Positions 1-64,000 of a DNA stretch of 64,000 nucleotides are shown piece after piece. The notes beneath the pieces are model-generated. The model did no database searches. It was given only the letters and a program-made list of their open reading frames with translations, and had not been told where the DNA came from. A program made the position numbers and the translations under genes. The stretch is from Vicinamibacterales bacterium (lineage in GTDB: Bacteria > Acidobacteriota > Vicinamibacteria > Vicinamibacterales > SCN-69-37): contig DATNEY010000034.1 in NCBI GenBank assembly GCA_035606665.1, positions 84,479 through 148,478 on the forward strand, read 5' to 3'. Position 1 is the first letter of the stretch, and the number at the start of each line of letters is the position of its first letter.

Positions 1-1293
1 CACGTTCTTCAGGTAGCCGAGGTCTGCAAACGGCGCCATCCACGCGTCGAAAACCGGCCGGGCGTCTTCATTGTTCTCGAGATACCAGCCGTAAATCGGC
101 CCCTTGCCGGGATCGATGTTGAAGTACGAGCTCACCTTCTGGGTATCGGGCGTGCCGCCCTCGCCTTGCACGTGACGACGGACCCAGGCGCGCGCACCCA
201 GCAAGCCCTGCTCCTCACCGCTCCATAGCGCCAGGCGGAGCGTCCGGCGCGGCTGGAGCCCGAGCGTCTTCAGGATCCGGAAGGCTTCCATGACCACGAC
301 CGATCCGTCGGCGTTGTCCGTTGCACCCTGACCCGTGTGCCACGAATCGAGGTGTGCGCCGAGCATGATGACTTCGTTACGCAGCGCGGGATCGGTGCCG
401 GGGATTTCAGCGAGGACGTTGTACGAGTTCCGATCCTGCTCGAGGAAGCGCGCCTGAACGTTCACGCGGACCTTCACCGGCGTGCCGCGCTGCACCATCC
501 GCGCGATCATGTTGTAGTGCTCGCCCGCGAGCATGATCTTCGGCAGCAAGTCCTGCGGGTTGTCGCGGCCGCCGGCAAGAAACACGGTGCCATGCATGCC
601 GCGGCTCGGCTTGAGGAGGACGGCTGCCCCGCCGTTGCGGATGGCCTGATCGACGGTCTGTGCGCCCGGATCCGCGGCGCCACGGCCGCCGCCAGCACCT
701 CTGCCACCGCGGCCTTCACCGCCGCGGCCCGCCGTAGCGGCGTTAGCCGCGGAGGCGGGCGGCTCTGGCACCTGCGCCGGCTGCACTCGATCGGTCGCGA
801 TGAAGTTCGTAACGGCCGCGGCCTGCAGAATCGCCGCGCCCTTGAGAGTGACCTGTAGCGCGGCCACATCCGCCGCCGACTTGCCCGCAATGAACTGGAC
901 AGGCGCAATCACTTCCCCGGCCGTGGACGGACTCCATGCCTCGGCGTAGCCGATGAGCGGCATGAAGCGGGGCTCGACCATTTCGATGGTGAATTTGTCG
1001 AGCTGCCAGCCGCGGCCGAACTCCCATGCCTCGAGTCTGGAGTTGGCGAGCCCCCATTTCGAGAGCATGTCCTTGGCCCAGTCCGCGGCGCGCTTGTGCG
1101 CGGGAGATCCGGTCAACCGTGGGCCGATGTCGTCAACGAGCACGCTGAACATCGCCGCTGTCTGCGACCGGTTCAGGCCCTCGTCGCGAATCTTCGCGAT
1201 GGCCGCGGAATCGACAGGCTCGACCGCCTGACGGGCACCTGCTCCAACCCCGGCTATCGCCAGGACTATGACCGCAGCAATTCTGGAATTCAT
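1..1293 (-). CDS. M28-family metallo-aminopeptidase, first 431 codons (C-terminus lies beyond the left edge)
   Basis: Not in the ORF track because the frame is open to position 1. My own translation from ATG 1293..1291 gives MNSRIAAVIVLAIAGVGAGA (signal-like) ... MLGAHLDSWHTGQGATDNADGSVVVMEAF ... LALWSGEEQGLLGA. These are the H-x-D, D and EE metal-ligand blocks typical of M28 peptidases. The other two minus frames are closed. Confidence 0.75.
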   Translation of the reverse strand, partial: MNSRIAAVIVLAIAGVGAGARQAVEPVDSAAIAKIRDEGLNRSQTAAMFSVLVDDIGPRLTGSPAHKRAADWAKDMLSKWGLANSRLEAWEFGRGWQLDKFTIEMVEPRFMPLIGYAEAWSPSTAGEVIAPVQFIAGKSAADVAALQVTLKGAAILQAAAVTNFIATDRVQPAQVPEPPASAANAATAGRGGEGRGGRGAGGGRGAADPGAQTVDQAIRNGGAAVLLKPSRGMHGTVFLAGGRDNPQDLLPKIMLAGEHYNMIARMVQRGTPVKVRVNVQARFLEQDRNSYNVLAEIPGTDPALRNEVIMLGAHLDSWHTGQGATDNADGSVVVMEAFRILKTLGLQPRRTLRLALWSGEEQGLLGARAWVRRHVQGEGGTPDTQKVSSYFNIDPGKGPIYGWYLENNEDARPVFDAWMAPFADLGYLKNV

Positions 1294-1307
1294 GGTTGCG
1301 ATCTTAA

Positions 1308-1344
1308 GCGAACCCAGAACCAATCAGACGAACCGCGCACCCTG
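1308..1344. repeat. Solo GAACCCA/GAACCGC heptad element (M14-M28 spacer)
   Basis: GCGAACCCAGAACCAATCAGACGAACCGCGCACCCTG shares GAACCCAGAACC and GCACCCTG strings with the right cassette arm (41537..41550 and 41587..41594). Confidence 0.45.
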
Positions 1345-1357
1345 CTCTCTGCGCCCG

Positions 1358-4141
1358 TCAGTAGATCCCGTTGAACAGAAGCTTGAACGTCGGATGCGGC
1401 TGCGCACGCTGGAGGATCTCCGGGCCATAGAGCAGCAGCCTGCCCTTGCCGACGCGCGCCTCGACGGCGATCACACCATTCCTCAAATACTCCTGCCCCC
1501 ATGCCCACCCGCTCGCGAGCGGCGTGGCCGTGTCGAACCAGGCCAGCGGCGTTACGCCCGCCGCCTGCGCGCCCTGACCCAGTTTCCACACAGGGCTGTT
1601 GTCGAAGAAGAAGTTGGTTTCAGCGGCGAGGCCCGCCGTGGCAGGCTGGGTGGTGTCGACGCGCGCGCGCAGCACCGACCCGGGCACGTAGTACTTCTGC
1701 TGCGTCAGTGGCTGGCCGTTCTCCATCAGATGGTTTTCGATGGGCACGCCGAGATGCCGGGCAAGATTCGTCGCGGCGCCGCCGATCGCCACGATCGTTC
1801 CACCCTGTTCGACGAACGCCTTGAGCTGCGGAATCGTACGCTCTGCGCTGACGGAACCCATTTGTGCACGGTATTCCTCCGGGATACCGGCGGGTGGAGC
1901 GGCCGCTCCTCCGCCGCCCCCCGCTCCGCCACCCCCGGCTCCTCCTCCGCGTCCTCCGCCTGGAATCGCTGCAGGAATCGCCCCGTCAACGAACACCAGC
2001 GTGTCGTACTTCGCGTTCAGGTTACCCGCGTCGAGCTGCGGCGCGAATACTCGCGCGTACGGGAATTCGAACTGTTCGAGGATCCACCGCGCCCAGCCGG
2101 AGTCAATCGACCCGCCATACGCGTCCCACAAACCAATCCTCGGCGCCGAAAGCTTTCGCGCGCTCGCCGGCCTCGTCGCAGCGGCGATGGCAGTCACGCC
2201 ACGGTCGCCGGCGAGCTTTCGCAGCACGGGCAACGTGCTGGCCTTACCCGTGACCACGAACGATCCGTCGGCCGCGCGATACACCTCTTCACCCGCCGCG
2301 AGCAGGCGGTTCACCGCGGTGAACGCATCAATCTGCGCGGGCGAGAGCGCATAGAACGGCGAGGCGGCCGGTGCGCGGCCCGGCGGCATCGGCAGGTTCC
2401 AGTCGGGAATCACTTCGAACGGCCCGCTCACCGGCTCGAGATGCCGGTCGAACGCGACGCCCATCTGGATGGCGAGCGTCCAGCCGGCGTTGTCGTACGG
2501 CCGTGTCGGTGGCGCGCCCTGGTACGCGAAGTTGTCGGGATGATCCTGCGGCTCGAACATGTCGATTACGTGCGGACGGAACGCCTGATTCGTCTGCACG
2601 ACGTACGATCCGGCCGGATAAGTCTTTCCTCCGGCCGTGAACTCCCGCGTAGCGCGATGGACGCGGATGCCGGTCTCGAGCAGCGCGTTGATGAAGCGGG
2701 TCGCCGTCGCGTAATCCGGCTGCGATGACGGCAGGATGTAGGCACGGGGATCGCGATCCTCGGGTCGATGCAGGGCGGCCCAGAGCGCGGTCTCGTTTCC
2801 GCCGCCGCCTCCGCGTCCGCCGGCTGCGCCGCCCGCGCGACCCTGCACGCCCGTCGTCGCGCCGGCGCCACCGCCGCCCGGCCCCGGCGTCGCGCGGACC
2901 TCGGCTACGATCCGGTTGTAGCGGTGCGGCGCCGGCGTCCACGTGTCCGTGTTGCCGCGATCGATGGAGTTCCTCCCCATCACGTACCGGTTGTAGAGAA
3001 AGTTCTCGCCCATCTTCGCCGCCATGTCGAGGATGGCGAGATTGCACGACACCGAGTAGTCGATGGACTTCCTGAAGTGCCACTCCTGCGGCGGCACCGG
3101 GAATGTGAGGTCGCTGTTAGGCACCTGGCGATCCATCACCAACGGCACGCGCATCGGCGTCGGCGTGCCGATCATCTCGGTCAGGATCGCAATGGTGTTG
3201 TGGAACGCGGCGGTGTTCCTGATGCCGCCGTTCCACCACCCGTCGTACGGCCCGCCCGATCTCGCGGTGGCGCCGGGCTTGTTCTCGGCGGCCAGCCGCG
3301 AGTGCAACGCAATTCCGATCGTCTGGATTCCAAGCACGAGCAGCGGATCCTGGTTGTAGTTGAACGGATCCCTCAATGGCGGCGACCAGAGCACGGTGCC
3401 CTGCGGGCCGCTTTGATGGTGGTTGTACAGAATCTGCGGATACCACTCGCGGTACAGGACGCGATTGATGTTCTCCGTCTCCGGCTGCGTCGAGGCGAAG
3501 AAGTCGCGGTTGTTGTCGTGACCGATGTACTTCTGATACAGCCGCGGCAGGTTCCCGAGCGACCGCTGCGCGGGATCGGCATTCCGCATGTACCAATCGG
3601 CGACGAGATCGTTTCCGTCCGGATTCGCGTGGACGAACAGAATGACGACGTCCCTCAGAACCCGCATCGTCTCGTCATCTGTGGCGCTCACCATGCGGTA
3701 GACCATCTCGCCGAGCTGCTGCGCGCCGAGCGTTTCGTTCGCGTGCAGACCGCCGTCGATCCACACGATCGGCTTGCCTTCCTTTGCGAGCGCGCGCGCC
3801 TGTGCGTCCGTCAGGCCCTCCGCCAGTGCGAGCTGCTTCGAGATTTCCTTGTAGCGCGCGAGGTTCTTGTGGTTTTCCGGCGACGTCACGATCGCCATGA
3901 GCTGCTCGCGGCCCTCGGCGGTCCTGCCGATCGACTGCACCACCATGCGATCCGACTCGCGATCGAGCTTCCGCCAGTACGCTTCGATCTGCTTGTAGTT
4001 GGCGAGGAAGTAGTCGTCGCCGAAGTTGTGACCAAATTCCTGCACGGGCGACGTGACCTTCGGCGCCTGCGCGCGGATGGCGTCCGGGAGTACACAGGCG
4101 ACGAGCAACATCACACCGGCGAGAACCCTGTGGAGTTTCAT
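1358..4141 (-). CDS. M14-family zinc carboxypeptidase-like protein, large secreted form
   Basis: Long ORF 1358..4183. It contains IVWIDGGLHANETLGAQQ (HxxE zinc motif context of M14) and later FVHANPDGNDL. ATG 4141 gives the signal peptide MKLHRVLAGVMLLVACVLPDAIRAQA. The ORF-track start 4183 is a TTG. Two Gly-rich inserts are present. Confidence 0.8.
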   Translation of the reverse strand: MKLHRVLAGVMLLVACVLPDAIRAQAPKVTSPVQEFGHNFGDDYFLANYKQIEAYWRKLDRESDRMVVQSIGRTAEGREQLMAIVTSPENHKNLARYKEISKQLALAEGLTDAQARALAKEGKPIVWIDGGLHANETLGAQQLGEMVYRMVSATDDETMRVLRDVVILFVHANPDGNDLVADWYMRNADPAQRSLGNLPRLYQKYIGHDNNRDFFASTQPETENINRVLYREWYPQILYNHHQSGPQGTVLWSPPLRDPFNYNQDPLLVLGIQTIGIALHSRLAAENKPGATARSGGPYDGWWNGGIRNTAAFHNTIAILTEMIGTPTPMRVPLVMDRQVPNSDLTFPVPPQEWHFRKSIDYSVSCNLAILDMAAKMGENFLYNRYVMGRNSIDRGNTDTWTPAPHRYNRIVAEVRATPGPGGGGAGATTGVQGRAGGAAGGRGGGGGNETALWAALHRPEDRDPRAYILPSSQPDYATATRFINALLETGIRVHRATREFTAGGKTYPAGSYVVQTNQAFRPHVIDMFEPQDHPDNFAYQGAPPTRPYDNAGWTLAIQMGVAFDRHLEPVSGPFEVIPDWNLPMPPGRAPAASPFYALSPAQIDAFTAVNRLLAAGEEVYRAADGSFVVTGKASTLPVLRKLAGDRGVTAIAAATRPASARKLSAPRIGLWDAYGGSIDSGWARWILEQFEFPYARVFAPQLDAGNLNAKYDTLVFVDGAIPAAIPGGGRGGGAGGGGAGGGGGAAAPPAGIPEEYRAQMGSVSAERTIPQLKAFVEQGGTIVAIGGAATNLARHLGVPIENHLMENGQPLTQQKYYVPGSVLRARVDTTQPATAGLAAETNFFFDNSPVWKLGQGAQAAGVTPLAWFDTATPLASGWAWGQEYLRNGVIAVEARVGKGRLLLYGPEILQRAQPHPTFKLLFNGIY

Positions 4142-4238
4142 GCGGGAGAGCATAAGCCAGAGAGAGACCGCTGTGGTTTTCAACTTGTAGATACCGTTTT
4201 AGCAAGAGACCCGTCGTCAGCGTGTTACCGTCGTCGAG

Positions 4239-4652
4239 GTGTCGCTCCCCAAGTCTCCACCGGTCGCTGTGCGGCTCGATGTCTGGCTCGACGTGGCGTG
4301 CCTGTTTCGCACCCGCTCGGAGGCCCAAAAGGCCTGTAAGGGCGGCAAGGTGGATCTGAACGGCCACGCCGCCAAGCCGCACCGCGAGATCAAAGCGGGA
4401 GACGTCATCGAGATTACGAGGCCTATGGGCCGGCGGCAGCGTGTCGTCGTCCGAGGCCTGGCTGAGCAGCACATCGCCAAGGCCGAGGCCCGTCTGCTCT
4501 ACGAGGACACCACGCCGCCCCCGTCCCCCGAAGAGAAGGCCCTGCTCGACCTGATGCGTCTGGCGGGCCCGAAGCGTGGGGGACGGCCTCCGACGACGCC
4601 GGATAAGCGCGAACGCAGGCGCCTCAGGAGCGAGAAGGAGTGGAGCGGGTGA
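4239..4652 (+). CDS. S4-domain RNA-binding protein (Hsp15/HslR-like)
   Basis: RLDVWLDVACLFRTRSEAQKACKGGKVDLNGHAAKPHREIKAGDVIEI is a typical S4 domain. A basic C-terminal tail follows. GTG start, so the exact start is uncertain. Confidence 0.7.
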   Translation: MSLPKSPPVAVRLDVWLDVACLFRTRSEAQKACKGGKVDLNGHAAKPHREIKAGDVIEITRPMGRRQRVVVRGLAEQHIAKAEARLLYEDTTPPPSPEEKALLDLMRLAGPKRGGRPPTTPDKRERRRLRSEKEWSG

Positions 4653-4655
4653 CGG

Positions 4656-4664
4656 TGCTATACT
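4656..4664 (+). promoter_or_regulatory. Candidate extended -10 promoter element (TGcTATACT) for rpsT
   Basis: TGCTATACT lies 73 nt upstream of the rpsT GTG. I see no convincing -35. It is followed by the leader hairpin GGCCCG-AAAG-CGGGCC (4676..4691) and a GAGGA Shine-Dalgarno at 4725..4729. Confidence 0.4.
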
Positions 4665-4736
4665 TTGGTGTTTCCGGCCCGAAAGCGGGCCCCGCCGTGC
4701 CAACGGCTTAAGGCTCAGAGCAGCGAGGATCTCCTA

Positions 4737-5003
4737 GTGGCTACCCGACATGCATCGGCGATGAAAGCTCATCGCCAGACCCTGAAGCGCACGACGCACA
4801 ACCGCGAGCTGCGTTCGTCGCTCAGAACCGCCCTCAAGACCATCCGCGCCGCGATCAACGCCGGCAACACCGCCGAGGCCAAGAGCGCGCTCAGCAAGAC
4901 GTTTTCGATTGTGGACAAGATGTCGGCGAAGGGCATCATCCACGACAACGCCGCGGGCCGCTACAAGTCGCGAATCGCACGGCGCGTCCGCGCAACCGCA
5001 TAG
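4737..5003 (+). CDS. rpsT: 30S ribosomal protein S20
   Basis: VATRHASAMKAHRQTLKRTTHNRELRSSLRTALKTIRAAI...AKGIIHDNAAGRYKSRIARRV matches the S20 pattern. I take GTG 4737 (7 nt after GAGGA) as the start rather than the ORF-track start 4665. Confidence 0.9.
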   Translation: MATRHASAMKAHRQTLKRTTHNRELRSSLRTALKTIRAAINAGNTAEAKSALSKTFSIVDKMSAKGIIHDNAAGRYKSRIARRVRATA

Positions 5004-5012
5004 CTCAATTCA

Positions 5013-5061
5013 CAACCTACAACCAACAATCTGCAGGTTGTCGGTTGCAGGTCGCAGGTTG
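5013..5061. repeat. CAACCTR-family palindromic element (copy 1); probable terminator between convergent rpsT and holA
   Basis: CAACCTACAACCAACAA (5013..5029) pairs with TTGTCGGTTGCAGGTCG (5038..5054) over 17 positions. The three non-Watson-Crick positions are all A opposite C on the + strand, which is G-U on the - strand RNA. Confidence 0.7.
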
Positions 5062-5063
5062 AT

Positions 5064-6107
5064 TTAGCGTCCCCAGGTCGGTCTTTGTACTGGCCGTCCC
5101 GTCAAGTCCAGCACCAGCCGTTCGAGTAAGGCGCGTTCGTCGCCGCCGGAGCTCTTGAGTGCGAGATCCGCCCTGAGCAGAGCGTCCATCGCGGACTTGA
5201 CGCGGTCGGGCGCGGCTGGCGCGAGCCGCTGAGAGACCCACCATCGCAACTGACCGACGAGCTGGTGCGGCGAGTCACCGCGATCGAATCGTAACGCCGT
5301 CTCGCGCAGCGCGCGCGCTGCATCGCCGTCTCCAATCGCATTCACGACGCCCCAGTCATCGACGTCCGTTTCGGCAGTGACAACTTCCTCGACGTCCCCG
5401 CGCGTGATCTTCTTCTCGCCCCCGGTGTAGAGGAGCAGACGCTCGATGTCGCCGCGCAGTTTCGAGATGTCGCTGCCGGATCGGTCCAGCAGCATCTGCA
5501 GCGCGGCCGGGTCGATGGACTTGCCTGAGGCCTCGATCTGCACCCGCACCTGACCCGCCGCTTCCTGGCGCGCGTCCCGTCGTTCGCGCGCGTTCTCGCC
5601 GCCTAGCCCCTCGAACTCGACGTGCTGGGCCTTGTCGAGCAACCGCTTCGTCAGGCGCCGGGTCTTGTCGATGCCGGCCGCAACAAATACCAGCGTCGAG
5701 AACGGAGCCGGAGAGTCGACGTAGGCCTCGAGGGGCGCGAGATCAGCGACACCAGCTTCTCCGCTGTCCTCCGCTCCGCTAGCTCCGTCCGCCTCCGTGT
5801 CCTCGGCCGCCGCTTTGGCTCTTGCAGGTTTCAGGAACCGCTCTGCTCGAAGGACCACAACAAGGCGGCGGTCCCCCAGCATCGGAAACACATTCGCGGC
5901 GCCGGCGATGTCGATCGGCGACCCGCCCTCTTCGCCCGCGTAGATCCGCTCCGCGGCAAACGGCCGGTCCGCCGGGTCGATCAACGCCTCGAAGGCATCG
6001 ACCATCTGCTCCATCAGGCGGACGTCTGCGCCATACAGAACGTAGATCGGCGCCAGGTTCTTCGACTGGATGTGCTTGCGAAGCGCGGACGGATCGAGGG
6101 CCGGCAC
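5064..6107 (-). CDS. holA: DNA polymerase III delta subunit
   Basis: 347 aa; N-terminus ...LAPIYVLYGADVRLMEQ...; sits in the conserved leuS-lptE-holA order; GTG start. Confidence 0.8.
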   Translation of the reverse strand: MPALDPSALRKHIQSKNLAPIYVLYGADVRLMEQMVDAFEALIDPADRPFAAERIYAGEEGGSPIDIAGAANVFPMLGDRRLVVVLRAERFLKPARAKAAAEDTEADGASGAEDSGEAGVADLAPLEAYVDSPAPFSTLVFVAAGIDKTRRLTKRLLDKAQHVEFEGLGGENARERRDARQEAAGQVRVQIEASGKSIDPAALQMLLDRSGSDISKLRGDIERLLLYTGGEKKITRGDVEEVVTAETDVDDWGVVNAIGDGDAARALRETALRFDRGDSPHQLVGQLRWWVSQRLAPAAPDRVKSAMDALLRADLALKSSGGDERALLERLVLDLTGRPVQRPTWGR

Positions 6108-6116
6108 GGTGACGGA

Positions 6117-6647
6117 CTAGAAGGCCTCGAGCATGGACGCGACCAGGGTCCGGGCGAAAGACTTCGCGAGGCGAGCCAGCGCGTTCTGATCCTGGCTGAA
6201 GACCGCGGCCGGCTGCTCCGTGGTGCCGGATGGAAGCTCGTAGTCGTCGCTCGCCCGCATGTTGCCGTTTGACCAGAGCACCTTGCTATTGGTGAGGTCC
6301 TTGAACTCCACGGTCGCTGAAATCGTGATGAGGTACCGCTGCGCCTGGCGGGCGTCATTGAGCGCGGCGACTCCAAACTGGACTGGCCGAACACTGGCGG
6401 TGAGTACGGCATCGACGCCCGTGGCGTCAGGCACCACCGTGTACCTCCCCCTGCTCAACAGTTCCTGCCGGACCGCTTCCGTCAGGATCCGATCCAGCTC
6501 CGGTGTTTCCGACAGGTTCGTGAACATCGGAACACCGATCCGCTTGATGTGAGCGGGAAGCGCGTTCCCCCGCCCCACGAGCGCGTAGCCGCATCCGGAT
6601 GTCACCACCGCGATTGCCAGCAACGCGATTCGGACCGCGCGCCTCAC
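6117..6647 (-). CDS. lptE: LPS-assembly lipoprotein LptE-like
   Basis: Lipoprotein signal [21 protein letters not shown] followed by [14 protein letters not shown]. Positioned between leuS and holA as in many proteobacteria. GTGA overlap with the leuS stop. Confidence 0.65.
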
Positions 6648-9199
6648 TTCACCACCACGCTGACCAGTCTGCCCTTCGCCACTATGACTTTGACGATCGT
6701 TTTGCCTTCCAAGTGCGGCCGGATGGCTGGCGCCGCCAGCGCCGCCGCCTCGATGTCCGGGTCGGCCGCGCTGGCATCGACGACGATGCGCCCCCGCACC
6801 TTGCCGTTGACCTGTACGGGGATCTCGACGCTCTCTTCGCGCGTCGCCGCCTCATCCCACCCCGGCCAGCCCGCCGCCACAATGCCGCCGGCGTGGCCGA
6901 GGCGCTCCCAGAGTTCCTCGGAGAGATGCGGCGCGAACGGCGACACGAGCAGGATCAGCGCCTCGATGGCCTCCCTGAGAACGGCCGCCGTCTCGGGCCG
7001 CTCCACAACCGCGGGCGGTTCATCATCGAAGCCGGATGGCCTGACACCGCGCTTGTCGGCAAAGGTACTGAGGTCGTTCACCATCTCCATCAGCGCGGAC
7101 ACCGCGGTATTGAGGTGCATCCGCGGATCAATGTCGAGCGTCACCCGGCGAATGGTGACATGCGTGCGCCTGCGGACGGCCCGCTCGTCGGCATCGAGCA
7201 CCATGTCCACGGGTGACCCTGCGTTCTTGACCGCCGGGGTCAGGTGATCGCACAGACGCCAGATACGGCCCAGGAATTTGGCCGCACCCTCGAGGCCCGT
7301 ATCGATCCACTCGACTTCCTTCTCCGGCGGCGCCACGAACATGACATACAGCCGCAGCGCGTCGGCGCCGAATCTCGCGATCATGTCGTCGGGGTCGACG
7401 ACATTGCCTTTCGACTTCGACATGACCGCGCCATGCCTCAGGACCATGCCCTGCGTCAGCAACCGCGTGAACGGCTCATCGATCTTGACGAGTCCCAGGT
7501 CGCGGAAGACCCGACTGAAGAACCGGGAATAGATCAGGTGCAGGATCGCATGCTCGACACCGCCGCTGTAGAAATCAACCGGCCCCCAGTAGGCCACCTT
7601 CGCGGCGTCGAACGGCGCCTTGTCGTTGTGGGCGTCGCAGAATCGATAGAAGTACCACGACGAATCCACGAACGTGTCCATCGTGTCGGTCTCGCGCTTC
7701 GCGGGCTTGCCGCACTTCGGACACGGCGTGTTCACGAACTCCGGGATGTGCGCGAGCGGCGAATCGCCGCGGCCGCTGAACTCCACGACCTTCGGCAGCG
7801 CGACCGGCAGCTGATCGTCCGGTACCGCCACCAGGCCGTCGTCCGGGCAGTGGACGATCGGAATCGGCGTGCCCCAGTAGCGCTGCCGTGAAACACCCCA
7901 GTCCTTGAGGCGATACTGGACAGTCGCTTGGCCGACGCCGCGCGCGGCCGCATCCGCCGTCATCTTCCGGTTCGCGTCGTCCGCCCGCAACCCATCGTAG
8001 GGACCCGAGGACACAAGGGTGCCTTCCCCATCGTAGGACTCGGTCAGCATCTCGGACGTGAGCTTGCGGTCGTCCGGCTGGATGACGACGGTGATGGGCA
8101 AGCCGTATTTGCGGGCGAACTCGAAATCCCGTGCGTCGTGGCCGGGCACACCCATGACGGCGCCGGTGCCGTATTCGCCGAGGACGAAGTTCGCCACCCA
8201 GACGGGGACCGGTTGCTTCGTGAATGGATTGATGACCGTGCGGCCGGTATCGAAACCTTCCTTTTCGACATCGCCGGTCATGCGCGCGGTGCGGTCCTGC
8301 GCACGGAATCCCGCCGCGCCCTTCCGGAGCGCCGAACCATCCGGCGACTCGGACGCAAACCGTTCGACCAGCGGATGTTCTGGCGCGATCACCACGAAGT
8401 TGGCGCCGTAGATGGTGTCGATGCGCGTGGTGAAGACTTCGATCGCTTGATCGGCGCCCCCCCCTGTACCCCGCCTGCCGCCGTCGATCGGCACAATCGG
8501 GAACGCGACCCGTGCGCCGGCGGATCGACCGATCCAGTTGCGCTGCATGGTGAGGACCTTCTCCGGCCACCCTTCCATGCGATTGAGTTCGTCCAGCAAC
8601 TCGTCAGCGTACGCGGTGATGCGCAGATTCCACTGCTCGAGCTCGCGCTGCTCGACAGTCGACCCGCAGCGCCAGCATGTGCCGTCGATGACCTGTTCGT
8701 TCGCGAGCACGGTCTGACAGCTCGGACACCAGTTGACGTTCGACCGCTTGCGGTACGCGAGGCCGCGCTCGAACATGCGCGTGAACAGCCACTGGTTCCA
8801 GCGGTAGTAGTCCGGCAGGCACGTCGCGAGCTCACGCTCCCACGCGTAGCTGATCCCGAGCCGCTGGAGCTGGCCCTTCATATGCGCGATGTTCTCGAGC
8901 GTCCACGTCTCGGGATGAACGTTGTTCTTGATCGCCGCGTTCTCGGCGGGGAGTCCGAACGCATCCCACCCGAAGGGATGCAGCACGTTGAACCCGCGCA
9001 TCCTCTTCGTGCGCGCCATGATGTCGCCGATCATGTAGTTGCGCACATGCCCGACATGCGCGTGCCCCGAGGGATACGCGAACATCTCGAGGCAATAGAA
9101 CTTCGGCTTCGACGGGTCCTCTGTCACCTCAAAGGCACGGTCGTCCACCCATCGTTTCTGCCACTTCTTCTCGATTTCCTGCGGACGATACTCAGACAT
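6644..9199 (-). CDS. leuS: Leucine--tRNA ligase
   Basis: [17 protein letters not shown]..., the HIGH-type block [13 protein letters not shown] and the KMSKS block [10 protein letters not shown]. The start is moved to ATG 9199; the 32 upstream codons in the ORF track only translate the octad repeat. Confidence 0.95.
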
Positions 9200-9200
9200 G

Positions 9201-9312
9201 GAATTGATGGATTGATGAATTGACTGATTGATGGATTGGATTGACCGATCGACGCCGGACTGACCAATCCCCTCGTCAATCCCTCGATTATCCATCGATC
9301 AATCCATCAACA
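9201..9312. repeat. GATTGAT/GATTGAC octad palindromic element (copy 1)
   Basis: Direct repeats GGATTGAT GAATTGAC TGATTGAT GGATTG GATTGACC are followed by the inverted words. The outer 13-bp stem TTGATGGATTGAT (9204..9216) / ATCAATCCATCAA (9298..9310) is perfect. Confidence 0.75.
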
Positions 9313-9322
9313 CTCGAGCGCG

Positions 9323-10237
9323 TCACTCTAACACGCGCGTCGTAAGCTCCAGGCACTCGCGCATGGCGTCGAGGTGGTAACCCCCTTCGCTCACCAGGGC
9401 GAGCCGGCGGCTGCAAAGCGCCCGTGCCGCCTCGTCTACCAGCTTAACGAGATTGGCAAGACCCGCCGAGGTCATGCGCATTCCGCCGAGCGGGTCCCGA
9501 ACGTGCGCGTCAAATCCAGCGGAAACGAGGACGATCTCCGGTTTGAATGCCTGCAGTGCCGGTATCACCTGCGTTTCGTAGGCGCGGGCGTACTCGTCAT
9601 CGGTGGTACCGGCTTCAAGTGGAATGTTCAGCGTGAAGCCGCGCCCAGGCCCTTCGCCGGTTTCCTCCGCGGCGCCCGTGCCGGGATAGTAGGGAAACTG
9701 ATGGCTCGACACGAACAGCACGGACGGATCCCGATAGAACGCAGCCTGGGTGCCGTTGCCGTGGTGCACGTCGATGTCGACGATCGCGACACGCGTCACG
9801 CCGTCTGCCCGCAGCGCGGCCGCGGCGATAGCGATGTTGTTGTAGAGGCAGAACCCCATCGCCCGGCCGGGCTCGGCGTGGTGGCCTGGCGGCCGGACAA
9901 AGGCAAATGCGGGCTCGGCTGTCGCGAACGCGTGACGGGCGGCTTCGATCGCCGCACCGGCGGCAAGGAGCGCCACTTCGTGCGACTCCGGGCTCGTGAA
10001 CGTGTCGGCGTCGAGCATCGAAGCGCGGCCGGCGGTCGCCGCGATGGCATCGACGTGCTCGCGCGTGTGAATGCGTGTGAGCTCTTCGATCGTGGCCGGG
10101 CGTGGCTCCACGACCCGCCCGCCACGTCGGGCGAAACCAGCCGCGACATCACCGAAGAGCTCACCGCGCTCCGGCCGTTCCGGATGTCCGGGAGGCGTCG
10201 TGTGTTCAATGAAACGTTCGGACGAAATCAGGAGCAC
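9323..10237 (-). CDS. Histone deacetylase-family (acetoin utilisation/ acetylpolyamine amidohydrolase-like) protein
   Basis: PPGHHAEPGRAMGFCLYNNIAIAA and IVDIDVHHGNGTQ are class I/II deacetylase signatures. Confidence 0.85.
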   Translation of the reverse strand: MLLISSERFIEHTTPPGHPERPERGELFGDVAAGFARRGGRVVEPRPATIEELTRIHTREHVDAIAATAGRASMLDADTFTSPESHEVALLAAGAAIEAARHAFATAEPAFAFVRPPGHHAEPGRAMGFCLYNNIAIAAAALRADGVTRVAIVDIDVHHGNGTQAAFYRDPSVLFVSSHQFPYYPGTGAAEETGEGPGRGFTLNIPLEAGTTDDEYARAYETQVIPALQAFKPEIVLVSAGFDAHVRDPLGGMRMTSAGLANLVKLVDEAARALCSRRLALVSEGGYHLDAMRECLELTTRVLE

Positions 10238-10893
10238 AGCGACTGCGCCTCCTCTTCCAGTTCACCCAGTACACGCCCCAGGTGCAGTCTTCCTGCTTCT
10301 ATCTCCTCGTCGCCCGCGCCAGTCGGGATCTCGATCGGCGCGCCGACGGCAATCGCGAGGCGCGCGCCCGGCTTGGGCACCTGGTGGCGGTCCCAACTCT
10401 TCACGGTCCAGTAGCGATCGGCTTCGATGTGAAACGGCACGATGGGATGGCCTGTCGCGCTGGCGAGCCATACGGCTCCGGGCTGGACGACGCGGGCCGG
10501 CCCGCGTGGTCCGTCAACCGTGAACGCCGCCGGATAACCGTCAGTCACTTCCCGTCTGAGCTGAGCAAGCGCTCTGGCGCCACCCCGCGACGTCGATCCG
10601 CGCGCGGCGTGATAGCCGAAACGCCGCATCAACTGCGCGACCCACTCGCCGTCGAAGTTCTCGCTCGTCATCGCGACAACGCCGCGATCCCGGAAGTACA
10701 GCGTGGCGCCGAGGATCCGGCCGTGCCACAGCGCGAGGATCGGCTGGCGCCCCTGCCGCCGCACACGTGCGAGATGCTCAGTGCCGCATTCACGCCAGCT
10801 GTAAGTGCTGCCGAGCGCCTCGATGACGGGCACGCCGATCGTTGCGATAGCCGTCGCCTTGAACTGGCGCCACGGCGTGAGCCGGGAGGTCAC
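10228..10893 (-). CDS. DUF374 / lysophospholipid acyltransferase-like protein
   Basis: ILALWHGRILGATLYFRDRGVVAMTSENFDGEWVAQLMRRFGYHAARGSTSRGGARAL resembles the DUF374 family. GTG start overlapping the ETF-QO stop. Confidence 0.6.
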   Translation of the reverse strand: MTSRLTPWRQFKATAIATIGVPVIEALGSTYSWRECGTEHLARVRRQGRQPILALWHGRILGATLYFRDRGVVAMTSENFDGEWVAQLMRRFGYHAARGSTSRGGARALAQLRREVTDGYPAAFTVDGPRGPARVVQPGAVWLASATGHPIVPFHIEADRYWTVKSWDRHQVPKPGARLAIAVGAPIEIPTGAGDEEIEAGRLHLGRVLGELEEEAQSLCS

Positions 10894-12560
10894 AGGCCTT
10901 CGTACTGCGGACCCTCGCCGCCCTCAGGCGGCACCCAATCGATGATCTGGTACGGATCCATGATGTCGCACGTCTTGCAGTGAACGCAGTTCGACGCGTT
11001 GATGTGCAGTTTCTTCGTGCCGTCCCCGTTGTCGACCATCTCGTAGACCGCCGCGGGACAGAAGCGCGTGCACGGATTCCCGTATTCGACCGTACAGCGC
11101 GTCCGGCAGATGTCCGTGTCGTGAACGATCAGATGCGACGGCTGGTCTTCCAGATGACGCGTCCCGGAGTAATGGACGTTGGTCGCGCGGTCGAACGTCA
11201 ACTCGCGATCGATTTTCACAGGCTCGACAGGCGTGTCGGGCGGCGGCGGATTGCCGTTGTAGTAGTCCGCCAGCTTCTCGATGCGCTCGTAGCCGGCATG
11301 GGAAGGCATCGGATCCTTGAGCCACCAGCCGCCGGTCACGAGCGAAAGACCGGAATACATGAGGCCCGCGAGCAGGCCGTGGCCGAACGCCTGATGAACG
11401 TTGCGAACGGGATACAGCTCGCGGCGAATCGGGCTGGACTCGAGCCGGGTCTGGTACGCGGCGAGCTTCGCCGCGCTGACGTCGCCGGCGTGCACCGCCT
11501 CGAAGGCGGTCTCGGCGGCGAGCATCCCTGTCCGCATCGCGAGATGAATGCCCTTGAGCCGCATGGAATTCATGAACCCGCCGGCGTCGCCGGCAATGAG
11601 CCCGCCGTCCATGTGCACGCGCGGTACCGTGTGCCAACCGCCCTCCGGAAGGGCCTTGGCGCCGTACCGGACCATCTTTCCGCCGGCCAGGAGACCCGAC
11701 ACGAACGGATGCTGCTTGAACCTCTGGAACGCGAGGTGCGGATCGAACATCGGATCCCGATAGTCGAGGCCGCTCACGAATCCAACGGACACAAGACCAT
11801 CCGGCATGCCGTAGATGAAGGCGCCGCCAAACTCCTCCGGCTTCAGTGGGTATCCCATCGTATGGATGACCGAGCCCGAGCTGAGGCGATCTTTTGGCAC
11901 TTCCCAAAGCTCCTTGATGCCGATCGCGTACGTCTGCGGGAGCTTGCCCTGATCCAGCGCGAGTCTCTTCGTCAGGACCTTCGTGAGATTGCCACGGACG
12001 CCGTCGCAGAAGATCGTGACCTTCGCCCTGACGTCAACGCCAGGCTCGAACGTCGGCTTCTTCTGGCCCTTCTTGTCGATGCCACGATCGCCGGTGCGCA
12101 CGCCGGCGATCTTCGATCCGTCGAACAAGACCTCGGAACCGGCAAATCCACTGAACACGTCGATGCCGCCGGCCGCCTCGACCTGCTCCGCCAGCCACTT
12201 GACGAACCTGTTGATCGAGATGATGTAGTTACCATGATTCTGCAGCGGGGGCGGAATGATCGGAAAGCGCAGCTTCCCCTTTGACGTCAGGAAGTACACA
12301 TCGTCGTGATGAACCGCCGCCGAGAGCGGCGCGCCCTTCTGTTCGAAATCAGGGATGAGGTCGCGCAGCGTGGACGGATCCAGCACCGCGCCGGACAATT
12401 CGTGGGCACCCGGTTCGCGCGCTTTGTCGAGCAGCGCAATCGAGAGTGGCTCACCGCCCCGGGCCTGCTGCAATTGCGACAGCCGGAGGGCCGCTGCCAT
12501 GCCGGCCGGCCCGCCTCCGACGATCAGGATGTCGACGTCCAGCGTCTCGCGTTCGGTCAC
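10890..12560 (-). CDS. Electron-transfer flavoprotein:ubiquinone oxidoreductase (ETF-QO)
   Basis: FAD fold DILIVGGGPAGMAAALRL and C-terminal 4Fe-4S block CTRFCPAAVYE...NCVHCKTCDIMDP. The length of 556 aa is typical. Confidence 0.9.
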   Translation of the reverse strand: MTERETLDVDILIVGGGPAGMAAALRLSQLQQARGGEPLSIALLDKAREPGAHELSGAVLDPSTLRDLIPDFEQKGAPLSAAVHHDDVYFLTSKGKLRFPIIPPPLQNHGNYIISINRFVKWLAEQVEAAGGIDVFSGFAGSEVLFDGSKIAGVRTGDRGIDKKGQKKPTFEPGVDVRAKVTIFCDGVRGNLTKVLTKRLALDQGKLPQTYAIGIKELWEVPKDRLSSGSVIHTMGYPLKPEEFGGAFIYGMPDGLVSVGFVSGLDYRDPMFDPHLAFQRFKQHPFVSGLLAGGKMVRYGAKALPEGGWHTVPRVHMDGGLIAGDAGGFMNSMRLKGIHLAMRTGMLAAETAFEAVHAGDVSAAKLAAYQTRLESSPIRRELYPVRNVHQAFGHGLLAGLMYSGLSLVTGGWWLKDPMPSHAGYERIEKLADYYNGNPPPPDTPVEPVKIDRELTFDRATNVHYSGTRHLEDQPSHLIVHDTDICRTRCTVEYGNPCTRFCPAAVYEMVDNGDGTKKLHINASNCVHCKTCDIMDPYQIIDWVPPEGGEGPQYEGL

Positions 12561-12592
12561 GAACCAGGATCATATCGCGCTACGATTGTTGG

Positions 12593-15500
12593 ATGCGCGA
12601 TCCGCAGCCGGCGACAGCGTCCGCAGACGCGCTCGCGTGGGCGCACCCAATCGTGCGCGAGTGGTTCGTCGCGCGCTTCGGCACGCCCACCGAGCCGCAG
12701 GAGCAGGGCTGGCCGGCAATCCTGGAAGGGACTGACACACTCATTACGGCGCCGACGGGCTCCGGCAAGACGCTCGCGGCGTTCCTCGCCTGTATCGATC
12801 GGCTCGTGCGGCGCGCGCTCGAGGGCACGCTCTCCGACCGTACCTCGGTCCTGTACGTTTCGCCGCTCAAGGCGCTCGGCAACGACATCCAGAAGAACCT
12901 CGATGGGCCGCTGACCGAAATCGTTGCGCTGGCGCGCGCGCGCTTTCCGTCCGTACCGGACATTCGAACAGCCGTTCGGACGGGCGACACGCTCCTGCCA
13001 GACCGCCGTGCCATGATGAGGCGGCCGCCGCACATTCTGGTCACGACGCCGGAATCGCTCTACATCCTCCTGACGTCCGCGAGCGGCCGCGACATGCTGG
13101 CCGGGATCGAAACGGTCATCGTCGACGAGATCCACGCCGTTGCCGACGACAAGCGGGGAGCGCACCTGGCGCTGTCGCTGGAGCGCCTCGACGCGCTCGT
13201 CGGCCGTGGGGTTCCGCGCATCGGCCTGTCGGCCACGGTGACGCCGATCGAGACGATCGCGGCGTTCCTGGCCGGTGGCGGCCGTCCGCGGCCGCACCTC
13301 GTGCAGATCGCCCGCCGCCGTGAATTCGACTTGTCCATCGAGGTGCCGCCGAGCGAGATCGCCGCGGTCGCGACGCACGAGTACTGGGACGAGATCTACG
13401 ATCGCGTCGCCGCCCTCGTGCGCCAGCACCGCTCCACGCTGGTATTTGTGAACACCCGGCGCGTCGCGGAGCGGGTCTGTCATCACCTCGGGACACGCCT
13501 CGGCGAGGACGTCGTCGCCGCGCACCACGGCAGTCTCTCGCGCAAGACCCGGCTCGAGGCCGAGCAACGGCTCAAAGCGGGCCAACTCAAGGCCGTCGTC
13601 GCGACGGCCTCGCTCGAGCTCGGCATCGACGTCGGGACGATCGACCTGGTCTGCCAGATCGGATCCCCGCGGTCGATCGCCGTCGCGGTCCAGCGGGTCG
13701 GCCGGGCGGGACACTGGCGGGGCGCGACGCCGAAGGCGCGGCTGTTCCCAGCCACTCGGGATGATCTCGTCGAACAGGCCGCGCTCGTGCTCGCGATCCG
13801 CCGCGGCGAACTCGATCGGGTGATCGTCCCCGACGCGCCGCTGGACATACTGTCGCAACAGATCGTGGCCACCGTCGCCACAGGCGAGTGGCTTGAAGAC
13901 GACTTGTTCGCGCTCGCCCGCCGTGCGTATCCCTATCGCGACCTTCCCCGCGATGATTTCGATGATGTGGTGGCGGTGTTGTCGGAGGGTATCGCGGCAA
14001 GGCGCGGGCGCTACGGTGCGTACCTCCATCGCGACCGGGTGAATGGCCGGCTGAAGCCGAGACGCGGCGCCCGCCTCGCGGCCATTACCGGCGGCGGCGC
14101 GATTCCGGACACCGCGCTCTACACCGTCGTCACGCATCCTGAAGGCACGACGGTCGGCACGGTCGACGAAGACTTCGCGGTTGAGAGCACGGGTGGCGAC
14201 ATCTTCCTGCTCGGCAACGCGTCCTGGAGAATTCGCCGCGTCACTTCCGGGCGGGTGATCGTCGAGGACGCGCGCGGCGCCTCACCGACGATACCGTTCT
14301 GGCGCGGCGAAGCCCCGTCGCGCACGATCGAGCTCTCCGCACGAGTCGCCGAGGTCCGCGAGACGGTCAACCGGCTCGCGCCGGAGGCGCGGCCCGAGGA
14401 CGCAGCGCACCGCGCGCCCACCACTACAGCGGCCGTCGACTGGCTCCACGAGAACTGCGGACTCGACTCGTCGGGCGCCGAGCAGGTCGTGGACTACATC
14501 GTCGCGGGACGCGCGGTTCTCGGTGGCGTTCCGACGCAGGCGCGCGTGATTGCCGAGCGGTTCTTCGATGAAGGCGGCGGGATGCAGCTGGTGCTGCACG
14601 CGCCGTTCGGCGGACGAATCAACCGCGCCTGGGGCCTCGCGCTCCGCAAGCGGTTCTGCCGGTCGTTCAACTTCGAGCTGCAGGCCGCGGCGACGGACGA
14701 GGGCATCAACATCGCGCTCGCCGAGCAGCACAGCTTCCCGCTGGGTGACGTCTTCCGATTCCTCAGCGTGGCGAGCGTACAGGACGTGCTCGAGCAGGCC
14801 GTGTTGGACGCGCCGGTGTTCGGAACGCGGTTCCGATGGGACGCGAGCCGGTCGCTCGCGCTGACGCGCTTCCGCGGCGGCAAGCGCGTGCCGCTGCCGA
14901 TCCAGCGCATTCAGTCGGACGATCTGCTTGCGTCCGTGTTCCCCGACGCCGCCGCCTGTCAGGAGAACATCGAGGGTGACATCAAGATTCCCGACCATCC
15001 CCTGATCCGGGAGGTGATGAAGGACGTGCTCACCGAAGCCATGGATCTCGATGGATTGAAAGAGGTTCTGGACGGCATCTCATCCGGGCGCATCGAGTGC
15101 CTCTCTGTCGACTCGGTAACCCCTTCCCCGTTCTGTCACGAGCTGCTGAATGCGAATCCGTACGCCTTCCTGGATGACGCGCCACTCGAAGAGCGCCGGG
15201 CGCGATCGGTGCAGATGCGGCGCGTCCTGCCGGAGAAAGCCCTCGAGGAGATCGGCGCCCTCGATGAGGACGCCATCGCCGAGGTCTGCAGCCAGGCCTG
15301 GCCGGATGTTCGCGACGCCGACGAAGTCCATGACGCGCTGCTCAGCCTCGTCGCACTTCCAGAGCTTGACGCGGCGGCATGGCTGCCGATGCTCGAATCG
15401 CTGGCGACCGCACGCCGTGCGGCCCGGGCGACTGCCGGAGGGCGAACGTGGTGGGTCGCCGCTGAACGGGTCGCGATACTGCGAGCGATTGTTCCAGGAC

Positions 15501-16900
15501 TCGATGTTGACCGGCCGCTTCCCGACGTGCCGCACGAAGAGCTCGCCGGCACGTCGGCTCTCACGCGGCTCGTCCAGGGCTGGATGCAGCACATCGGGCC
15601 GGTGCGAGCGGACGAACTCGCCGCACGGCTGGGATTCGACGCCGGTGACGTCCACGAGAGCATGCTGAGGCTCGAAGCGACAGGCGCGGTGCTGCGAGGG
15701 ACGTTCAGGCCGGCGATCAAGTTCGAAGTTCAAAGTTCGAAGTTGGAATGGTGTGACAGGCGACTCCTGGCACGCATCCATGCGCTGACGCTCGGCCGGC
15801 TGCGCCGTGAGATCGAGCCCGTCACGCCTGCGACGCTGATGCGATGGCTCTTCGAGTGGCAGCACATCGCACCGGGCTCTCAACTCACGGGCGAACGTGG
15901 GACGCTTGAGATCCTACGGCAGTTGCAGGGCTTCGAAACACCGGCGCGCTGGTGGGAGCCTGCCCTGCTCGCCCGGCGCATCAGAAACTACGACCCGGCG
16001 ATTCTCGATCAGCTGTGTCTCACCGGCGCGATCGGATGGGGCCGGCTGTCGCCGCATCCGGCGACGCTCGCGCTCGCCACGGACGACGGCCAGCCCGCAA
16101 CAAAGCGCCGCGTCATCCCAACCAGCGTCGCACCGGTGACGTTCTTCGTGCGCGAAGACGCGGACTGGCTGGCGCCGCGATCGGCACCGGACGCCGGCAC
16201 GCCGGGTCTCGGGCGGCCTGCCCGACTCGTCTTGGACCATCTGCAGAAGTCCGGCGCGTCGTTCTTCGCGGATCTCGTTCGTCAGACAAGATTGCTCAAG
16301 TCAGAGGTGGAAGGCGCGCTTTGGGAACTCGTGACCGCCGGCCTGGCCACGGCGGACGGCTTCGACAATTTGAGAGCACTGATCGACCCGAGACGCCGTG
16401 CCGGCCAGGGATCGGGCAAGGCTTCTCGTCCCCGCCACAGCGCGGGCCGCTGGACCGTGCTTCACGCGGGCGAGCCACCGGCGCGCGCCGCGCAGCTCGA
16501 GTCCACGTGCCGCATGCTGCTCGCGCGCTACGGCGTCGTCTTCCGCGAGTTGTTGGCGCGCGAGTCCGTGCTGCCGCCCTGGCGAGAATTGCTGGTGACG
16601 TTCCGGCGGCTTGAGGATCGAGGAGAGGTCCGTGGCGGGCGGTTCGTTTCGACGTTCGTCGGCGAGCAGTTCGCGCTGCCGGCCGCGGTCGAGTCGCTTC
16701 GCTCGCTGCGGAAGGCCGGTCCGTCCGGTCAGGTCGTGACGGTCAGCGGCGCTGACCCCTTGAATCTCGTCGGCATCATCGTCCCCGGCGATCGCGTGCC
16801 GCCGACCGGCAACCGTTTCATCCGTTTCCGTGACGGTGTCCCCGAAGACGGAATGCCAGTAGTCGGCGGCCTTCAGGCCGCCGGACGCGCGGCGGGCTGA
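12593..16900 (+). CDS. lhr: Lhr-family large ATP-dependent DEAD/DEAH helicase
   Basis: TAPTGSGKTLAAFL (motif I), IVDEIHAV (motif II) and the long C-terminal extension typical of Lhr. The start is moved to ATG 12593 (MRDPQPAT...). Confidence 0.9.
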   Translation: MRDPQPATASADALAWAHPIVREWFVARFGTPTEPQEQGWPAILEGTDTLITAPTGSGKTLAAFLACIDRLVRRALEGTLSDRTSVLYVSPLKALGNDIQKNLDGPLTEIVALARARFPSVPDIRTAVRTGDTLLPDRRAMMRRPPHILVTTPESLYILLTSASGRDMLAGIETVIVDEIHAVADDKRGAHLALSLERLDALVGRGVPRIGLSATVTPIETIAAFLAGGGRPRPHLVQIARRREFDLSIEVPPSEIAAVATHEYWDEIYDRVAALVRQHRSTLVFVNTRRVAERVCHHLGTRLGEDVVAAHHGSLSRKTRLEAEQRLKAGQLKAVVATASLELGIDVGTIDLVCQIGSPRSIAVAVQRVGRAGHWRGATPKARLFPATRDDLVEQAALVLAIRRGELDRVIVPDAPLDILSQQIVATVATGEWLEDDLFALARRAYPYRDLPRDDFDDVVAVLSEGIAARRGRYGAYLHRDRVNGRLKPRRGARLAAITGGGAIPDTALYTVVTHPEGTTVGTVDEDFAVESTGGDIFLLGNASWRIRRVTSGRVIVEDARGASPTIPFWRGEAPSRTIELSARVAEVRETVNRLAPEARPEDAAHRAPTTTAAVDWLHENCGLDSSGAEQVVDYIVAGRAVLGGVPTQARVIAERFFDEGGGMQLVLHAPFGGRINRAWGLALRKRFCRSFNFELQAAATDEGINIALAEQHSFPLGDVFRFLSVASVQDVLEQAVLDAPVFGTRFRWDASRSLALTRFRGGKRVPLPIQRIQSDDLLASVFPDAAACQENIEGDIKIPDHPLIREVMKDVLTEAMDLDGLKEVLDGISSGRIECLSVDSVTPSPFCHELLNANPYAFLDDAPLEERRARSVQMRRVLPEKALEEIGALDEDAIAEVCSQAWPDVRDADEVHDALLSLVALPELDAAAWLPMLESLATARRAARATAGGRTWWVAAERVAILRAIVPGLDVDRPLPDVPHEELAGTSALTRLVQGWMQHIGPVRADELAARLGFDAGDVHESMLRLEATGAVLRGTFRPAIKFEVQSSKLEWCDRRLLARIHALTLGRLRREIEPVTPATLMRWLFEWQHIAPGSQLTGERGTLEILRQLQGFETPARWWEPALLARRIRNYDPAILDQLCLTGAIGWGRLSPHPATLALATDDGQPATKRRVIPTSVAPVTFFVREDADWLAPRSAPDAGTPGLGRPARLVLDHLQKSGASFFADLVRQTRLLKSEVEGALWELVTAGLATADGFDNLRALIDPRRRAGQGSGKASRPRHSAGRWTVLHAGEPPARAAQLESTCRMLLARYGVVFRELLARESVLPPWRELLVTFRRLEDRGEVRGGRFVSTFVGEQFALPAAVESLRSLRKAGPSGQVVTVSGADPLNLVGIIVPGDRVPPTGNRFIRFRDGVPEDGMPVVGGLQAAGRAAG
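15719..15748. repeat. TTCGAAC-family heptad repeat lying in frame inside lhr
   Basis: AAGTTCGAAGTTCAAAGTTCGAAGTTGGAA encodes KFEVQSSKLE. Its reverse complement shares 18-20 nt identical strings with the intergenic copies at 21819..21850 and 23891..23912. Confidence 0.8.
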
Positions 16901-16919
16901 AGCCCGCCGCCTGCCGAAA

Positions 16920-17420
16920 TCACCCCGCGAGCTTGAGCAGCCTCGGCAGGTCGTGTAACTCCTTCGCGAGCCTTGCCTGTTGCCGGCGCCAGAACGCAAA
17001 CCGCGCCGCCATCGTGCGCATCATCGCCGCGCGCGTGTGATCCGAGTTGTGCCGTGCCGCTTGGCCGTAAAAGCCGGCCCCGAGCGTGCCGTACCAGTCA
17101 ACATTGTGACGATCCGCGCACTGCGCGCCGAAGAACCCGGTCAGCAGCAGGCACTGCGAGCCCGCGGCTTCCATGATGGCCGGATCGGTGTGCTGGCTGC
17201 GATCCAGCACGTAAAGATTGAACACGGCGGCGAGGGACGTGGGCGTCCCAGGGAACTCCAGCGACGCCGTTGACGTAGTCGCAAAGTGGGCCAGCACGCT
17301 CGCGTTGTAGAGCACTTCGCTCTCCGGCGCGTCATCGAGCTCGCTCACATCGCGCAGGTGCTCGAAGAAGAAACGGAGCGCCTGCCCGTTGGTGACGGCC
17401 AGCCATGGTTGCGTATCCAT
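16920..17420 (-). CDS. Hypothetical protein (166 aa)
   Basis: ATG 17420 is preceded by AGGAGG. The upstream part of the ORF-track frame is Arg/Ser-rich and runs through the repeat element. I recognise no motif. Confidence 0.55.
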   Translation of the reverse strand: MDTQPWLAVTNGQALRFFFEHLRDVSELDDAPESEVLYNASVLAHFATTSTASLEFPGTPTSLAAVFNLYVLDRSQHTDPAIMEAAGSQCLLLTGFFGAQCADRHNVDWYGTLGAGFYGQAARHNSDHTRAAMMRTMAARFAFWRRQQARLAKELHDLPRLLKLAG

Positions 17421-17499
17421 GAGTCCCCTCCTGATGCATCGGCATCTCGGCCCGCCGGCTGCAGTGTGTGACTGCAAGGGCCGTTCCGTTGAGGGACTC
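17421..17499 (-). promoter_or_regulatory. Possible SD-occluding leader structure of the 16920..17420 gene
   Basis: On the - strand RNA, GAGUCCCUC (from 17499..17491) can pair with GAGGGGACUC (17430..17421). The latter overlaps the AGGAGG Shine-Dalgarno and abuts the AUG. Confidence 0.3.
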
Positions 17500-17572
17500 A
17501 GGCGGAGACGCGCAACCAACCGGTTCGGGGCGCGCGCCGTCCTATTGACATCGCAGGAATTGGAGCCAGGAC

Positions 17573-17677
17573 ATGATTCGACGACTACGCGACTTTGAAT
17601 GGACGTTCTCGAACACGGCGGAAGGCGCCACGGCGGTGATGCTCGCCGCGGCGATCGTCCTCGCCCTCTTCGCCTAG
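17573..17677 (+). CDS. Possible 34-aa small membrane peptide
   Basis: MIRRLRDFEWTFSNTAEGATAVMLAAAIVLALFA, too short for the ORF track. GGAG lies 8 nt upstream and third positions in the hydrophobic half are G/C-rich. It ends directly at the repeat hairpin. No homology is known to me. Confidence 0.3.
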   Translation: MIRRLRDFEWTFSNTAEGATAVMLAAAIVLALFA

Positions 17678-17760
17678 ACAACCTTAGGAAACCTACAACC
17701 GACAACCTACAACCAACAAATCAACCGAACTGCAGGTTGCAGGTTGTCGGTTGCAGGTTG
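17678..17760. repeat. CAACCTR-family palindromic element (copy 2)
   Basis: AACCTACAACCGACAACCTACAACC (17690..17714) pairs with GGTTGCAGGTTGTCGGTTGCAGGTT (17735..17759) over 25 positions. The only two exceptions are A opposite C on the + strand. Confidence 0.8.
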
Positions 17761-17832
17761 CTCTGGAACTAATCGCACATCGCCGGTGTCTTTCTAGGCA
17801 GCACCACGCTCGCTCTCCACGGGAGGTCAGCG

Positions 17833-18240
17833 ATGAAGCCGCTGCGCAGCTACTCGGACATGAACGTCATGCCGCTGATCGACGTGCTGCTCGTTCTCCT
17901 CGTGATCTTTCTCGCGGCCCTGCCGCTCGCCCAGGCGGGCCTGGACGTGGAGGTTCCGCCGGTCGCCGAGCAGCGGCCCGGCAATGAACCCACCTCGGAC
18001 ATCGTCGCGACCTATTCAGCGAACCGCCAGCTCGAAATCAACCGCCGACCTGTCGACATGGCGGCGGCCGACGCGGAGTTCAGGAGTATCTACCGCGACC
18101 GCCGGAACAAAACGCTCTACGTCATCGGCGACGGCACGGTGACCTATGGCGAGATCGCCCGGATCATCGACGCCGCCACGGGCGCGGGCGTGACACGGAT
18201 CGGGATTGTGACTGAAGAGATGAGACGAGCAGCTCGTTAG
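17833..18240 (+). CDS. exbD: Biopolymer transport protein ExbD/TolR
   Basis: MNVMPLIDVLLVLLVIFL...TLYVIGDGTVTYGEIARIIDAATGAGVTRIGIV is the canonical ExbD/TolR pattern. GGGAGG Shine-Dalgarno. Confidence 0.85.
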   Translation: MKPLRSYSDMNVMPLIDVLLVLLVIFLAALPLAQAGLDVEVPPVAEQRPGNEPTSDIVATYSANRQLEINRRPVDMAAADAEFRSIYRDRRNKTLYVIGDGTVTYGEIARIIDAATGAGVTRIGIVTEEMRRAAR

Positions 18241-18315
18241 CAACCTACAACCAACAAGCGAGTTCACGGAAACGGCTCCGTGCCCCATTGCAGGCTGCAG
18301 GTTGTAGGTTGCAGG
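18241..18315. repeat. CAACCTR-family palindromic element (copy 3); between convergent exbD and etfA
   Basis: CAACCTACAACC (18241..18252) and GGTTGTAGGTTG (18300..18311) form a perfect 12-bp stem. An inner hairpin CACGGA-AACGGC-TCCGTG lies at 18265..18282. Confidence 0.75.
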
Positions 18316-19275
18316 TTACTGTTTGAGTGCCGAGATCATCGCCGGGACGATCTCGAACAGATCCCCCGCGATGCCGTAGTCGGCGATTTCGAAGATCGGC
18401 GCCTCGGGATCCTTGTTGATGGCCACGATCGTCCGCGCGCCTTTCATGCCGACGACGTGCTGGATGGCGCCGGAAATGCCCAGTGCCAGATAGAGCTTCG
18501 GCGCGACGGTCTGGCCGGAGCTGCCGATCTGGCGCTCCATCGGCAGCCAGCCTGAATCGCAAATCGGACGCGACGCAGCCAGTTCGGCCCCAAGCGAGGC
18601 GGCAAGCTCGCGCGCGATGGCGATGTGTTCCTCGGACTTGATGCCCCGGCCGACCGACACGATGCGTTCCGCCTGCGACAGGTCGACGGCCTGCTTCGCT
18701 TCGCGGAAGGGTGCTTCGGGCTTCTGACGGATGGAGGCGGGATCGACGGAGGCGGCCACGGATCGAACGGGCGCAGGCTGCGCGCCCCTCTTCGCGGCAT
18801 CGCCACGGAATGCGCCAATCTGGAACGTCACGAGATGCGGCGCCGGCCCTTCGAGGGCGATGTCGGCGTTGACGCGGCCCTGGAAGATCGGCCTGACGAA
18901 GAGACGCGCCGACGAGTCGCCCTTGGTGCCGATGCAGTCGGCCGCCAGCGCCCGATCGATGCGCGCGGCGAGCCGGGGAGCGTAGTCACGAGTCTGGTAC
19001 GTGTGGGAGAACACGACGTGCGACGGCGACTCGGCGGCGATGAGGCCGGCGAGCGCCTGCACGAAACCGTCCGGCGTGTAGACCGCCAGGCCCTCGTGCT
19101 CGAGCGAGATGACCTCGGCGACGTCCGCCGCCGCGAGCTCGGCAGCGACTGCGCCGACACCTGCGCCGGCCACGGCGATCTTCACGGGGCCGCCAAGCTG
19201 CTGGGCCGCGGCCACGGCCTCCCACGACGCCCGGTTCAGAACGCCGTCACGCTGTTCCGCGATCACGAGGACCAT
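18316..19275 (-). CDS. etfA: Electron transfer flavoprotein alpha subunit
   Basis: [21 protein letters not shown]... and C-terminal ...[37 protein letters not shown]. The start is moved to ATG 19275, which overlaps the etfB TGA. Confidence 0.9.
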
Positions 19276-20057
19276 CAGAGCACCCTCGCGTCTTCGCGCA
19301 GCACGCGAACAAGTTCCTTCGCGGCCTCGGCGGCGGATCCGGAAATCATGCGGGTCTGTTTGGACTTCTCGGGCATGTAGACCGACGCGATGCGCTGCTT
19401 CACCGTGGAAACGGGCGGTGCCGCGACGGCGCGAATTTCCTTTTTCTTGGCCGCCATGATGCCTTTGAGCGTCGCATAGCGGAGCTGGTTGATGCCGCTC
19501 TGGATCGTCAGCACGGCCGGCAGCGGCATCGACACCCACTGGAACCAGCCGCCCTCGAGTTCGCGCTTCACGCGGAGGTCTGCTGGCCCTGAGCCTGTCG
19601 AAGGGGCCGAAATCTGCACTTCCATGATGATGGTCGAGTGCGCGACACCGAGCTTCTCCGCGAGCACGACGCCCACCTGCGCGAATCCCTGATCGTCGGA
19701 CTGGAGTCCGGTCAGGATGAGGTCGGCCTGCTCCGGCGCGAGCGCCGCCGCAAGCGCCTCGGCGGCCGTGAAGGCGTCGGCGGTCGAAAAATGGTCGCCC
19801 TGCACATGAATCGCGCGATCCGCGCCACGCGCGAGCGCTTCCCGCAACACCTGCGCGACGCGCGCCGGACCGGCGGACACGACGACCACTTCCCCGCCGT
19901 GCTTCTCGCGCAGCCGCAGCGCCTCTTCGAGCGCGTAGGCGTCGGGCTCGTTCAGCTCCCAGCTCGCATCGGAGTCACGCACCCACGTCTTCGACTCGTT
20001 GACGCGCACCTGCCATTCGCGGGTGACGACCTGCTTGATACAGACAGCGATCTTCAC
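19275..20057 (-). CDS. etfB: Electron transfer flavoprotein beta subunit
   Basis: VKIAVCIKQVVTREWQVRVNE... is typical of ETF-beta. GTG 20057 is preceded by GAGG. The ORF-track extension (WTLDEL repeats) only translates the 18-mer repeat. Confidence 0.85.
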   Translation of the reverse strand: MKIAVCIKQVVTREWQVRVNESKTWVRDSDASWELNEPDAYALEEALRLREKHGGEVVVVSAGPARVAQVLREALARGADRAIHVQGDHFSTADAFTAAEALAAALAPEQADLILTGLQSDDQGFAQVGVVLAEKLGVAHSTIIMEVQISAPSTGSGPADLRVKRELEGGWFQWVSMPLPAVLTIQSGINQLRYATLKGIMAAKKKEIRAVAAPPVSTVKQRIASVYMPEKSKQTRMISGSAAEAAKELVRVLREDARVL

Positions 20058-20070
20058 AAAACCTCGATCA

Positions 20071-20296
20071 GTCCAGAGTCCATAGTCCACAGTCCAGGGT
20101 TCGTCCAAGGTCCAAGGTCCGTTCATGGTCCAAGGTTCGTCCAAGGTCCAAGGTTCGTTCATGGTCCAAGGTTCGTCCAAGGTCCAGAGTTCGTCCAAGG
20201 TCCAGAGTTCGTCCAGGGTCCAGAGCCGTTGGACCATGAACGAACCTCGGACCTTGGACGAACTCTGGACCTTGGACGAACTCTGGACTGTGGACC
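20071..20296. repeat. Tandem 18-nt repeat array with inverted arm (quasi-palindrome)
   Basis: Seven consecutive 18-mers occupy 20100..20225 (consensus TTCGTCCAAGGTCCAAGG; variants TTCGTTCATGGTCCAAGG and ...GGTCCAGAG). About 3.5 units follow in reverse-complement orientation (20229..20296). Confidence 0.9.
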
Positions 20297-20308
20297 CCGG
20301 ACGCGGGA

Positions 20309-21547
20309 CTATTCATATCTCTTCATCAGCAACGTCCCGTTCGTCCCGCCGAACCCGAACGAGTTCGAGAGCGCGCACTCGATCGCCATGGGACGCTTCG
20401 CGTTCGCGGCGTAGTCGAGATCGCAGGCCGGATCGGGCGCGTCGAGATTCATGGTCGGCGGCGCCACTTGGTGACGGATGGCGAGCGCCGTGATGCCGGC
20501 CTCGAGACCGCCGGCGGCGCCGAGCAGATGCCCGGTCATCGACTTCGTCGACGACATCACGAGCTTGCCGGCGTGGTCGCCGAACGTCGTCTTCACGGCA
20601 AGCGTCTCGGTCGGGTCATTGATGGGCGTCGATGTTCCGTGCGCGTTGATGTAGTGCACCTGATCGGGCCGCACACCGCCCTTGCGGAGCGCCATGCGCA
20701 TCGAGCGGACGGCGCCGTTCGCGTCCTCGGGCTGCGAGGTCAGATGAAAGGCGTCTCCAGACAGGCCGTAGCCTGCGATCTCGGCGTAGATCGTGGCGCC
20801 GCGCGCCTTGGCGAACTCGAGCTCCTCGAGCACCAGGATGCCGGCGCCCTCGCCGCAGACGAAGCCGTCGCGGTCCTTGTCGAACGGCCGGCTCGCCCGC
20901 TGGGGCTCGTCGTTCCGTGTGGACAACGCGCGCATGGCGGCGAAGCCGCCGATGCCCATCGGCGTGATCGACGCCTCGGATCCGCCTGCAATCATCACGT
21001 CGGCATCGTCGCGCTTGATGATCTCGTAGGCCTCGCCGACCGAGTGCGCGGACGCCGTGCAGGCGGTGCACGTCGCGAGATTAGGACCGCGCGCGCCGAA
21101 ACGGATCGAGACCTGGCCGGCCGCCAGGTTGATGATCGTCGCTGGTATGAAGAACGGAGAGATGCGGCGCGGCCCGCTCTTGAGGAATTCCTCGTGCTCG
21201 CGCTCGATCGTGGAGAACCCGCCGATGCCGGACGCGATGAACACTCCGACGCGATCCGAGAACTCCGGCGCGACCTCGAGCCCGGAATCGTCCATGGCCA
21301 TCTGGGAGGCGGCGATCGCGTACTGGATGAAGGCGTCCATCTTCTTGACGTCCTTCTTGTCGACCCAGTTGAGGGGGTCGAACCCGCGCACTTCACCGGC
21401 GATCCGCGCCGCGAAACCCGAGGCGTCGAAGTGCGTAATCGGCCCGATGCCGCTCTTCCCCGCCAGCAATCCGTTCCAGGTCTCGCCCGTGCTCAACCCC
21501 ACCGACGACAGCAGACCGACGCCGGTGATGACTACTCGCCTGGCCAA
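20309..21547 (-). CDS. fabF: Beta-ketoacyl-ACP synthase II
   Basis: RRVVITGVGLLSSVG, the active-site context ATCTACTASAHS, and HGTSTP / NSFGFGGTN at the C-terminus. TTG start with GGAGGA Shine-Dalgarno. Confidence 0.95.
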   Translation of the reverse strand: MARRVVITGVGLLSSVGLSTGETWNGLLAGKSGIGPITHFDASGFAARIAGEVRGFDPLNWVDKKDVKKMDAFIQYAIAASQMAMDDSGLEVAPEFSDRVGVFIASGIGGFSTIEREHEEFLKSGPRRISPFFIPATIINLAAGQVSIRFGARGPNLATCTACTASAHSVGEAYEIIKRDDADVMIAGGSEASITPMGIGGFAAMRALSTRNDEPQRASRPFDKDRDGFVCGEGAGILVLEELEFAKARGATIYAEIAGYGLSGDAFHLTSQPEDANGAVRSMRMALRKGGVRPDQVHYINAHGTSTPINDPTETLAVKTTFGDHAGKLVMSSTKSMTGHLLGAAGGLEAGITALAIRHQVAPPTMNLDAPDPACDLDYAANAKRPMAIECALSNSFGFGGTNGTLLMKRYE

Positions 21548-21557
21548 ACGTCCTCCA

Positions 21558-21797
21558 CTACTTCTTCTTGGCGTGGGCCTCGATGTACTCGATGGCCTCC
21601 TTCACGCGAGTGATCTTCTCGGCGTCCTCGTCGGGGATCTCGATGCTGAACTCCTCTTCGAAGGCCATGACGAGTTCGACCGTGTCGAGCGAGTCCGCGC
21701 CGAGGTCGTCGACGAACGAGGCATCCGGCGTCACTTCGTCTTCATCGACTCCGAGCTGCTCAACAATGATTTTCTTGACCTGGTCCGCAACCGCCAT
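21558..21797 (-). CDS. acpP: Acyl carrier protein
   Basis: 79 aa, with [18 protein letters not shown] carrying the phosphopantetheine Ser motif. AGGAGG Shine-Dalgarno. Confidence 0.97.
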
Positions 21798-21818
21798 TCG
21801 AGCCTCCTGATTAGCTCA

Positions 21819-21850
21819 CTTTCGAACTTCAGACTTTGAACTTCGAACTT
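21819..21850. repeat. TTCGAAC-family heptad direct repeat (fabG-acpP spacer)
   Basis: TTCGAAC TTCAGAC TTTGAAC TTCGAAC TT: four and a half phased heptads. Confidence 0.8.
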
Positions 21851-21852
21851 CC

Positions 21853-22593
21853 CTAAAGGTACATCCCGCCGTTGACGGCGAGTACGTGCCCCGTAATATA
21901 CGATGCTTCATCGGACGCAAGGAACACCACGGCGTTTGCCACGTCCGCCGGTGTACCCAGCCGCTTCAGTGGAATCCGCGACGCCCACTCCTCGTGGGCG
22001 CCCTCTGAAATGGCCCGCGTCATGTCCGTGTCTATTAGGCCCGGCGCCACGGCGTTCACCGTGACGTTCCGCGAGGCCACCTCGAGCGCAACGGCCTTGG
22101 TGAACCCGATGAGTCCGGCCTTCGACGCCGCATAGTTCGCCTGGCCCGCGTTCCCGGATTGCCCGACCACCGACGTGATGTTGATGATGCGACCGGACCG
22201 CTGCTTGATCATGGGCTTCAGAACGGCCTGCACACAGGCGAACGCCGCGGACAAGTTCGTCTGCAGAACCGCGTCCCAGTCCTCGCGCTTCATCCGGAGC
22301 ATCAGCGTGTCGCGCGTGATGCCGGCATTGTTGACCAGGATGTCGATTCGCCCATGACGTCCCAGAACGCCGGCCACCGTCGACTCAATTGCAGCCTGAT
22401 CGGTGACATCGAGTGACGCCAGCTCGGCCTGGCCGCCGGCCGCCTTGATGGCGTCCACGGTGTCGCGGGCATTCTCGCCGCGCGCGGCCGCGACGACCGT
22501 CGCTCCGGCCGCGGCGAGCCCATCGGCGATGGCTTTGCCAATGCCCCGCGACGCTCCCGTGACCAGGGCCACACGGCCCGAAAACTGCGACAT
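21853..22593 (-). CDS. fabG: 3-oxoacyl-ACP reductase
   Basis: GRVALVTGASRGIGKAIA, NNAGITRD and YAASKAG are SDR/FabG signatures. Located next to acpP. ATG 22593 is preferred over TTG 22599. Confidence 0.9.
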   Translation of the reverse strand: MSQFSGRVALVTGASRGIGKAIADGLAAAGATVVAAARGENARDTVDAIKAAGGQAELASLDVTDQAAIESTVAGVLGRHGRIDILVNNAGITRDTLMLRMKREDWDAVLQTNLSAAFACVQAVLKPMIKQRSGRIINITSVVGQSGNAGQANYAASKAGLIGFTKAVALEVASRNVTVNAVAPGLIDTDMTRAISEGAHEEWASRIPLKRLGTPADVANAVVFLASDEASYITGHVLAVNGGMYL

Positions 22594-22604
22594 AGACAAC
22601 CTGT

Positions 22605-23615
22605 CTACTTCAGCACACTTCCGAGTGCATCGCCAAGCTGACGGACGATGCCCTGCTCGGCAAGACGGGCCGCCATGCGGATCCCGTTCTCAATCGCCTG
22701 CGGCGTCGAACGGCCGTGCCCGACGACCGCGACACCATCGAGGCCCACCAGCAGCGCGCCTCCGGACTCTGCGTAGTCCACGCGCTGCTTGAATCTCAGA
22801 AAGGCGCCTCTCGTGAGCAGGCCGCCGATCTGCGACACGATCTGCGAGCCCATCTCCTCACGCAGCATTTCCTGCGCCGCCTCGACGATGCCCTCGCCCA
22901 CCTTGAGGGCGATATTGCCGGTGAAGCCATCACAGACGATCACGTCCGCGCGCCCGCTGAAGAACTCGCGAGCCTCCAGGTTGCCGAGGAAGTCCACCGG
23001 CGCGCGCTCCAGGAGCGCGTGCGCCTCCCTCACGAGATCCGTCCCCTTGCCGGCTTCTTCGCCGATCGAGAGCAGACCCACCTTCGGATGCTCGACGTGG
23101 AGGAGGATTCGCGCGTACGCCGCGCCCAGGATGCCGAACTGACAGAGGTGCTCGGGCCGGCAATCGAGGTTCGCGCCCGCGTCGAGCAGCACGGCCGCAC
23201 CAGTCCGCGTCGGAACGGTGACCGCGAGCGCCGGGCGATCCACGCCTGCCAGGACGCCGAGCGCCGCCCGCGATGAAAGATAGGCCGCGCCGGTGTGGCC
23301 GGCGCTGAACATGGCGTCGGCCTCGCCGCGGGCCACGAGCCCCGCCGCGACGCGCACCGACGACCCGGGCTTGCGCCAATGCGCTGCGATGGGCTTTTCG
23401 TCCATCGCCACCGCATCCGGCGCATCCACGATCGTGAGCGCCGCGCCATCGGCACCGCCGAGTTCCTCGACCAGGCGGTCAAGGACCGCGGCCGGCCCAG
23501 TCAATTTGATCGAAACGCCCCGCCGCGACGCCTGTACCGCGCCGGCCACCACCGCGCCAGGCGCGTGGTCGCCGCCCATCGCGTCAACGGCGACAGTTAT
23601 GGGCATCAAAGACAT
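22605..23615 (-). CDS. plsX: Phosphate acyltransferase PlsX
   Basis: ITVAVDAMGGDHAP and ...VVGHGRS... are PlsX hallmarks. Follows rpmF as usual. Confidence 0.93.
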   Translation of the reverse strand: MSLMPITVAVDAMGGDHAPGAVVAGAVQASRRGVSIKLTGPAAVLDRLVEELGGADGAALTIVDAPDAVAMDEKPIAAHWRKPGSSVRVAAGLVARGEADAMFSAGHTGAAYLSSRAALGVLAGVDRPALAVTVPTRTGAAVLLDAGANLDCRPEHLCQFGILGAAYARILLHVEHPKVGLLSIGEEAGKGTDLVREAHALLERAPVDFLGNLEAREFFSGRADVIVCDGFTGNIALKVGEGIVEAAQEMLREEMGSQIVSQIGGLLTRGAFLRFKQRVDYAESGGALLVGLDGVAVVGHGRSTPQAIENGIRMAARLAEQGIVRQLGDALGSVLK

Positions 23616-23625
23616 CTACCATTGA

Positions 23626-23690
23626 GACATTTGGACATGTGGACATCTGACGGCAATGTCCTCATGGCAAATGTCCAAATGACAAATGAC
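23626..23690. repeat. GACATNTG octad palindromic element (rpmF-plsX spacer)
   Basis: GACATTTG GACATGTG GACATCTG, then the inverted words. The stem CATTTGGACAT (23628..23638) / ATGTCCAAATG (23671..23681) is perfect; an inner stem GGACAT/ATGTCC is also present. Confidence 0.8.
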
Positions 23691-23695
23691 GAGCG

Positions 23696-23878
23696 TCAGT
23701 CTTCCTTGACTGCCCTGACCTGACGGCCTTTGTAGTAGCCGCAGTTCGGGCAGACCACGTGCGGCGGCTTCGGCTCGCGGCACTGCGGGCACGCGCCAGT
23801 GGCGATCGGCTTCAGCGCATCGTGCGTCCGGCGCTTGGCCGTCCGCGTCTTCGAGTGTCGTCTCTTGGGATTGGGCAT
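23696..23878 (-). CDS. rpmF: 50S ribosomal protein L32
   Basis: MPNPKRRHSKTRTAKRRTHDAL with a CPQC...CPNCG zinc ribbon. Confidence 0.97.
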   Translation of the reverse strand: MPNPKRRHSKTRTAKRRTHDALKPIATGACPQCREPKPPHVVCPNCGYYKGRQVRAVKED

Positions 23879-23882
23879 CGTT

Positions 23883-23912
23883 CAACCTACGTCAACTTCG
23901 AACTTTGAACTT
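23883..23912. repeat. Composite spacer: one CAACCTA word plus TTCGAAC-family heptads
   Basis: CAACCTAC GTCAACTTCGAACTTTGAACTT. The last bases overlap the yceD stop codon. Confidence 0.6.
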
Positions 23913-24426
23913 ACTTGATCAGCTTCTTCAGTACCGCGAGCCTGGGATCCACCCACTCTTCCTTGCACTCGCACGTCTCGCGATTCCGATTAATCCCGCA
24001 CACCGGACAGAGTCCCTTGCAGTCCGGCCGGCACAGCGGCTTCATCGGCAGGGCGAGCAGGAACTGCTCGCGCATCACTTCACCAAGGTCGATCACATCG
24101 TCCTTGTAGAAAGTGACGCCCACGTCGGAGTCCTGCACCTCGCGCTCGTCCGCCGGCCCGTCGTCGGTCTGCGGCAGAAACAGCAGATCGAACCCGGCAT
24201 CGACGGGGATCGCAAATGGCTCCAGGCACCGGCCGCAAGCCATTTCCAGGCTCGTCGCGACCCGGCCCACGAGCCGGACCTTCTGGGCGTCCTTCCTGAC
24301 CTCGGCGGCCAGCACCACGGGTGCGGCCACACGAAAATCCTCCCCGGTCAGGTCAAAGTGCGACGGCTCAAACGTCCGCGAAACCTGATCGACCCAGCCG
24401 CGGAACCCTCGTAGATCGAGCAACAT
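23911..24426 (-). CDS. yceD: DUF177 / YceD-family protein (large-subunit rRNA accumulation)
   Basis: 171 aa, C-terminal CRPDCKGLCPVCGINRN, located immediately upstream of rpmF as in many bacteria. Confidence 0.85.
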   Translation of the reverse strand: MLLDLRGFRGWVDQVSRTFEPSHFDLTGEDFRVAAPVVLAAEVRKDAQKVRLVGRVATSLEMACGRCLEPFAIPVDAGFDLLFLPQTDDGPADEREVQDSDVGVTFYKDDVIDLGEVMREQFLLALPMKPLCRPDCKGLCPVCGINRNRETCECKEEWVDPRLAVLKKLIK

Positions 24427-24490
24427 GGGAGTCTTCAGCCGGGCATTTCCCGCCCGCCCGAAACAACGATCCTAGCACGCAGCGCGGGGA

Positions 24491-25531
24491 CTAAGTCACG
24501 CTCCAGGATCTGGGCACGAACAGCTCTTCAAAGAGAGCCACCGCATAGCGATCGGTCATTCCGGCCACGAAATCGCGCACGGCCGCGTCGAGGCCCTCCC
24601 GTTCGACCGTGACGGAGTCCACGTACGGCTCGGGGCGGGCCTGGAGCTTCTCCCACAGGCCCCCCAGGATGCCGGAGGCCTTCTCGAACTCGGCGGTCGC
24701 CCTGGGGTTTTCGTAGACGGCGTCGAAGAGGAAGGTGCGTAGCGCCAGCGTTGCGTTCAGGATGGGGTCGCTCATCCGAATCTCCGACAGCCCGCCCTCG
24801 AGGGTCCGGGTTACGACGTCGGTCACCATCGTGTTGATCCGCTGTGACGACGTGGTACCGAGGACGGCGACGGCATCCGCCGGCAGTTCCCCATCTTTCA
24901 GAATGCCCGCCCGCACGGCGTCGTCGATGTCGTGATTGACGTAAGCGCAGATGTCGGCGACGCGCGCGATCTGCCCTTCGACCGTGCTCGAGCGATGCTC
25001 GGGTGGCGCGCCCACGGGCAAGCCGTGCTTGCCCTTGGAGTGGCGCGCGATGCCGTCGCGGACTTCCCACGTGAGGTTGAGCCCCTGCCGCCCGTTCTCG
25101 AGCACATCGACAATCCGGAGGCTCTGCTCGTAATGGCTGAAACCGCCCGGCACGAGCTTGTCGATGACGCGCTCACCAGCGTGCCCGAACGGCGGATGAC
25201 CCAGGTCATGCCCCAACGCAATCGCTTCGGTCAGCTCCTCGTGGAGGCGGAGCACTTTCGCGATGCTTCGCGCGATTTGCGACACCTCGAGGGTGTGCGT
25301 CAGTCGCGTGCGGTAGTGGTCGCCGGTCGGCGCGAAGAACACCTGCGTCTTGTGCTTGAGCCGACGAAACGCCTTTGAGTGAATGACACGGTCGCGGTCG
25401 CGCTGGAAAACTGGACGGATGGGATCCTGCGGCTCGGGATTCAGACGCCCGCGGCTCTCCGCGCTCTTGGCGGCCTGCGGCGCCAGAAAATCGAACTCGC
25501 GTGCCTCGAGCTGTTCGCGGATGGATGACAT
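24491..25531 (-). CDS. dNTP triphosphohydrolase (dGTPase-like HD-domain protein)
   Basis: RTRLTHTLEVSQIARSIA...GHDLGHPPFGH is the HD-domain dGTPase family pattern. Confidence 0.85.
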   Translation of the reverse strand: MSSIREQLEAREFDFLAPQAAKSAESRGRLNPEPQDPIRPVFQRDRDRVIHSKAFRRLKHKTQVFFAPTGDHYRTRLTHTLEVSQIARSIAKVLRLHEELTEAIALGHDLGHPPFGHAGERVIDKLVPGGFSHYEQSLRIVDVLENGRQGLNLTWEVRDGIARHSKGKHGLPVGAPPEHRSSTVEGQIARVADICAYVNHDIDDAVRAGILKDGELPADAVAVLGTTSSQRINTMVTDVVTRTLEGGLSEIRMSDPILNATLALRTFLFDAVYENPRATAEFEKASGILGGLWEKLQARPEPYVDSVTVEREGLDAAVRDFVAGMTDRYAVALFEELFVPRSWSVT

Positions 25532-25554
25532 CAGAGGAATGTGAGACGCAGAGT

Positions 25555-26736
25555 CTATCGCACCACGTCCGAGAGAAAGCTCGTGCCGTGCGCCAACGGC
25601 GGCAGGCCGAAAGCCTCGCCGATCGTGCGGCCGAGATCGGCAAATGTCGAGCGCGTACCGATGTTCGCATCCGGCCGGACGGCCTCGCCGAAGATCAACA
25701 CCGGAACGTGCTCTCTCGAGTGATCCGTTGACGGCGTCGTCGGGTCATTCCCGTGGTCGGCGGTGACGATGAGGAGATCCGCCGGCCCGAGGCGCGGCAG
25801 AAAGCCCGCGAGGCGAGCATCGAAACGCTCGAGATTGGCCGCGTATCCACGCACGTCATTTCGGTGGCCGTACTGCGTATCGAAGTCCACGAGGTTGATC
25901 GCCAGCAGACCCCGGGGCGTCGTGCCGAGTTCCGATTCGAGGACGGTCATGCCGTGATCGTCCGAGGTTGTGTGGATCGCGCGGGTGAGCCCGCGGCCCG
26001 CGAAGAGGTCTTCTATCTTGCCGATACCGACGACCGCGTGTCCGGCCGCTTTCATCTGGTCCATGACCGTTGTCTGAAACGGTTCGAGCGCAAAGTCCCG
26101 GCGATTCGATGTGCGCGTGAAGTGCCCTGGCTCGCCGACGAAGGGGCGGGCAATCACCCGGCCGACACCCATGCCACGACCGACGAGATCGAAGGCGACG
26201 CCGCAGATGCGGTACAGCTCGTCGACGGGAATCACCGACTCATGAGCGGCGATCTGAAACACGGAGTCCGCGGACGTGTAGACAATCGGCTGTCCCGTGC
26301 GCACGTGCTCGGGACCAAGGGCGTCGATGATCGTGGTTCCGGACGCGACGGTGTTGCCCAGGCTGCTCCGGCCGATGCGCGCTTCGAATTCGCGGATGAC
26401 GTCCGCCGGAAACCCCTTCGGGAACGTCGGAAACGGCCGCTCCAGGACGATGCCCATCATTTCCCAGTGGCCGGTGACGGAGTCCTTGCCAGCCGATGAC
26501 TCGGCCATGCGTCCGAAGGCGCCACGGGGAGGCACGCGGTCGCCGCCAATGGCCGCGACTTCGGACAGACCGAGCGATCTCAATGTCGGGACGCGGAGGC
26601 CCACCTCGCGCGCGATGTTGCCCAGCGTGTCGCTGCCTTCGTCACCGTAGACGGAGGCGTCAGGCAGTTCCCCACAACCCACGGAGTCCATGACGATCAG
26701 GACGACGCGATCAATGCGAGAGGAAGGCTTCGACAA
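25555..26736 (-). CDS. deoB: Phosphopentomutase
   Basis: VVLIVMDSVGCGELPDA...TADHGNDPT...HSREHVP. TTG start, overlapping the miaA end by 26 nt. Confidence 0.9.
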   Translation of the reverse strand: MSKPSSRIDRVVLIVMDSVGCGELPDASVYGDEGSDTLGNIAREVGLRVPTLRSLGLSEVAAIGGDRVPPRGAFGRMAESSAGKDSVTGHWEMMGIVLERPFPTFPKGFPADVIREFEARIGRSSLGNTVASGTTIIDALGPEHVRTGQPIVYTSADSVFQIAAHESVIPVDELYRICGVAFDLVGRGMGVGRVIARPFVGEPGHFTRTSNRRDFALEPFQTTVMDQMKAAGHAVVGIGKIEDLFAGRGLTRAIHTTSDDHGMTVLESELGTTPRGLLAINLVDFDTQYGHRNDVRGYAANLERFDARLAGFLPRLGPADLLIVTADHGNDPTTPSTDHSREHVPVLIFGEAVRPDANIGTRSTFADLGRTIGEAFGLPPLAHGTSFLSDVVR

Positions 26737-27637
26737 GGGCGCTGGCTGCTCCGATGGCCGCCGGCGACTCGCCGGGACCGTCGAGCCATCGTACGTCAGG
26801 TTCCTTGCGGAACCATATCAACTGGCGGCGGGCGTATCGCATGTTCTCGCGGACGATGAGTTCGCGCGTCGCGCTTTCGTCGCGGACGCCGTCGAGCATT
26901 TCAATCACCTGCCTGTAGACCAGGCCCGTGAAGGCGTGCGCGTTCTTCGGAACGCCGGCTGCCAGCCGTTCGCGGACCTCGGCGACCACACCCCGCGCGA
27001 ATTGCTGGTCCACCCGGCGTGCGACACGGGGCCACAGGGCCTCCCTCGGCATGTTGACGCCGATGGTCAGCATCTTGAAGTCAGCAATCGGTGACGCCGT
27101 GTGCTCGAAGTGCGACGTCAATGGCCGGCCGGTGAGAAGGTACACCTCGAGGGCGCGCACAAGCCGCTTCAGATCGCGCGGCTGAATGCGAAGGCCGGAA
27201 TCCGGATCGACCCGTACGAGCCAGCGATGGAGGAACTCTACGCCGCGGCGCGACGCCACGCGTTCGAGCCGGGATCGCAGCGCTTCGTCGCGCGCCGGTC
27301 CGGGGAACAGTCCCCTGACAAGGGCGCGGTAGTAGAAGCCGGTGCCGCCGGCGAGCACGGGCAGCCTGCCACCGGATGCGTGCTCGCGCATGATGCGCGA
27401 CGCGTCCTGCGCGTACCTGGCCGCGGAGTACGCCTCCGCGGGCTCGGCGATGTCGACCATGAAGTGCGGAACGCCGCGTTGCTCTTCGAGCGGCACCTTG
27501 TCGGTGCCGATGTCGATGCCACGGTAGACCGCCGTGGAATCGCAGGCAACAATCACGCCGCCGAAGTGCTCGGCCAGCGCCAGCGCAAGCGCGCTCTTGC
27601 CGGTGGCCGTCGGGCCAACGACCGCGACGGCCCGCAT
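26711..27637 (-). CDS. miaA: tRNA dimethylallyltransferase
   Basis: VVGPTATGKSALALALAE P-loop and ...VPHFMVDI... are typical of MiaA. Confidence 0.92.
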   Translation of the reverse strand: MRAVAVVGPTATGKSALALALAEHFGGVIVACDSTAVYRGIDIGTDKVPLEEQRGVPHFMVDIAEPAEAYSAARYAQDASRIMREHASGGRLPVLAGGTGFYYRALVRGLFPGPARDEALRSRLERVASRRGVEFLHRWLVRVDPDSGLRIQPRDLKRLVRALEVYLLTGRPLTSHFEHTASPIADFKMLTIGVNMPREALWPRVARRVDQQFARGVVAEVRERLAAGVPKNAHAFTGLVYRQVIEMLDGVRDESATRELIVRENMRYARRQLIWFRKEPDVRWLDGPGESPAAIGAASALVEAFLSH

Positions 27638-27642
27638 CGCGG

Positions 27643-28578
27643 TCAGGGGCGGCCCGGCCGCGCCGGACCAATATCACTGTCGCCAGGCGCGCCGAGGGGC
27701 GCGCGCACGTCGTAGTAGAACGTCACGGTGAAGAACGCGCGGTCGTCCGGGTACTCCGCAGGAAGTGGCAGAACGGGGCTGGAATTCTTGAGCGCGTTGA
27801 AGGCGGCATTGTCGTAGGAAGGGAACGGACTCCGCGACACGATCTTGAGATCGGTAATCGTGCCGTTCCTGAGCACGTAGAACTGGATCACGACGCGCCC
27901 GGACTGGAACATCGCCGCGGGCACGTTCCAGTTGCGCTTGACCGTCTGCACGAACCGACGCAGCCAGGGGCCGAAATCGACGCCCTTGGAATCGAACTGG
28001 ATGTCCGGCAACCGCTCCGCCTGCCCGCCCTGCTGGTTGTCGAAGTTTCCGTCTTGAAGATACTGCCCGAGGTTCTTGAGCGCGTTGGCCAGCCCCCCGC
28101 CGGCGGGCGGCGCCTGCGCCGCTGGCGAAGGCGGCGCGGGTTTCAATCCAAGATCGGCAGGCGTGGCGGCAGTTGACGGGTTCGGCTGCGCCGTGCCGTT
28201 CTCCGGCCCTTTCGGCTTCTCGTCGCGGCTGGCCACAACCCGCTCGGACGTATCACCGACCGAGAAGGGTTTTGTGTTCGTCGCGGTGGGCGGGGTCTCG
28301 GGTGACGCGGCGCGGCGATCGCGGTCCGATTGCTCGGGCTGGGCCCTTGGCGGCGCGTTCCGTTCGAACCTCGGCGTGATTTGCACGTACTGCACCGATT
28401 CGTGCGGGGAGGCAGGTGGCACGACCACGGGATCCGCCGGCAAATACTCAGGCGCCACGAGGTATGCGATCACCATCAGCGCATGGATCAGCAGCGACAC
28501 GAGGACGCCCTCGCGCAGCGATATCGCCTGCGGCACGCGCGGCGTATCCGGCCGATAGTCTTCGAGATCCAGGTACAT
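27643..28578 (-). CDS. TonB-family energy transducer-like protein
   Basis: N-terminal TM helix (GVLVSLLIHALMVIAYLV), a Pro-rich spacer, and a C-terminal domain GRVVIQFYVLRNGTITDLKIVSRSPFPSYDNAAFNALK. The start is uncertain (ATG 28578 or TTG 28641). Confidence 0.7.
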   Translation of the reverse strand: MYLDLEDYRPDTPRVPQAISLREGVLVSLLIHALMVIAYLVAPEYLPADPVVVPPASPHESVQYVQITPRFERNAPPRAQPEQSDRDRRAASPETPPTATNTKPFSVGDTSERVVASRDEKPKGPENGTAQPNPSTAATPADLGLKPAPPSPAAQAPPAGGGLANALKNLGQYLQDGNFDNQQGGQAERLPDIQFDSKGVDFGPWLRRFVQTVKRNWNVPAAMFQSGRVVIQFYVLRNGTITDLKIVSRSPFPSYDNAAFNALKNSSPVLPLPAEYPDDRAFFTVTFYYDVRAPLGAPGDSDIGPARPGRP

Positions 28579-28681
28579 GAAGCTGCGCTCTGAAAAGTAT
28601 ATCGGTCGCGCGGTGCGGCCGGCCCTGACCACCTCCGCCAAGGCTATGGTGGTCCGCCGAAGCTTTACGCGAAGGCGGAAG

Positions 28682-28724
28682 GGCCGGCCTACATGTGTGT
28701 AGGCCGCGGCTTCAGTCCCGGCGG
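28682..28724. repeat. GC-rich REP-like element (GGGRCTGAAGCCSCGGCCTAC family), copy 1
   Basis: The reverse complement CCGCCGGGACTGAAGCCGCGGCCTACACACATGTAGGCC matches 62763..62788 apart from a few substitutions. It contains the hairpin GGCCTACA-TGTG-TGTAGGCC and supplies the last ~11 codons (PPGLKPRPTHM) of ubiE. Confidence 0.7.
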
Positions 28725-29480
28725 TCGTTCGGCGACATACAAGTAGACGGCGCCCAGCATCAGCGGGACGTAGCGAACGGAGGAAAAACCGGCCTGGCGA
28801 AGAATCGTCACAAATCCTTCACCGGACGGGAACGCCGAAACCGACGCCGGGAGGTAGTCATAGGCGTCCGCATGGCGCGAGATCATGCGGCCCACTTTTG
28901 GCAGCACGGCGCGGAAATACCACGCATAAACACCCGCCACCACCGGCGTCGTCGGCATGCCGAACTCGAGGATGGCCGCCCGGCCGCCCGGAACGAGCAC
29001 TCGGTGGAGCTCACGGCATCCGGCCAGGGGATCGGCGACGTTGCGGATCCCGAAGGCAATCGTCGCGGCATCGAACGACTGGTCCGCCACGGGCAGATGC
29101 ATGGCGTCGGCACGCGCGAGCGAGATCCGGCCCGCCAGACCCGCACGCCGGACCTTGTCGAGGCCGATCCGCAGCATCTCCCCGGCGAAGTCGATGCCGA
29201 GCACGGCCGACGCCGCCCCGCCACCGTGCGTTGCGCCCTCGATGGCGAGATCGCCGGTTCCCGTGCACACGTCGACCAGTCGCTCCCTGCCGGTCAGCCG
29301 GAGCTCGCGGATGGCGCGCCGCCGCCAGCGGCGATCCATGCCACCGCTGAGCAGGTGATTGAGGCGGTCGTACCGGAGCGCGATCGCGTCGAACATGCCG
29401 GCGATGCGCTCGGGCGCCTTGGACGTGGAAACCGTCACTCTGTCGTTTTCCGGGAGCTTCGCCCCGCGGACCCCCGACAC
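28689..29480 (-). CDS. ubiE: Demethylmenaquinone/ubiquinone methyltransferase
   Basis: FDAIALRYDRLNHLLSGGMDRRWRRRA and LVDVCTGTGDLA (SAM site) match UbiE/MenG. The exact start is uncertain (GTG). Confidence 0.88.
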   Translation of the reverse strand: MSGVRGAKLPENDRVTVSTSKAPERIAGMFDAIALRYDRLNHLLSGGMDRRWRRRAIRELRLTGRERLVDVCTGTGDLAIEGATHGGGAASAVLGIDFAGEMLRIGLDKVRRAGLAGRISLARADAMHLPVADQSFDAATIAFGIRNVADPLAGCRELHRVLVPGGRAAILEFGMPTTPVVAGVYAWYFRAVLPKVGRMISRHADAYDYLPASVSAFPSGEGFVTILRQAGFSSVRYVPLMLGAVYLYVAERPPGLKPRPTHM

Positions 29481-29540
29481 GCTCTCTCGCGGGGGCCGTT
29501 CAGCCCCGCTCCGTTCGCGTGGTTCGCTCGCATGGCTCGC
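29481..29540. repeat. GC-rich REP-like element (CTCGCGGGG..AGCCCCGCTCCG family), copy 1
   Basis: CTCGCGGGGGCCGTTCAGCCCCGCTCCGTTCGCG shares CTCGCGGGG and AGCCCCGCTCCG blocks with 61408..61445. Confidence 0.55.
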
Positions 29541-30152
29541 TCACTCGGGTTTCCATGGGGGAAACAGTTGCTGGTCGAAGCCCAGCACGTTGAGAATCTT
29601 CCCCGCCATGAACGAGGCGAGGTCGTCGATGGATTTCGGCTGCTGATAGAACGCCGGCATCGCCGGAAGGATCACGGCGCCGGCCTCGGCGCACGTGACC
29701 ATGTTGCGGAGCGACGGCAGGCTCATCGGCGTCTCGCGCGGGACCAGCACCAGGCGGCGATGCTCCTTGAGCATCACGTCGGCCGCGCGCTCGATCAGGC
29801 TCCGCGACAGGCCCAGGGCCACGCCGGCCAGGGTCTTCATCGAGCACGGGACGATCACCATCGCTTCGCATCGATGGCTGCCGCTCGCGAGGGACGCCCC
29901 CAGATCCTTGTTGCTGTGGATCACGAACTGGCCGCGCCCGACGCCGTCGCCGTATCGTGCGGTGAGGAGATCGCGCAGGCGCTCGACCCTGGCGTCCGGA
30001 CCGAGCTCGTCGAGCAGCAGGCGCTTGCCGTAGTCGCTGAACACGAGCTCGAGATCGCAACCGGCCTCGAGCAGCGCCGCGATCGTGCGCGCGGCGTAGA
30101 TCGCACCGCTCGCGCCGGTGACTGCGACCGCCAGTCTTCTCGTCTGCTGCAT
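29541..30152 (-). CDS. ubiX: Flavin prenyltransferase UbiX (MqnM-type in a futalosine context)
   Basis: RLAVAVTGASGAIYAAR...MVIVPCSMKTLAG. The start is moved to ATG 30152. Confidence 0.9.
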   Translation of the reverse strand: MQQTRRLAVAVTGASGAIYAARTIAALLEAGCDLELVFSDYGKRLLLDELGPDARVERLRDLLTARYGDGVGRGQFVIHSNKDLGASLASGSHRCEAMVIVPCSMKTLAGVALGLSRSLIERAADVMLKEHRRLVLVPRETPMSLPSLRNMVTCAEAGAVILPAMPAFYQQPKSIDDLASFMAGKILNVLGFDQQLFPPWKPE

Positions 30153-30178
30153 CAGTACTGAATCCTGCTTCGTCCGCC

Positions 30179-30205
30179 CGAACCCGAAACCCTGCGCCCT
30201 GAACC
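30179..30205. repeat. Solo GAACCCT/GAACCCG heptad element
   Basis: CGAACCCGAAACCCTGCGCCCTGAACC resembles the outer part of the inverted-repeat arm at 41578..41612. Confidence 0.5.
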
Positions 30206-30208
30206 GCG

Positions 30209-31066
30209 CTACCGCCAATACACCGCCAAAGCCGTGGTTGCGAGATACAGGACGCCGACCCAGCCGTTCATGTCGAACGCGCGCTTGACCTGCGACAAAT
30301 CGCTCGCGCTCACGAGCGACTGTTCCCAAACCAGCAGCAGCGCCACGAGCGCGACGCCGGCCGCGTACACCGGGCCGAGCGACGCGCGAACGCCGACGGC
30401 CACAAGGGCAACGATCGTCAGCACATGCAGCGCGCGCGAAATCGTGATCGATCGCGCGACGCCGAATCGTGTCGGGATGGAGTGCAGTCCTTCACGCCGA
30501 TCGAAGTCTACGTCCTGGCAGGCATAGAGGATGTCGAATCCGCCCACCCAGCAGCCGATGGCCAACCCGAGGATCCAGGGCTCGAGCGCGGAGGCGGCGC
30601 CGCCGGCAGCGAGCCAGCCGCCCACAGGGGCCACAGCCATGGCGAGCCCGAGAAACGCCTGCGTGAAGCTCGTCACGCGCTTCGCGAGCGAGTACCAGAA
30701 AACGATCGCCAGCGCGACGGGTGACAGCACGAAGCACATACCGCCGAGCGGATAGCTGCTCGCGATGAACACGACGGAGGACACGCCGACGAAGATTTTG
30801 GCCTCGCCCACCGACATCCGCCCGGCAGGCAGCTCGCGCATCGCCGTGCGCGGATTGCGCGCGTCGAATCCGGCGTCGACGAGGCGGTTGAAGCCCATCG
30901 CGGCGCTTCGCGCGCTCACCATGCAGAGAACAATCCAGATCAGTCGATCCCACGTGAACGGCGTGGTCCGGGCCGCGAGGATCGCGCCGACCAGCGCGAA
31001 CGGCAGCGCGAACACCGAGTGGCTGAAGCGGATGAACGACGCGTAGGTGCGGACGCGGGAAAGCAT
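30209..31066 (-). CDS. UbiA-family aromatic polyprenyltransferase (MqnP-like)
   Basis: NRLVDAGFDARNPRT and a second DxxxD-type block YACQDVDFD, with about 8 TM segments. Located inside the menaquinone operon. Confidence 0.85.
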   Translation of the reverse strand: MLSRVRTYASFIRFSHSVFALPFALVGAILAARTTPFTWDRLIWIVLCMVSARSAAMGFNRLVDAGFDARNPRTAMRELPAGRMSVGEAKIFVGVSSVVFIASSYPLGGMCFVLSPVALAIVFWYSLAKRVTSFTQAFLGLAMAVAPVGGWLAAGGAASALEPWILGLAIGCWVGGFDILYACQDVDFDRREGLHSIPTRFGVARSITISRALHVLTIVALVAVGVRASLGPVYAAGVALVALLLVWEQSLVSASDLSQVKRAFDMNGWVGVLYLATTALAVYWR

Positions 31067-31087
31067 CTGAACTGATATCAGGTCGGG

Positions 31088-32272
31088 TCAGGCCACGCGG
31101 CGAATCGCGCGGGCGGCGACGCCGCCGACCAGGTATTCTTCCACATCGCGTTCGGCCCGCGGAACGTCCACGGCCACGAGCGCCGCGCGTTTCCCGGGCG
31201 AGAGCGTGCCGAAGTCGCGTTCGAACCCGAGCGCCGCCGCACCACGCCGCGTGGCGCTTTCGAGCAGAGTCTCCGCCGTGAGCTCCGGCGCGAGCCGGCG
31301 CATCTCGGCGAGCTCGTCGAAGATGTTGAGCGTGGCCGTGGACGCCAGGCTGTCAGTCCCGACCGCGACCGGCGCCCCGGAAGCGTAGAAGTGCGGCAGC
31401 CTCGGTGCTCCGCCGCCCACCCACAGGTTGCTGCGCGGACACGTGACGATCACGCCCCCCGCCTGCCTGACGCGCTCCAGCGCACCGTCAGTCAAATGCA
31501 CGGCATGGACGATGAGCACACGGTCTCGGAGATAGCCGAGGTCCGCGATGAATTGCACGGGGTCGCAGGCGGGAATCGGCCACTCGCCGGTCCACAGACC
31601 GAGCGTTTCGAGCACCTGGCGGATCGGCCCCGTGCCGCTGCGCAAGAACTCCACTTCTTCCACGGACTCTCCCAGGTGAATCGCAAGCTGGCCGGCATCG
31701 CTCCGCCGGGCGATTTCCCGGAACAGCGCCGGCGAGACGGAGTACGGAGCGTGCGCGACCACGGAATAGCGGAGCGGCGTGGGAAGCGCGGCGACTCGCT
31801 CCCAGGCTTCGCGGACCGATCGCGCGGGATCCTGATCGTTGAACCCGAGGATCTCGTGAAATACCACGCCCTCGAGGCCCGCGTCGATCAGAACCTGCGG
31901 CGACGCCAGCGTGTTGGAGATGTCGCCGACGAGCACCGTGCCTGTGTCGCGCATCGCGGCCGCCGCCCGCTTCATCGCGGCGACCGCCTCGGGCTGACCG
32001 CCTTCCGGTCCGCGTCTTCGCACGGTCATGAGCGACTGAATCCACGCGTCCATGGAGGGCGCGGGCGGCACGAGGCCCTCCATCCAGGCGAGCTCGAGGT
32101 GCGTGTGGGCGTTGACGAGGCCCGGAAGGAGAACGACGTCGCCGAGGTCCGAGGCGCCCGCTGGCGGCGCACCGGCGCCTACCCGCGTGATGCGCCCTTC
32201 CTCGGTCTCGACCCAGCCGCCGTCGATCCGAGGGCGGTCGATCGGCAGCACCCAGCGGGCGCGCCAGATCAC
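31088..32272 (-). CDS. Amidohydrolase-superfamily deaminase, probably aminodeoxyfutalosine deaminase
   Basis: LPGLVNAHTHLEL (HxH metal site), ...HLGES..., ...VGTDS.... The specific role is inferred from its position directly after mqnA and the MqnE/MqnC-type radical SAM gene. Confidence 0.6.
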   Translation of the reverse strand: MIWRARWVLPIDRPRIDGGWVETEEGRITRVGAGAPPAGASDLGDVVLLPGLVNAHTHLELAWMEGLVPPAPSMDAWIQSLMTVRRRGPEGGQPEAVAAMKRAAAAMRDTGTVLVGDISNTLASPQVLIDAGLEGVVFHEILGFNDQDPARSVREAWERVAALPTPLRYSVVAHAPYSVSPALFREIARRSDAGQLAIHLGESVEEVEFLRSGTGPIRQVLETLGLWTGEWPIPACDPVQFIADLGYLRDRVLIVHAVHLTDGALERVRQAGGVIVTCPRSNLWVGGGAPRLPHFYASGAPVAVGTDSLASTATLNIFDELAEMRRLAPELTAETLLESATRRGAAALGFERDFGTLSPGKRAALVAVDVPRAERDVEEYLVGGVAARAIRRVA

Positions 32273-33483
32273 TGCGCCTCGCGTGCCCGGCGGCCCGTGG
32301 CACTGCGGGCGGCGTAGCCGCGGAGATCCTCGGCCTCGCCGGCCTGGCCGTCGGCGCGGGCAACCGCCAGCTCGAGCATGCGCGGAATGTTGCGCTCGCG
32401 GAACACCGGATCGCCCAGCACTTCGTAGTGCATGTTGCGGCGCTTCGGGGCGAACCCGGCGCTCTCGATATTACGGACGACCTCGAACTCGTCCATGCAG
32501 TACTCGGCGCCGGCCGCGCGGACGACGTTCTCCTCGATCATCACGCTGCCCATGTCATTCGCGCCGTAGGCCAGGCTCAGTTGTCCGACCTTGCCGCCCT
32601 GCGTCACCCACGACGACTGCAGATTGTCGAAGTTGTCGAGCACGAGCCGCGAGATCGCAAGTGTCCGCAGATAGTCGACGCCGGTGGCTTCCGTACCGCC
32701 GAGCTCGGTGTGCTGCGGCTGATAGCTCCAGGCGATGAACGCCGTGAAACCGCCGGTCTCATCCTGCAACGACCGCAGCCGGAACAGATGCTCGAGGCGT
32801 TCCTCGACCGTCTCGACGGTTCCGTACATCATCGTCGCCGTCGTCCGAAGGCCCGCACGGTGCGCGTGGCGCATGACGTCGAGCCACTCGTCGGCCGTGG
32901 CCTTGTTGTAACAGTTGAGCTCTCTGCGAACGCGGTCGACCAGAATCTCCGCGCCCCCGCCCGGGACGCTGTCCAGGCCGGCGGCGATCAGCCGATCGAT
33001 CACGGCCGGCACGGGCAATTGCGAGAGTCTCGAGATGTGAATGATTTCCGGCGGCGACAGCGCGTGCAGCTTGAACGCCGGGAACTTCGCCTTCACCGAT
33101 CGAAACAAATCCTCGTACCACTGCAGTGGCACGTCGGGGTTGTGGCCGCCTTGGAGCAAGAGCTGATTGCCGCCGAGACGAATGGTCTCCTCGATCTTCC
33201 GGTGGATTTCCTCGAATCCGAGTGTGTAGCCCTCGGCGGATCCCACGGGCCGGTAAAACGCGCAGAACTTGCAGCGCGCGACGCAGACGTTCGTGTAGTT
33301 GACGTTGCGGTCGATGATGTACGTGACGAGCCCGTGGGGATGCTTCGATCGGCGCACGTCATCGGCGAGCCGGCCCAGCAGCGCCGTCGGCGCCTGGTTG
33401 TACAGCGTAAGAGCGGTCTCCGGCGTGAGCCGGACGCCCTGCTTGTACGCCGCGACAATCGCGGCAACCTCGTCCTGGGTCAT
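32269..33483 (-). CDS. Radical SAM menaquinone enzyme of the MqnE/MqnC (CofH-like) family
   Basis: NYTNVCVARCKFCAFYR (CxxxCxxC) and ...GANDMGSVMIEENV.... MqnE (aminofutalosine synthase) is favoured only because of the mqnA - X - deaminase order. Confidence 0.8.
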   Translation of the reverse strand: MTQDEVAAIVAAYKQGVRLTPETALTLYNQAPTALLGRLADDVRRSKHPHGLVTYIIDRNVNYTNVCVARCKFCAFYRPVGSAEGYTLGFEEIHRKIEETIRLGGNQLLLQGGHNPDVPLQWYEDLFRSVKAKFPAFKLHALSPPEIIHISRLSQLPVPAVIDRLIAAGLDSVPGGGAEILVDRVRRELNCYNKATADEWLDVMRHAHRAGLRTTATMMYGTVETVEERLEHLFRLRSLQDETGGFTAFIAWSYQPQHTELGGTEATGVDYLRTLAISRLVLDNFDNLQSSWVTQGGKVGQLSLAYGANDMGSVMIEENVVRAAGAEYCMDEFEVVRNIESAGFAPKRRNMHYEVLGDPVFRERNIPRMLELAVARADGQAGEAEDLRGYAARSATGRRAREAQ

Positions 33484-34310
33484 CGGTCTATTGTCCGCTC
33501 GCCATAGAACGCGATCAAATCCGCTGTCGCGGAGACGGAGACTCCCAGGCTCACCGCCTCGCGAAAGTAGGTTTCGAGGCCTTCAATCGCCCGCGGCGAC
33601 AACTCGAACATCAGATTCTCTCGCAGGTAACGCCGGCCTGTGGCCTGTCGCTCGGGCCAGTCAGCGAGATACGCGTCTGCGACTGCGTCTGACTGCCGCA
33701 TGCCTTCCGCAGCGGCGGCTTGAAGCAGGGCCACCACGTCAGGACTCGCTACGCCGGCACGGCCGGACCAGAACGCCCACACGAACGGAAGGCCGGTCAT
33801 GGCCGTCCACTCCGCGCCGAGGTCCGTCTTCGAAGCCCCGCGGGCCGAATGGTCGACGAACAGTGCCGGATCGCCGATGAGCAACGCTGCATCCGCTGCC
33901 GCAAGCATCGCGTCCAGATCCGGCACATGCGGCACGAAGACGGGATCGATCCCGAATCGGCGCGCGCAGAGGATCCGGGTCAGCGCGGCGGACGTTCGCG
34001 AGGAGGAGTCGAGCGCAATCGAGCGCACCTGGTTCAGCGGTCTCCGGTGGAACAGGGCAACCGACGCCACCGGCCCGTCCGAACCGATGCAGATCCCCGG
34101 CACAATCCGATCGCCAGGCCGATCGAGGTACGTGATCGTCGGCACCATGCCGAGATCGATGTCACCGGAGTCGAGCAGTGCCGCGCAGACGGAAGGCACA
34201 TCGAATCGCAGTGACACGCGATCCGGATGCCGATCGAGGCCGTGCACCAGTGGCCGAACGTTCAGATAGTCGACGGCGCCAAGACGGACCGGACGAGCTA
34301 CTTCGGCCAT
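33480..34310 (-). CDS. mqnA: Chorismate dehydratase MqnA
   Basis: VRLGAVDYLNVRPLVHGL is the MqnA-type N-terminus. The MqnD-type SPCPND motif is absent. Confidence 0.8.
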   Translation of the reverse strand: MAEVARPVRLGAVDYLNVRPLVHGLDRHPDRVSLRFDVPSVCAALLDSGDIDLGMVPTITYLDRPGDRIVPGICIGSDGPVASVALFHRRPLNQVRSIALDSSSRTSAALTRILCARRFGIDPVFVPHVPDLDAMLAAADAALLIGDPALFVDHSARGASKTDLGAEWTAMTGLPFVWAFWSGRAGVASPDVVALLQAAAAEGMRQSDAVADAYLADWPERQATGRRYLRENLMFELSPRAIEGLETYFREAVSLGVSVSATADLIAFYGERTIDR

Positions 34311-35194
34311 TCGTACCGACCGTCGCGTTCAACGGGCACGCACCCGGCGGCGCGAATCTGCCGTTCGATGTCTTCCTTCGGCGAGCGGCGCTGTCCCAGG
34401 CCCAACACATCGATGACCGCGATGCCGTCGATGTCGTTCGCACCGTAGCAGATGGCGACCTGCGCGAGCTTGGGCCCGTACAGCGGCCAGTCGACCTGGA
34501 TGAATGGAATCGCCCGCGCCATCAGTCTGGCCGCCGCTATCGTGCGCACGTCGTCGTAACCGGTCGCCGGAGCTTCGGACGGGTCGAGCCTCGGCAGGGG
34601 CGCGAGCGCCCGCAGCGCGGACGTCTCCTTCTGAATCTCAACGGCTCGCTCGACCAGGGCGAGCCGCGCACCGATGTCCGCGCGCTCGATCGTGGCTCTG
34701 CGCACGGCGAGGCCGCCGTGCAGCACCGCGCGCACGACCTCGATCGCGTTCTCGGTGTCGCCGAGCAGATCGAGTGGCGCATCCGCCACCGCATCGAGGC
34801 CCGCTGCCTTCAACGCGCCGGCAAGGTCAGACAGCGCCAGGTGATCTCCGTTGGAGATCTGAAGCAACGCGCCAAGTGAAAATCCGGTCAGTGGCTTCCC
34901 TGCCGCGGACGCGACCGTGCGGCCCACTATCGAGATCGCTTCGTCGGCGGACGCGGGTGCCTGCGTGATCCGGACCTCACCCGCGTGATCGGCGCCCGCG
35001 ACGGCGCCGGCCCCGGTGGTGCCGGCTATCCTGCAGTAAGCAACTCTGTCACCCGTCGTCGCGATGCGCGCCTGCTCGCCAAGCACGCCGACACTGACCA
35101 GATCGGGATCCGTGAGCAGCGCCTCGGCTTGTGCCAGCGTGAGCGGCGTGCCGGCCGCGACAATTTCTTCAAACTGACTAACGCTTGGCGTCAC
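34298..35194 (-). CDS. MqnC/MqnE-like paralogue lacking the radical SAM cysteine motif
   Basis: The C-terminus TGYDDVRTIAAARLMARAIPFIQVDWPLYGPKLAQVAICYGANDIDG aligns with TGVDYLRTLAISRLVLDNFDNLQSSWVTQGGKVGQLSLAYGANDMG of the neighbour. There is no CxxxCxxC anywhere. GTG 35194 is a tentative start. Confidence 0.6.
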   Translation of the reverse strand: MTPSVSQFEEIVAAGTPLTLAQAEALLTDPDLVSVGVLGEQARIATTGDRVAYCRIAGTTGAGAVAGADHAGEVRITQAPASADEAISIVGRTVASAAGKPLTGFSLGALLQISNGDHLALSDLAGALKAAGLDAVADAPLDLLGDTENAIEVVRAVLHGGLAVRRATIERADIGARLALVERAVEIQKETSALRALAPLPRLDPSEAPATGYDDVRTIAAARLMARAIPFIQVDWPLYGPKLAQVAICYGANDIDGIAVIDVLGLGQRRSPKEDIERQIRAAGCVPVERDGRYEWPK

Positions 35195-36638
35195 GATTGC
35201 TGATCTTCTCCCAGAGCGCACCGGCTTTCTTCGCCGCGGCCTCGGTTGTGACGAGGCGCTTCGGCCATTCGCGACGCAGGCCTTCCTCAGGCCACTTACG
35301 AGTGGCATCGATGCCCATCTTTCCGCCGAACGAGGGCATGACCGCGGCATCGTCGAGGTCGTCCACGGGCCCGGTCACGACTTGGATGTCGCGCGACGGA
35401 TCGACGTGCGTGCCGGCAATCCACGCGACCTCGGCCTCGTTCTGCACATTGACGTCCTTGTCGACGACGACGATGCACTTGGAGAACATGAGCTGGCCGA
35501 GCCCCCAGAACGCGCTCATGATCTTGCGCGCGTGGCCTGGATAGCGCTTGTCGATCGAAACGAACACGTAGTTGTGGAATATGCCGGCCGCCGGGAAATG
35601 CATGTCGACGATCTCGGGTACCGTCTTCTTGATCAGCGGCAGGAAGATCCGCTCGCTGGCCATGCCGAGGTAGTAGTCCTCCATCGGCGGAATGCCGACG
35701 ACTGTCGTGACGTACACCGGATTGCGCCGCTGCGTCATGCACGTCATGTGAAACACGGGAAAATCGTCGGCCAGGGAATACAGACCGGTGTGATCCCCGA
35801 ACGGTCCTTCTTTCCGCCGCTCGCCGGGCTCGACGTAGCCCTCCAGCACGATCTGTGACTGCGCGGGTACTTCAAGGTCGATGGTGCGACACTTGACCAT
35901 TTCGACGCGCCGTTTCGACAACACCCCCGCGAGCATCAGCTCGTCGAGGCCCTCGGGCATGGGCGCCGTCGCGCAGTACTGGAGGACCGGATCCGCGCCG
36001 AGGGCCACGGCCACTTCGAGGCGCTTCCCCATCCGCTCCGCCACGCGATGGTGCTGCGCTCCGCCTTTGTGCCGCTGCCAGTGCATGCCGGTCGTGCGAC
36101 GGTCGTACACCTGCATGCGGTACGTGCCGATGTTGCGCATGCCGGTTTCGGGATCGCGCGTAATCACGAGCGGCAGCGTGATGAAGGGGCCGCCGTCTTC
36201 GGGCCAGGTCGTGAGCACGGGCAGCTCATCCAGGCCGCCGTCTGTCTTCACGACTTCCTGACAGGGCGCGTCCTTCACCGTCCTCGGCATCAGATCCATG
36301 AGGCGCGTCGCGAGCGGCATCATCTTGAGCGCGTCCATGAAGCCGCGCGGTTGGGGCGGCGTCGTCAGTTCCTCGATTTCGCGGGCGAGTTCGTCGAGAT
36401 GGTTGACGCCCAGCGCCAGGCAGATGCGTGCCATCGAGCCGTAGATGTTCGCGGCGACCGCAATCGTGTGCTTGCCTGGTTTCTCGAAGAGAAGGCCGGG
36501 CCCGCCGCCGGGTGCCTTCGACGCCTTGTCGATGAGCGCGGCAATCTCCAGGTGCGGATCGACCACGTCCGTGATGCGGGCCAGCTCACCACGCTTGTCG
36601 AGATCGGCAATGAATGCGCTGACGTCTACGTACGACAT
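35178..36638 (-). CDS. ubiD: UbiD-family (prenyl-FMN dependent) decarboxylase, menaquinone type
   Basis: 486 aa, MSYVDVSAFIADLDKRGEL...NIGTYRMQV...GGAQHH.... Paired with ubiX in the same operon. Confidence 0.88.
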   Translation of the reverse strand: MSYVDVSAFIADLDKRGELARITDVVDPHLEIAALIDKASKAPGGGPGLLFEKPGKHTIAVAANIYGSMARICLALGVNHLDELAREIEELTTPPQPRGFMDALKMMPLATRLMDLMPRTVKDAPCQEVVKTDGGLDELPVLTTWPEDGGPFITLPLVITRDPETGMRNIGTYRMQVYDRRTTGMHWQRHKGGAQHHRVAERMGKRLEVAVALGADPVLQYCATAPMPEGLDELMLAGVLSKRRVEMVKCRTIDLEVPAQSQIVLEGYVEPGERRKEGPFGDHTGLYSLADDFPVFHMTCMTQRRNPVYVTTVVGIPPMEDYYLGMASERIFLPLIKKTVPEIVDMHFPAAGIFHNYVFVSIDKRYPGHARKIMSAFWGLGQLMFSKCIVVVDKDVNVQNEAEVAWIAGTHVDPSRDIQVVTGPVDDLDDAAVMPSFGGKMGIDATRKWPEEGLRREWPKRLVTTEAAAKKAGALWEKISNRDAKR

Positions 36639-37564
36639 GCGTCACTAATCCTCGAAGCGAGCGCCAGCGCCCGCAATCCATCCCGGCCGGTCACCAGCGG
36701 ATCCCGGCGATCGCGCGCCGCCGCCACAAAGTCAGCGAGTTCCGCGTGAAGGGGCTCGACCTTCACGACATCGAGGGACCCGCCCTGAATGGACGCACGA
36801 TCGGCCGCACCCGCCTCTACACGCCACGCCGCGGCAGACTGCGCCGCAAAGTCCACGGATACATAGAGATCCGGCTGGAAGAAGCGCGCCTTCCTGACAC
36901 GATCGTGGCTGATGCGGCTCGCGGTGAGGTTCGCCGTCGCCCCAGACGCGAATCTGAGTCGCGCGCTGCAAATGTCGACACTGCCCGACAGCACCGGCAC
37001 CCCGACCGCATCGACCGATGTCACGTCCGTCCCGTCCACGGCCAAGATGATATCGAGGTCGTGCACCATGAGATCGAAGATGACATCGATGTCGAGCGAG
37101 CGTTCCGGGAACGGACTCAGGCGGTGCACCTCGATGAACTTCGGGGCGCGAAGATGCGGCCGCGCCGCGATGAATCCCGGGTTGAAGCGCTCGGTGTGAC
37201 CAACGGCCAGCGTCGCGCCGGACGCGTGGGCCGCGGCAACCATTTCCTCCGCTTCCGCAACGGTCGACGCTATCGGCTTTTCCACAAGGACGTGCGTGCC
37301 CCGCTCCAGGAACGGCCGGGCAACCTGGAGGTGAGCCTCGGTGGGAACTGCGATGGATACGGCGTCCACAACTCCCAGAAGCTCTCGAGCGTCACAGACG
37401 ACACGCGCGCCGGTGGCGGCAGCCGCGGCCGCCGCGCGCGCCGCATCGATGTCTGCCACGGCGACGAGCTCGACGTCCGGCATCGCACCGAGAAGGCGGG
37501 CGTGATGCTTGCCGAGGTGGCCGACGCCAATGACCGCGACTCTGAGTCTGTCGGGCGGCGTCAT
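36626..37564 (-). CDS. Gfo/Idh/MocA-family NAD(P)-dependent oxidoreductase
   Basis: RVAVIGVGHLGKHHARLL Rossmann N-terminus and ...VEKPIA.... Translationally coupled (ATGA) to lpxI. Confidence 0.85.
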   Translation of the reverse strand: MTPPDRLRVAVIGVGHLGKHHARLLGAMPDVELVAVADIDAARAAAAAAATGARVVCDARELLGVVDAVSIAVPTEAHLQVARPFLERGTHVLVEKPIASTVAEAEEMVAAAHASGATLAVGHTERFNPGFIAARPHLRAPKFIEVHRLSPFPERSLDIDVIFDLMVHDLDIILAVDGTDVTSVDAVGVPVLSGSVDICSARLRFASGATANLTASRISHDRVRKARFFQPDLYVSVDFAAQSAAAWRVEAGAADRASIQGGSLDVVKVEPLHAELADFVAAARDRRDPLVTGRDGLRALALASRISDACRT

Positions 37565-38382
37565 TTGCGCTGCCGCCCGATCACGACCAAACCGGCGTCG
37601 TTGGCGGCCGCGACAAACCGATCACCATCGAGCACCAGCGTGAGGTCTGCGTCGATGGTGAGACCGTCCGCGCCGCTCGCCTTCATCGCCTCGATTGTTC
37701 CGAGGCCGACGACGGGGACATCGAACCGTCGATCCTGCTCGGGCTTTGCGACTTTCACGACACGCGTCCCGCGGCCGGCCAGCGTTCCCGCGCGAGCGAT
37801 GGTTGCGTCCGTACCCTCCATCGCCTCTACCGCAACCACCGCGCGGTCCTTGACGACGACCGTCTGGCCGACGTCCTTGCCGGCGATGCTGTCTGCGATG
37901 CGATAGCCGAATTCAAAGTCTGCACGCATCGCATCGTCCGGCGCTTTGGCCGTCAGGACGCCGGCACGAGCAACCAGCCCTGGCAGCAGCGCGGTCGAAT
38001 CCACGATCTTGATGCCGTGGTCACCAAGAACGGCGACAGCCGCGGCAAGGAGGGCATCCGTGTTCTGTGCCGGAAGCTTCATCAGCACGGACAGGAGCAA
38101 GGGATCAGGAAAAACGCCACCGAAGATCCGCGCGTGCCGCACGCCGCCCGCCAGCGTCGCCTCGGTCACGCCGGCGGACTTGAGAAACTTGATGCAGGCG
38201 CCGAGCTGGCCGAGCTCGATCCAGCCAAAGGCGGCGGCACCCGCCTCGCGCGCTTCCGCTTCAAAATCCGGGGTGGCTTCGCCCTTGATCGCGACAACCG
38301 CAACGTCGAGTCCGGCCTGGCGCGCGGCCCGCAGCACCAGTCCTGGAAAGTTGCCGTACCCGGCAATCAGGCCAATAGCCAC
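37561..38382 (-). CDS. lpxI: UDP-2,3-diacylglucosamine diphosphatase LpxI (DUF1009)
   Basis: IGLIAGYGNFPGLVLRAA and ...RFDVPVVGLGTIE... are typical of LpxI. Adjacent to lpxA. Confidence 0.8.
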   Translation of the reverse strand: MAIGLIAGYGNFPGLVLRAARQAGLDVAVVAIKGEATPDFEAEAREAGAAAFGWIELGQLGACIKFLKSAGVTEATLAGGVRHARIFGGVFPDPLLLSVLMKLPAQNTDALLAAAVAVLGDHGIKIVDSTALLPGLVARAGVLTAKAPDDAMRADFEFGYRIADSIAGKDVGQTVVVKDRAVVAVEAMEGTDATIARAGTLAGRGTRVVKVAKPEQDRRFDVPVVGLGTIEAMKASGADGLTIDADLTLVLDGDRFVAAANDAGLVVIGRQRK

Positions 38383-38387
38383 GCCGG

Positions 38388-39644
38388 CTACTCGGCCTCC
38401 GACATGTCTTCGAGCCGGCGCGACGGCCGCCTGAGAATGACGCCCCGCCGGGCAGACGTGATGAAGTTCACGAGGTAGCGGACTTCGGGCACCGCGAGGC
38501 TCGGATCGCGGTCGATGAGCTCGAGCGCGCGGCTCGTGTTGTGCTGAATGAGCTGCCGGTACGCGCGGCGCAGCTTGTCGATCGTCTCGGTCGAGAATCC
38601 GCGCCGTTTGAGGCCAATCGCATTGAGGCCGTAGATGCGCGCGCGGTTGCCGACCGTCTTGGCGAACGGCAGCGCGTCGCGCGTCACGACGGTGTAACCG
38701 CCGATGAACGCGTGCTGGCCGATTCGGCAGAACTGATGAACGCCTGAATAGGCGCTGATCGTGGCGAAGTCCTCCACGTGGACGTGACCGCCCAGCGTCG
38801 CGGCGTTGCCGAAGATGGTCGAATTGCCCACATGGCAGTCGTGCGCGACGTGCGCGTAGGCCATGAACAGGTTGTGATCGCCGATGGTCGTGAGCGCGCC
38901 GCCGCCGACCGTGCCGCGATGGAGCGTCACGAACTCGCGGAACATGTTGTGGTGGCCGATACGAAGGCGCGTCGGCTCACCGCGGTACTTCAAGTCCTGC
39001 GGCGCAAGGCCGATCGACGCGAGCGGTGAAATGTCGTTGTGGTCGCCGATCTCCGTCCAGCCCGCAACGACGCTCGACGCGCCGATGCGGCAGTGCCGGC
39101 CGATGACGACGTGCGGCCCGATGGTGACGTAGGGACCGACCACGGTACCCGCGCCAATCCGAGCGTCGGGATGCACGATGGCCGTCGGGTGAATCTCCGG
39201 AGCGGCGTCCTCCGCGGTCTCCAGCGCAAGCACGAGCTCGGCTTCCGCCACGACCTGTCCGCCGACCGAAGCCACCGCACGCGCCCGGGCGATCTGTCCG
39301 CGCCTGGCGCCCATCGTCACTTCGAGCTCGAGCCGATCGCCCGGCACGACCTGGCGGCGGAACTTCGCGTTGTCCACGCCTCGGAGCCACGCGCTGCCAG
39401 GCGGCTGCAGTTCCAGCCGGCGCTCGCCGAACAGCAGCACGCCCGCAAGCTGTGTCAGCGATTCGATCATGAGGACGCCCGGCATCAGCGGCGTGCCGGG
39501 AAAGTGTCCCTGAAAGAATTCCTCGTTCACTGTGACGTTCTTCGCGGCAACGATGCGGCGGCCTGGTTCGTGGTGCGTGATGACGTCGACGAGGACCGAG
39601 GGATACCGGTAGGACAGCCGTTCGAGGCCGGGCAACATGCGCAT
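38388..39644 (-). CDS. Fused 3-hydroxyacyl-ACP dehydratase FabZ / UDP-GlcNAc acyltransferase LpxA
   Basis: The N-terminal ~150 aa (YRYPSVLVDVI...AAKNVTVNEEFFQGHFPGTPLMPGVLMIESLTQ) are FabZ. After the linker ETAEDAAPE comes IHPTAIVHPDARIGAGTVVGPYVTIG... with hexapeptide repeats and ...FAKTVGNRARIYGLNAIGLKRRGF, which is LpxA. It is one uninterrupted frame. ATG 39644 or 39638. Confidence 0.85.
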   Translation of the reverse strand: MRMLPGLERLSYRYPSVLVDVITHHEPGRRIVAAKNVTVNEEFFQGHFPGTPLMPGVLMIESLTQLAGVLLFGERRLELQPPGSAWLRGVDNAKFRRQVVPGDRLELEVTMGARRGQIARARAVASVGGQVVAEAELVLALETAEDAAPEIHPTAIVHPDARIGAGTVVGPYVTIGPHVVIGRHCRIGASSVVAGWTEIGDHNDISPLASIGLAPQDLKYRGEPTRLRIGHHNMFREFVTLHRGTVGGGALTTIGDHNLFMAYAHVAHDCHVGNSTIFGNAATLGGHVHVEDFATISAYSGVHQFCRIGQHAFIGGYTVVTRDALPFAKTVGNRARIYGLNAIGLKRRGFSTETIDKLRRAYRQLIQHNTSRALELIDRDPSLAVPEVRYLVNFITSARRGVILRRPSRRLEDMSEAE

Positions 39645-39682
39645 TACGACCCTAGACAATACACGGAAAACGTACAGCAAAA

Positions 39683-39731
39683 GACCCCGGGCGTCGTTCT
39701 GAACGCTCTCCTCAGAACGACGCCCGGGGTC
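39683..39731 (-). terminator. Intrinsic terminator downstream of skp
   Basis: Perfect 20-bp stem GACCCCGGGCGTCGTTCTGA / TCAGAACGACGCCCGGGGTC with a 9-nt loop, 7 nt after the skp stop. On the - strand RNA it is followed by UUUUGCUGUACGUUUU. Confidence 0.85.
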
Positions 39732-39738
39732 GTATGTC

Positions 39739-40368
39739 CTACTTGATCGTTGCGTCGAGGCGCTTGACGATCTCGGCCGATAGATCCAGGCCGGCGTGCG
39801 CCGCGGCGATGTTGGAGTTGTCACCAAGCGCGAAGATGATCCAGAGGCCGCGCTCCTCGCGCAGTTTCTCGACGATCGGAAGCACCTGCTGCTGGAAAGT
39901 CGCGAGCAGCTCCTGATTGAGCTGATCGATCTGCACCTGCGCATCCTGCTGCTTGAACTGCGCTTCGCGCTGCAGCTTGTCGAGCTCCTTGGCCATGTTG
40001 TTGAACACGGCCTCCGAGACGACGCCCTGCTGCGTCTTCATGCGGTCCTGCAGCGCCTGGATTTCCTTGTTCTTCGCGGCGAGGTCCGCCGAGAGCTTGT
40101 CGTTGAGCACTTGCATCGCATCGCGACCCTTTTTGCCCAGCTTGGACTGCTGGACGACGGCCTGCAGGTCGATGAACGCGACCTTGGCCTCTGCGGGGAA
40201 CGGTACGGGTGTCGGCGTTGGTGTTGGCGCCGGCGTCGCGGGCTTCTGTCCCGCCGGATTGGTGGCGGGCGGTGGGGTCGTCGGCGGCGGCGCCGTCTGC
40301 GCCATCGCGCTTCCAGCCACCAGCACTGCCATCGCGGCAAAAGCGATCGTCTGTCGTTTCATACTCAT
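39739..40368 (-). CDS. skp: OmpH/Skp-family periplasmic chaperone
   Basis: Signal peptide MSMKRQTIAFAAMAVLVAGSAMAQ, a Pro/Thr-rich stretch, then a coiled-coil (VAFIDLQAVVQQSKLGKKG...LQREAQFKQQDAQ...). The start is moved to ATG 40368. Confidence 0.8.
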   Translation of the reverse strand: MSMKRQTIAFAAMAVLVAGSAMAQTAPPPTTPPPATNPAGQKPATPAPTPTPTPVPFPAEAKVAFIDLQAVVQQSKLGKKGRDAMQVLNDKLSADLAAKNKEIQALQDRMKTQQGVVSEAVFNNMAKELDKLQREAQFKQQDAQVQIDQLNQELLATFQQQVLPIVEKLREERGLWIIFALGDNSNIAAAHAGLDLSAEIVKRLDATIK

Positions 40369-40507
40369 CGGATTCAGCACCTTGGTCGGTGTCCCGGCCC
40401 CTTCTGTCGGTCTCCCGGCCGCCACACGGACATCTGAGTCTATCAGAGCAGACGCCTGAGCCATCCCGATAGGCGGGAAACAAGGCATAATCGCCCGAGG
40501 AGAGTGC

Positions 40508-40942
40508 ATGCCGAGTCCGCTGTTGCGCCGTTTTGCCCTGATTTCCACCCTGGCCCTCGTGGCTGCGGGTGCGTCCGCCTGCGACGGTGGCGGCACGACC
40601 ACACCGACGACACCGACTACCCCGACTACGACCGTCACTGAGACCTTCGCGGGCAGCATCACGACCAACGGCGCCGCCAGCTTCACGTTCCCGACCGGCG
40701 CGGCCGGCTCTGTCACGGCCACGCTGCGCACCATCACACCCGTCAGCACCATTCAGCTGAGTCTGGCCCTGGGCACGTGGAACGGCATCTCCTGCCAGGT
40801 TGTGCTGACCAACGACCGAGCGACGTCCGGCGGCAGCGTCACCGGCAACGTCTCTGGTTCCGGAACGCTGTGCGTGCGGATTGCGGATATCGGACAGGTC
40901 GCGGGTACCAGCGGATTCGAGATCGTTGTCGTGCATCCCTGA
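40508..40942 (+). CDS. Small putative lipoprotein, unknown function
   Basis: MPSPLLRRFALISTLALVAAGASAC (signal plus Cys), a TTTPTTPTTPTTT linker, and a beta-rich C-terminal part. GAGGAGAG Shine-Dalgarno. It is on the opposite strand to its neighbours. Confidence 0.55.
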   Translation: MPSPLLRRFALISTLALVAAGASACDGGGTTTPTTPTTPTTTVTETFAGSITTNGAASFTFPTGAAGSVTATLRTITPVSTIQLSLALGTWNGISCQVVLTNDRATSGGSVTGNVSGSGTLCVRIADIGQVAGTSGFEIVVVHP

Positions 40943-40955
40943 TCCCTTCGGGATC
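40941..40955 (+). terminator. Small stem-loop at the lipoprotein gene stop codon
   Basis: GATCCC-TTC-GGGATC overlaps the TGA. There is no U tract, so its function is uncertain. Confidence 0.25.
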
Positions 40956-41008
40956 GGTTCAGGGTTCAGGGTGTCGGGTTCCGGGTTCGCTTGTCTGGTT
41001 CCGGGTTC
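40956..41008. repeat. Left inverted-repeat arm of the four-helix-bundle cassette
   Basis: GGTTCAG GGTTCAG GGTGTCG GGTTCCG GGTTCGC TTGTCTG GTTCCGG GTTC: phased heptads that match the reverse complement of 41532..41612. Confidence 0.85.
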
Positions 41009-41127
41009 ATTTGCTTTTCTCCAAACACTGGTTGGAGTTTCTCCACACTCGAGAGATCGTCTGAAGCGGCATTAGCGGAGATTCCACAAGACGCGAGTGG
41101 CACGAGCCATGCTCCTCTTGCGTGCGC

Positions 41128-41511
41128 ATGGCAGGTGCGCGCAACTACGATGAGCTGGATGCGTGGAAACTCAGCGACGCCGTTCGAGTTCGCATCTATG
41201 AGATCTGCAAGTCCCCCAGGTTTCGATCGCACCTCCGGCTGCGAGAGCAGCTGACAGACGCCGCCGACTCGGCATGCTCGAACATCGCCGAGGGATTCGG
41301 ACGCTACTACCCCAAAGAGTTCGCCAGATTCCTCAAGATCTCACGCGGGTCTCTGGCAGAGATCGCAGACAGACTTCGAAGCGCGGTGCTCGCCGGGATT
41401 GTGAAGGAAACTGACGTTGACGACATCGTCGCACTCACGCACCGAGCGCGTGGAGCGTGCACAAGGCTGATCAAGTATCTGGAAGGAGCCGACCCGCCCG
41501 GCCGCGCCTAG
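41128..41511 (+). CDS. Four-helix-bundle protein (23S rRNA intervening-sequence protein / Avd-like family)
   Basis: YDELDAWKLSDAVRVRIYEICKSPRF...LREQLTDAADSACSNIAEGFGRYYPKEFARFLKISRGSLAEIADRL fits the family pattern as I remember it (F..L.VW..A..L...IY......E...L..Q..RAA.S...NIAEG..R....E...FL.IA.GS..E). ATG 41128 or GTG 41122. Confidence 0.8.
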   Translation: MAGARNYDELDAWKLSDAVRVRIYEICKSPRFRSHLRLREQLTDAADSACSNIAEGFGRYYPKEFARFLKISRGSLAEIADRLRSAVLAGIVKETDVDDIVALTHRARGACTRLIKYLEGADPPGRA

Positions 41512-41531
41512 ATCCGCGGAACGCGAGGTAC

Positions 41532-41612
41532 GAACCGGGAACCCAGAACCGGGAACCGGGAACCGGGAACCAGACAAGCGAACCCGGCACCCTGAACCCT
41601 GAACCCTGAACC
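41532..41612. repeat. Right inverted-repeat arm of the four-helix-bundle cassette
   Basis: The reverse complement is GGTTCAGGGTTCAGGGTTCAGGGTGCCGGGTTCGCTTGTCTGGTTCCCGGTTCCCGGTTCCCGGTTCTGGGTTCCCGGTTC. It differs from the left arm mainly in heptad copy number. Confidence 0.85.
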
Positions 41613-41621
41613 GCCGAAGGC

Positions 41622-44306
41622 TTAGAACGTCGTGCCGACGGCGAAGCGGAAGGTGAACCGCTGAGCGAAGAGACCGTTGTTGTTGAACACGCCGCGGCGT
41701 GATGGATTCCACGCGCCGATCAGCCGGAAGGGCACGTTCAACACCGGCATGAAGAACCGTATTTCGAAGCCCGCGGACGTCTTGAACGCCGGCGTGCGTC
41801 CGATGACGCGCACGGTCGGCGTGGTACTGGTCCCGGGCGGCGTCAGGGTCACCAGCGCGAATGGATCCGAAAGGAAGGGCGGATCGGGCGTCACCGTCTC
41901 CGTGATGTCTTCCTTCCAGACAAGACGCTGGCCGATGTCCCTGACCTGGCCCGCGTCGTAGAAGCCCAGCACGCGCACGGGCCCGCCGACGTTGAAATAG
42001 ATCTCACCGTTGAAGAGCAGCGACTTGTTGCCGCCGGTGACGATGCCGGAGATCGGGTCGCGCGGACCCACCGAGCGGATGTCGAAGCCACGGACGCTGT
42101 ATTCGCCGCCGAGGAACACCTTCTCGAAAATCGGCAGCGTCGTCGTACTGCCGTACGGGCGAATCCACTGTCCCTCGCCGCGAAGCCCGATCGACACGCG
42201 GCGCGAGATGAACGTCAGCGGCTTGTAGAAAATGGCCTCCGACCGCACCTGGACGTACTCGGTGTTGCCGCCGACACCGGCGAAATCCACGCCCGTCGTG
42301 AAGCGCATGCCGTCGTCCGGGAAGATCGGCTGGTTGATCGTGTTGTACACCACGGACGGCGTGATCTTGCTGACGCGGCGCTGGCCGCCCTGATCGAGCA
42401 GCAGCGATGACCGAAGGATGGGGCTCGCCGCCAGCACCGCGGGATTCAGGTACGCCTCGTTGATGTCGTAGACCTTGATGCGCTCGTAGCTGTACGTCGT
42501 GAACAGCCGCATGTAGTCCGCGAGCGGGAACCCGAACACGAGGTTCGTGCCCTTCGCGTCCTGCGTGTACTGGAAGTCGTAGATGAACTGGCGCGCGTAT
42601 ACGTCGGTGCCGATGGTGATCGGCCGGTCGAAGAGATACGGCTCGCTGAACGACACCTGGTACTGCCGCGCGCGCGAGCCCTTCTGCAGGTTGACGCCGA
42701 ACGTCTCGCCGCGGCCGAGGAAGTTCGATGTCTGGAACGACAGCTGGCCGAAGAAGCCGTCGAACTGCGACACGCCCGCGCCGAACGAGATCTGGTTGCG
42801 GTTCTGCTCCTGGAACTTGAGCTTGATGTCGACGAGGCCTTCCTGGCCCGGCGTCGGCACCACGCTCATCTCGTCTTCCTTGCCCTCGAGCGGTTTGAAG
42901 TAGCCGAGCTGGTTCAGCCGGCGGATGCTCTGCTTGAGCGCGTCCGTGTTGAACACGCCGCCCTCGACGACCCGCATCTCGCGCCGGGCGACGTTGTCGT
43001 GCGTCGTCGTATTGCCGGCGAACGTGATGCGGTTGACGTAGTACTGCTTGCCCTCGAGCATCCGAACCGTGACATCGACGACGGGCGGGGGCTTCTCGGG
43101 GCCGATGGGCAAACCGGTGTTGGGGTCGATGCCCCGCGGCGACAGATCGACGTCCGGCGCCGCCTGCCAGAAGCCGAGGGCGCCGTAGAGATCACGCGCC
43201 TTCTCCAGGCCTTTGCTGATCTTCTGGTAGTTGTAATAGTCGCCCTCTTTGAGCTTGAACATCGCCCTGAGGGGCTCGGTCTTGAGCGAGGTGTTGTCCG
43301 CGATGTTGAACGAGCCGATCTTGTAGCGCTCGCCTTCGTCGACCGGAATCCGCAGACGAATCCATCGGTTCCTGCCGTCCTTCGTGTCGGTGACGATCTC
43401 GACCTGGGGCTGGCCGACGCGCGCGCGCACGTAGCCCTTGTTCAGATAGAACACCTGCACCTTGTCGGCGTCCTCGGCGAACTTCGCTTCGAGGTACGTC
43501 CCGCTCGACGTGAGGAAGCTGTACCAGTTCTTCGGTTTGTTGTCCTTCAGCTGGCCGCGCAGGGCGCTGTCGCTGAACGCGGTGTTGCCGTCGAACTGGA
43601 CGTCACGAATCTTGTACTTCGGGCCCTGATCGATCTCGAACGTCAAGTGGATCAACTTCGGCCCGGAGGGCAGCGGCGTGAGCTTCGCTTCGATCTTGAC
43701 GTCGTTGTGCCCCTTCTCGGAGTACACCTCGCGAATGATGCCCTTGACGCGGCGAATCGTCGCCTCGTCCACGAAGGAATCCAGGTTGACGTGAATGTTC
43801 TTTTCCTTGAGCTTGTCCTCGATCTTCGATGTCTCGACCGACGACTTCGACCCGGGCGCGGCGACGTAGTCGACCGCCTTCACGCGAGCGCGCTCTTCGA
43901 TGTGGAACACGACGTGCTTCGCCGCGACGCCATTCGGGAACGGCTCATCGATGACTTCAATCCAGAGGTTGTCCAGGAACCCGGTGCGCCACAGGTTCCA
44001 GAAGTCGGCCTTGACGGCGTCTTCCGTGAATGGCGCCCACCGATCCTGGCTGGGCGCCGAGCTGACCGTCTTGATGTAGTACGAATAAGTCTGCTGATCG
44101 ACGATGGTCTCGTTCACCGGATGCGCGATGATGTGCATGCAGCTCTGAAACAGGACCGGCGAATTGGCGGGCGGGAGGTTGGGCTTGCCATCCTTCACCG
44201 GCGCGGCGCAGGGCGGCGCCTGAGCCGCCGCGGGCACGGCCCAGCCGGCGGCAGCTGCAGCGGTCACACCCGCCACGATCAGGCGTCGAAATCGCGAAAG
44301 CATCAT
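41622..44306 (-). CDS. bamA: Outer membrane protein assembly factor BamA
   Basis: 894 aa with a signal peptide, repeated POTRA-like modules, and a C-terminal beta-barrel ending ...FRFAVGTTF (aromatic terminal residue). Confidence 0.92.
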   Translation of the reverse strand: MMLSRFRRLIVAGVTAAAAAGWAVPAAAQAPPCAAPVKDGKPNLPPANSPVLFQSCMHIIAHPVNETIVDQQTYSYYIKTVSSAPSQDRWAPFTEDAVKADFWNLWRTGFLDNLWIEVIDEPFPNGVAAKHVVFHIEERARVKAVDYVAAPGSKSSVETSKIEDKLKEKNIHVNLDSFVDEATIRRVKGIIREVYSEKGHNDVKIEAKLTPLPSGPKLIHLTFEIDQGPKYKIRDVQFDGNTAFSDSALRGQLKDNKPKNWYSFLTSSGTYLEAKFAEDADKVQVFYLNKGYVRARVGQPQVEIVTDTKDGRNRWIRLRIPVDEGERYKIGSFNIADNTSLKTEPLRAMFKLKEGDYYNYQKISKGLEKARDLYGALGFWQAAPDVDLSPRGIDPNTGLPIGPEKPPPVVDVTVRMLEGKQYYVNRITFAGNTTTHDNVARREMRVVEGGVFNTDALKQSIRRLNQLGYFKPLEGKEDEMSVVPTPGQEGLVDIKLKFQEQNRNQISFGAGVSQFDGFFGQLSFQTSNFLGRGETFGVNLQKGSRARQYQVSFSEPYLFDRPITIGTDVYARQFIYDFQYTQDAKGTNLVFGFPLADYMRLFTTYSYERIKVYDINEAYLNPAVLAASPILRSSLLLDQGGQRRVSKITPSVVYNTINQPIFPDDGMRFTTGVDFAGVGGNTEYVQVRSEAIFYKPLTFISRRVSIGLRGEGQWIRPYGSTTTLPIFEKVFLGGEYSVRGFDIRSVGPRDPISGIVTGGNKSLLFNGEIYFNVGGPVRVLGFYDAGQVRDIGQRLVWKEDITETVTPDPPFLSDPFALVTLTPPGTSTTPTVRVIGRTPAFKTSAGFEIRFFMPVLNVPFRLIGAWNPSRRGVFNNNGLFAQRFTFRFAVGTTF

Positions 44307-44315
44307 TCTTGGTGG

Positions 44316-46763
44316 TTAGACGGTCGCCGCCAAACGACGGCCGTCCTCGGATTGTCCGGCCGCCCGCCACGCCAGGGTGCCGTGATCAAGGTAGATCTCG
44401 ACGCCGCCCTCCTGCAACTGGCCCCGGATGAGCTCCTCGGAGAGCGGGTCCTCTATGTAGCGCTGGATGGCGCGACGGAGCGGACGCGCGCCGTACGAAC
44501 GGTCCTTGCACGTCGCCTCGATGATCCAGTCGATCGCCTCGGGCTGGACGGAGATCTGCAGCCGGCGGTCGGCCAGATGCGTGTTGAGATTGTCGACGAG
44601 CAGGCCCGTAATCTTCCGCAGATCGTCGTCCGACAGCGGCTCGAACACGATGATCTCGTCGATGCGGTTGATGAACTCGGGATTGAACGTCTTCTTCACT
44701 TCGCCGAGCACCAGATCCGTGACTGACTTCTGGATCTCCTTGAGGTCGGCGGTCTGGAAGCCCATCGACGCCTTCTTCTGGATGAAGCGAGCGCCGATGT
44801 TCGACGTCATGATCAGAATCGTGTTCTTGAAGTTGACACGATTCCCGAGGCCGTCCGTCAGGTGCCCGTCCTCGAACACCTGCAACAGAATGTTGAAGAG
44901 ATCGGGATGCGCCTTCTCGATCTCGTCGAGCAGGACGACCGAGTACGGATTGCGTTTGATCTTCTCGGTGAGCTGCCCGCCCTCTTCATGGCCGACGTAA
45001 CCCGGGGGCGATCCGATGAGCTTCGACACCGAGTGCTTCTCCATGTACTCCGACATGTCGAAGCGGATGAGCGCGTGGTCGCTGCCGAACAGGAAGTTCG
45101 CGAGCGCGCGGGCGAGCTCCGTCTTGCCGACGCCGGTCGGGCCCAGAAACACGAAGCTGCCCACGGGCCGCGCGGGATTCTTGAGGCCGGCACGCGAACG
45201 GCGAATGGCGCGCGACAGCGCAGAGATCGCCTTCTCCTGGCTGATCACCCGGCGGTGCAGCTCGTCTTCCATGCGCAGAAGCTTGTTGCCCTCGTCCTCG
45301 TTGACCGACGTCAGCGGGACGCCCGTCCACTTGGAGACGACTTCGTCGATCTCCGGCTTGCCGATGACGATGCGGCTCGACGTGGACGGCACCTCGATCC
45401 GATCGCGAACGAGCTGCACGCTCTCACGTCCCTGAAGATCCGGATCGCGGTACAGCCAGGCCTTGTCGGGGCGGGGATCGTTCGGGTCCAGCGCCTCGCC
45501 GGGCGAGACCGTCACACGAACGGAACGGGCATCCTCGGTGGTCTGGGAAATCAGCTCGGCGTCCCGCAGCTTGGCCCTGGCACCCGCCTCGTCGATGAGG
45601 TCGATGGCCTTGTCCGGCAGGAACCGGTCCGTAATGTACCGGCTTGACTGATACACGGCCGCCTCGATGGCGTCCGCCGTGTATTCAACATGGTGGAAGG
45701 ACTCGTAGCGATCCTTGACGCCCAGCAGGACCTGGACGGTCTCCTTTTCGCTGGGTGGATCGACCTTGATCGCCTGGAAGCGGCGCTCGAGCGAACGGTC
45801 CTTCTCGATGTACTTGCGGTATTCAGCCGGCGTCGTCGCACCGATGCAGCGGATCTCGCCGCGCGACAGCGCCGGCTTCAGGATGTTCGCCGCATCGAGG
45901 GAGCCTTCCGCGGAGCCCGCGCCGACGAGGGTATGGAGCTCGTCGATGAACACGATGATGTTCGGGTTGTCCGTGAGCTCCTTCATGATTGCCTTGAGGC
46001 GCTCTTCGAACTGTCCGCGATACTTGGTCCCCGCGACGATCAGCGAGATGTCCAGCGCGAGGATCCGTTTGTCGGCCAGGAAGTGCGGCACGTCGCCGCA
46101 GACGATCTTCTGCGCGAGCCCCTCGACGATCGCGGTCTTGCCGACGCCGGGCTCGCCGATGAGGACCGCGTTGTTCTTCGTGCGGCGGCACAGCACCTGT
46201 TGAACGCGCTCGAGCTCGAGGTCGCGGCCCACCAGCGGATCGAGCTGGTTCTTCACCGCCGCGTCCGTCAGATCGCGGCTGAACTCCGCGAGGAGCGGTG
46301 TTTCCTTCGGGCGCGCCGGCGCGGTCTTCTCGTTGAGGAGCTGGACGATGTCCTCGCGCACGCTCGCGAGACGCATCCCCTTCTCGTACAGAATCGACGC
46401 GGCCACCGACCGCTCCTCGCGGAGCAGGCCCAGGAGCAGATGTTCGGTGCCGATGTAGGTGTGCAGCAGCCGGTCGGCTTCCTCCGCGGCGAACTGGAGG
46501 ACGCGCTTGGTGTCGGCGCTGAAGGGGATCTCGACGGACGTCGCGACCTTCTCGCGGAAGACCGTCCGGCCCTCAATCTCCTTGCGAATGCTGTCGAGTG
46601 ACAGGTGCGAACGCGCGAAAATCCGGCTCGTCAGCCCCTTGCCTTCACGGATCAGGCCGAGCAGCAAATGCTCGGTTTCGATGGACGTGCTGCCCATCTG
46701 GGTCGCTTCGTAGCGCGCGAAGAACAGCACCCGTCGCGCCCGTTCGGTATATCGCTCAAACAT
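44316..46763 (-). CDS. clpC: ClpA/ClpC-family AAA+ chaperone (Clp protease ATP-binding subunit)
   Basis: Clp_N repeats ([13 protein letters not shown]...TEHLLLGL twice) and two P-loops, [15 protein letters not shown] and [15 protein letters not shown]. Confidence 0.9.
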
Positions 46764-46810
46764 GAAAAGACCCGGGGATCCTCACCGCGTATCGGTCGAT
46801 CCCTGTCGGC

Positions 46811-46816
46811 ATTATA
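46811..46816 (-). promoter_or_regulatory. Possible -10 box (TATAAT) upstream of clpC
   Basis: A perfect TATAAT on the - strand lies 48 nt upstream of the clpC ATG and overlaps the lolD stop codon. I found no convincing -35. Confidence 0.25.
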
Positions 46817-47498
46817 CGGCAAGGCTATCGGCGCGCAGCCGCCCGCCTTCCAGCCGAAGCACGCGATCGCAGGCGGACGCGAGCGTCGAATTGTGCGTCG
46901 CGATGATCGATGTGAGGCCGTGCTCGCGGTGCATCTCGCGGAGAAGGTCGTGCAGTCCCGCGGCCGTGTGCTCGTCGAGGTTGCCCGTCGGTTCGTCCGC
47001 CAGCAGCAGCGACGGCTTGCGCACGAGCGCGCGCGCCACCGCGACGCGCTGCTGCTCCCCGCCCGACAGCGTTCCGGGCCGGTGCAGCGCGCGGCCGCGC
47101 AGCCCGACGCGGTCGAGCAGCTCCATTGCCTGCGACTCGCGGTCGCTCGTCGCGTGTCCCGCGATCCGCAGCGGCATCTCCACGTTCTCCACCGCCGAGA
47201 ACTCAGGCAGCAGATGATGAAACTGAAAGACGAATCCGACGTGCTGATTCCGGAATCGCACACGCGCGTCGTCATCCATCCGCCCGACGTCGGCGTCACC
47301 GATGCGGACCGTGCCGCCATCGAACGCATCGAGGCCGCCGAGGACATGAAGCAGCGTGCTCTTCCCGACGCCGGACGCGCCGACGATCGCCACCATCTCT
47401 CCCCGCTCGACCGCAAGATCCAGCTCCGTCAGAACGGCCAGCGCGCCGCCCGGACCGCGGTAGGACTTGATGAGCCCGGCCACCTCGACAAGCGCCAT
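46812..47498 (-). CDS. lolD: Lipoprotein-releasing ABC transporter ATP-binding protein LolD-like
   Basis: GASGVGKSTLLHVLGGLD, LSGGEQQRVAVARAL and LLLADEPTGNLD. Follows the LolC/E-type permease. The start is moved to ATG 47498. Confidence 0.85.
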   Translation of the reverse strand: MALVEVAGLIKSYRGPGGALAVLTELDLAVERGEMVAIVGASGVGKSTLLHVLGGLDAFDGGTVRIGDADVGRMDDDARVRFRNQHVGFVFQFHHLLPEFSAVENVEMPLRIAGHATSDRESQAMELLDRVGLRGRALHRPGTLSGGEQQRVAVARALVRKPSLLLADEPTGNLDEHTAAGLHDLLREMHREHGLTSIIATHNSTLASACDRVLRLEGGRLRADSLAV

Positions 47499-47500
47499 CG

Positions 47501-48730
47501 TTATTGATTCCTCAGCGCTTCGGCCGGATCGAGCCGTCCGGCCTGCCGCGACGGGTAGATCGTCGCCGCGAGGCACACGAGAAGGACCGACACGAAGACG
47601 ATGACCACGTCGAGCGGCTGCACGCGGAACGGCAGGTAGGCGATCTGGTAGACGTCGGCCGGAAGCTGAATCAGATGGTAGCGATCGGCGACGAAACACA
47701 CCACCAGGCCGAGCACGGTTCCGCCGAGGGTGCCGATCATCCCGATGGTGAGGCCTTGCAGGATGAACACCATGCGAATCGCGCGCGCCGTCGCGCCCAT
47801 CGTCCGAAGAATTGCGATGTCGCGGCTCTTCTCCATCACGAGGAGCACGAGGGACGCGACGATGTTGAGCGCCGCGACCATCACGATGAGTCCGATGGTC
47901 AGCGAAATGGCGAGCTTCTCGAGTTCGAGCGCCGAGTAAAGGGGCCCGTTCAGCTCGGTCCAGTCGTCGATGTCGTAGCCGTCGCCAAGCCGCGCCTGCA
48001 GTTCCTGATGCTTGCTGCGCGCCTGGCCGAGATCGGCGAGACGCAGCTGGATCAGGTCCGGTCCGGGCCGGCCGAGGGCGCGGGCCGCTGTGTCGAGTGT
48101 GACGAATGCCGCGGCGGTATCCGTCGCATAGAACCCGAATCTCGCCGTGCCGACGACTCGAAGCACGAGACTCATCGGCACGGGCCCCGAGGGCGTCACG
48201 ACCATGCGCGGCGTGATGAGGCTGACGAGATCACCTTCCGTCACGGCGAGCTCATGCGCCAGATCGGCGCCGAGGATGACACCGTCGCGCGCGAACTCCG
48301 GGCGCGTCGTCAGAGCGTCGAGACTACCCGTCTTGATCGCCCCACGAATGTCCGTGACGGCCGGCTCGAGCGCGGGATCGATGCCCTTCAACTGGACGTA
48401 AACGCCATCGGCCAGGCTGCCGTTCGACGACATCATGCCCTGTCCGGAGATGGCGGGCGCGGCCCCGGTCACGCCATCCACCTGCATCTGCTTGAGCTCC
48501 GCGGCGATGTCCTTGTAACCGTCGTGCTTGTAGACGTAAATGTGCGCCGTGGATCCGACGATCCGATCGCGCAACTCGCTCTGCACGCCCGTCATCAGCG
48601 CGAGCGCGATGATGAGCGCCATCACGCCGACGCCGATGCCGACGATGGAGACGGCGGAGATCAGGGAGATGAACGCCTGACGCCGCCGGGCGGTCAGATA
48701 GCGGCGGGCGACAAACCAGGCAAATGACAT
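47501..48730 (-). CDS. lolC: Lipoprotein-releasing system permease LolC/LolE (FtsX/MacB-type)
   Basis: MSFAWFVARRYLTARRRQAFISLISAVSIVGIGVGVMALI..., a large periplasmic domain, and a C-terminal FtsX-like 3-TM bundle. Confidence 0.85.
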   Translation of the reverse strand: MSFAWFVARRYLTARRRQAFISLISAVSIVGIGVGVMALIIALALMTGVQSELRDRIVGSTAHIYVYKHDGYKDIAAELKQMQVDGVTGAAPAISGQGMMSSNGSLADGVYVQLKGIDPALEPAVTDIRGAIKTGSLDALTTRPEFARDGVILGADLAHELAVTEGDLVSLITPRMVVTPSGPVPMSLVLRVVGTARFGFYATDTAAAFVTLDTAARALGRPGPDLIQLRLADLGQARSKHQELQARLGDGYDIDDWTELNGPLYSALELEKLAISLTIGLIVMVAALNIVASLVLLVMEKSRDIAILRTMGATARAIRMVFILQGLTIGMIGTLGGTVLGLVVCFVADRYHLIQLPADVYQIAYLPFRVQPLDVVIVFVSVLLVCLAATIYPSRQAGRLDPAEALRNQ

Positions 48731-48743
48731 CAAGGACGCTCGT

Positions 48744-48790
48744 ATCGATCCATCGATCTATCGATCCATTTACTCATTGATTGACGGATC
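48744..48790. repeat. ATCGATCY / GATTGAC octad element (copy 2)
   Basis: ATCGATCC ATCGATCT ATCGATCC AT followed by TTACTCATTGATTGACGGATC. The second part encodes the last residues (DPSINE) and the stop of lysS. Confidence 0.65.
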
Positions 48791-50302
48791 TGGCTCAGAT
48801 CCGTCCTTTCGTGGCCGCATCAGCGGAAACAGAATGACGTCACGGATCGACGGGCTGTTCGTCAGCAGCATGACGAGACGGTCGATGCCGATGCCCTCCC
48901 CGCCGGTCGGTGGCAGGCCGTATTCGAGCGCGCGGATGTAGTCCTCGTCCATGCCGTGCGCTTCGGCGTCACCGGCGGCGCGATCCTTGAGCTGCGCTTC
49001 GAAACGGCGGCGCTGCTCGACCGGGTCGTTCAACTCACTGAAGCCGTTCGCGACTTCGAATCCACCGGCATAGAGTTCGAACCGTTCGACCGTGTCCGGA
49101 TCGTCGGGACGCTGCTTCGAAAGCGGCGAGACCTCGGTCGGAAAGTCGTAGACGAACGTCGGCTGAATGAGCCGGTCCTCCCAGAGCGCCTCGAAGATGG
49201 TCGTCGCAATCTTGCCGGCGCCGTGCGAAGGCTGGACTTCGAGGTGAAGCGCCCGGGCGACCTCCGCCGCCTTGGCGCGATCGCGCAGGTCGTCCTCGGC
49301 GATCGTCCTTCCCAGCCGTTCCGATGCGGCCTCTGCGGCCGAGGCGCGGAGCGGCAACCGGCGGTACGGCGCGGCCAGTGAGAGTTGATGACCGCCGAAG
49401 GTCACAGCGAGGCCGCCCGCCGCCTCCATCGCCACCGTCGTCAACATCTCTTCGGTGAGACGCATCAGGTGCTGGTAGTCCACGTACGCCTCGTAGAACT
49501 CGAGCATCGTGAACTCGGGATTGTGCTGCGTGGAAATGCCCTCGTTACGGAAGTTACGGTTGATCTCGTACACCCGCTCCATGCCACCGACCGTGAGCCG
49601 CTTCAGGTACAGCTCGGGCGCGATGCGCAGGTAGAGGTCCAGGTCGAGGGCGTTGTGGTGCGTCGTGAACGGCCGCGCCAGGGCTCCGCCGGCCATCGGC
49701 TGCATCATCGGCGTCTCGACCTCGAGGAATCCCCGATCATTGAGGAAGCGCCGTATGCCGGCAACCACTCTCGCGCGGGTTTCGAAGACCTTGCGCGAGT
49801 CGGGGTTCACGATGAGGTCGAGGTAGCGCTGGCGGTAGCGGATCTCCACATCCGTCAGGCCATGCCACTTCTCAGGCAGGGGAACGAGGCACTTCGCCAG
49901 GAAGTGAATCCGAGAGGCCCAAATCGTCAGTTCGTTCGTCTTGGTCCGGAACAGTCTGCCTTCGACGCCAATCTGGTCTCCCAGGTCGAGGTGGCGATAG
50001 ATCTGGAAATCCAGCTCCGGTACGGAATCGGCGCGGACGTAGACCTGCAGGCGCTCGAGTCCATCCGAGAGCACAAGGAAGTTGGCCTTGCCGAACGCGC
50101 GCATGCCGACGATGCGGCCGGCTGCGCGTACCTGAACGTGCGACGCTTCGAGCGCGTCGCCGGCGGCTTCGCCGTGAGCGGCTTTGATGGACGACACCGT
50201 ATCGGTGCGATCGAACTGGTTGGGATACCGGGCCACGCCCAGATTGGCGAGCTCGTTCAACTTCGCCTGGCGTTGCGCAATCTGCTCAGCTTCATTCGAC
50301 AT
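48770..50302 (-). CDS. lysS: Lysine--tRNA ligase (class II)
   Basis: OB-fold N-terminal part, [10 protein letters not shown] (motif 2 region), ...RNEGIS..., and C-terminal ...[15 protein letters not shown]. Confidence 0.95.
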
Positions 50303-50317
50303 GACGCGTCATTGATT

Positions 50318-50758
50318 CTATGTCGGGGGTCGTGGCGCTCCATCCGGAGCGAGGGCCTTCCGGATCGCGTCGAGGACGCCGTTCACGAACCGGACGGAGT
50401 CGTCGGCGCTGAACGTCCGCGCCAGTTCGAGCGCCTCGTTGAGCACCACGGCGGGCGGTGTATCGGTCGCGTTCTTGAGTTCCCACGCCGCCATCCGCAG
50501 GATCAATCGATCGATCACGGCCAGACGCTCGATGCGCCAGTGCTCCGAATGCTGCTGGATCAGCGCGTCGAGCGCGTCGATCTCACTTGTCGTGCCGATC
50601 ACGAGCGCGCGCGCGAACGCCCGCACCGGCTCGGCGGCGTCAGGACGGTGCTCCTGAAAGTAGGTGGCGAGCGCGGTGGCCACGTCCGTCCCGCCGACCT
50701 CCCAGAGGTAGAGGGCCTGCAACGCGGCTTCGCGAGCCTGGTGACGCGGACTCTTCAT
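50318..50758 (-). CDS. nusB: Transcription antitermination factor NusB
   Basis: RHQAREAALQALYLWEVGG...LAVIDRLILRMAAWEL...NEALELAR. Confidence 0.92.
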   Translation of the reverse strand: MKSPRHQAREAALQALYLWEVGGTDVATALATYFQEHRPDAAEPVRAFARALVIGTTSEIDALDALIQQHSEHWRIERLAVIDRLILRMAAWELKNATDTPPAVVLNEALELARTFSADDSVRFVNGVLDAIRKALAPDGAPRPPT

Positions 50759-50785
50759 CAACTGTCCTTGAACGGCGCTGCCCGG

Positions 50786-51220
50786 CTAACGGCGATCGAT
50801 GCGCTCGTACAGCGCAATCATGGCCAGTACCGCCGCGGCGGCCTCGCGGCCTTTGTTCGAGGGGCCATCACCCGCGCGCGCCAGGGCCTCCTCGGCGGTG
50901 TTGGTCGTGAGCAGGCCGAAGCCCACGGGCACGCCGGTTTCCTGAGAGGCGCGCATGATGCCATTGGACGCCGCATGCGCGATGTAGTCGAAGTGCGGCG
51001 TCTCGCCGCGAATGAGACATCCAAGGCACACGATACCCTGCCACTCCATCGTCGACGCCAGCCGGTGCGCGGCCTGCGCGAGCTCGTAGGCACCAGGCAC
51101 CGCGAACGCGATGACGCCGGCGTCTGGCACACCCGCTTCCTTCAAGGCGGCGCGCGCGCCGGCTTCGAGACGCGACGTCACGAAGTCGTGGTACTGCGAA
51201 ACGACCAGGGCGATGCGCAC
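50786..51220 (-). CDS. ribH: 6,7-dimethyl-8-ribityllumazine synthase
   Basis: ...VPGAYELAQAA...GCLIRGETPHFDYIAHA...VGFGLLT.... Shows the classical ribH-nusB adjacency. Confidence 0.92.
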   Translation of the reverse strand: MRIALVVSQYHDFVTSRLEAGARAALKEAGVPDAGVIAFAVPGAYELAQAAHRLASTMEWQGIVCLGCLIRGETPHFDYIAHAASNGIMRASQETGVPVGFGLLTTNTAEEALARAGDGPSNKGREAAAAVLAMIALYERIDRR

Positions 51221-51223
51221 CTT

Positions 51224-52006
51224 CTATCGGCCCTTGAACACCGGCTTGCGCTTCTCGAGAAATGCCTTCGTGCCCTCGCGCATGTCTTCGGTCGTCGCGA
51301 TGAGACCGAACAGCGTCGCTTCGTAGGTCTCGGCGTCGGCGAATGACATCTCGAGGCCGCCGGCGACGACATCAAGGATGTAGCGCACGGCGACCGGTGC
51401 TTTGGCCGCCAGCGTCTGCGCGAGCGCGCGCGCCTGCGTCATGAGCTCGGCGCCCGGGACCACTTTGTTCACCAGACCGATGCGATGGGCCTCTTGAGCG
51501 TCAATCGGCGCGCCGGTCAGCAGCAGTTCGAGCGCGCGTCCGCGACCGACAAGCCTTGGCAACCGCTGCGAACCGGCGTAACCGGGAATCAGACCGAGAT
51601 TGATCTCCGGCTGGCCGAACTTCGCACTGTCCGCGGCGACGCGGATCGTGCACGCCATGGCCAGCTCACAGCCGCCGCCGAGCGCGAAGCCGTTGACCGC
51701 GGCGATGACGGGTTTGCCGAGCGACTCGATGCGGTCGAACACAGCCTGCCCGGATCTGGCGTGCTCGCGCCCGCTCACGGGCGACTGCACGGCGAGCTCG
51801 TTGATATCCGCGCCTGCGACGAAGGACTTCTCCCCCGCGCCGGTGAGCACAATCGCACGCACGCCGTCGTCTGCCCGGGCCTCGGCCATCGCCCGGTCGA
51901 GCTCGTTCACGGTCGCGGTGTTGAGCGCGTTCAGCTTGTCGGGACGGTTGATCGTGACGACGAGCACGGCGCCGTCGCGCTCGGTCAACAGATTCTCGTA
52001 GGCCAT
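51224..52006 (-). CDS. Enoyl-CoA hydratase/isomerase (crotonase) family protein
   Basis: LVVTINRPDKLNALN...FVAGADI...AAVNGFALGGGCELAMAC. Confidence 0.9.
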   Translation of the reverse strand: MAYENLLTERDGAVLVVTINRPDKLNALNTATVNELDRAMAEARADDGVRAIVLTGAGEKSFVAGADINELAVQSPVSGREHARSGQAVFDRIESLGKPVIAAVNGFALGGGCELAMACTIRVAADSAKFGQPEINLGLIPGYAGSQRLPRLVGRGRALELLLTGAPIDAQEAHRIGLVNKVVPGAELMTQARALAQTLAAKAPVAVRYILDVVAGGLEMSFADAETYEATLFGLIATTEDMREGTKAFLEKRKPVFKGR

Positions 52007-52016
52007 AACCGGATAA

Positions 52017-52400
52017 TTATACGTTGCGGGCCCGGCGGCGCCGCGCGAGCGCGATGCGCATCACGAGCAGCACGGCGAACGCCGCACCGGCAGTGTCGGC
52101 CGCCCAATCAAGCGCATCCGGTGTGCGATTGCTGACGAACGACTGATGGAATTCGTCCGTGATGCCGTAGGCCGAACTGAAGAGCAACGCCCGCCACGCG
52201 AGGGCGCCGCGCACGTGCTCCCACTTCGCGCCCGCAAGCGCGCGCAGGACGAGCGCTGCGAGCAGGGCGTATCCAATGGCGTGCCCGCTGTAACTCGAGA
52301 GGCCGCCGGGGAGGTGAGGAAGGCCCGACCGGCTCGACAGATAGAAGATCGCCGCCATCTGTGCGGCCGCCGGCCCCCAGTGCCAAAACCAGGACCGCAC
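52017..52400 (-). CDS. VanZ-family membrane protein
   Basis: 4 TM segments and the ITDEFHQSFVSNR motif. Confidence 0.7.
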   Translation of the reverse strand: MRSWFWHWGPAAAQMAAIFYLSSRSGLPHLPGGLSSYSGHAIGYALLAALVLRALAGAKWEHVRGALAWRALLFSSAYGITDEFHQSFVSNRTPDALDWAADTAGAAFAVLLVMRIALARRRRARNV

Positions 52401-52404
52401 GTGT

Positions 52405-52572
52405 TCAGAACGCGAAGTACATGAGCCAGCCGACCGCGTAGGCGCCGAGCGTCAGCGCGCCGAAGATCCGCGCGCCCACCTTGAGCTGTTCGCGCGCGTC
52501 GTCACGCAGCAATGTTCCGAACACCGCGGACACGCACGCCGCGAACAACGCCATGACGCCCAGATGCGTCAT
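52405..52572 (-). CDS. Small 2-TM membrane protein (55 aa)
   Basis: MTHLGVMALFAACVSAVFGTLL...ALTLGAYAVGWLMYFAF. The ATG overlaps the upstream stop (ATGA). Confidence 0.45.
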   Translation of the reverse strand: MTHLGVMALFAACVSAVFGTLLRDDAREQLKVGARIFGALTLGAYAVGWLMYFAF

Positions 52573-52937
52573 CGCGCGGATCCCCTGGCCCTGTCGAACG
52601 CGTCGAGCGCGACGAGAATGTTGAGCAGACCGGCGACGATCAGGAACGTATTGCCGTACTCGTAGCTGATCGCCGTGACGTGTCCGGCGCCGGCGCCGGC
52701 CATCGCGGCGAGTGCGCGCGGCACGAGGATGGCCCATTGAGTGCCCGCGCCGAGGAACACGAGCGGGTCAGCCGCATCGAAGACGAAGAGCTGGCCGCCG
52801 AAAGCCAGGCCGGTCGCGAACATGCCGGCCAGTACGACGAGGAACACGACGGCCTTGCGAACCTGACCCACGAGAAAGTGACCGGCGCCAGGCACGCACC
52901 ACGCAGCGATGAATGTCAGAGCAGGATTCGGCTGCAT
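52569..52937 (-). CDS. Membrane protein, unknown function
   Basis: MQPNPALTFIAAWCVPGAGHFLVGQVRKAVVFLVVLAG... with several TM helices. The start is uncertain (ATG 52937 or 52985). Confidence 0.5.
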   Translation of the reverse strand: MQPNPALTFIAAWCVPGAGHFLVGQVRKAVVFLVVLAGMFATGLAFGGQLFVFDAADPLVFLGAGTQWAILVPRALAAMAGAGAGHVTAISYEYGNTFLIVAGLLNILVALDAFDRARGSAR

Positions 52938-52950
52938 CTCGGTCAGCAGT

Positions 52951-53394
52951 TTACTCGATGGCGGTTTCCGGTCCGCGCGCGGCACGGACGATCACCCATG
53001 CGAGCGCTGCGCCGAGCGGCAGCGCCGCCACGAATCGCGACACGGACGACACGGAGATCAGCCCCAGGTGTTCGACGGCAAACGTGATGGCCGTCGCGGC
53101 GGATGCCACGGCAAGCATCGTGAGATCCCGGCGCCGCCGCAGACCGCCTTTCACCAGGAACGCGGCGAGCGCACCGATCGGCGCTGTCAGGTACAAACCG
53201 CTGCATCTCGCACAGACCGGCCACTTCGTATGGCTCGTATGAAAGGACCGATCGTCCCGTTGATGGCACACGCCGGCGCCCGCCGTGTAGGCGGCGATGG
53301 CCAGCCACGATCCAGGCTGCCTGGCCTGCGCGATCGCGCCGGCGGCCAGGAATGCCGGCCAGGCCACTGACGCCGCGACAAGAACCTTGATCAC
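52951..53394 (-). CDS. DUF2085-family membrane protein
   Basis: VCHQRDDRSFHTSHTKWPVCARCSGLYL matches the CHQ...SF...CARC.G.Y pattern of DUF2085. Confidence 0.65.
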   Translation of the reverse strand: MIKVLVAASVAWPAFLAAGAIAQARQPGSWLAIAAYTAGAGVCHQRDDRSFHTSHTKWPVCARCSGLYLTAPIGALAAFLVKGGLRRRRDLTMLAVASAATAITFAVEHLGLISVSSVSRFVAALPLGAALAWVIVRAARGPETAIE

Positions 53395-53400
53395 AATCAG

Positions 53401-54345
53401 TTACAGCGCAAGCGCTCCGAAGTGCTGCTCGTAGCGCGCGCGGAACTCCGCCCACGTGTAGGCGTGACTCTGGCCGCCCAGGTGTTCGAGCGCGTACGTC
53501 GCCGCGACGCTGCCAAGCCGCGCGCACACTTCCAGGGGCGCACCGGCCGCAAGGCCCTTCATGAGGCCGCCCCGGAATGCATCACCGACTCCGGTCGGAT
53601 CCTCAATGCGCGCCGGCGCGACGGCCGGCACATCGATGCGATCAGTCCGATCGGCGCCATGCATCACCGACGAACCGTGCTCTCCGCGCGTGACGACGAG
53701 GTGCCGGGCTTGCCGTAAGATGTCGGCCTCGCCCAGTCCGGTTTTCTCCCGGATGAGTTCCAGCTCGTAGTCGTTGCAGATCACGATGTAGGCGCCGGCG
53801 ATCCCCTCGGCAAGCTCGGGGCCGCTCATGCGGGCGCACTGCTGACCGGGGTCGTAAATGAAACGGATCCCGAGCGTCCGGCATTCCTCGACGTACTGCG
53901 TCATCGCCGCGGGATCGTTCGGCGACACGATCACGAGGTCCACCGGGCCGGCCGTGCGGAACGACAGCTCGGCGGCGTGGGCCATCGCGCCGGTGTAGAA
54001 CGACGCGATCTGATTGTTCGCGTTGTCCGTGCTGCAAAAGAACGACGCCGTGAACTTGTCCGGCACGTCCTTGACGAGCGACGTGTCCACGCCGGCGGCC
54101 TCGAGCCAGCGGCGGTACTCGCCGAAGTCCTGGCCGGCCGTGCCCATCAGCAGCGGCCGCTCGCCAAGCAGCGCCAGCGTGTACGCGATATTGGGCGCGC
54201 AACCCCCGCGCCGCTTGTCCATCGTGTCGACGAGAAAGCTCAGGCTGACTCGGGAGAAATGTTCCGGGAGGAAGTGATCCGTGAACTTCCCCGGAAACGA
54301 CATCAGGTAGTCGAACGCAATCGATCCGGTGACAACGAGACGCAT
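53401..54345 (-). CDS. PfkB-family sugar/nucleoside kinase (adenosine kinase-like)
   Basis: ...GGCAPNIAYTLALLG... and C-terminal DPTGVGDAFRGG (PfkB signature 2). Adjacent to MTAP. Confidence 0.8.
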   Translation of the reverse strand: MRLVVTGSIAFDYLMSFPGKFTDHFLPEHFSRVSLSFLVDTMDKRRGGCAPNIAYTLALLGERPLLMGTAGQDFGEYRRWLEAAGVDTSLVKDVPDKFTASFFCSTDNANNQIASFYTGAMAHAAELSFRTAGPVDLVIVSPNDPAAMTQYVEECRTLGIRFIYDPGQQCARMSGPELAEGIAGAYIVICNDYELELIREKTGLGEADILRQARHLVVTRGEHGSSVMHGADRTDRIDVPAVAPARIEDPTGVGDAFRGGLMKGLAAGAPLEVCARLGSVAATYALEHLGGQSHAYTWAEFRARYEQHFGALAL

Positions 54346-54352
54346 GTATTCC

Positions 54353-55222
54353 TCAGACGTACTTGTACTTGGCGACGATCGGCGCGAGCTTCGCCTTGGT
54401 GGCCGCCGGCACGTGTTCGGGCCGGGTGATGAGCGCCGTCGCGAGCGCGTTCGCGCACTCGCAATCGCGCGCGATCGGCAGCCGCTCGACGGCGTTGGCG
54501 ATGACCTGCTGGGCCGTCTTGGCGTTCTGCGTCAGGTTGTGAATGATCATTTCGACCGTGACCGAGTCGTGATCCGGATGCCAGCAGTCGTAGTCCGTCA
54601 CGAGCGCCAGCGTCGAATAACAGATCTCCGCCTCGCGCGCGAGCTTGGCCTCCTGCAGGTTCGTCATGCCGATGATGTCGAAGCCGGACGCACGATAGCT
54701 GTTCGACTCGGCAATGGTCGAAAACTGCGGCCCCTCCATGCACACGTAGGTGCCGCCGCGATGCGCCTTCGCACCGGAGCGTGACGCGGCGTCGAACATC
54801 ACGTCGCTCAGAGGCGTGCAGAACGGATGCGCGAACGCGACGTGGCCGACGAGTCCGTCGCCGAAGAACGTGCTGACGCGGCCCCGCGTCCGGTCGAAGA
54901 ATTGATCCGGCACCACGAGATCGAGCGGCGCGTAATCCTGCCGCAGGCTGCCGACGGCGCTCGCCGAGAGAATCCACTCGGCGCCGAGCACCTTGAAGCC
55001 GTAGATGTTCGCCCGGAAATTGAGCTCGGACGGAAGCAGCCGGTGTCCCGTGCCGTGGCGCGCAAGAAACGCCACCCGGCGCCCGCGGAGCGTCGCCAGG
55101 ACATAGGGCCCGGAGGGATCGCCGAACGGCGTCGCGATCTGCCGCTCCTCACGATCGGTGAGCTCCGCCATGTCGTACAGGCCGGAGCCGCCAATGATGC
55201 CGATGGAAACAGGTTGGGACAT
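54353..55222 (-). CDS. mtnP: S-methyl-5'-thioadenosine phosphorylase
   Basis: IGIIGGSGLYDM...FLARHG.GH...GPQFST..E...IIGMT. The start is moved to ATG 55222. Confidence 0.88.
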   Translation of the reverse strand: MSQPVSIGIIGGSGLYDMAELTDREERQIATPFGDPSGPYVLATLRGRRVAFLARHGTGHRLLPSELNFRANIYGFKVLGAEWILSASAVGSLRQDYAPLDLVVPDQFFDRTRGRVSTFFGDGLVGHVAFAHPFCTPLSDVMFDAASRSGAKAHRGGTYVCMEGPQFSTIAESNSYRASGFDIIGMTNLQEAKLAREAEICYSTLALVTDYDCWHPDHDSVTVEMIIHNLTQNAKTAQQVIANAVERLPIARDCECANALATALITRPEHVPAATKAKLAPIVAKYKYV

Positions 55223-55227
55223 AGGAT

Positions 55228-56064
55228 TCAGTCGATGACGGGCTCCACGTGTTTTCGCCCGCCTGTGTCGCGGATGATGCCGGCGGCGATCGCCGGATCG
55301 TGTTCGAAGAAGATAACGTACTCGCCGGCGATGGCCTCCGCAAGGAACCGTTTCTTGTAGAAAAACGTGTCCATCGGATAGAGGTCGTAGCCCATGATCC
55401 ATGGCTCATCGACATGGGCCGTCGTCGGCATGAGGTCCGCCGTGAAGATCCCGACCCGGCCGCCGGACTCGACGCGCACGAGCTGGTGGTGCATCGTGTG
55501 GCCACCGGTGCGGGCGACGCTGACGCCGGGCACGACGTCGCCATCCGTTTCGATGAACTTGATGACGCCCGCATCCGCAAGCGGCGCGAAGTTCTCGGCC
55601 AGATAGCTCGCACGATTCCGCTCGTGCGGATGCGTGGCGTCATCCCACTCCTGCCGCCGCACGTAGTACGTGGCCCTGGGAAACGCCGGCACCACGCGAT
55701 CGCCTTCCCGCCTCGTGAAACCCCCGGCATGATCGAAATGCAGATGCGACGCAATCACCAGGTCGATGTCCGCCATCGCGAGACCTGCCGCGGCCAGCGA
55801 TGCCTCGAGACCGGGCCGGCGATCGATCCCGTAGATCTCGACCTCCTTCGGCGTCATCTTGTCGCCGATCCCCGCGTCGATCAGGATGTTATGTTCCGGC
55901 GTCCGAACGAGCAACGGCCGCAGCCCGAGGAGAATGCGATTGCGCTCGTCAGCAGCGGCGCGTTTCTGCCAGAGCGGCTTCGGCACGACGCCGAACATGG
56001 CGCCGCCGTCGAGCCGAAAAAACCCGTCCAGCAGCGGCACGACCTCGAAGTCGCCAAACTTCAC
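55228..56064 (-). CDS. MBL-fold metallo-hydrolase
   Basis: VIASHLHFDHAGG (HxHxDH motif). Confidence 0.8.
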   Translation of the reverse strand: MKFGDFEVVPLLDGFFRLDGGAMFGVVPKPLWQKRAAADERNRILLGLRPLLVRTPEHNILIDAGIGDKMTPKEVEIYGIDRRPGLEASLAAAGLAMADIDLVIASHLHFDHAGGFTRREGDRVVPAFPRATYYVRRQEWDDATHPHERNRASYLAENFAPLADAGVIKFIETDGDVVPGVSVARTGGHTMHHQLVRVESGGRVGIFTADLMPTTAHVDEPWIMGYDLYPMDTFFYKKRFLAEAIAGEYVIFFEHDPAIAAGIIRDTGGRKHVEPVID

Positions 56065-57428
56065 GCGCCGGCTCCATGGGTGGCGGCCTCTTTCAACTCG
56101 ATCAGCAGCCCGCCGGCGCTCGAAGGATGAATGAAGGCGATTCGTGACCCGTGCGCGCCGGGCCGCGCCGACTCATCGATGAATCGAATCCCTTGCGCCC
56201 TGAGATCGGCGATCGCCCGGTCGATGTCGGCGACGCGAAAGCACAGGTGGTGCAGCGCGTCGCCGCGCTTCTCGAGGAACTTCCCCACCGGCGCCTCGGC
56301 TGACAGCGCCTCGACGAGCTCGAGCGTCGGGCCGCCGGCCTCGACGAGCCGAAGTCGATGCTGGCCAACGACTTCCGGCTCGCCCGTCTCGAGGCCCAGG
56401 AGCGACTGAAAGATCGTGGCAATCGTCTTTGCGTCGCGAACGGCGATCCCCACGTGGTCCAGTGGGCTTGCGACAGCGGGCGTCCCGCCCAGCGCGCGCG
56501 CCATCACCGATTCCGTCGCCGTGTATGGATCGATTTCGCGCGCGGCAATCCGGTCCAGAAGTCGGGCGAATTCGCCAGCGCCCAGGACGACGCCGTCGAC
56601 GTGCTGCATGAATCGGCGTTCCAGCATTTCGCGAAGACGCCACTCGGCCCGCGCGCGGCGCCGGACGCCCTGCTCCCCCGCGCTCTGGGATTTGAAGCGG
56701 TCGATCGCGGCGACGAGATCGGCGAGCCCCGTGCCCGTCGTCGCGACGGTCCGCACGACTGGCGGACGCCACTCGTCCTCGGGCCACATCTCGAGCGACA
56801 GCATGGTCTCGATCGACGCTGCCGTGCGATCGGCGCCCTCGCGGTCCGCCTTGTTCACGACGAAAATGTCGGCGATCTCCATGATGCCGGCCTTGAGTGC
56901 CTGCACCTCGTCACCCGTACCCGGTACGAGCGTGACGATCGACACGTCGGCGGTCCGGACGATGTCGACTTCGTCCTGGCCGACGCCGACGGTCTCGATG
57001 ATGACGACGTCGAACCCGGCGGCGTCGAGAACGATCGCCGCCTCGGCCGTCGTTCGCGCCAGCCCACCGAGATGGCCGCGCGTTGCCATACTGCGAATGA
57101 AGACGCCTTCGTCCTCGGCGTGCGACTGCATGCGCACGCGGTCGCCGAGAATCGCGCCGCCCGTATAGGGGCTGGTCGGATCGACGGCAATGACACCGAC
57201 CGTCTTGCCGCTCTTGCGCAGCTCCGCGGTCAGTCGATCGACGAGGGTGCTCTTGCCCGCGCCCGGAGGGCCGGTGACGCCGATGAGATACGCGCGGCCT
57301 GTCTTCGCGAAGAGGCTGCCGACGAGCTCGGCCGCTCCGGGAGACTCGTCCTCGATCAGGGAGATCGCGCGGGCAATCGCGCGCGGATCGCGATCAAGGA
57401 TCCGGGCAGCCAGCGGCAGCGCGCTCAC
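56061..57428 (-). CDS. Fused MeaB/ArgK-type G-protein chaperone and methylmalonyl-CoA epimerase (VOC fold)
   Basis: N-terminal ~320 aa: RAIARAISLIED..., GVTGPPGAGKSTLVDRL, VVNKADREGA (MeaB). C-terminal ~135 aa: LDHVGIAVRDAKTIATIF...LELVEAL...GDALHHLCFRVADID...GGLLIELKE (glyoxalase/epimerase fold). Single frame. GTG 57428 lies 1 nt after the upstream stop. Confidence 0.8.
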   Translation of the reverse strand: MSALPLAARILDRDPRAIARAISLIEDESPGAAELVGSLFAKTGRAYLIGVTGPPGAGKSTLVDRLTAELRKSGKTVGVIAVDPTSPYTGGAILGDRVRMQSHAEDEGVFIRSMATRGHLGGLARTTAEAAIVLDAAGFDVVIIETVGVGQDEVDIVRTADVSIVTLVPGTGDEVQALKAGIMEIADIFVVNKADREGADRTAASIETMLSLEMWPEDEWRPPVVRTVATTGTGLADLVAAIDRFKSQSAGEQGVRRRARAEWRLREMLERRFMQHVDGVVLGAGEFARLLDRIAAREIDPYTATESVMARALGGTPAVASPLDHVGIAVRDAKTIATIFQSLLGLETGEPEVVGQHRLRLVEAGGPTLELVEALSAEAPVGKFLEKRGDALHHLCFRVADIDRAIADLRAQGIRFIDESARPGAHGSRIAFIHPSSAGGLLIELKEAATHGAGA

Positions 57429-57429
57429 G

Positions 57430-58578
57430 CTACTGCCGCCCAAGCAGTTGCCGGCCGATGACCAGCCGCTGGATTTCGCTGGTGCCCTCGCCAATCGTGC
57501 AGAGCTTCACGTCGCGGAAGTACTTCTCCGCTGGGTAGTCCTTCACGAAGCCGTAGCCGCCATGGATCTGAACGCCCTCTTCGGCGACACGGACGGCAAT
57601 CTCGCTCGAATAGAGCTTGGCAATCGACGACTCGAGCGACGTCCGTTCGATCTTGCTGTCGCGCATCCATGCGGCGCGGTAGGTGAGCAGGCGCGCGGCC
57701 TGAATCCGCGTCACCATGTCCGCGATCTTCCAGCGAATCGCCTGGAACTCGCTGATTCGCTGGCCGAACGCGCGCCGCTCGAGTGAGTACCGCCTCGCGG
57801 CGTCGTAGGCACCCTGCGCGAGGCCCACGGCGAGAGCGGCGATCCCGATGCGTCCGGCGTCGAGTACCTGCATGGCCTGCAGGAATCCTTCACCCGGAGC
57901 GCCGATGATGGCCGACGAGGGCACGCGGCAATCCTCGAACACGACTTCGCTCGTATCACTCGCGCGCATGCCGAGCTTGTTTTCCTTCTTGCCGGCCTTG
58001 AGTCCTGCGGCGCCGCGAGGAACGATGAAGGCCGAGATCCCACGCGAGCCCTGTTCGCGATCGGTCACGGCCATCACGACCATCGTTTCGCCGATCGCGC
58101 CGTGCGTGATGAACTGCTTCGTGCCCGAGAGCACCCATGCATCGCCGTCGCGGCGGGCTGTCGTCCGCATGGCGGCTGCGTCACTGCCCGAGCTCGCCTC
58201 CGTCAGCGCCCACGCGCCCCAGTGCTTGCCCTCAGCCAGCGGCTTCAGGTACTTTGTTTTCTGCTCATCATTGGCAAAGTACGACAGATGCGCGACGGCA
58301 AGGCCATTGTGCGCTGCGACCGATAAAGCAATGGATGGGTCGACGCGCGCCAGCTCCTCGATGCAGATGCAATAGGCGAGGGCGGAATGCCCTGCACCGC
58401 CCCACGCTTCGGGCACCTGAATGCCCATGAGTCCCACGCCGGCGAGCTTCGGGAGCAGCTCCTTGGGAAACGCCTGGGCCTCGTCCCAGGCCATGACGTT
58501 CGGCCGGATCTCGGCTTCCGCGAACTCTCGTACCGCGCGTCGCAGGAACTGCTGCTCGTCCGTCTCGCGTAAGTCCAT
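57430..58578 (-). CDS. Acyl-CoA dehydrogenase
   Basis: ...WALTEASSGSDAAAM..., ...QAFGQRISEFQAIRWKIADM..., ...IGEGTSEIQRLVIGR. The start is moved to ATG 58578. Confidence 0.92.
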   Translation of the reverse strand: MDLRETDEQQFLRRAVREFAEAEIRPNVMAWDEAQAFPKELLPKLAGVGLMGIQVPEAWGGAGHSALAYCICIEELARVDPSIALSVAAHNGLAVAHLSYFANDEQKTKYLKPLAEGKHWGAWALTEASSGSDAAAMRTTARRDGDAWVLSGTKQFITHGAIGETMVVMAVTDREQGSRGISAFIVPRGAAGLKAGKKENKLGMRASDTSEVVFEDCRVPSSAIIGAPGEGFLQAMQVLDAGRIGIAALAVGLAQGAYDAARRYSLERRAFGQRISEFQAIRWKIADMVTRIQAARLLTYRAAWMRDSKIERTSLESSIAKLYSSEIAVRVAEEGVQIHGGYGFVKDYPAEKYFRDVKLCTIGEGTSEIQRLVIGRQLLGRQ

Positions 58579-58594
58579 CGTGTGGGAAAATAAC

Positions 58595-59083
58595 ATGACA
58601 ATGCTGTTGAAACGCGCTGTTATCGTTCTCGTGCTTGCGGCCGTGGGTCTTCTCGGTACCGCGACACCGGCGTGGGCGGATGTCACTTTCTTCCTCGGGT
58701 TTTCACCGACACCGAAGAGCCGCCCGGTTCAGGGTTTCGCCGGGGGCATCAACATGCTCCTGATCGGGTTCGAGTTCGACTACTCCAACACCTCAGCCGA
58801 CGCGACCCAGGGCGCGCCCAGCCTTCGAACGGGCATGCTCAACGGACTCATCATGACGCCGACGAAAACGCAGCTGTATCTCACGGCGGGAGGCGGCTTC
58901 TATCGCGAGGCGTTCACCGGCAGCTCGGCCACGAGCTTCGGCACGAACATCGGCGGCGGAATCAAGGTGGGCTTGCTCGGTCCGGTCCAGCTTCGAGTGG
59001 ACTACCGGATCTTTAACTTACGGGGCAACGCACGGTACAAGAATCCACAGCGAGTGTACGCCGGACTCAATATCCACTTCTGA
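58595..59083 (+). CDS. Small outer-membrane beta-barrel protein
   Basis: Signal peptide MTMLLKRAVIVLVLAAVGLLGTATPAWA, alternating-hydrophobic strands, and a C-terminal ...VYAGLNIHF. Confidence 0.65.
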   Translation: MTMLLKRAVIVLVLAAVGLLGTATPAWADVTFFLGFSPTPKSRPVQGFAGGINMLLIGFEFDYSNTSADATQGAPSLRTGMLNGLIMTPTKTQLYLTAGGGFYREAFTGSSATSFGTNIGGGIKVGLLGPVQLRVDYRIFNLRGNARYKNPQRVYAGLNIHF

Positions 59084-59145
59084 ATCGACCGATTGACCGA
59101 TTGATGGATTGACCAATCCGGCAATTCGTCAATCTGTCAATTCGT
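59084..59145. repeat. GATTGACC octad palindromic element (copy 3)
   Basis: ATCGACC GATTGACC GATTGATG GATTGACC AATCC, then CAATTCGT CAATCTGT CAATTCGT (inverted words). It overlaps the stop and last codons of the 59137 gene. Confidence 0.7.
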
Positions 59146-59577
59146 AGAGCCTCCGCCGCCCATGCTGACGATGGGCGCCAGGGGCGTGGCGCTGATCCCC
59201 TTCAGCCCGGGCACGACTTTCTGGAACAGCGCACCGACTTCATCGGGCGGCAGCCCCTCGCCGAGGATCTTGAACGGGTCGTAGCTCACGCCCTTCTCGA
59301 CCTTATCCAGCACGAAAAAGAAACTGATCAGGCCGTCCTGCGGCTCGGGCGATTTGAGGAGCTTCCAGCCGGCGGCCTGGCGGCGTCGCTCCGGCTTGTC
59401 GCTCTTGGCCAGGACTTCCTTGACCTTCCCCATCGTCACTTCGAAATCGACAGCCGTGGCCTCCGCAACACGGATGACCACGAGCATGCGATCTGAGTTG
59501 AAGACGAGGGGGTCGGCTTGAGTGGCGGCGGGCGCCTGCTGGATCGCAGGCGGCCCGCCGGTCACGAGGACAATCAC
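59137..59577 (-). CDS. Hypothetical protein, paralogue of the upstream gene, no obvious signal peptide
   Basis: QQAPAATQADPLVF...FEVTMGKVKEVLAKSDK...SYDPFKILGEGL...EVGALFQKV aligns by eye with 59585..60118. GTG start. Confidence 0.5.
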   Translation of the reverse strand: MIVLVTGGPPAIQQAPAATQADPLVFNSDRMLVVIRVAEATAVDFEVTMGKVKEVLAKSDKPERRRQAAGWKLLKSPEPQDGLISFFFVLDKVEKGVSYDPFKILGEGLPPDEVGALFQKVVPGLKGISATPLAPIVSMGGGGSTN

Positions 59578-59584
59578 GGAAAAC

Positions 59585-60118
59585 CTATCCGACCTTGGCG
59601 AGTTTCCAGGGCGGGTTGATGGTGTACAGCGACACCTTCAGTTTCTCGAAGATCGCGTCGGCCTCTGGCCGCGTCAGAAGCGCGCCTTCGGTAACGCCGC
59701 TCTTCCACATGGTCTCGTAGACAATCTTGCCGGGCTGATAGCTGATCGCCGTGGACGGCGTGTCAATCTGGAGCACATAGATCATGATCTTCTGGCCGCC
59801 CATGTCCGCCGGCGGCTGATCGACCTTGAACAGGTTGACCAGGGACTGACCGAACGCCTTCTCGTCGTCCTTCGTGCTCTTCGCGAGGCCGGCACGGATG
59901 GCGCTCCAAGCAGACTCGAACTCCGCCGTCTTCTCCGCATGAATCTGAAACAAGATAATCGTCGGGACGGTGGCGCCGAGCTTCAACGGATCTTCCTGTG
60001 GCGGCGCAGCGGGCGCCGTTTGGGCAGCCGCGATGCGCGGCGTTGCCAGGACCAACGCAACTGCGGCGATGGCTGCCACGCGTACCATCGCGGATCTGAC
60101 TTCACCTGTCCGAATCAT
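59585..60118 (-). CDS. Hypothetical secreted protein
   Basis: Signal peptide ...MVRVAAIAAVALVLATPRIAAAQ. GGGAGA Shine-Dalgarno before ATG 60118. I recognise no motif. Confidence 0.55.
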   Translation of the reverse strand: MIRTGEVRSAMVRVAAIAAVALVLATPRIAAAQTAPAAPPQEDPLKLGATVPTIILFQIHAEKTAEFESAWSAIRAGLAKSTKDDEKAFGQSLVNLFKVDQPPADMGGQKIMIYVLQIDTPSTAISYQPGKIVYETMWKSGVTEGALLTRPEADAIFEKLKVSLYTINPPWKLAKVG

Positions 60119-60214
60119 TGAATCGTCTCCCTGCCTGTATCAGGCCCGTTCAAAGGCGCCTACTTTACCGTACCGAGCGCGGCTGACAAGACCCATCATC
60201 CAGTGCCGCCGGAA

Positions 60215-61363
60215 TCACAAGAACGTTGCAAGTATCTCGTTGGATACCAGCATACCCTGCCGCGTTAGGCCGAGCCGGCCGTCGCCGCGCCACATCATGC
60301 CGGCCTCCAGAAACCGCGTCAGGTTTGACCCGTAAACCGCCCAAATGTTCCGGCCGAACCTCTCCTCGATCGCGGCCTCATCGAGCCCCTCGTTCAATCG
60401 CAGGCCGGTGAACAACGTCTCGGTAAACCTTTCATCATCAGGAATTACCGTGAGCGCTTCGGCGGCGAAGCGCCCTTCTTCCAGACGGCTCGTGTACTCG
60501 GTCGTCGACGCGAGATTCCTCCACCGCCGCCCCTGCACGGTCGAATGGGCGCCGCACCCGAACCCCCACCAGTCGCCGCTCTGCCAGTACTTGACGTTGT
60601 GCCGGCAGCGGCGGCCGGGCCTCGAGACATTTGAAATCTCGTACTGCTCGTAGCCGGCCGTGTCGAGACGATCCAGGCCGGCCAGGTACATATCCGCGGC
60701 CTCATCGTCAGGCGCCTGCGTCCACGGCTGCGCGGACGATCGCGCCATCGCCTCCTTCAGCGGCGCGTTGGGATAGAGCTCGAGCAGGTACAGGGACAGG
60801 TGATCCGGCGCAAGTGCGACGGCCTCGTCCACGGTCCGCAGCCATGACGAGAACGACTGGCCCGGCAGCCAGAGCATGAGATCGAAACTCAGATTGGTGC
60901 ATCCCGCGCGGCGTGCCATCCGAATCGCGTCTCGAGCTCGCGCCGCGGAATGAACCCGGCCCAGCCGCTGCAGTTCATCGTCGTCGAAGGACTGCACGCC
61001 AAAACTGATTCGATTCACGCCGGCATCCAGGAATCCCGCGAGACGTTCGTCCGAGGCCGTTTCGGGATTCGTTTCGAGCGTGATCTCCGCGTCGGGGCTG
61101 ATCTCGAAGCGTTCGCGGCAGGCGGCGATGAGGCGGCCGATCTCGGGTGGATCCAGCAGCGAAGGCGTGCCCCCACCAAAGAAAATGGAATCAGCGCCGG
61201 CCGGCGGGTGCGCGCCGGCGAACGGCAACGGGGCCGTCAGGATTTCCCGTTCGAGCGCGCGAACGTATCGATCCTTCAACGCGGCGTCGAACAGGCCGCG
61301 GTTGAAGTTGCAGTAGCTGCAGATGGACGAACAGAACGGAACGTGCAGGTAGAGCCCGAGCAT
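60215..61363 (-). CDS. hemW: Radical SAM heme chaperone HemW (HemN-like)
   Basis: LYLHVPFCSSICSYCNF (CxxxCxxC) and ...GGGTPSLL.... Confidence 0.88.
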   Translation of the reverse strand: MLGLYLHVPFCSSICSYCNFNRGLFDAALKDRYVRALEREILTAPLPFAGAHPPAGADSIFFGGGTPSLLDPPEIGRLIAACRERFEISPDAEITLETNPETASDERLAGFLDAGVNRISFGVQSFDDDELQRLGRVHSAARARDAIRMARRAGCTNLSFDLMLWLPGQSFSSWLRTVDEAVALAPDHLSLYLLELYPNAPLKEAMARSSAQPWTQAPDDEAADMYLAGLDRLDTAGYEQYEISNVSRPGRRCRHNVKYWQSGDWWGFGCGAHSTVQGRRWRNLASTTEYTSRLEEGRFAAEALTVIPDDERFTETLFTGLRLNEGLDEAAIEERFGRNIWAVYGSNLTRFLEAGMMWRGDGRLGLTRQGMLVSNEILATFL

Positions 61364-61470
61364 TGATTAGGTCGAGGGGCTTCGCCCCTGCGAGCACCCC
61401 AACGGCGTCGCTCGCGGGGACCCCAAAGCCCCGCTCCGCTCCGCCGACGCGGTCGCTGACGCTCCCTCGT
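61364..61470. repeat. GC-rich REP-like element (CTCGCGGGG..AGCCCCGCTCCG family), copy 2, with three stem-loops
   Basis: Three stem-loops: AGGGGC-TTC-GCCCCT; GCGAGC-N14-GCTCGC; GGGG-N9-CCCC. Shares sequence blocks with 29481..29540 and, more loosely, 63954..64000. Confidence 0.6.
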
Positions 61471-62322
61471 TCATGTCCCGGCCTTGCCCCCGGGCCACTT
61501 CAGTTCATGGAACTCGCGAGTCTGTTTGAAGCCCGCTTTCGCCTGACTATGCGCTCGATCCGGCAACTTCGCACGATGACGGCCCGACTTCGAGCTCTTC
61601 CAAAGCGCAAGCAGACGCTCCGGCGTGTGGGGACCGTCGAATAGGCGATAGTCCGGGCCGTCATATTCCAGGAAATCGCACATCTCATGCAACCGGGAGT
61701 GCATCCGGAAGCCTACGCGAACCTTGAGCGCGTCGAGATTGGTATCGTCGACATCATCGATGTAGTTCGTCGTAAAGATGGTCGGCCGACGCTCGTTATA
61801 CCGCGAGTTGACGATTAGGTTCATCGTCTCTTCGACCCATTCCGTGGGTCTTTCTGCCCCAAGATCGTCCAGTAAGAGAACTTCGGCCGTCATCACGGGC
61901 CGTAAGACGTCCATTTCCGCAGTCTTCGTTACCGCGCTGTACGTGGACCTGATGAGCTTCAAAAGATCTCGCGTGTCGTAGTAGAGACCCCGAATCTGTT
62001 TCTCGAGGATCAGCCGTCGAAGTACGGCCACCGCGATGTGAGTCTTACCGATCCCGGGTGGACCGACGATGCAGAACCCTCGTCGGACGGCTGGAAACTC
62101 ATCAGCCCACTTTCGCGCCTTGCGAACGGTGTTTTCAAACTTCTCGTTCGGGTAAATGGTCAGAGCCTCGAGGGTCCGCCCATTGTATTGGGCCGGAATC
62201 TTGGCCGACCTAATCAGGTCTGCTTTGATCTGGTCGCTCCAGCAGGCACACCTCTGGACGCGGCGGATGCCGTCGCGTTCGATCGATTGCCAGCCGGTTC
62301 CGTCGCAACGCGCGCACGCCAT
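61471..62322 (-). CDS. DnaC/DnaI/IstB-type AAA+ ATPase with N-terminal Cys-rich motif
   Basis: Walker A IVGPPGIGKTHIA, Walker B LLLDDLGAE, then RRPTIFTTN. The N-terminus is CARCDGTGW-x15-CAC. No istA-like partner is present. Confidence 0.75.
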   Translation of the reverse strand: MACARCDGTGWQSIERDGIRRVQRCACWSDQIKADLIRSAKIPAQYNGRTLEALTIYPNEKFENTVRKARKWADEFPAVRRGFCIVGPPGIGKTHIAVAVLRRLILEKQIRGLYYDTRDLLKLIRSTYSAVTKTAEMDVLRPVMTAEVLLLDDLGAERPTEWVEETMNLIVNSRYNERRPTIFTTNYIDDVDDTNLDALKVRVGFRMHSRLHEMCDFLEYDGPDYRLFDGPHTPERLLALWKSSKSGRHRAKLPDRAHSQAKAGFKQTREFHELKWPGGKAGT

Positions 62323-62331
62323 CTGAGGGCG

Positions 62332-62739
62332 TCAGTCTAACACCGGCTTCGTGTCGCTTGAACCTTGATCACCCGGCGCGGGGACGAGCGCGGTGTTGAG
62401 GCGCTGTTCCCAGTCGCCCAGCCCGCGGCGAAGCTCGTGCTTGACGTACTGCATGAACTCGTTCACCTCGCGCTGCATGCGGTCCATCTTGCGGCGCATG
62501 TTGAGAATGATCTCCACGCCGGCGAGATTCACGCCGAGATCACGCGTCAACGCCAGAATCGTTTCGAGCTCCTGCAGATCTTCGTCTGAGTACAGGCGGG
62601 TGTTACCGTCCGTGCGCGAGGGTTTGAGAAGGCCCTCACGCTCGTACAGACGCAGCGTCTGAGGATGAATGTCGTACTTCGTGGAAACGGCGCTGATCAT
62701 GTAATAGCCCTTGCCGGTTCCCGGTTTCTTTGCCGCCAC
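62332..62739 (-). CDS. hspR: MerR-family heat-shock repressor HspR
   Basis: YMISAVSTKYDIHPQTLRLYEREGLLKPSRTDGNTRLYSDEDLQELETILALTRDLGVNLAGVEIIL. Located directly downstream of dnaJ. Confidence 0.88.
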   Translation of the reverse strand: MAAKKPGTGKGYYMISAVSTKYDIHPQTLRLYEREGLLKPSRTDGNTRLYSDEDLQELETILALTRDLGVNLAGVEIILNMRRKMDRMQREVNEFMQYVKHELRRGLGDWEQRLNTALVPAPGDQGSSDTKPVLD

Positions 62740-62762
62740 GGCGGCCTCCTTGCCTGCTGGTC

Positions 62763-62788
62763 GCCGGGGCTGAAGCCCCGGCCTACGG
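62763..62788. repeat. GC-rich REP-like element (GGGRCTGAAGCCSCGGCCTAC family), copy 2
   Basis: GCCGGGGCTGAAGCCCCGGCCTACGG contains an 8-bp hairpin GCCGGGGC-TGAA-GCCCCGGC. It lies between the dnaJ stop and the hspR AAGGAGG Shine-Dalgarno. Confidence 0.7.
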
Positions 62789-62792
62789 TTTC

Positions 62793-63923
62793 CTACTCTT
62801 CGGCGCGCCCGCCCTGCGGGGCGTCGCCGAACAGGTGACCGCGGACGTCGGTCTCATTCAACCGGCCGAACTCCCGCAGCAATTCCTTCGATCGTTCGTC
62901 CCGTACGACGGGAAGCACGATTTGAATCTCGACCACCAGGTCTCCGGCCTCGCCGTCGCCGCCAGGCGGGGCCGGAACGCCGCAGCCGCGAATGCGCAAC
63001 CGCCGGCCGGACGGCGTGCCCGGTGGAATCCGCAAACGCACGGGATCGGCCAGCGTTGGAACGTCGAGCTTCACGCCGAGCGCCGCTTCATGCACGGCGA
63101 CGGGCAGGGTGAGTTCCAGATCGCGGCCTGCCCGGCGGAAATGTGGATGCGGCGCGACCGTGAGATTGATGTAGAGGTCGCCTGCCGGTCCCCCACGCGC
63201 ACCCGCATTGCCCCGGCCGGGCACCGCGAGACGATCGCCGTCCGATGTTCCCGGCCGGAGGACGAGCGTGACGACCTCGCCCCGCGCGTGGATTCCCGCG
63301 CCTTGACAAGTCCGGCACGGCTGCACGTCGAGCCGTCCCGTTCCTCCACAGGCTTCACAGGCGCCCGTGAAAACCAGATGTCCCCGCACCCAACGGCGCG
63401 AACCCGATCCGGCACACATCGGGCACATCACCGGCGGCCGCGGCACGCGGCCGTCTCCGCCGCACGCAGCGCATCGATCCTGGCGGGTGATCGACAGCGG
63501 CACCGCACCGCCAAGCACCGCGTCGCGAAACGACACCGTCGCGGAGAGTTCCAGGTCCGCCCCACGCGTTGGCGTCGTGGCCTCACGCGCCGCGTCCTGA
63601 AACACGTCCGCGAACAGTTCGGTGAACGTCGCGGCCAGCGGCCCCTCGGCCGCGGACGAGAAGTCGAATCCCTCGAACGAGACCCGGACTTCACCGGGAA
63701 CGTCCAGCGCCGCACTGCGATTGGCGCCGCGGTCGTAGTCCTGGCGCCGATCGAGATCGCCGAGGATGTCGAACGCGTCCTGAATGCGGCGGTACATTTC
63801 CTCGGCCGCGCGGTCACCCGGGTTGATGCCCGGGTGATACCGCCGCGCGAGCCGCCGGTACGCGCGCTCGATGTCGGCGGCGGAAGCCGCCCGCGTGACG
63901 CCGAGCAGTGCGTACAGATCCAC
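62793..63923 (-). CDS. dnaJ: Molecular chaperone DnaJ (type I: J domain, four CxxCxGxG, C-terminal domains)
   Basis: DLYALLGVTRAASAADIERAYRRLARRYHPGINPGD and CAACGGDG, CPMCAGSG, CEACGGTG, CRTCQGAG. GTG start directly after an in-frame TAA, with GGAG 9 nt upstream. Confidence 0.9.
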   Translation of the reverse strand: MDLYALLGVTRAASAADIERAYRRLARRYHPGINPGDRAAEEMYRRIQDAFDILGDLDRRQDYDRGANRSAALDVPGEVRVSFEGFDFSSAAEGPLAATFTELFADVFQDAAREATTPTRGADLELSATVSFRDAVLGGAVPLSITRQDRCAACGGDGRVPRPPVMCPMCAGSGSRRWVRGHLVFTGACEACGGTGRLDVQPCRTCQGAGIHARGEVVTLVLRPGTSDGDRLAVPGRGNAGARGGPAGDLYINLTVAPHPHFRRAGRDLELTLPVAVHEAALGVKLDVPTLADPVRLRIPPGTPSGRRLRIRGCGVPAPPGGDGEAGDLVVEIQIVLPVVRDERSKELLREFGRLNETDVRGHLFGDAPQGGRAEE

Positions 63924-63953
63924 TTACTTCTTCTCCTGACTTTTCTTTAGTTC

Positions 63954-64000
63954 GCGCGGGGCCCCACCCCCGCGCGCTCGTCACGCGCTTCGGGGCTCGC
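63954..64000. repeat. GC-rich palindromic sequence at the window edge, possibly the same family as 61364..61470
   Basis: GCGCGGGGCCCCACCCCCGCGCGCTCGTCACGCGCTTCGGGGCTCGC. It is truncated by the window end. Confidence 0.35.

Follow-up and report, generated by a model that had tools for sequence, protein, structure and literature searches.

A gene for a four-helix-bundle (4HB) protein lies between two long inverted arms of short tandem units in the 64-kb stretch of DNA analysed here (the window), and we consider it reasonably probable that gene and arms together form a mobile cassette of the type of the intervening sequences (IVSs) of 23S rRNA, residing outside rRNA and having the arms as its cis-acting ends. 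The whole cassette (40943–41621, plus strand) extends from the stop codon of ORF144 to that of bamA, the latter gene being on the minus strand. A sequence-only reading of this DNA had proposed a self-contained, possibly mobile, IVS-like cassette, and the proposal is supported by empty sites in relatives, by homologous arms elsewhere and by a layout found across the family. Sequence comparison, the sole basis for this, demonstrates that an ORF-in-stem unit exists free-standing, with polar arms of tandem units, and that it can be present or absent, inverted, duplicated or decayed. Where the 23S rRNA IVSs with an ORF come from has been unresolved since the early 1990s, and a curiosity of rRNA becomes a defined genetic element with testable parts.

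The gene (41128–41511, plus strand) encodes 127 aa with the motif S-x3-N-I-A-E-G. Its assignment to the four-helix-bundle family, as first suggested from the letters, is confirmed by HMM searches with both PF05635 (E = 6.6e-22, 78.2 bits, curated cutoff 33.8) and TIGR02436 (E = 7e-22, 77.7 bits, curated cutoff 24). This is a large family with solved structures and no known function outside diversity-generating retroelements (DGRs). With phmmer, the ORF matches XCC0516 (PDB 2GSC) at E = 7.6e-10. The AlphaFold model of the monomer (pLDDT 92.9) has four helices, at residues 8–27, 36–57, 62–88 and 94–120, and the top Foldseek matches of this model are 2GSC (TM 0.77–0.86), 2RLD (BT_0352; TM 0.75–0.88) and the Avd protein of DGRs. 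The start at ATG 41128 is backed by an N-terminus, MAG(A/V)R, conserved in 38 homologues, across which S48, N52 and E55 (the S-x3-N-x2-E motif) are invariant. A longer motif, GxxRxxxSxxxNxxE, has been reported for the 4HB family (PMC3936711); its upstream GxxR portion is not obvious in the clade of our ORF. The 127-aa protein contains no additional Pfam domain and no Y1 (HUH) transposase fold. The GC3 of the ORF is 0.71 compared with a median of 0.82 for the genes of the window, a difference in composition that would fit a gene of foreign origin or recent arrival.

The insert, of ~675 bp, makes up the whole gap between the stop codons of ORF144 (TGA, 40940–40942) and bamA (41622–41624), which are convergent, so that the cassette fills the junction of the two. 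ORF144 itself (40508–40942, plus strand) is a 144-aa lipoprotein-like ORF situated between the cassette and skp. The placement between skp and bamA that had been given previously is thus correct on one side, where the cassette abuts the bamA stop codon, and needs amending on the other, where ORF144 separates it from skp. An Rfam scan found no match to rRNA or to any other Rfam family in the 64-kb window, and the Pfam gene list contains no reverse transcriptase, recombinase or transposase in the cassette or in its neighbours within ~10 kb; the two agree with the earlier observation that no rRNA, reverse transcriptase or recombinase context is visible. The flanks are protein genes, and the location in helix 25 or helix 45 of 23S rRNA that is a criterion for an IVS is therefore not met. 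A second 4HB gene was not found in the window by tblastn. The cassette sequence is present in only three runs, all of DNA, from soil or metagenome, with no RNA run among them. Contigs of an independent assembly (Logan) from the same run break inside the arms.

IVSs with an S23p/4HB ORF are found in the 23S rRNA of Coxiella burnetii, Leptospira, Xanthomonas and Brucella; in that of Coxiella, RNase III cuts a terminal stem of 28 bp, the ORF is of the S23p (4HB) type and the 5′ end has tandem heptamers of variable copy number (PMC4990558). The window unit is like the IVSs in its protein family, in an ORF enclosed by a long stem of terminal inverted repeats, in the tandem heptamers of variable copy number seen at the Coxiella 5′ end and in a size of ~0.4–0.75 kb, and the IVSs too are seen as selfish or possibly mobile elements of unknown mechanism. 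It is unlike them in lying outside rRNA, between two protein genes, and in having arms of 54–82 nt made almost wholly of tandem units. It also has a predicted sigma-54 promoter of its own and a nearly leaderless ORF, whereas the ORF of an IVS needs transcription of the rRNA, and cutting by RNase III has been shown for IVSs but not for the window unit. Avd (PDB 4DWL, 8UB7), a pentameric, basic, nucleic-acid-associated ring, shares fold and superfamily with the window protein (Foldseek TM 0.73–0.86), but the sequence identity is only ~15–19%. In contrast to a DGR, there is no reverse transcriptase nearby, the direct repeats lie only inside the arms, and the repeats form inverted arrays with no direct template/variable repeat pair to be seen.

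The left arm (40955–41008) is made of G-rich tandem GGTTC(A/C)G heptads together with one irregular 13-nt unit, GGTTCGCTTGTCT, and the right arm (41532–41613) of C-rich GAACC-type heptads, both given as read on the plus strand. The stretch 41560–41613 mirrors the left arm (54 nt, 91% complementary, spacing 551 nt), while 41532–41559 holds ~4 extra GAACCGG heptads that remain unpaired on the left. Since the irregular unit is mirrored in both arms, the two are true mirror copies and not independent arrays. The G-rich strand of both arms reads inward, and runs of G within them are limited to GG. A scan of the window for the heptad pattern GGTTCNGGGTTCNGGGT, with at most 2 mismatches allowed, gives 11 matches where 0.11 would be expected; the two arms account for ten, and the eleventh is at 30189–30205. 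The 4HB ORF is the only one of the 54 non-overlapping ORFs of the window to lie inside an inverted repeat of score at least 32. Farther out, CCTTCGG (40945–40951, plus strand) pairs with CCGAAGG (41613–41619, plus strand), which ends 2 nt before the bamA stop codon, and these lengthen the pairing of the arms across a 3-nt bulge. The same CCTTCGG is also within a local hairpin, GATCCC-TTC-GGGATC, straight after the ORF144 stop codon, and it is unclear whether it is part of the cassette or of the host. The outermost units, GGTTCAGGG...CCCTGAACC, are conserved in four of five close cassettes. Folded as RNA, 40940–41625 gives −317.8 kcal/mol with the arms paired, compared with −261.9 ± 7.4 kcal/mol for shuffles (z = −7.6). 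Direct reading of the sequence and a repeat search thus bear out the long heptad-built inverted repeats described around the ORF, and the stem is more stable than its shuffled controls. Terminal inverted repeats forming an ORF-enclosing stem, a criterion of both IVSs and IS/MITE elements, are present.

An inverted repeat of score at least 40 was found at 40 of the 57 metagenomic 4HB genes for which both flanks were available and at none of 62 control ORFs of the same loci; ~30% of the sampled 4HB genes are without detectable arms. The G-rich arm comes first in 50 of 52 repeat-positive loci, and GGTTC is present three or more times in the left arm at 37 of the 52, from many organisms. The periods of the arm units are mostly 9, 7 and 8 nt. 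Inverted heptad arrays also flank 4HB genes on finished plasmids of Geminocystis, Nostoc, Calothrix and Riemerella, which excludes an assembly artefact as the source of such arms. That the window's own palindrome is a chimera produced by the metagenome assembler can be practically dismissed: the breaks of the independent assembly inside the arms would fit it, but there is unique host sequence on either side and a unique gene inside, and the same architecture is found in more than 40 independent assemblies in addition to the four finished plasmids. The loci compared establish that the same layout surrounds most of the protein clade as well as 4HB genes of cyanobacteria and Bacteroidota. Its recurrence in several bacterial phyla points to a kind of gene cassette that is widespread and, it seems, has not been described. 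We found no description of inverted tandem-unit arms around non-rRNA 4HB genes in the full-text literature, the coverage of which was incomplete, and an earlier one is possible.

Empty sites were sought on contigs that carry BamA homologues. Among relatives with conserved synteny, the three closest (L095–L097; BamA 79%, 78% and 72% identical) keep the order ClpB-BamA-ORF144-Skp-FabZ/LpxA, and in them the stop codons of bamA and ORF144 are only 23, 32 and 120 nt apart with no 4HB gene. Empty skp–bamA sites, which the sequence-only reading had asked for, therefore exist in all three, and the ~675 bp are a discrete presence/absence unit; presence and absence among relatives may equally reflect loss. 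None of the four outcomes by which that reading would have been refuted was met with (an ORF without 4HB HMM hits, arms never associated with other 4HB genes or solo copies, relatives all carrying the gene without inverted repeats, and a stem no more stable than shuffled sequence). A BamA search of genome contigs returned a single 3.2-kb contig, 87% identical and labelled uncultured Solibacteraceae, which stops short of the junction and is uninformative on the empty site.

The empty sites hold two GAAC/GTTC-type heptads each, and those of 23–32 nt are without a hairpin. At the 3′ ends of its genes, this genome commonly has arrays of heptad type, and hairpins, that are built of other units; within the 64 kb there are at least 12 other short-unit arrays or hairpins, of various units and mostly at convergent junctions. 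The short solo relatives of the arm sequence reported at 1308–1344 and 30179–30205 are indeed present, as short C-rich GAACC-type arrays by the stop codons of minus-strand genes. Arrays of the cassette's own unit are found near cassettes in L061, L037 and a Nostoc plasmid, no complete genome of the lineage having been covered. The heptads in the empty sites and the common host arrays imply that part of the making of arms may be a host property. It is conceivable that the host made the whole hairpin at a gene 3′ end, by slippage and fold-back, and that this captured the 4HB gene and its promoter in its loop, the arms themselves not being mobile. The abundance of arrays at convergent junctions and the two heptads of each empty site agree with this, as do the position of IVSs in the loops of rRNA helices, by analogy, and the ~186 GGGAATC arrays of Xanthomonas, of which ~70 are in convergent pairs (PMC4692102). 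We nevertheless hold it to be distinctly unlikely and reject it as the main explanation, because the short empty sites are without any hairpin, and because arms at different sites share homology down to the irregular unit and differ from the neighbouring host arrays. The GGTTC core common to 37 of the 52 loci, from many organisms, and the arms that accompany the gene in three phyla also stand against it.

Cassettes occupy five different host contexts. Two of them, L102 and L103, encode proteins 67–68% identical to that of the window and have different host neighbours. When the window is aligned with these, homology starts at the first GGTTC heptad of the left arm; in L103 even the irregular arm unit is shared and homology stops at the last GAACCG, while the L102 contig ends 3 nt past its last GAACCG and the right boundary cannot be assessed. 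As judged from these alignments, arms, spacer and gene have been inherited together at unrelated chromosomal sites. L083 and L088 are at a common site, between a fis-like gene and the groES promoter region, and when their host flanks are aligned, the 4HB core of one runs opposite to that of the other; at the level of alignment this demonstrates that the interior of the cassette can flip between its arms. Three forms occur together on the L061 contig, all with the same 9-nt unit: an intact cassette, a further cassette that has the same promoter but an internally deleted gene, and a solo array. In L037, a gene-less hairpin of the arm unit is found 1.5 kb from the cassette. Other contigs of the source soil metagenome, at equal depth (~21×), carry arms at least 90% alike, and one such ~21× contig joins both arms through a 26-nt loop. 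Contig comparison thus documents cassettes that are multi-copy on one contig and that decay to gene-less hairpins or solo arrays. There is no target-site duplication at five cassette borders (the window, L102, L103, L083 and L088). The closest known cassettes are merely 67–69% identical in protein, with no sign of recent transposition.

These properties invite comparison with two kinds of mobile repeat. The cassette is like a MITE or IS in being a discrete insert, in having terminal inverted repeats with conserved outermost units, in its gene-less derivatives, in presence/absence at orthologous sites and in the occupation of different sites; it is unlike these in having arms of tandem units, no target-site duplication and no transposase in the cassette or its neighbours, a trans-acting enzyme not being excluded. 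With the REP/RAYT system it shares a single small gene between inverted copies of a short repeat, and as in that system the repeat may also be scattered, without the gene, in intergenic regions at gene 3′ ends. However, the RAYT protein is a Y1 (HUH) transposase whereas no catalytic fold is known for the four-helix bundle of the window protein, the REP sequences are single imperfect palindromes and not tandem arrays of 7–9-nt units, and no activity has been shown for the window system.

Between the left arm and the gene there is a sigma-54-type −24/−12 promoter, TGGCACGAGCCATGCT (41098–41113, plus strand; GG at 41099–41100, GC at 41111–41112), which is the only match to the sigma-54 consensus with at most 1 mismatch in the window. 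Six divergent cassettes, when compared upstream of their ATG, have a single invariant block, GGC-N8-TGC. Of 80 loci, 71 (~89%) score at least 16 against the sigma-54 consensus, compared with 9% of random control segments, the motif ending 11–15 nt before the start codon in most loci, and positions outside the selection criterion likewise fit YTGGCACG-N4-TTGCW. We therefore predict, in the absence of any transcription data, that a conserved sigma-54 promoter immediately upstream of the ATG belongs to the cassette itself. From its position, transcription should start near 41124, ~4 nt before the ATG, so that the 4HB mRNA would be nearly leaderless; there is no Shine-Dalgarno sequence before ATG 41128. 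A consensus scan of 40400–41800 revealed neither a sigma-70 promoter nor an intrinsic terminator. A conserved spacer element (41016–41045, plus strand), ~75 bp upstream of the −24 element and present also in L088 and L102, contains TTTCTCCA twice (41016–41023 and 41038–41045) and a palindrome, CTCCAA (41019–41024)/TTGGAG (41032–41037). We infer that it is a candidate site for an activator (enhancer-binding protein). The 64-kb window, to which this search was confined, contains no GAFTGA or RpoN-box motif that would indicate an activator or rpoN gene.

A conserved sigma-54 promoter inside the arms would also be expected of a resident, immobile regulatory locus, in which the arms serve as regulatory DNA, for example as clustered sites for an activator or repressor or as an insulator or terminator that shields the convergent host genes in both directions, and the gene has been lost in the relatives. 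The left arm is within the usual distance of a sigma-54 enhancer (the median from arm end to ATG is 104 nt), the cassette is exactly between two convergent stop codons, and there is neither a mobility gene nor a target duplication. Yet related cassettes with homologous arms are at unrelated sites, duplicated and decayed copies occur on one contig, and there are gene-less hairpins of the same unit. Cyanobacterial 4HB genes moreover bear the same kind of arms although cyanobacteria are not known to have sigma-54. Between arm and promoter the spacing ranges from ~0 to 180 nt; for this reason a role of the left arm as a fixed-distance sigma-54 enhancer is not favoured. We judge a resident locus to be unlikely, while keeping it in view.

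The promoter bears equally on the suggestion that the element acts at the RNA level only, the stem of a host transcript being cut by RNase III so as to free or stabilise the 4HB mRNA and to split host messages. Transcription would then come from outside the unit, and selection on RNA pairing would maintain the inverted repeat. The predicted stem is very stable, and ORF144 is co-directional and ends 3 nt before it, which makes read-through transcripts containing both arms plausible; RNase III is known to excise the homologous IVS from rRNA (PMC4990558). However, the gene's own mRNA, started from the internal promoter downstream of the left arm, should exclude that arm, and its release by RNase III would be unnecessary for expression. 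Mismatches in the arms are moreover symmetric, 97 giving G·U in the sense RNA and 107 giving G·U only in the antisense RNA, and this lack of a sense-strand bias lends no support to a purely RNA-level role; the runs found to hold the sequence are only of DNA. We find this suggestion very doubtful.

The IVS-type mobile cassette that we favour would have as its parts two mirror arms of GGTTCNG heptads, an internal control region and the 127-aa 4HB gene. The control region would comprise the small palindrome and the −24/−12 promoter, with the mRNA starting ~4 nt before the ATG and expression switched on by a sigma-54 activator not yet identified. The arms, as the inferred cis-acting ends, may keep their complementarity by pairing-based copying at the DNA level, that is, by fold-back, template switching or gene conversion. 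A host transcript crossing the cassette in either direction would fold into a long stem, and since RNase III cuts such stems in rRNA intervening sequences, insertion of the cassette would be tolerated, cleavage being untested here. The GGTTC core with a variable linker of 2–4 nt (period 7–9) resembles a series of sites at which an oligomeric protein could bind, and the cassette protein would be the most economical candidate for the binder because its relatives are homopentameric rings; there are no binding data for either inference.

A broader interpretation, which we put forward only tentatively, is that 4HB proteins are the cognate partners of intergenic heptad-type arrays, the cassette being the ‘autonomous’ copy of the repeat family. 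The arrays in question would be the hairpins of this genome, the GGGAATC arrays of Xanthomonas and the heptamer (STRR-like) arrays of Nostoc. Each subunit of a pentameric ring would bind one 7–9-nt unit. The arrays and hairpins scattered elsewhere would be landing sites of the cassette or derivatives of it that lack the gene, and an rRNA intervening sequence would be such an element that has become lodged in rRNA. Heptamer arrays are genome-wide in Xanthomonas (GGGAATC) and Nostoc (GGGGA(C/T)T), and the papers on them treat them as simple-sequence or G-quadruplex repeats without a link to 4HB proteins (PMC4692102). Like the window arms, these arrays and the STRR of heterocystous cyanobacteria are tandem, mostly intergenic and G-rich on one strand, and they often form convergent (G-first) inverted pairs; the window arms differ in having only GG runs. 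XCC0516 of X. campestris, whose structure is PDB 2GSC, is itself a 4HB protein, and one such array (no. 15) lies immediately next to its start (PMC4692102 supplement). If the interpretation is true, it describes a new selfish system of protein and repeat, REP/RAYT-like but with an unrelated protein and unknown chemistry. The cassette also points to 4HB proteins as candidate partners of the Xanthomonas and cyanobacterial arrays, which have so far had no explanation.

The cassette accounts for 4HB genes situated within cas and bamA-skp operons and upstream of groES, and genes of the 23S_rRNA_IVP family have been found inserted within cas operons (PMC3936711). The conserved sigma-54 promoter with its predicted nearly leaderless mRNA is a feature of the Acidobacteria cassettes. 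Because contigs break in the arms, the 4HB family is under-assembled in metagenomes.

Direct reading of positions 40700-41900 located a plus-strand gene of 127 aa at 41128-41511, whose product the sequence-only reading had assigned to the four-helix-bundle (4HB) family. The assignment holds: the profile matches to PF05635 (E = 6.6e-22) and TIGR02436 (E = 7e-22) are both well over the curated cutoffs. The start is fixed at the ATG at 41128 because the N-terminal MAG(A/V)R is conserved across homologues. By sequence the only relative in the PDB is XCC0516 of Xanthomonas campestris (2GSC, E = 7.6e-10). An AlphaFold model built with 38 homologues as input has four long helices (pLDDT 92.9), and its top structural matches are 2GSC, 2RLD, which is an 'S23 ribosomal protein family' structure, and Avd subunits of a diversity-generating retroelement.

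The gene is enclosed by a left arm of tandem GGTTCNG heptads (40955-41008) and a right arm whose mirror part consists of tandem CNGAACC heptads (41560-41613), with about four surplus heptads on the right side (41532-41559). The arms are 54 nt long, 91% complementary and 551 nt apart, and an irregular 13-nt unit common to both shows that each mirrors the other in register. Chance would give 0.11 occurrences of the heptad pattern in the window, which has 11, and only one of the 54 window ORFs, that of the 4HB protein, is bracketed in this way. In the predicted fold of 40940-41625 as RNA the arms pair, with a stability well beyond that of shuffled sequence (z = -7.6). The inverted repeat described from the sequence alone is confirmed.

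The host genes on the minus strand run clpB, bamA (44306-41622), skp and an ORF with FabZ and LpxA domains. Between bamA and skp lie two plus-strand genes, the 4HB gene and ORF144 (40508-40942), which encodes 144 aa with a lipoprotein-like signal peptide and a TPTTPTTPTT linker and has no Pfam match. The cassette occupies the gap between the ORF144 and bamA stop codons, leaving at most 3 nt at either end. BamA homologues assign the window, a stretch of a soil-metagenome contig, to Vicinamibacterales-like Acidobacteriota. We compared this site with its counterparts beside the nearest BamA homologues whose contigs could be used, three in number (79%, 78% and 72% identity). All three match the window in gene order, down to the 144-aa ORF antisense between bamA and skp, and lack a 4HB gene; at their bamA/ORF144 junctions 23, 32 and 120 nt separate the convergent stops. 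The cassette is therefore present in the window organism and missing in its nearest relatives. That it is instead a resident regulatory locus has to be weighed at this point; we give that explanation less weight than a mobile cassette. No hairpin is found in the short spacers of the relatives, which hold two GAAC/GTTC-type heptads apiece, in tandem: GAACTTC GAACTTA in one (L095, 6671-6693) and GTTGAAC GTTGAAC in another (L096, 6659-6690). They may mark a footprint or a landing pad, or have arisen by chance. As had been claimed, the setting offers no rRNA, recombinase or reverse transcriptase: an Rfam scan of the window found neither rRNA nor any other family, and there is no reverse transcriptase, transposase or recombinase among the genes neighbouring the cassette.

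The spacer between left arm and ATG, when aligned for six divergent cassettes, contains a sole invariant block, GGC-N8-TGC, matching the GG-N10-GC signature by which sigma-54 promoters are known. The window's copy falls within TGGCACGAGCCATGCT (41098-41113), the only match with at most one mismatch in the 64 kb. A weighted sigma-54 consensus score of at least 16 within 80 nt upstream was reached by 71/80 4HB loci and by 9% of random segments, and the distance from the motif's end to the start codon is 11-15 nt in most loci. Motif positions that played no part in the selection also fit YTGGCACG-N4-TTGCW (C4 in 54/67, A5 in 47/67 and T13 in 67/67). Given the usual sigma-54 spacing, transcription would start ~4 nt before the ATG, in agreement with the absence of a Shine-Dalgarno sequence, and with such an internal promoter the gene's own mRNA should be without the left arm. 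About 75 bp upstream of the motif is a conserved element, TTTCTCCA...TTGGAG...TTTCTCCA (41016-45), a possible activator site. The 64-kb window contains no rpoN or activator gene, and the promoter is inferred from conservation only, without RNA data. With that reservation, the unit is a discrete, repeat-bounded cassette that is self-contained for expression of a 4HB protein.

It is also one of a large class. A search of metagenome contigs with aligned 4HB homologues as query gave 80 loci, which we scored by the best local alignment of the upstream 350 nt to the reverse complement of the downstream 350 nt. Scores of 40 or more were obtained for 40/57 4HB genes with both flanks (median 64) and for 0/62 control ORFs from the same loci (median 21). 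As tandem arrays the arms mostly repeat every 9, 7 or 8 nt, and their median length is 64 nt. The G-rich arm comes first in 50 of the 52 arm-positive loci and the structure is symmetric, so the G-rich strand reads inward from either side. At 37/52 loci the left arm has three or more copies of GGTTC, with linkers between the cores that vary in length and sequence; other cores among the 52 are GGTGC, CGTTC, GGTCC and GTGCC. The class therefore has polar, tandem-unit arms of one kind. Inverted arrays of the window type also flank 4HB genes on finished plasmids of Geminocystis (GGGAAAA upstream, TTTTCCC downstream), Nostoc edaphicum (GGGAACA, TGTTCCC), Calothrix (GGGTGTA, TACACCC) and Riemerella (AAGGTTC, GAACCTT), extending the layout to at least three phyla. 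The same plasmids rule out an assembly artefact as the source of the arms. At 19 of the 27 loci with both neighbours the downstream gene converges on the 4HB gene, and at 11/27 the cassette is antisense between two co-directional host genes. On the Nostoc plasmid pNe_5 (L105, record 150001-200000) the 4HB gene lies within a conjugation gene cluster, directly 3' of a 'TraM recognition domain' ORF; the gene for the coupling protein appears split, and there is a ~1.9 kb unannotated gap (175751-177631). Further heptamer arrays are numerous there, and the AGGGAAC arm unit forms solo arrays at three more places within 50 kb.

The closest cassettes, L102 and L103, come from other samples and encode proteins 67-68% identical to the window's. 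Their host genes differ (threonine-dehydratase-like and glucokinase-like) and the comparable flanks of all three are unrelated. In a three-way alignment similarity starts at the first GGTTC heptad, and that of L103 to the window, including the irregular arm unit, stops at the last GAACCG; the right boundary of L102 is untestable because its contig ends 3 nt past its own last GAACCG. One rival origin, a host-made hairpin that captured a gene, carries less weight with us than movement of the whole cassette; the many other heptad arrays of the host genome count against mobility. Two further cassettes, L083 (1990-2620) and L088 (1980-2640), from related organisms, lie between the stop of a fis-like gene and the CIRCE-groES promoter region, and another (L089) between two macB-like genes. 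The host flanks of L083 and L088 are co-oriented and 83-86% identical, running into the arms, and the 4HB cores align in opposite orientation; this is explained either by inversion of the interior between the arms or by two insertions at the site. Within 3.3 kb of L061 (1752-5024) are three elements sharing the 9-nt unit CGTTCGGAT: an intact cassette, a second 1 kb away with ~two thirds of its gene deleted internally, and a solo array between two paralogous methyltransferase genes. The deleted copy retains the promoter of the intact one, the first ~55 codons and full arms. In L037 the 8-nt arm unit also forms a hairpin, G-first and without a gene, 1.5 kb from the cassette. Arms of this class are thus passed on together with the gene, appear to permit inversion and outlast gene decay.

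Several further contigs of the window's source soil metagenome, also at ~21x depth, have arms at least 90% alike, and in one the left arm is joined to the right via a 26-nt loop. Unitig-level contigs of the soil run X1 break within the arms (40950-41010 and 41530-41615), where read depth is 6-20 times that of the flanks, indicating that arm-like sequence is highly repeated in this metagenome. Since contigs break in arms and close homologues are mostly on ~1 kb contigs, the family is fragmented in assemblies.

A purely RNA-level element, in which the arms matter only as a transcript stem, is an explanation to which we also give less weight than to the mobile cassette. Among 459 mismatched arm positions at 52 loci, 97 would be G·U in sense RNA and 107 would be A·C, that is, G·U only in antisense RNA, so nothing points to selection acting on pairing in sense RNA only. 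As judged from these alignments, complementarity may be kept at the DNA level or be relevant to transcripts of both directions.

Among the closest known systems is the 428-nt intervening sequence in helix 45 of Coxiella 23S rRNA, which contains an S23p (4HB) ORF and whose 28-bp terminal stem is cut by RNase III; three tandem GACAGAT heptamers of variable copy number lie at the cut site at its 5' end (PMC4990558, which also cites older proposals of present or past mobility). 23S_rRNA_IVP genes have been observed within cas operons (PMC3936711). Rehm et al. described ~186 GGGAATC heptamer arrays in X. campestris, of which ~70 form convergent inverted pairs, and found comparable ones in Nostoc (PMC4692102). 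Array no. 15 of their supplementary table is at the start of XCC0516 and so adjoins the gene of the 4HB protein in 2GSC, a connection not made there. A full-text literature search of incomplete coverage found no description of the general tandem-arm architecture.

The suggestion of a self-contained, possibly mobile, IVS-like cassette is thus supported and extended by the empty sites and by arms that travel with the gene. Against mobility are the lack of a recombinase among the neighbours, of a target duplication and of recent copies; on balance we lean towards it. The arms would be the cassette's cis-acting ends, and their conserved core with variable linker suggests sequence-specific recognition beyond mere pairing. 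The simplest candidate recogniser may be the cassette's own ring-forming protein, for which there are no binding data. By analogy with rRNA, long stems in read-through RNA may be RNase III substrates, and movement would follow an unknown route, probably DNA hairpins or template switching. A bolder reading, that 4HB proteins act together with heptad arrays spread across genomes in a system like REP/RAYT but built on a new protein, stays possible, and we hold it to be less likely than not.

Many other short-unit (7-11 nt) tandem arrays or hairpins occur in the window, with units GGTTGCA, GTTCGAA, GGATTGA, GACATNTG and GAACC-type (1308-1344, 5032-5061, 9198-9305, 15719-15748, 17690-17761, 18241-18317, 21821-21851, 23626-23690, 23894-23912, 30179-30205 and 59087-59145). 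Nearly all adjoin gene 3' ends, most at convergent junctions; that at 15719 is within a long ORF. They may be gene-less kin of the 4HB cassettes or an independent trait of the host. A hairpin of ~240 nt (20070-20310) with GTCCAAG and GGTTCGTCCAAG units extends to the stop codon of a gene on the minus strand and has 82-nt arms, 83% complementary, with a short loop and no ORF inside. An exbD-like ORF (17833-18240) has GGTTGCA/GGTTGTA heptad hairpins on both sides (region 17690-18317), and thus a G-rich arm upstream and a C-rich arm downstream, the polarity seen around the 4HB gene. The FabZ (FabA-like) and LpxA (hexapeptide acyltransferase) domains downstream of skp are joined in one ORF both in the window (38388-39944) and in relatives (L095, 8160-9410; L097, 8036-9346).
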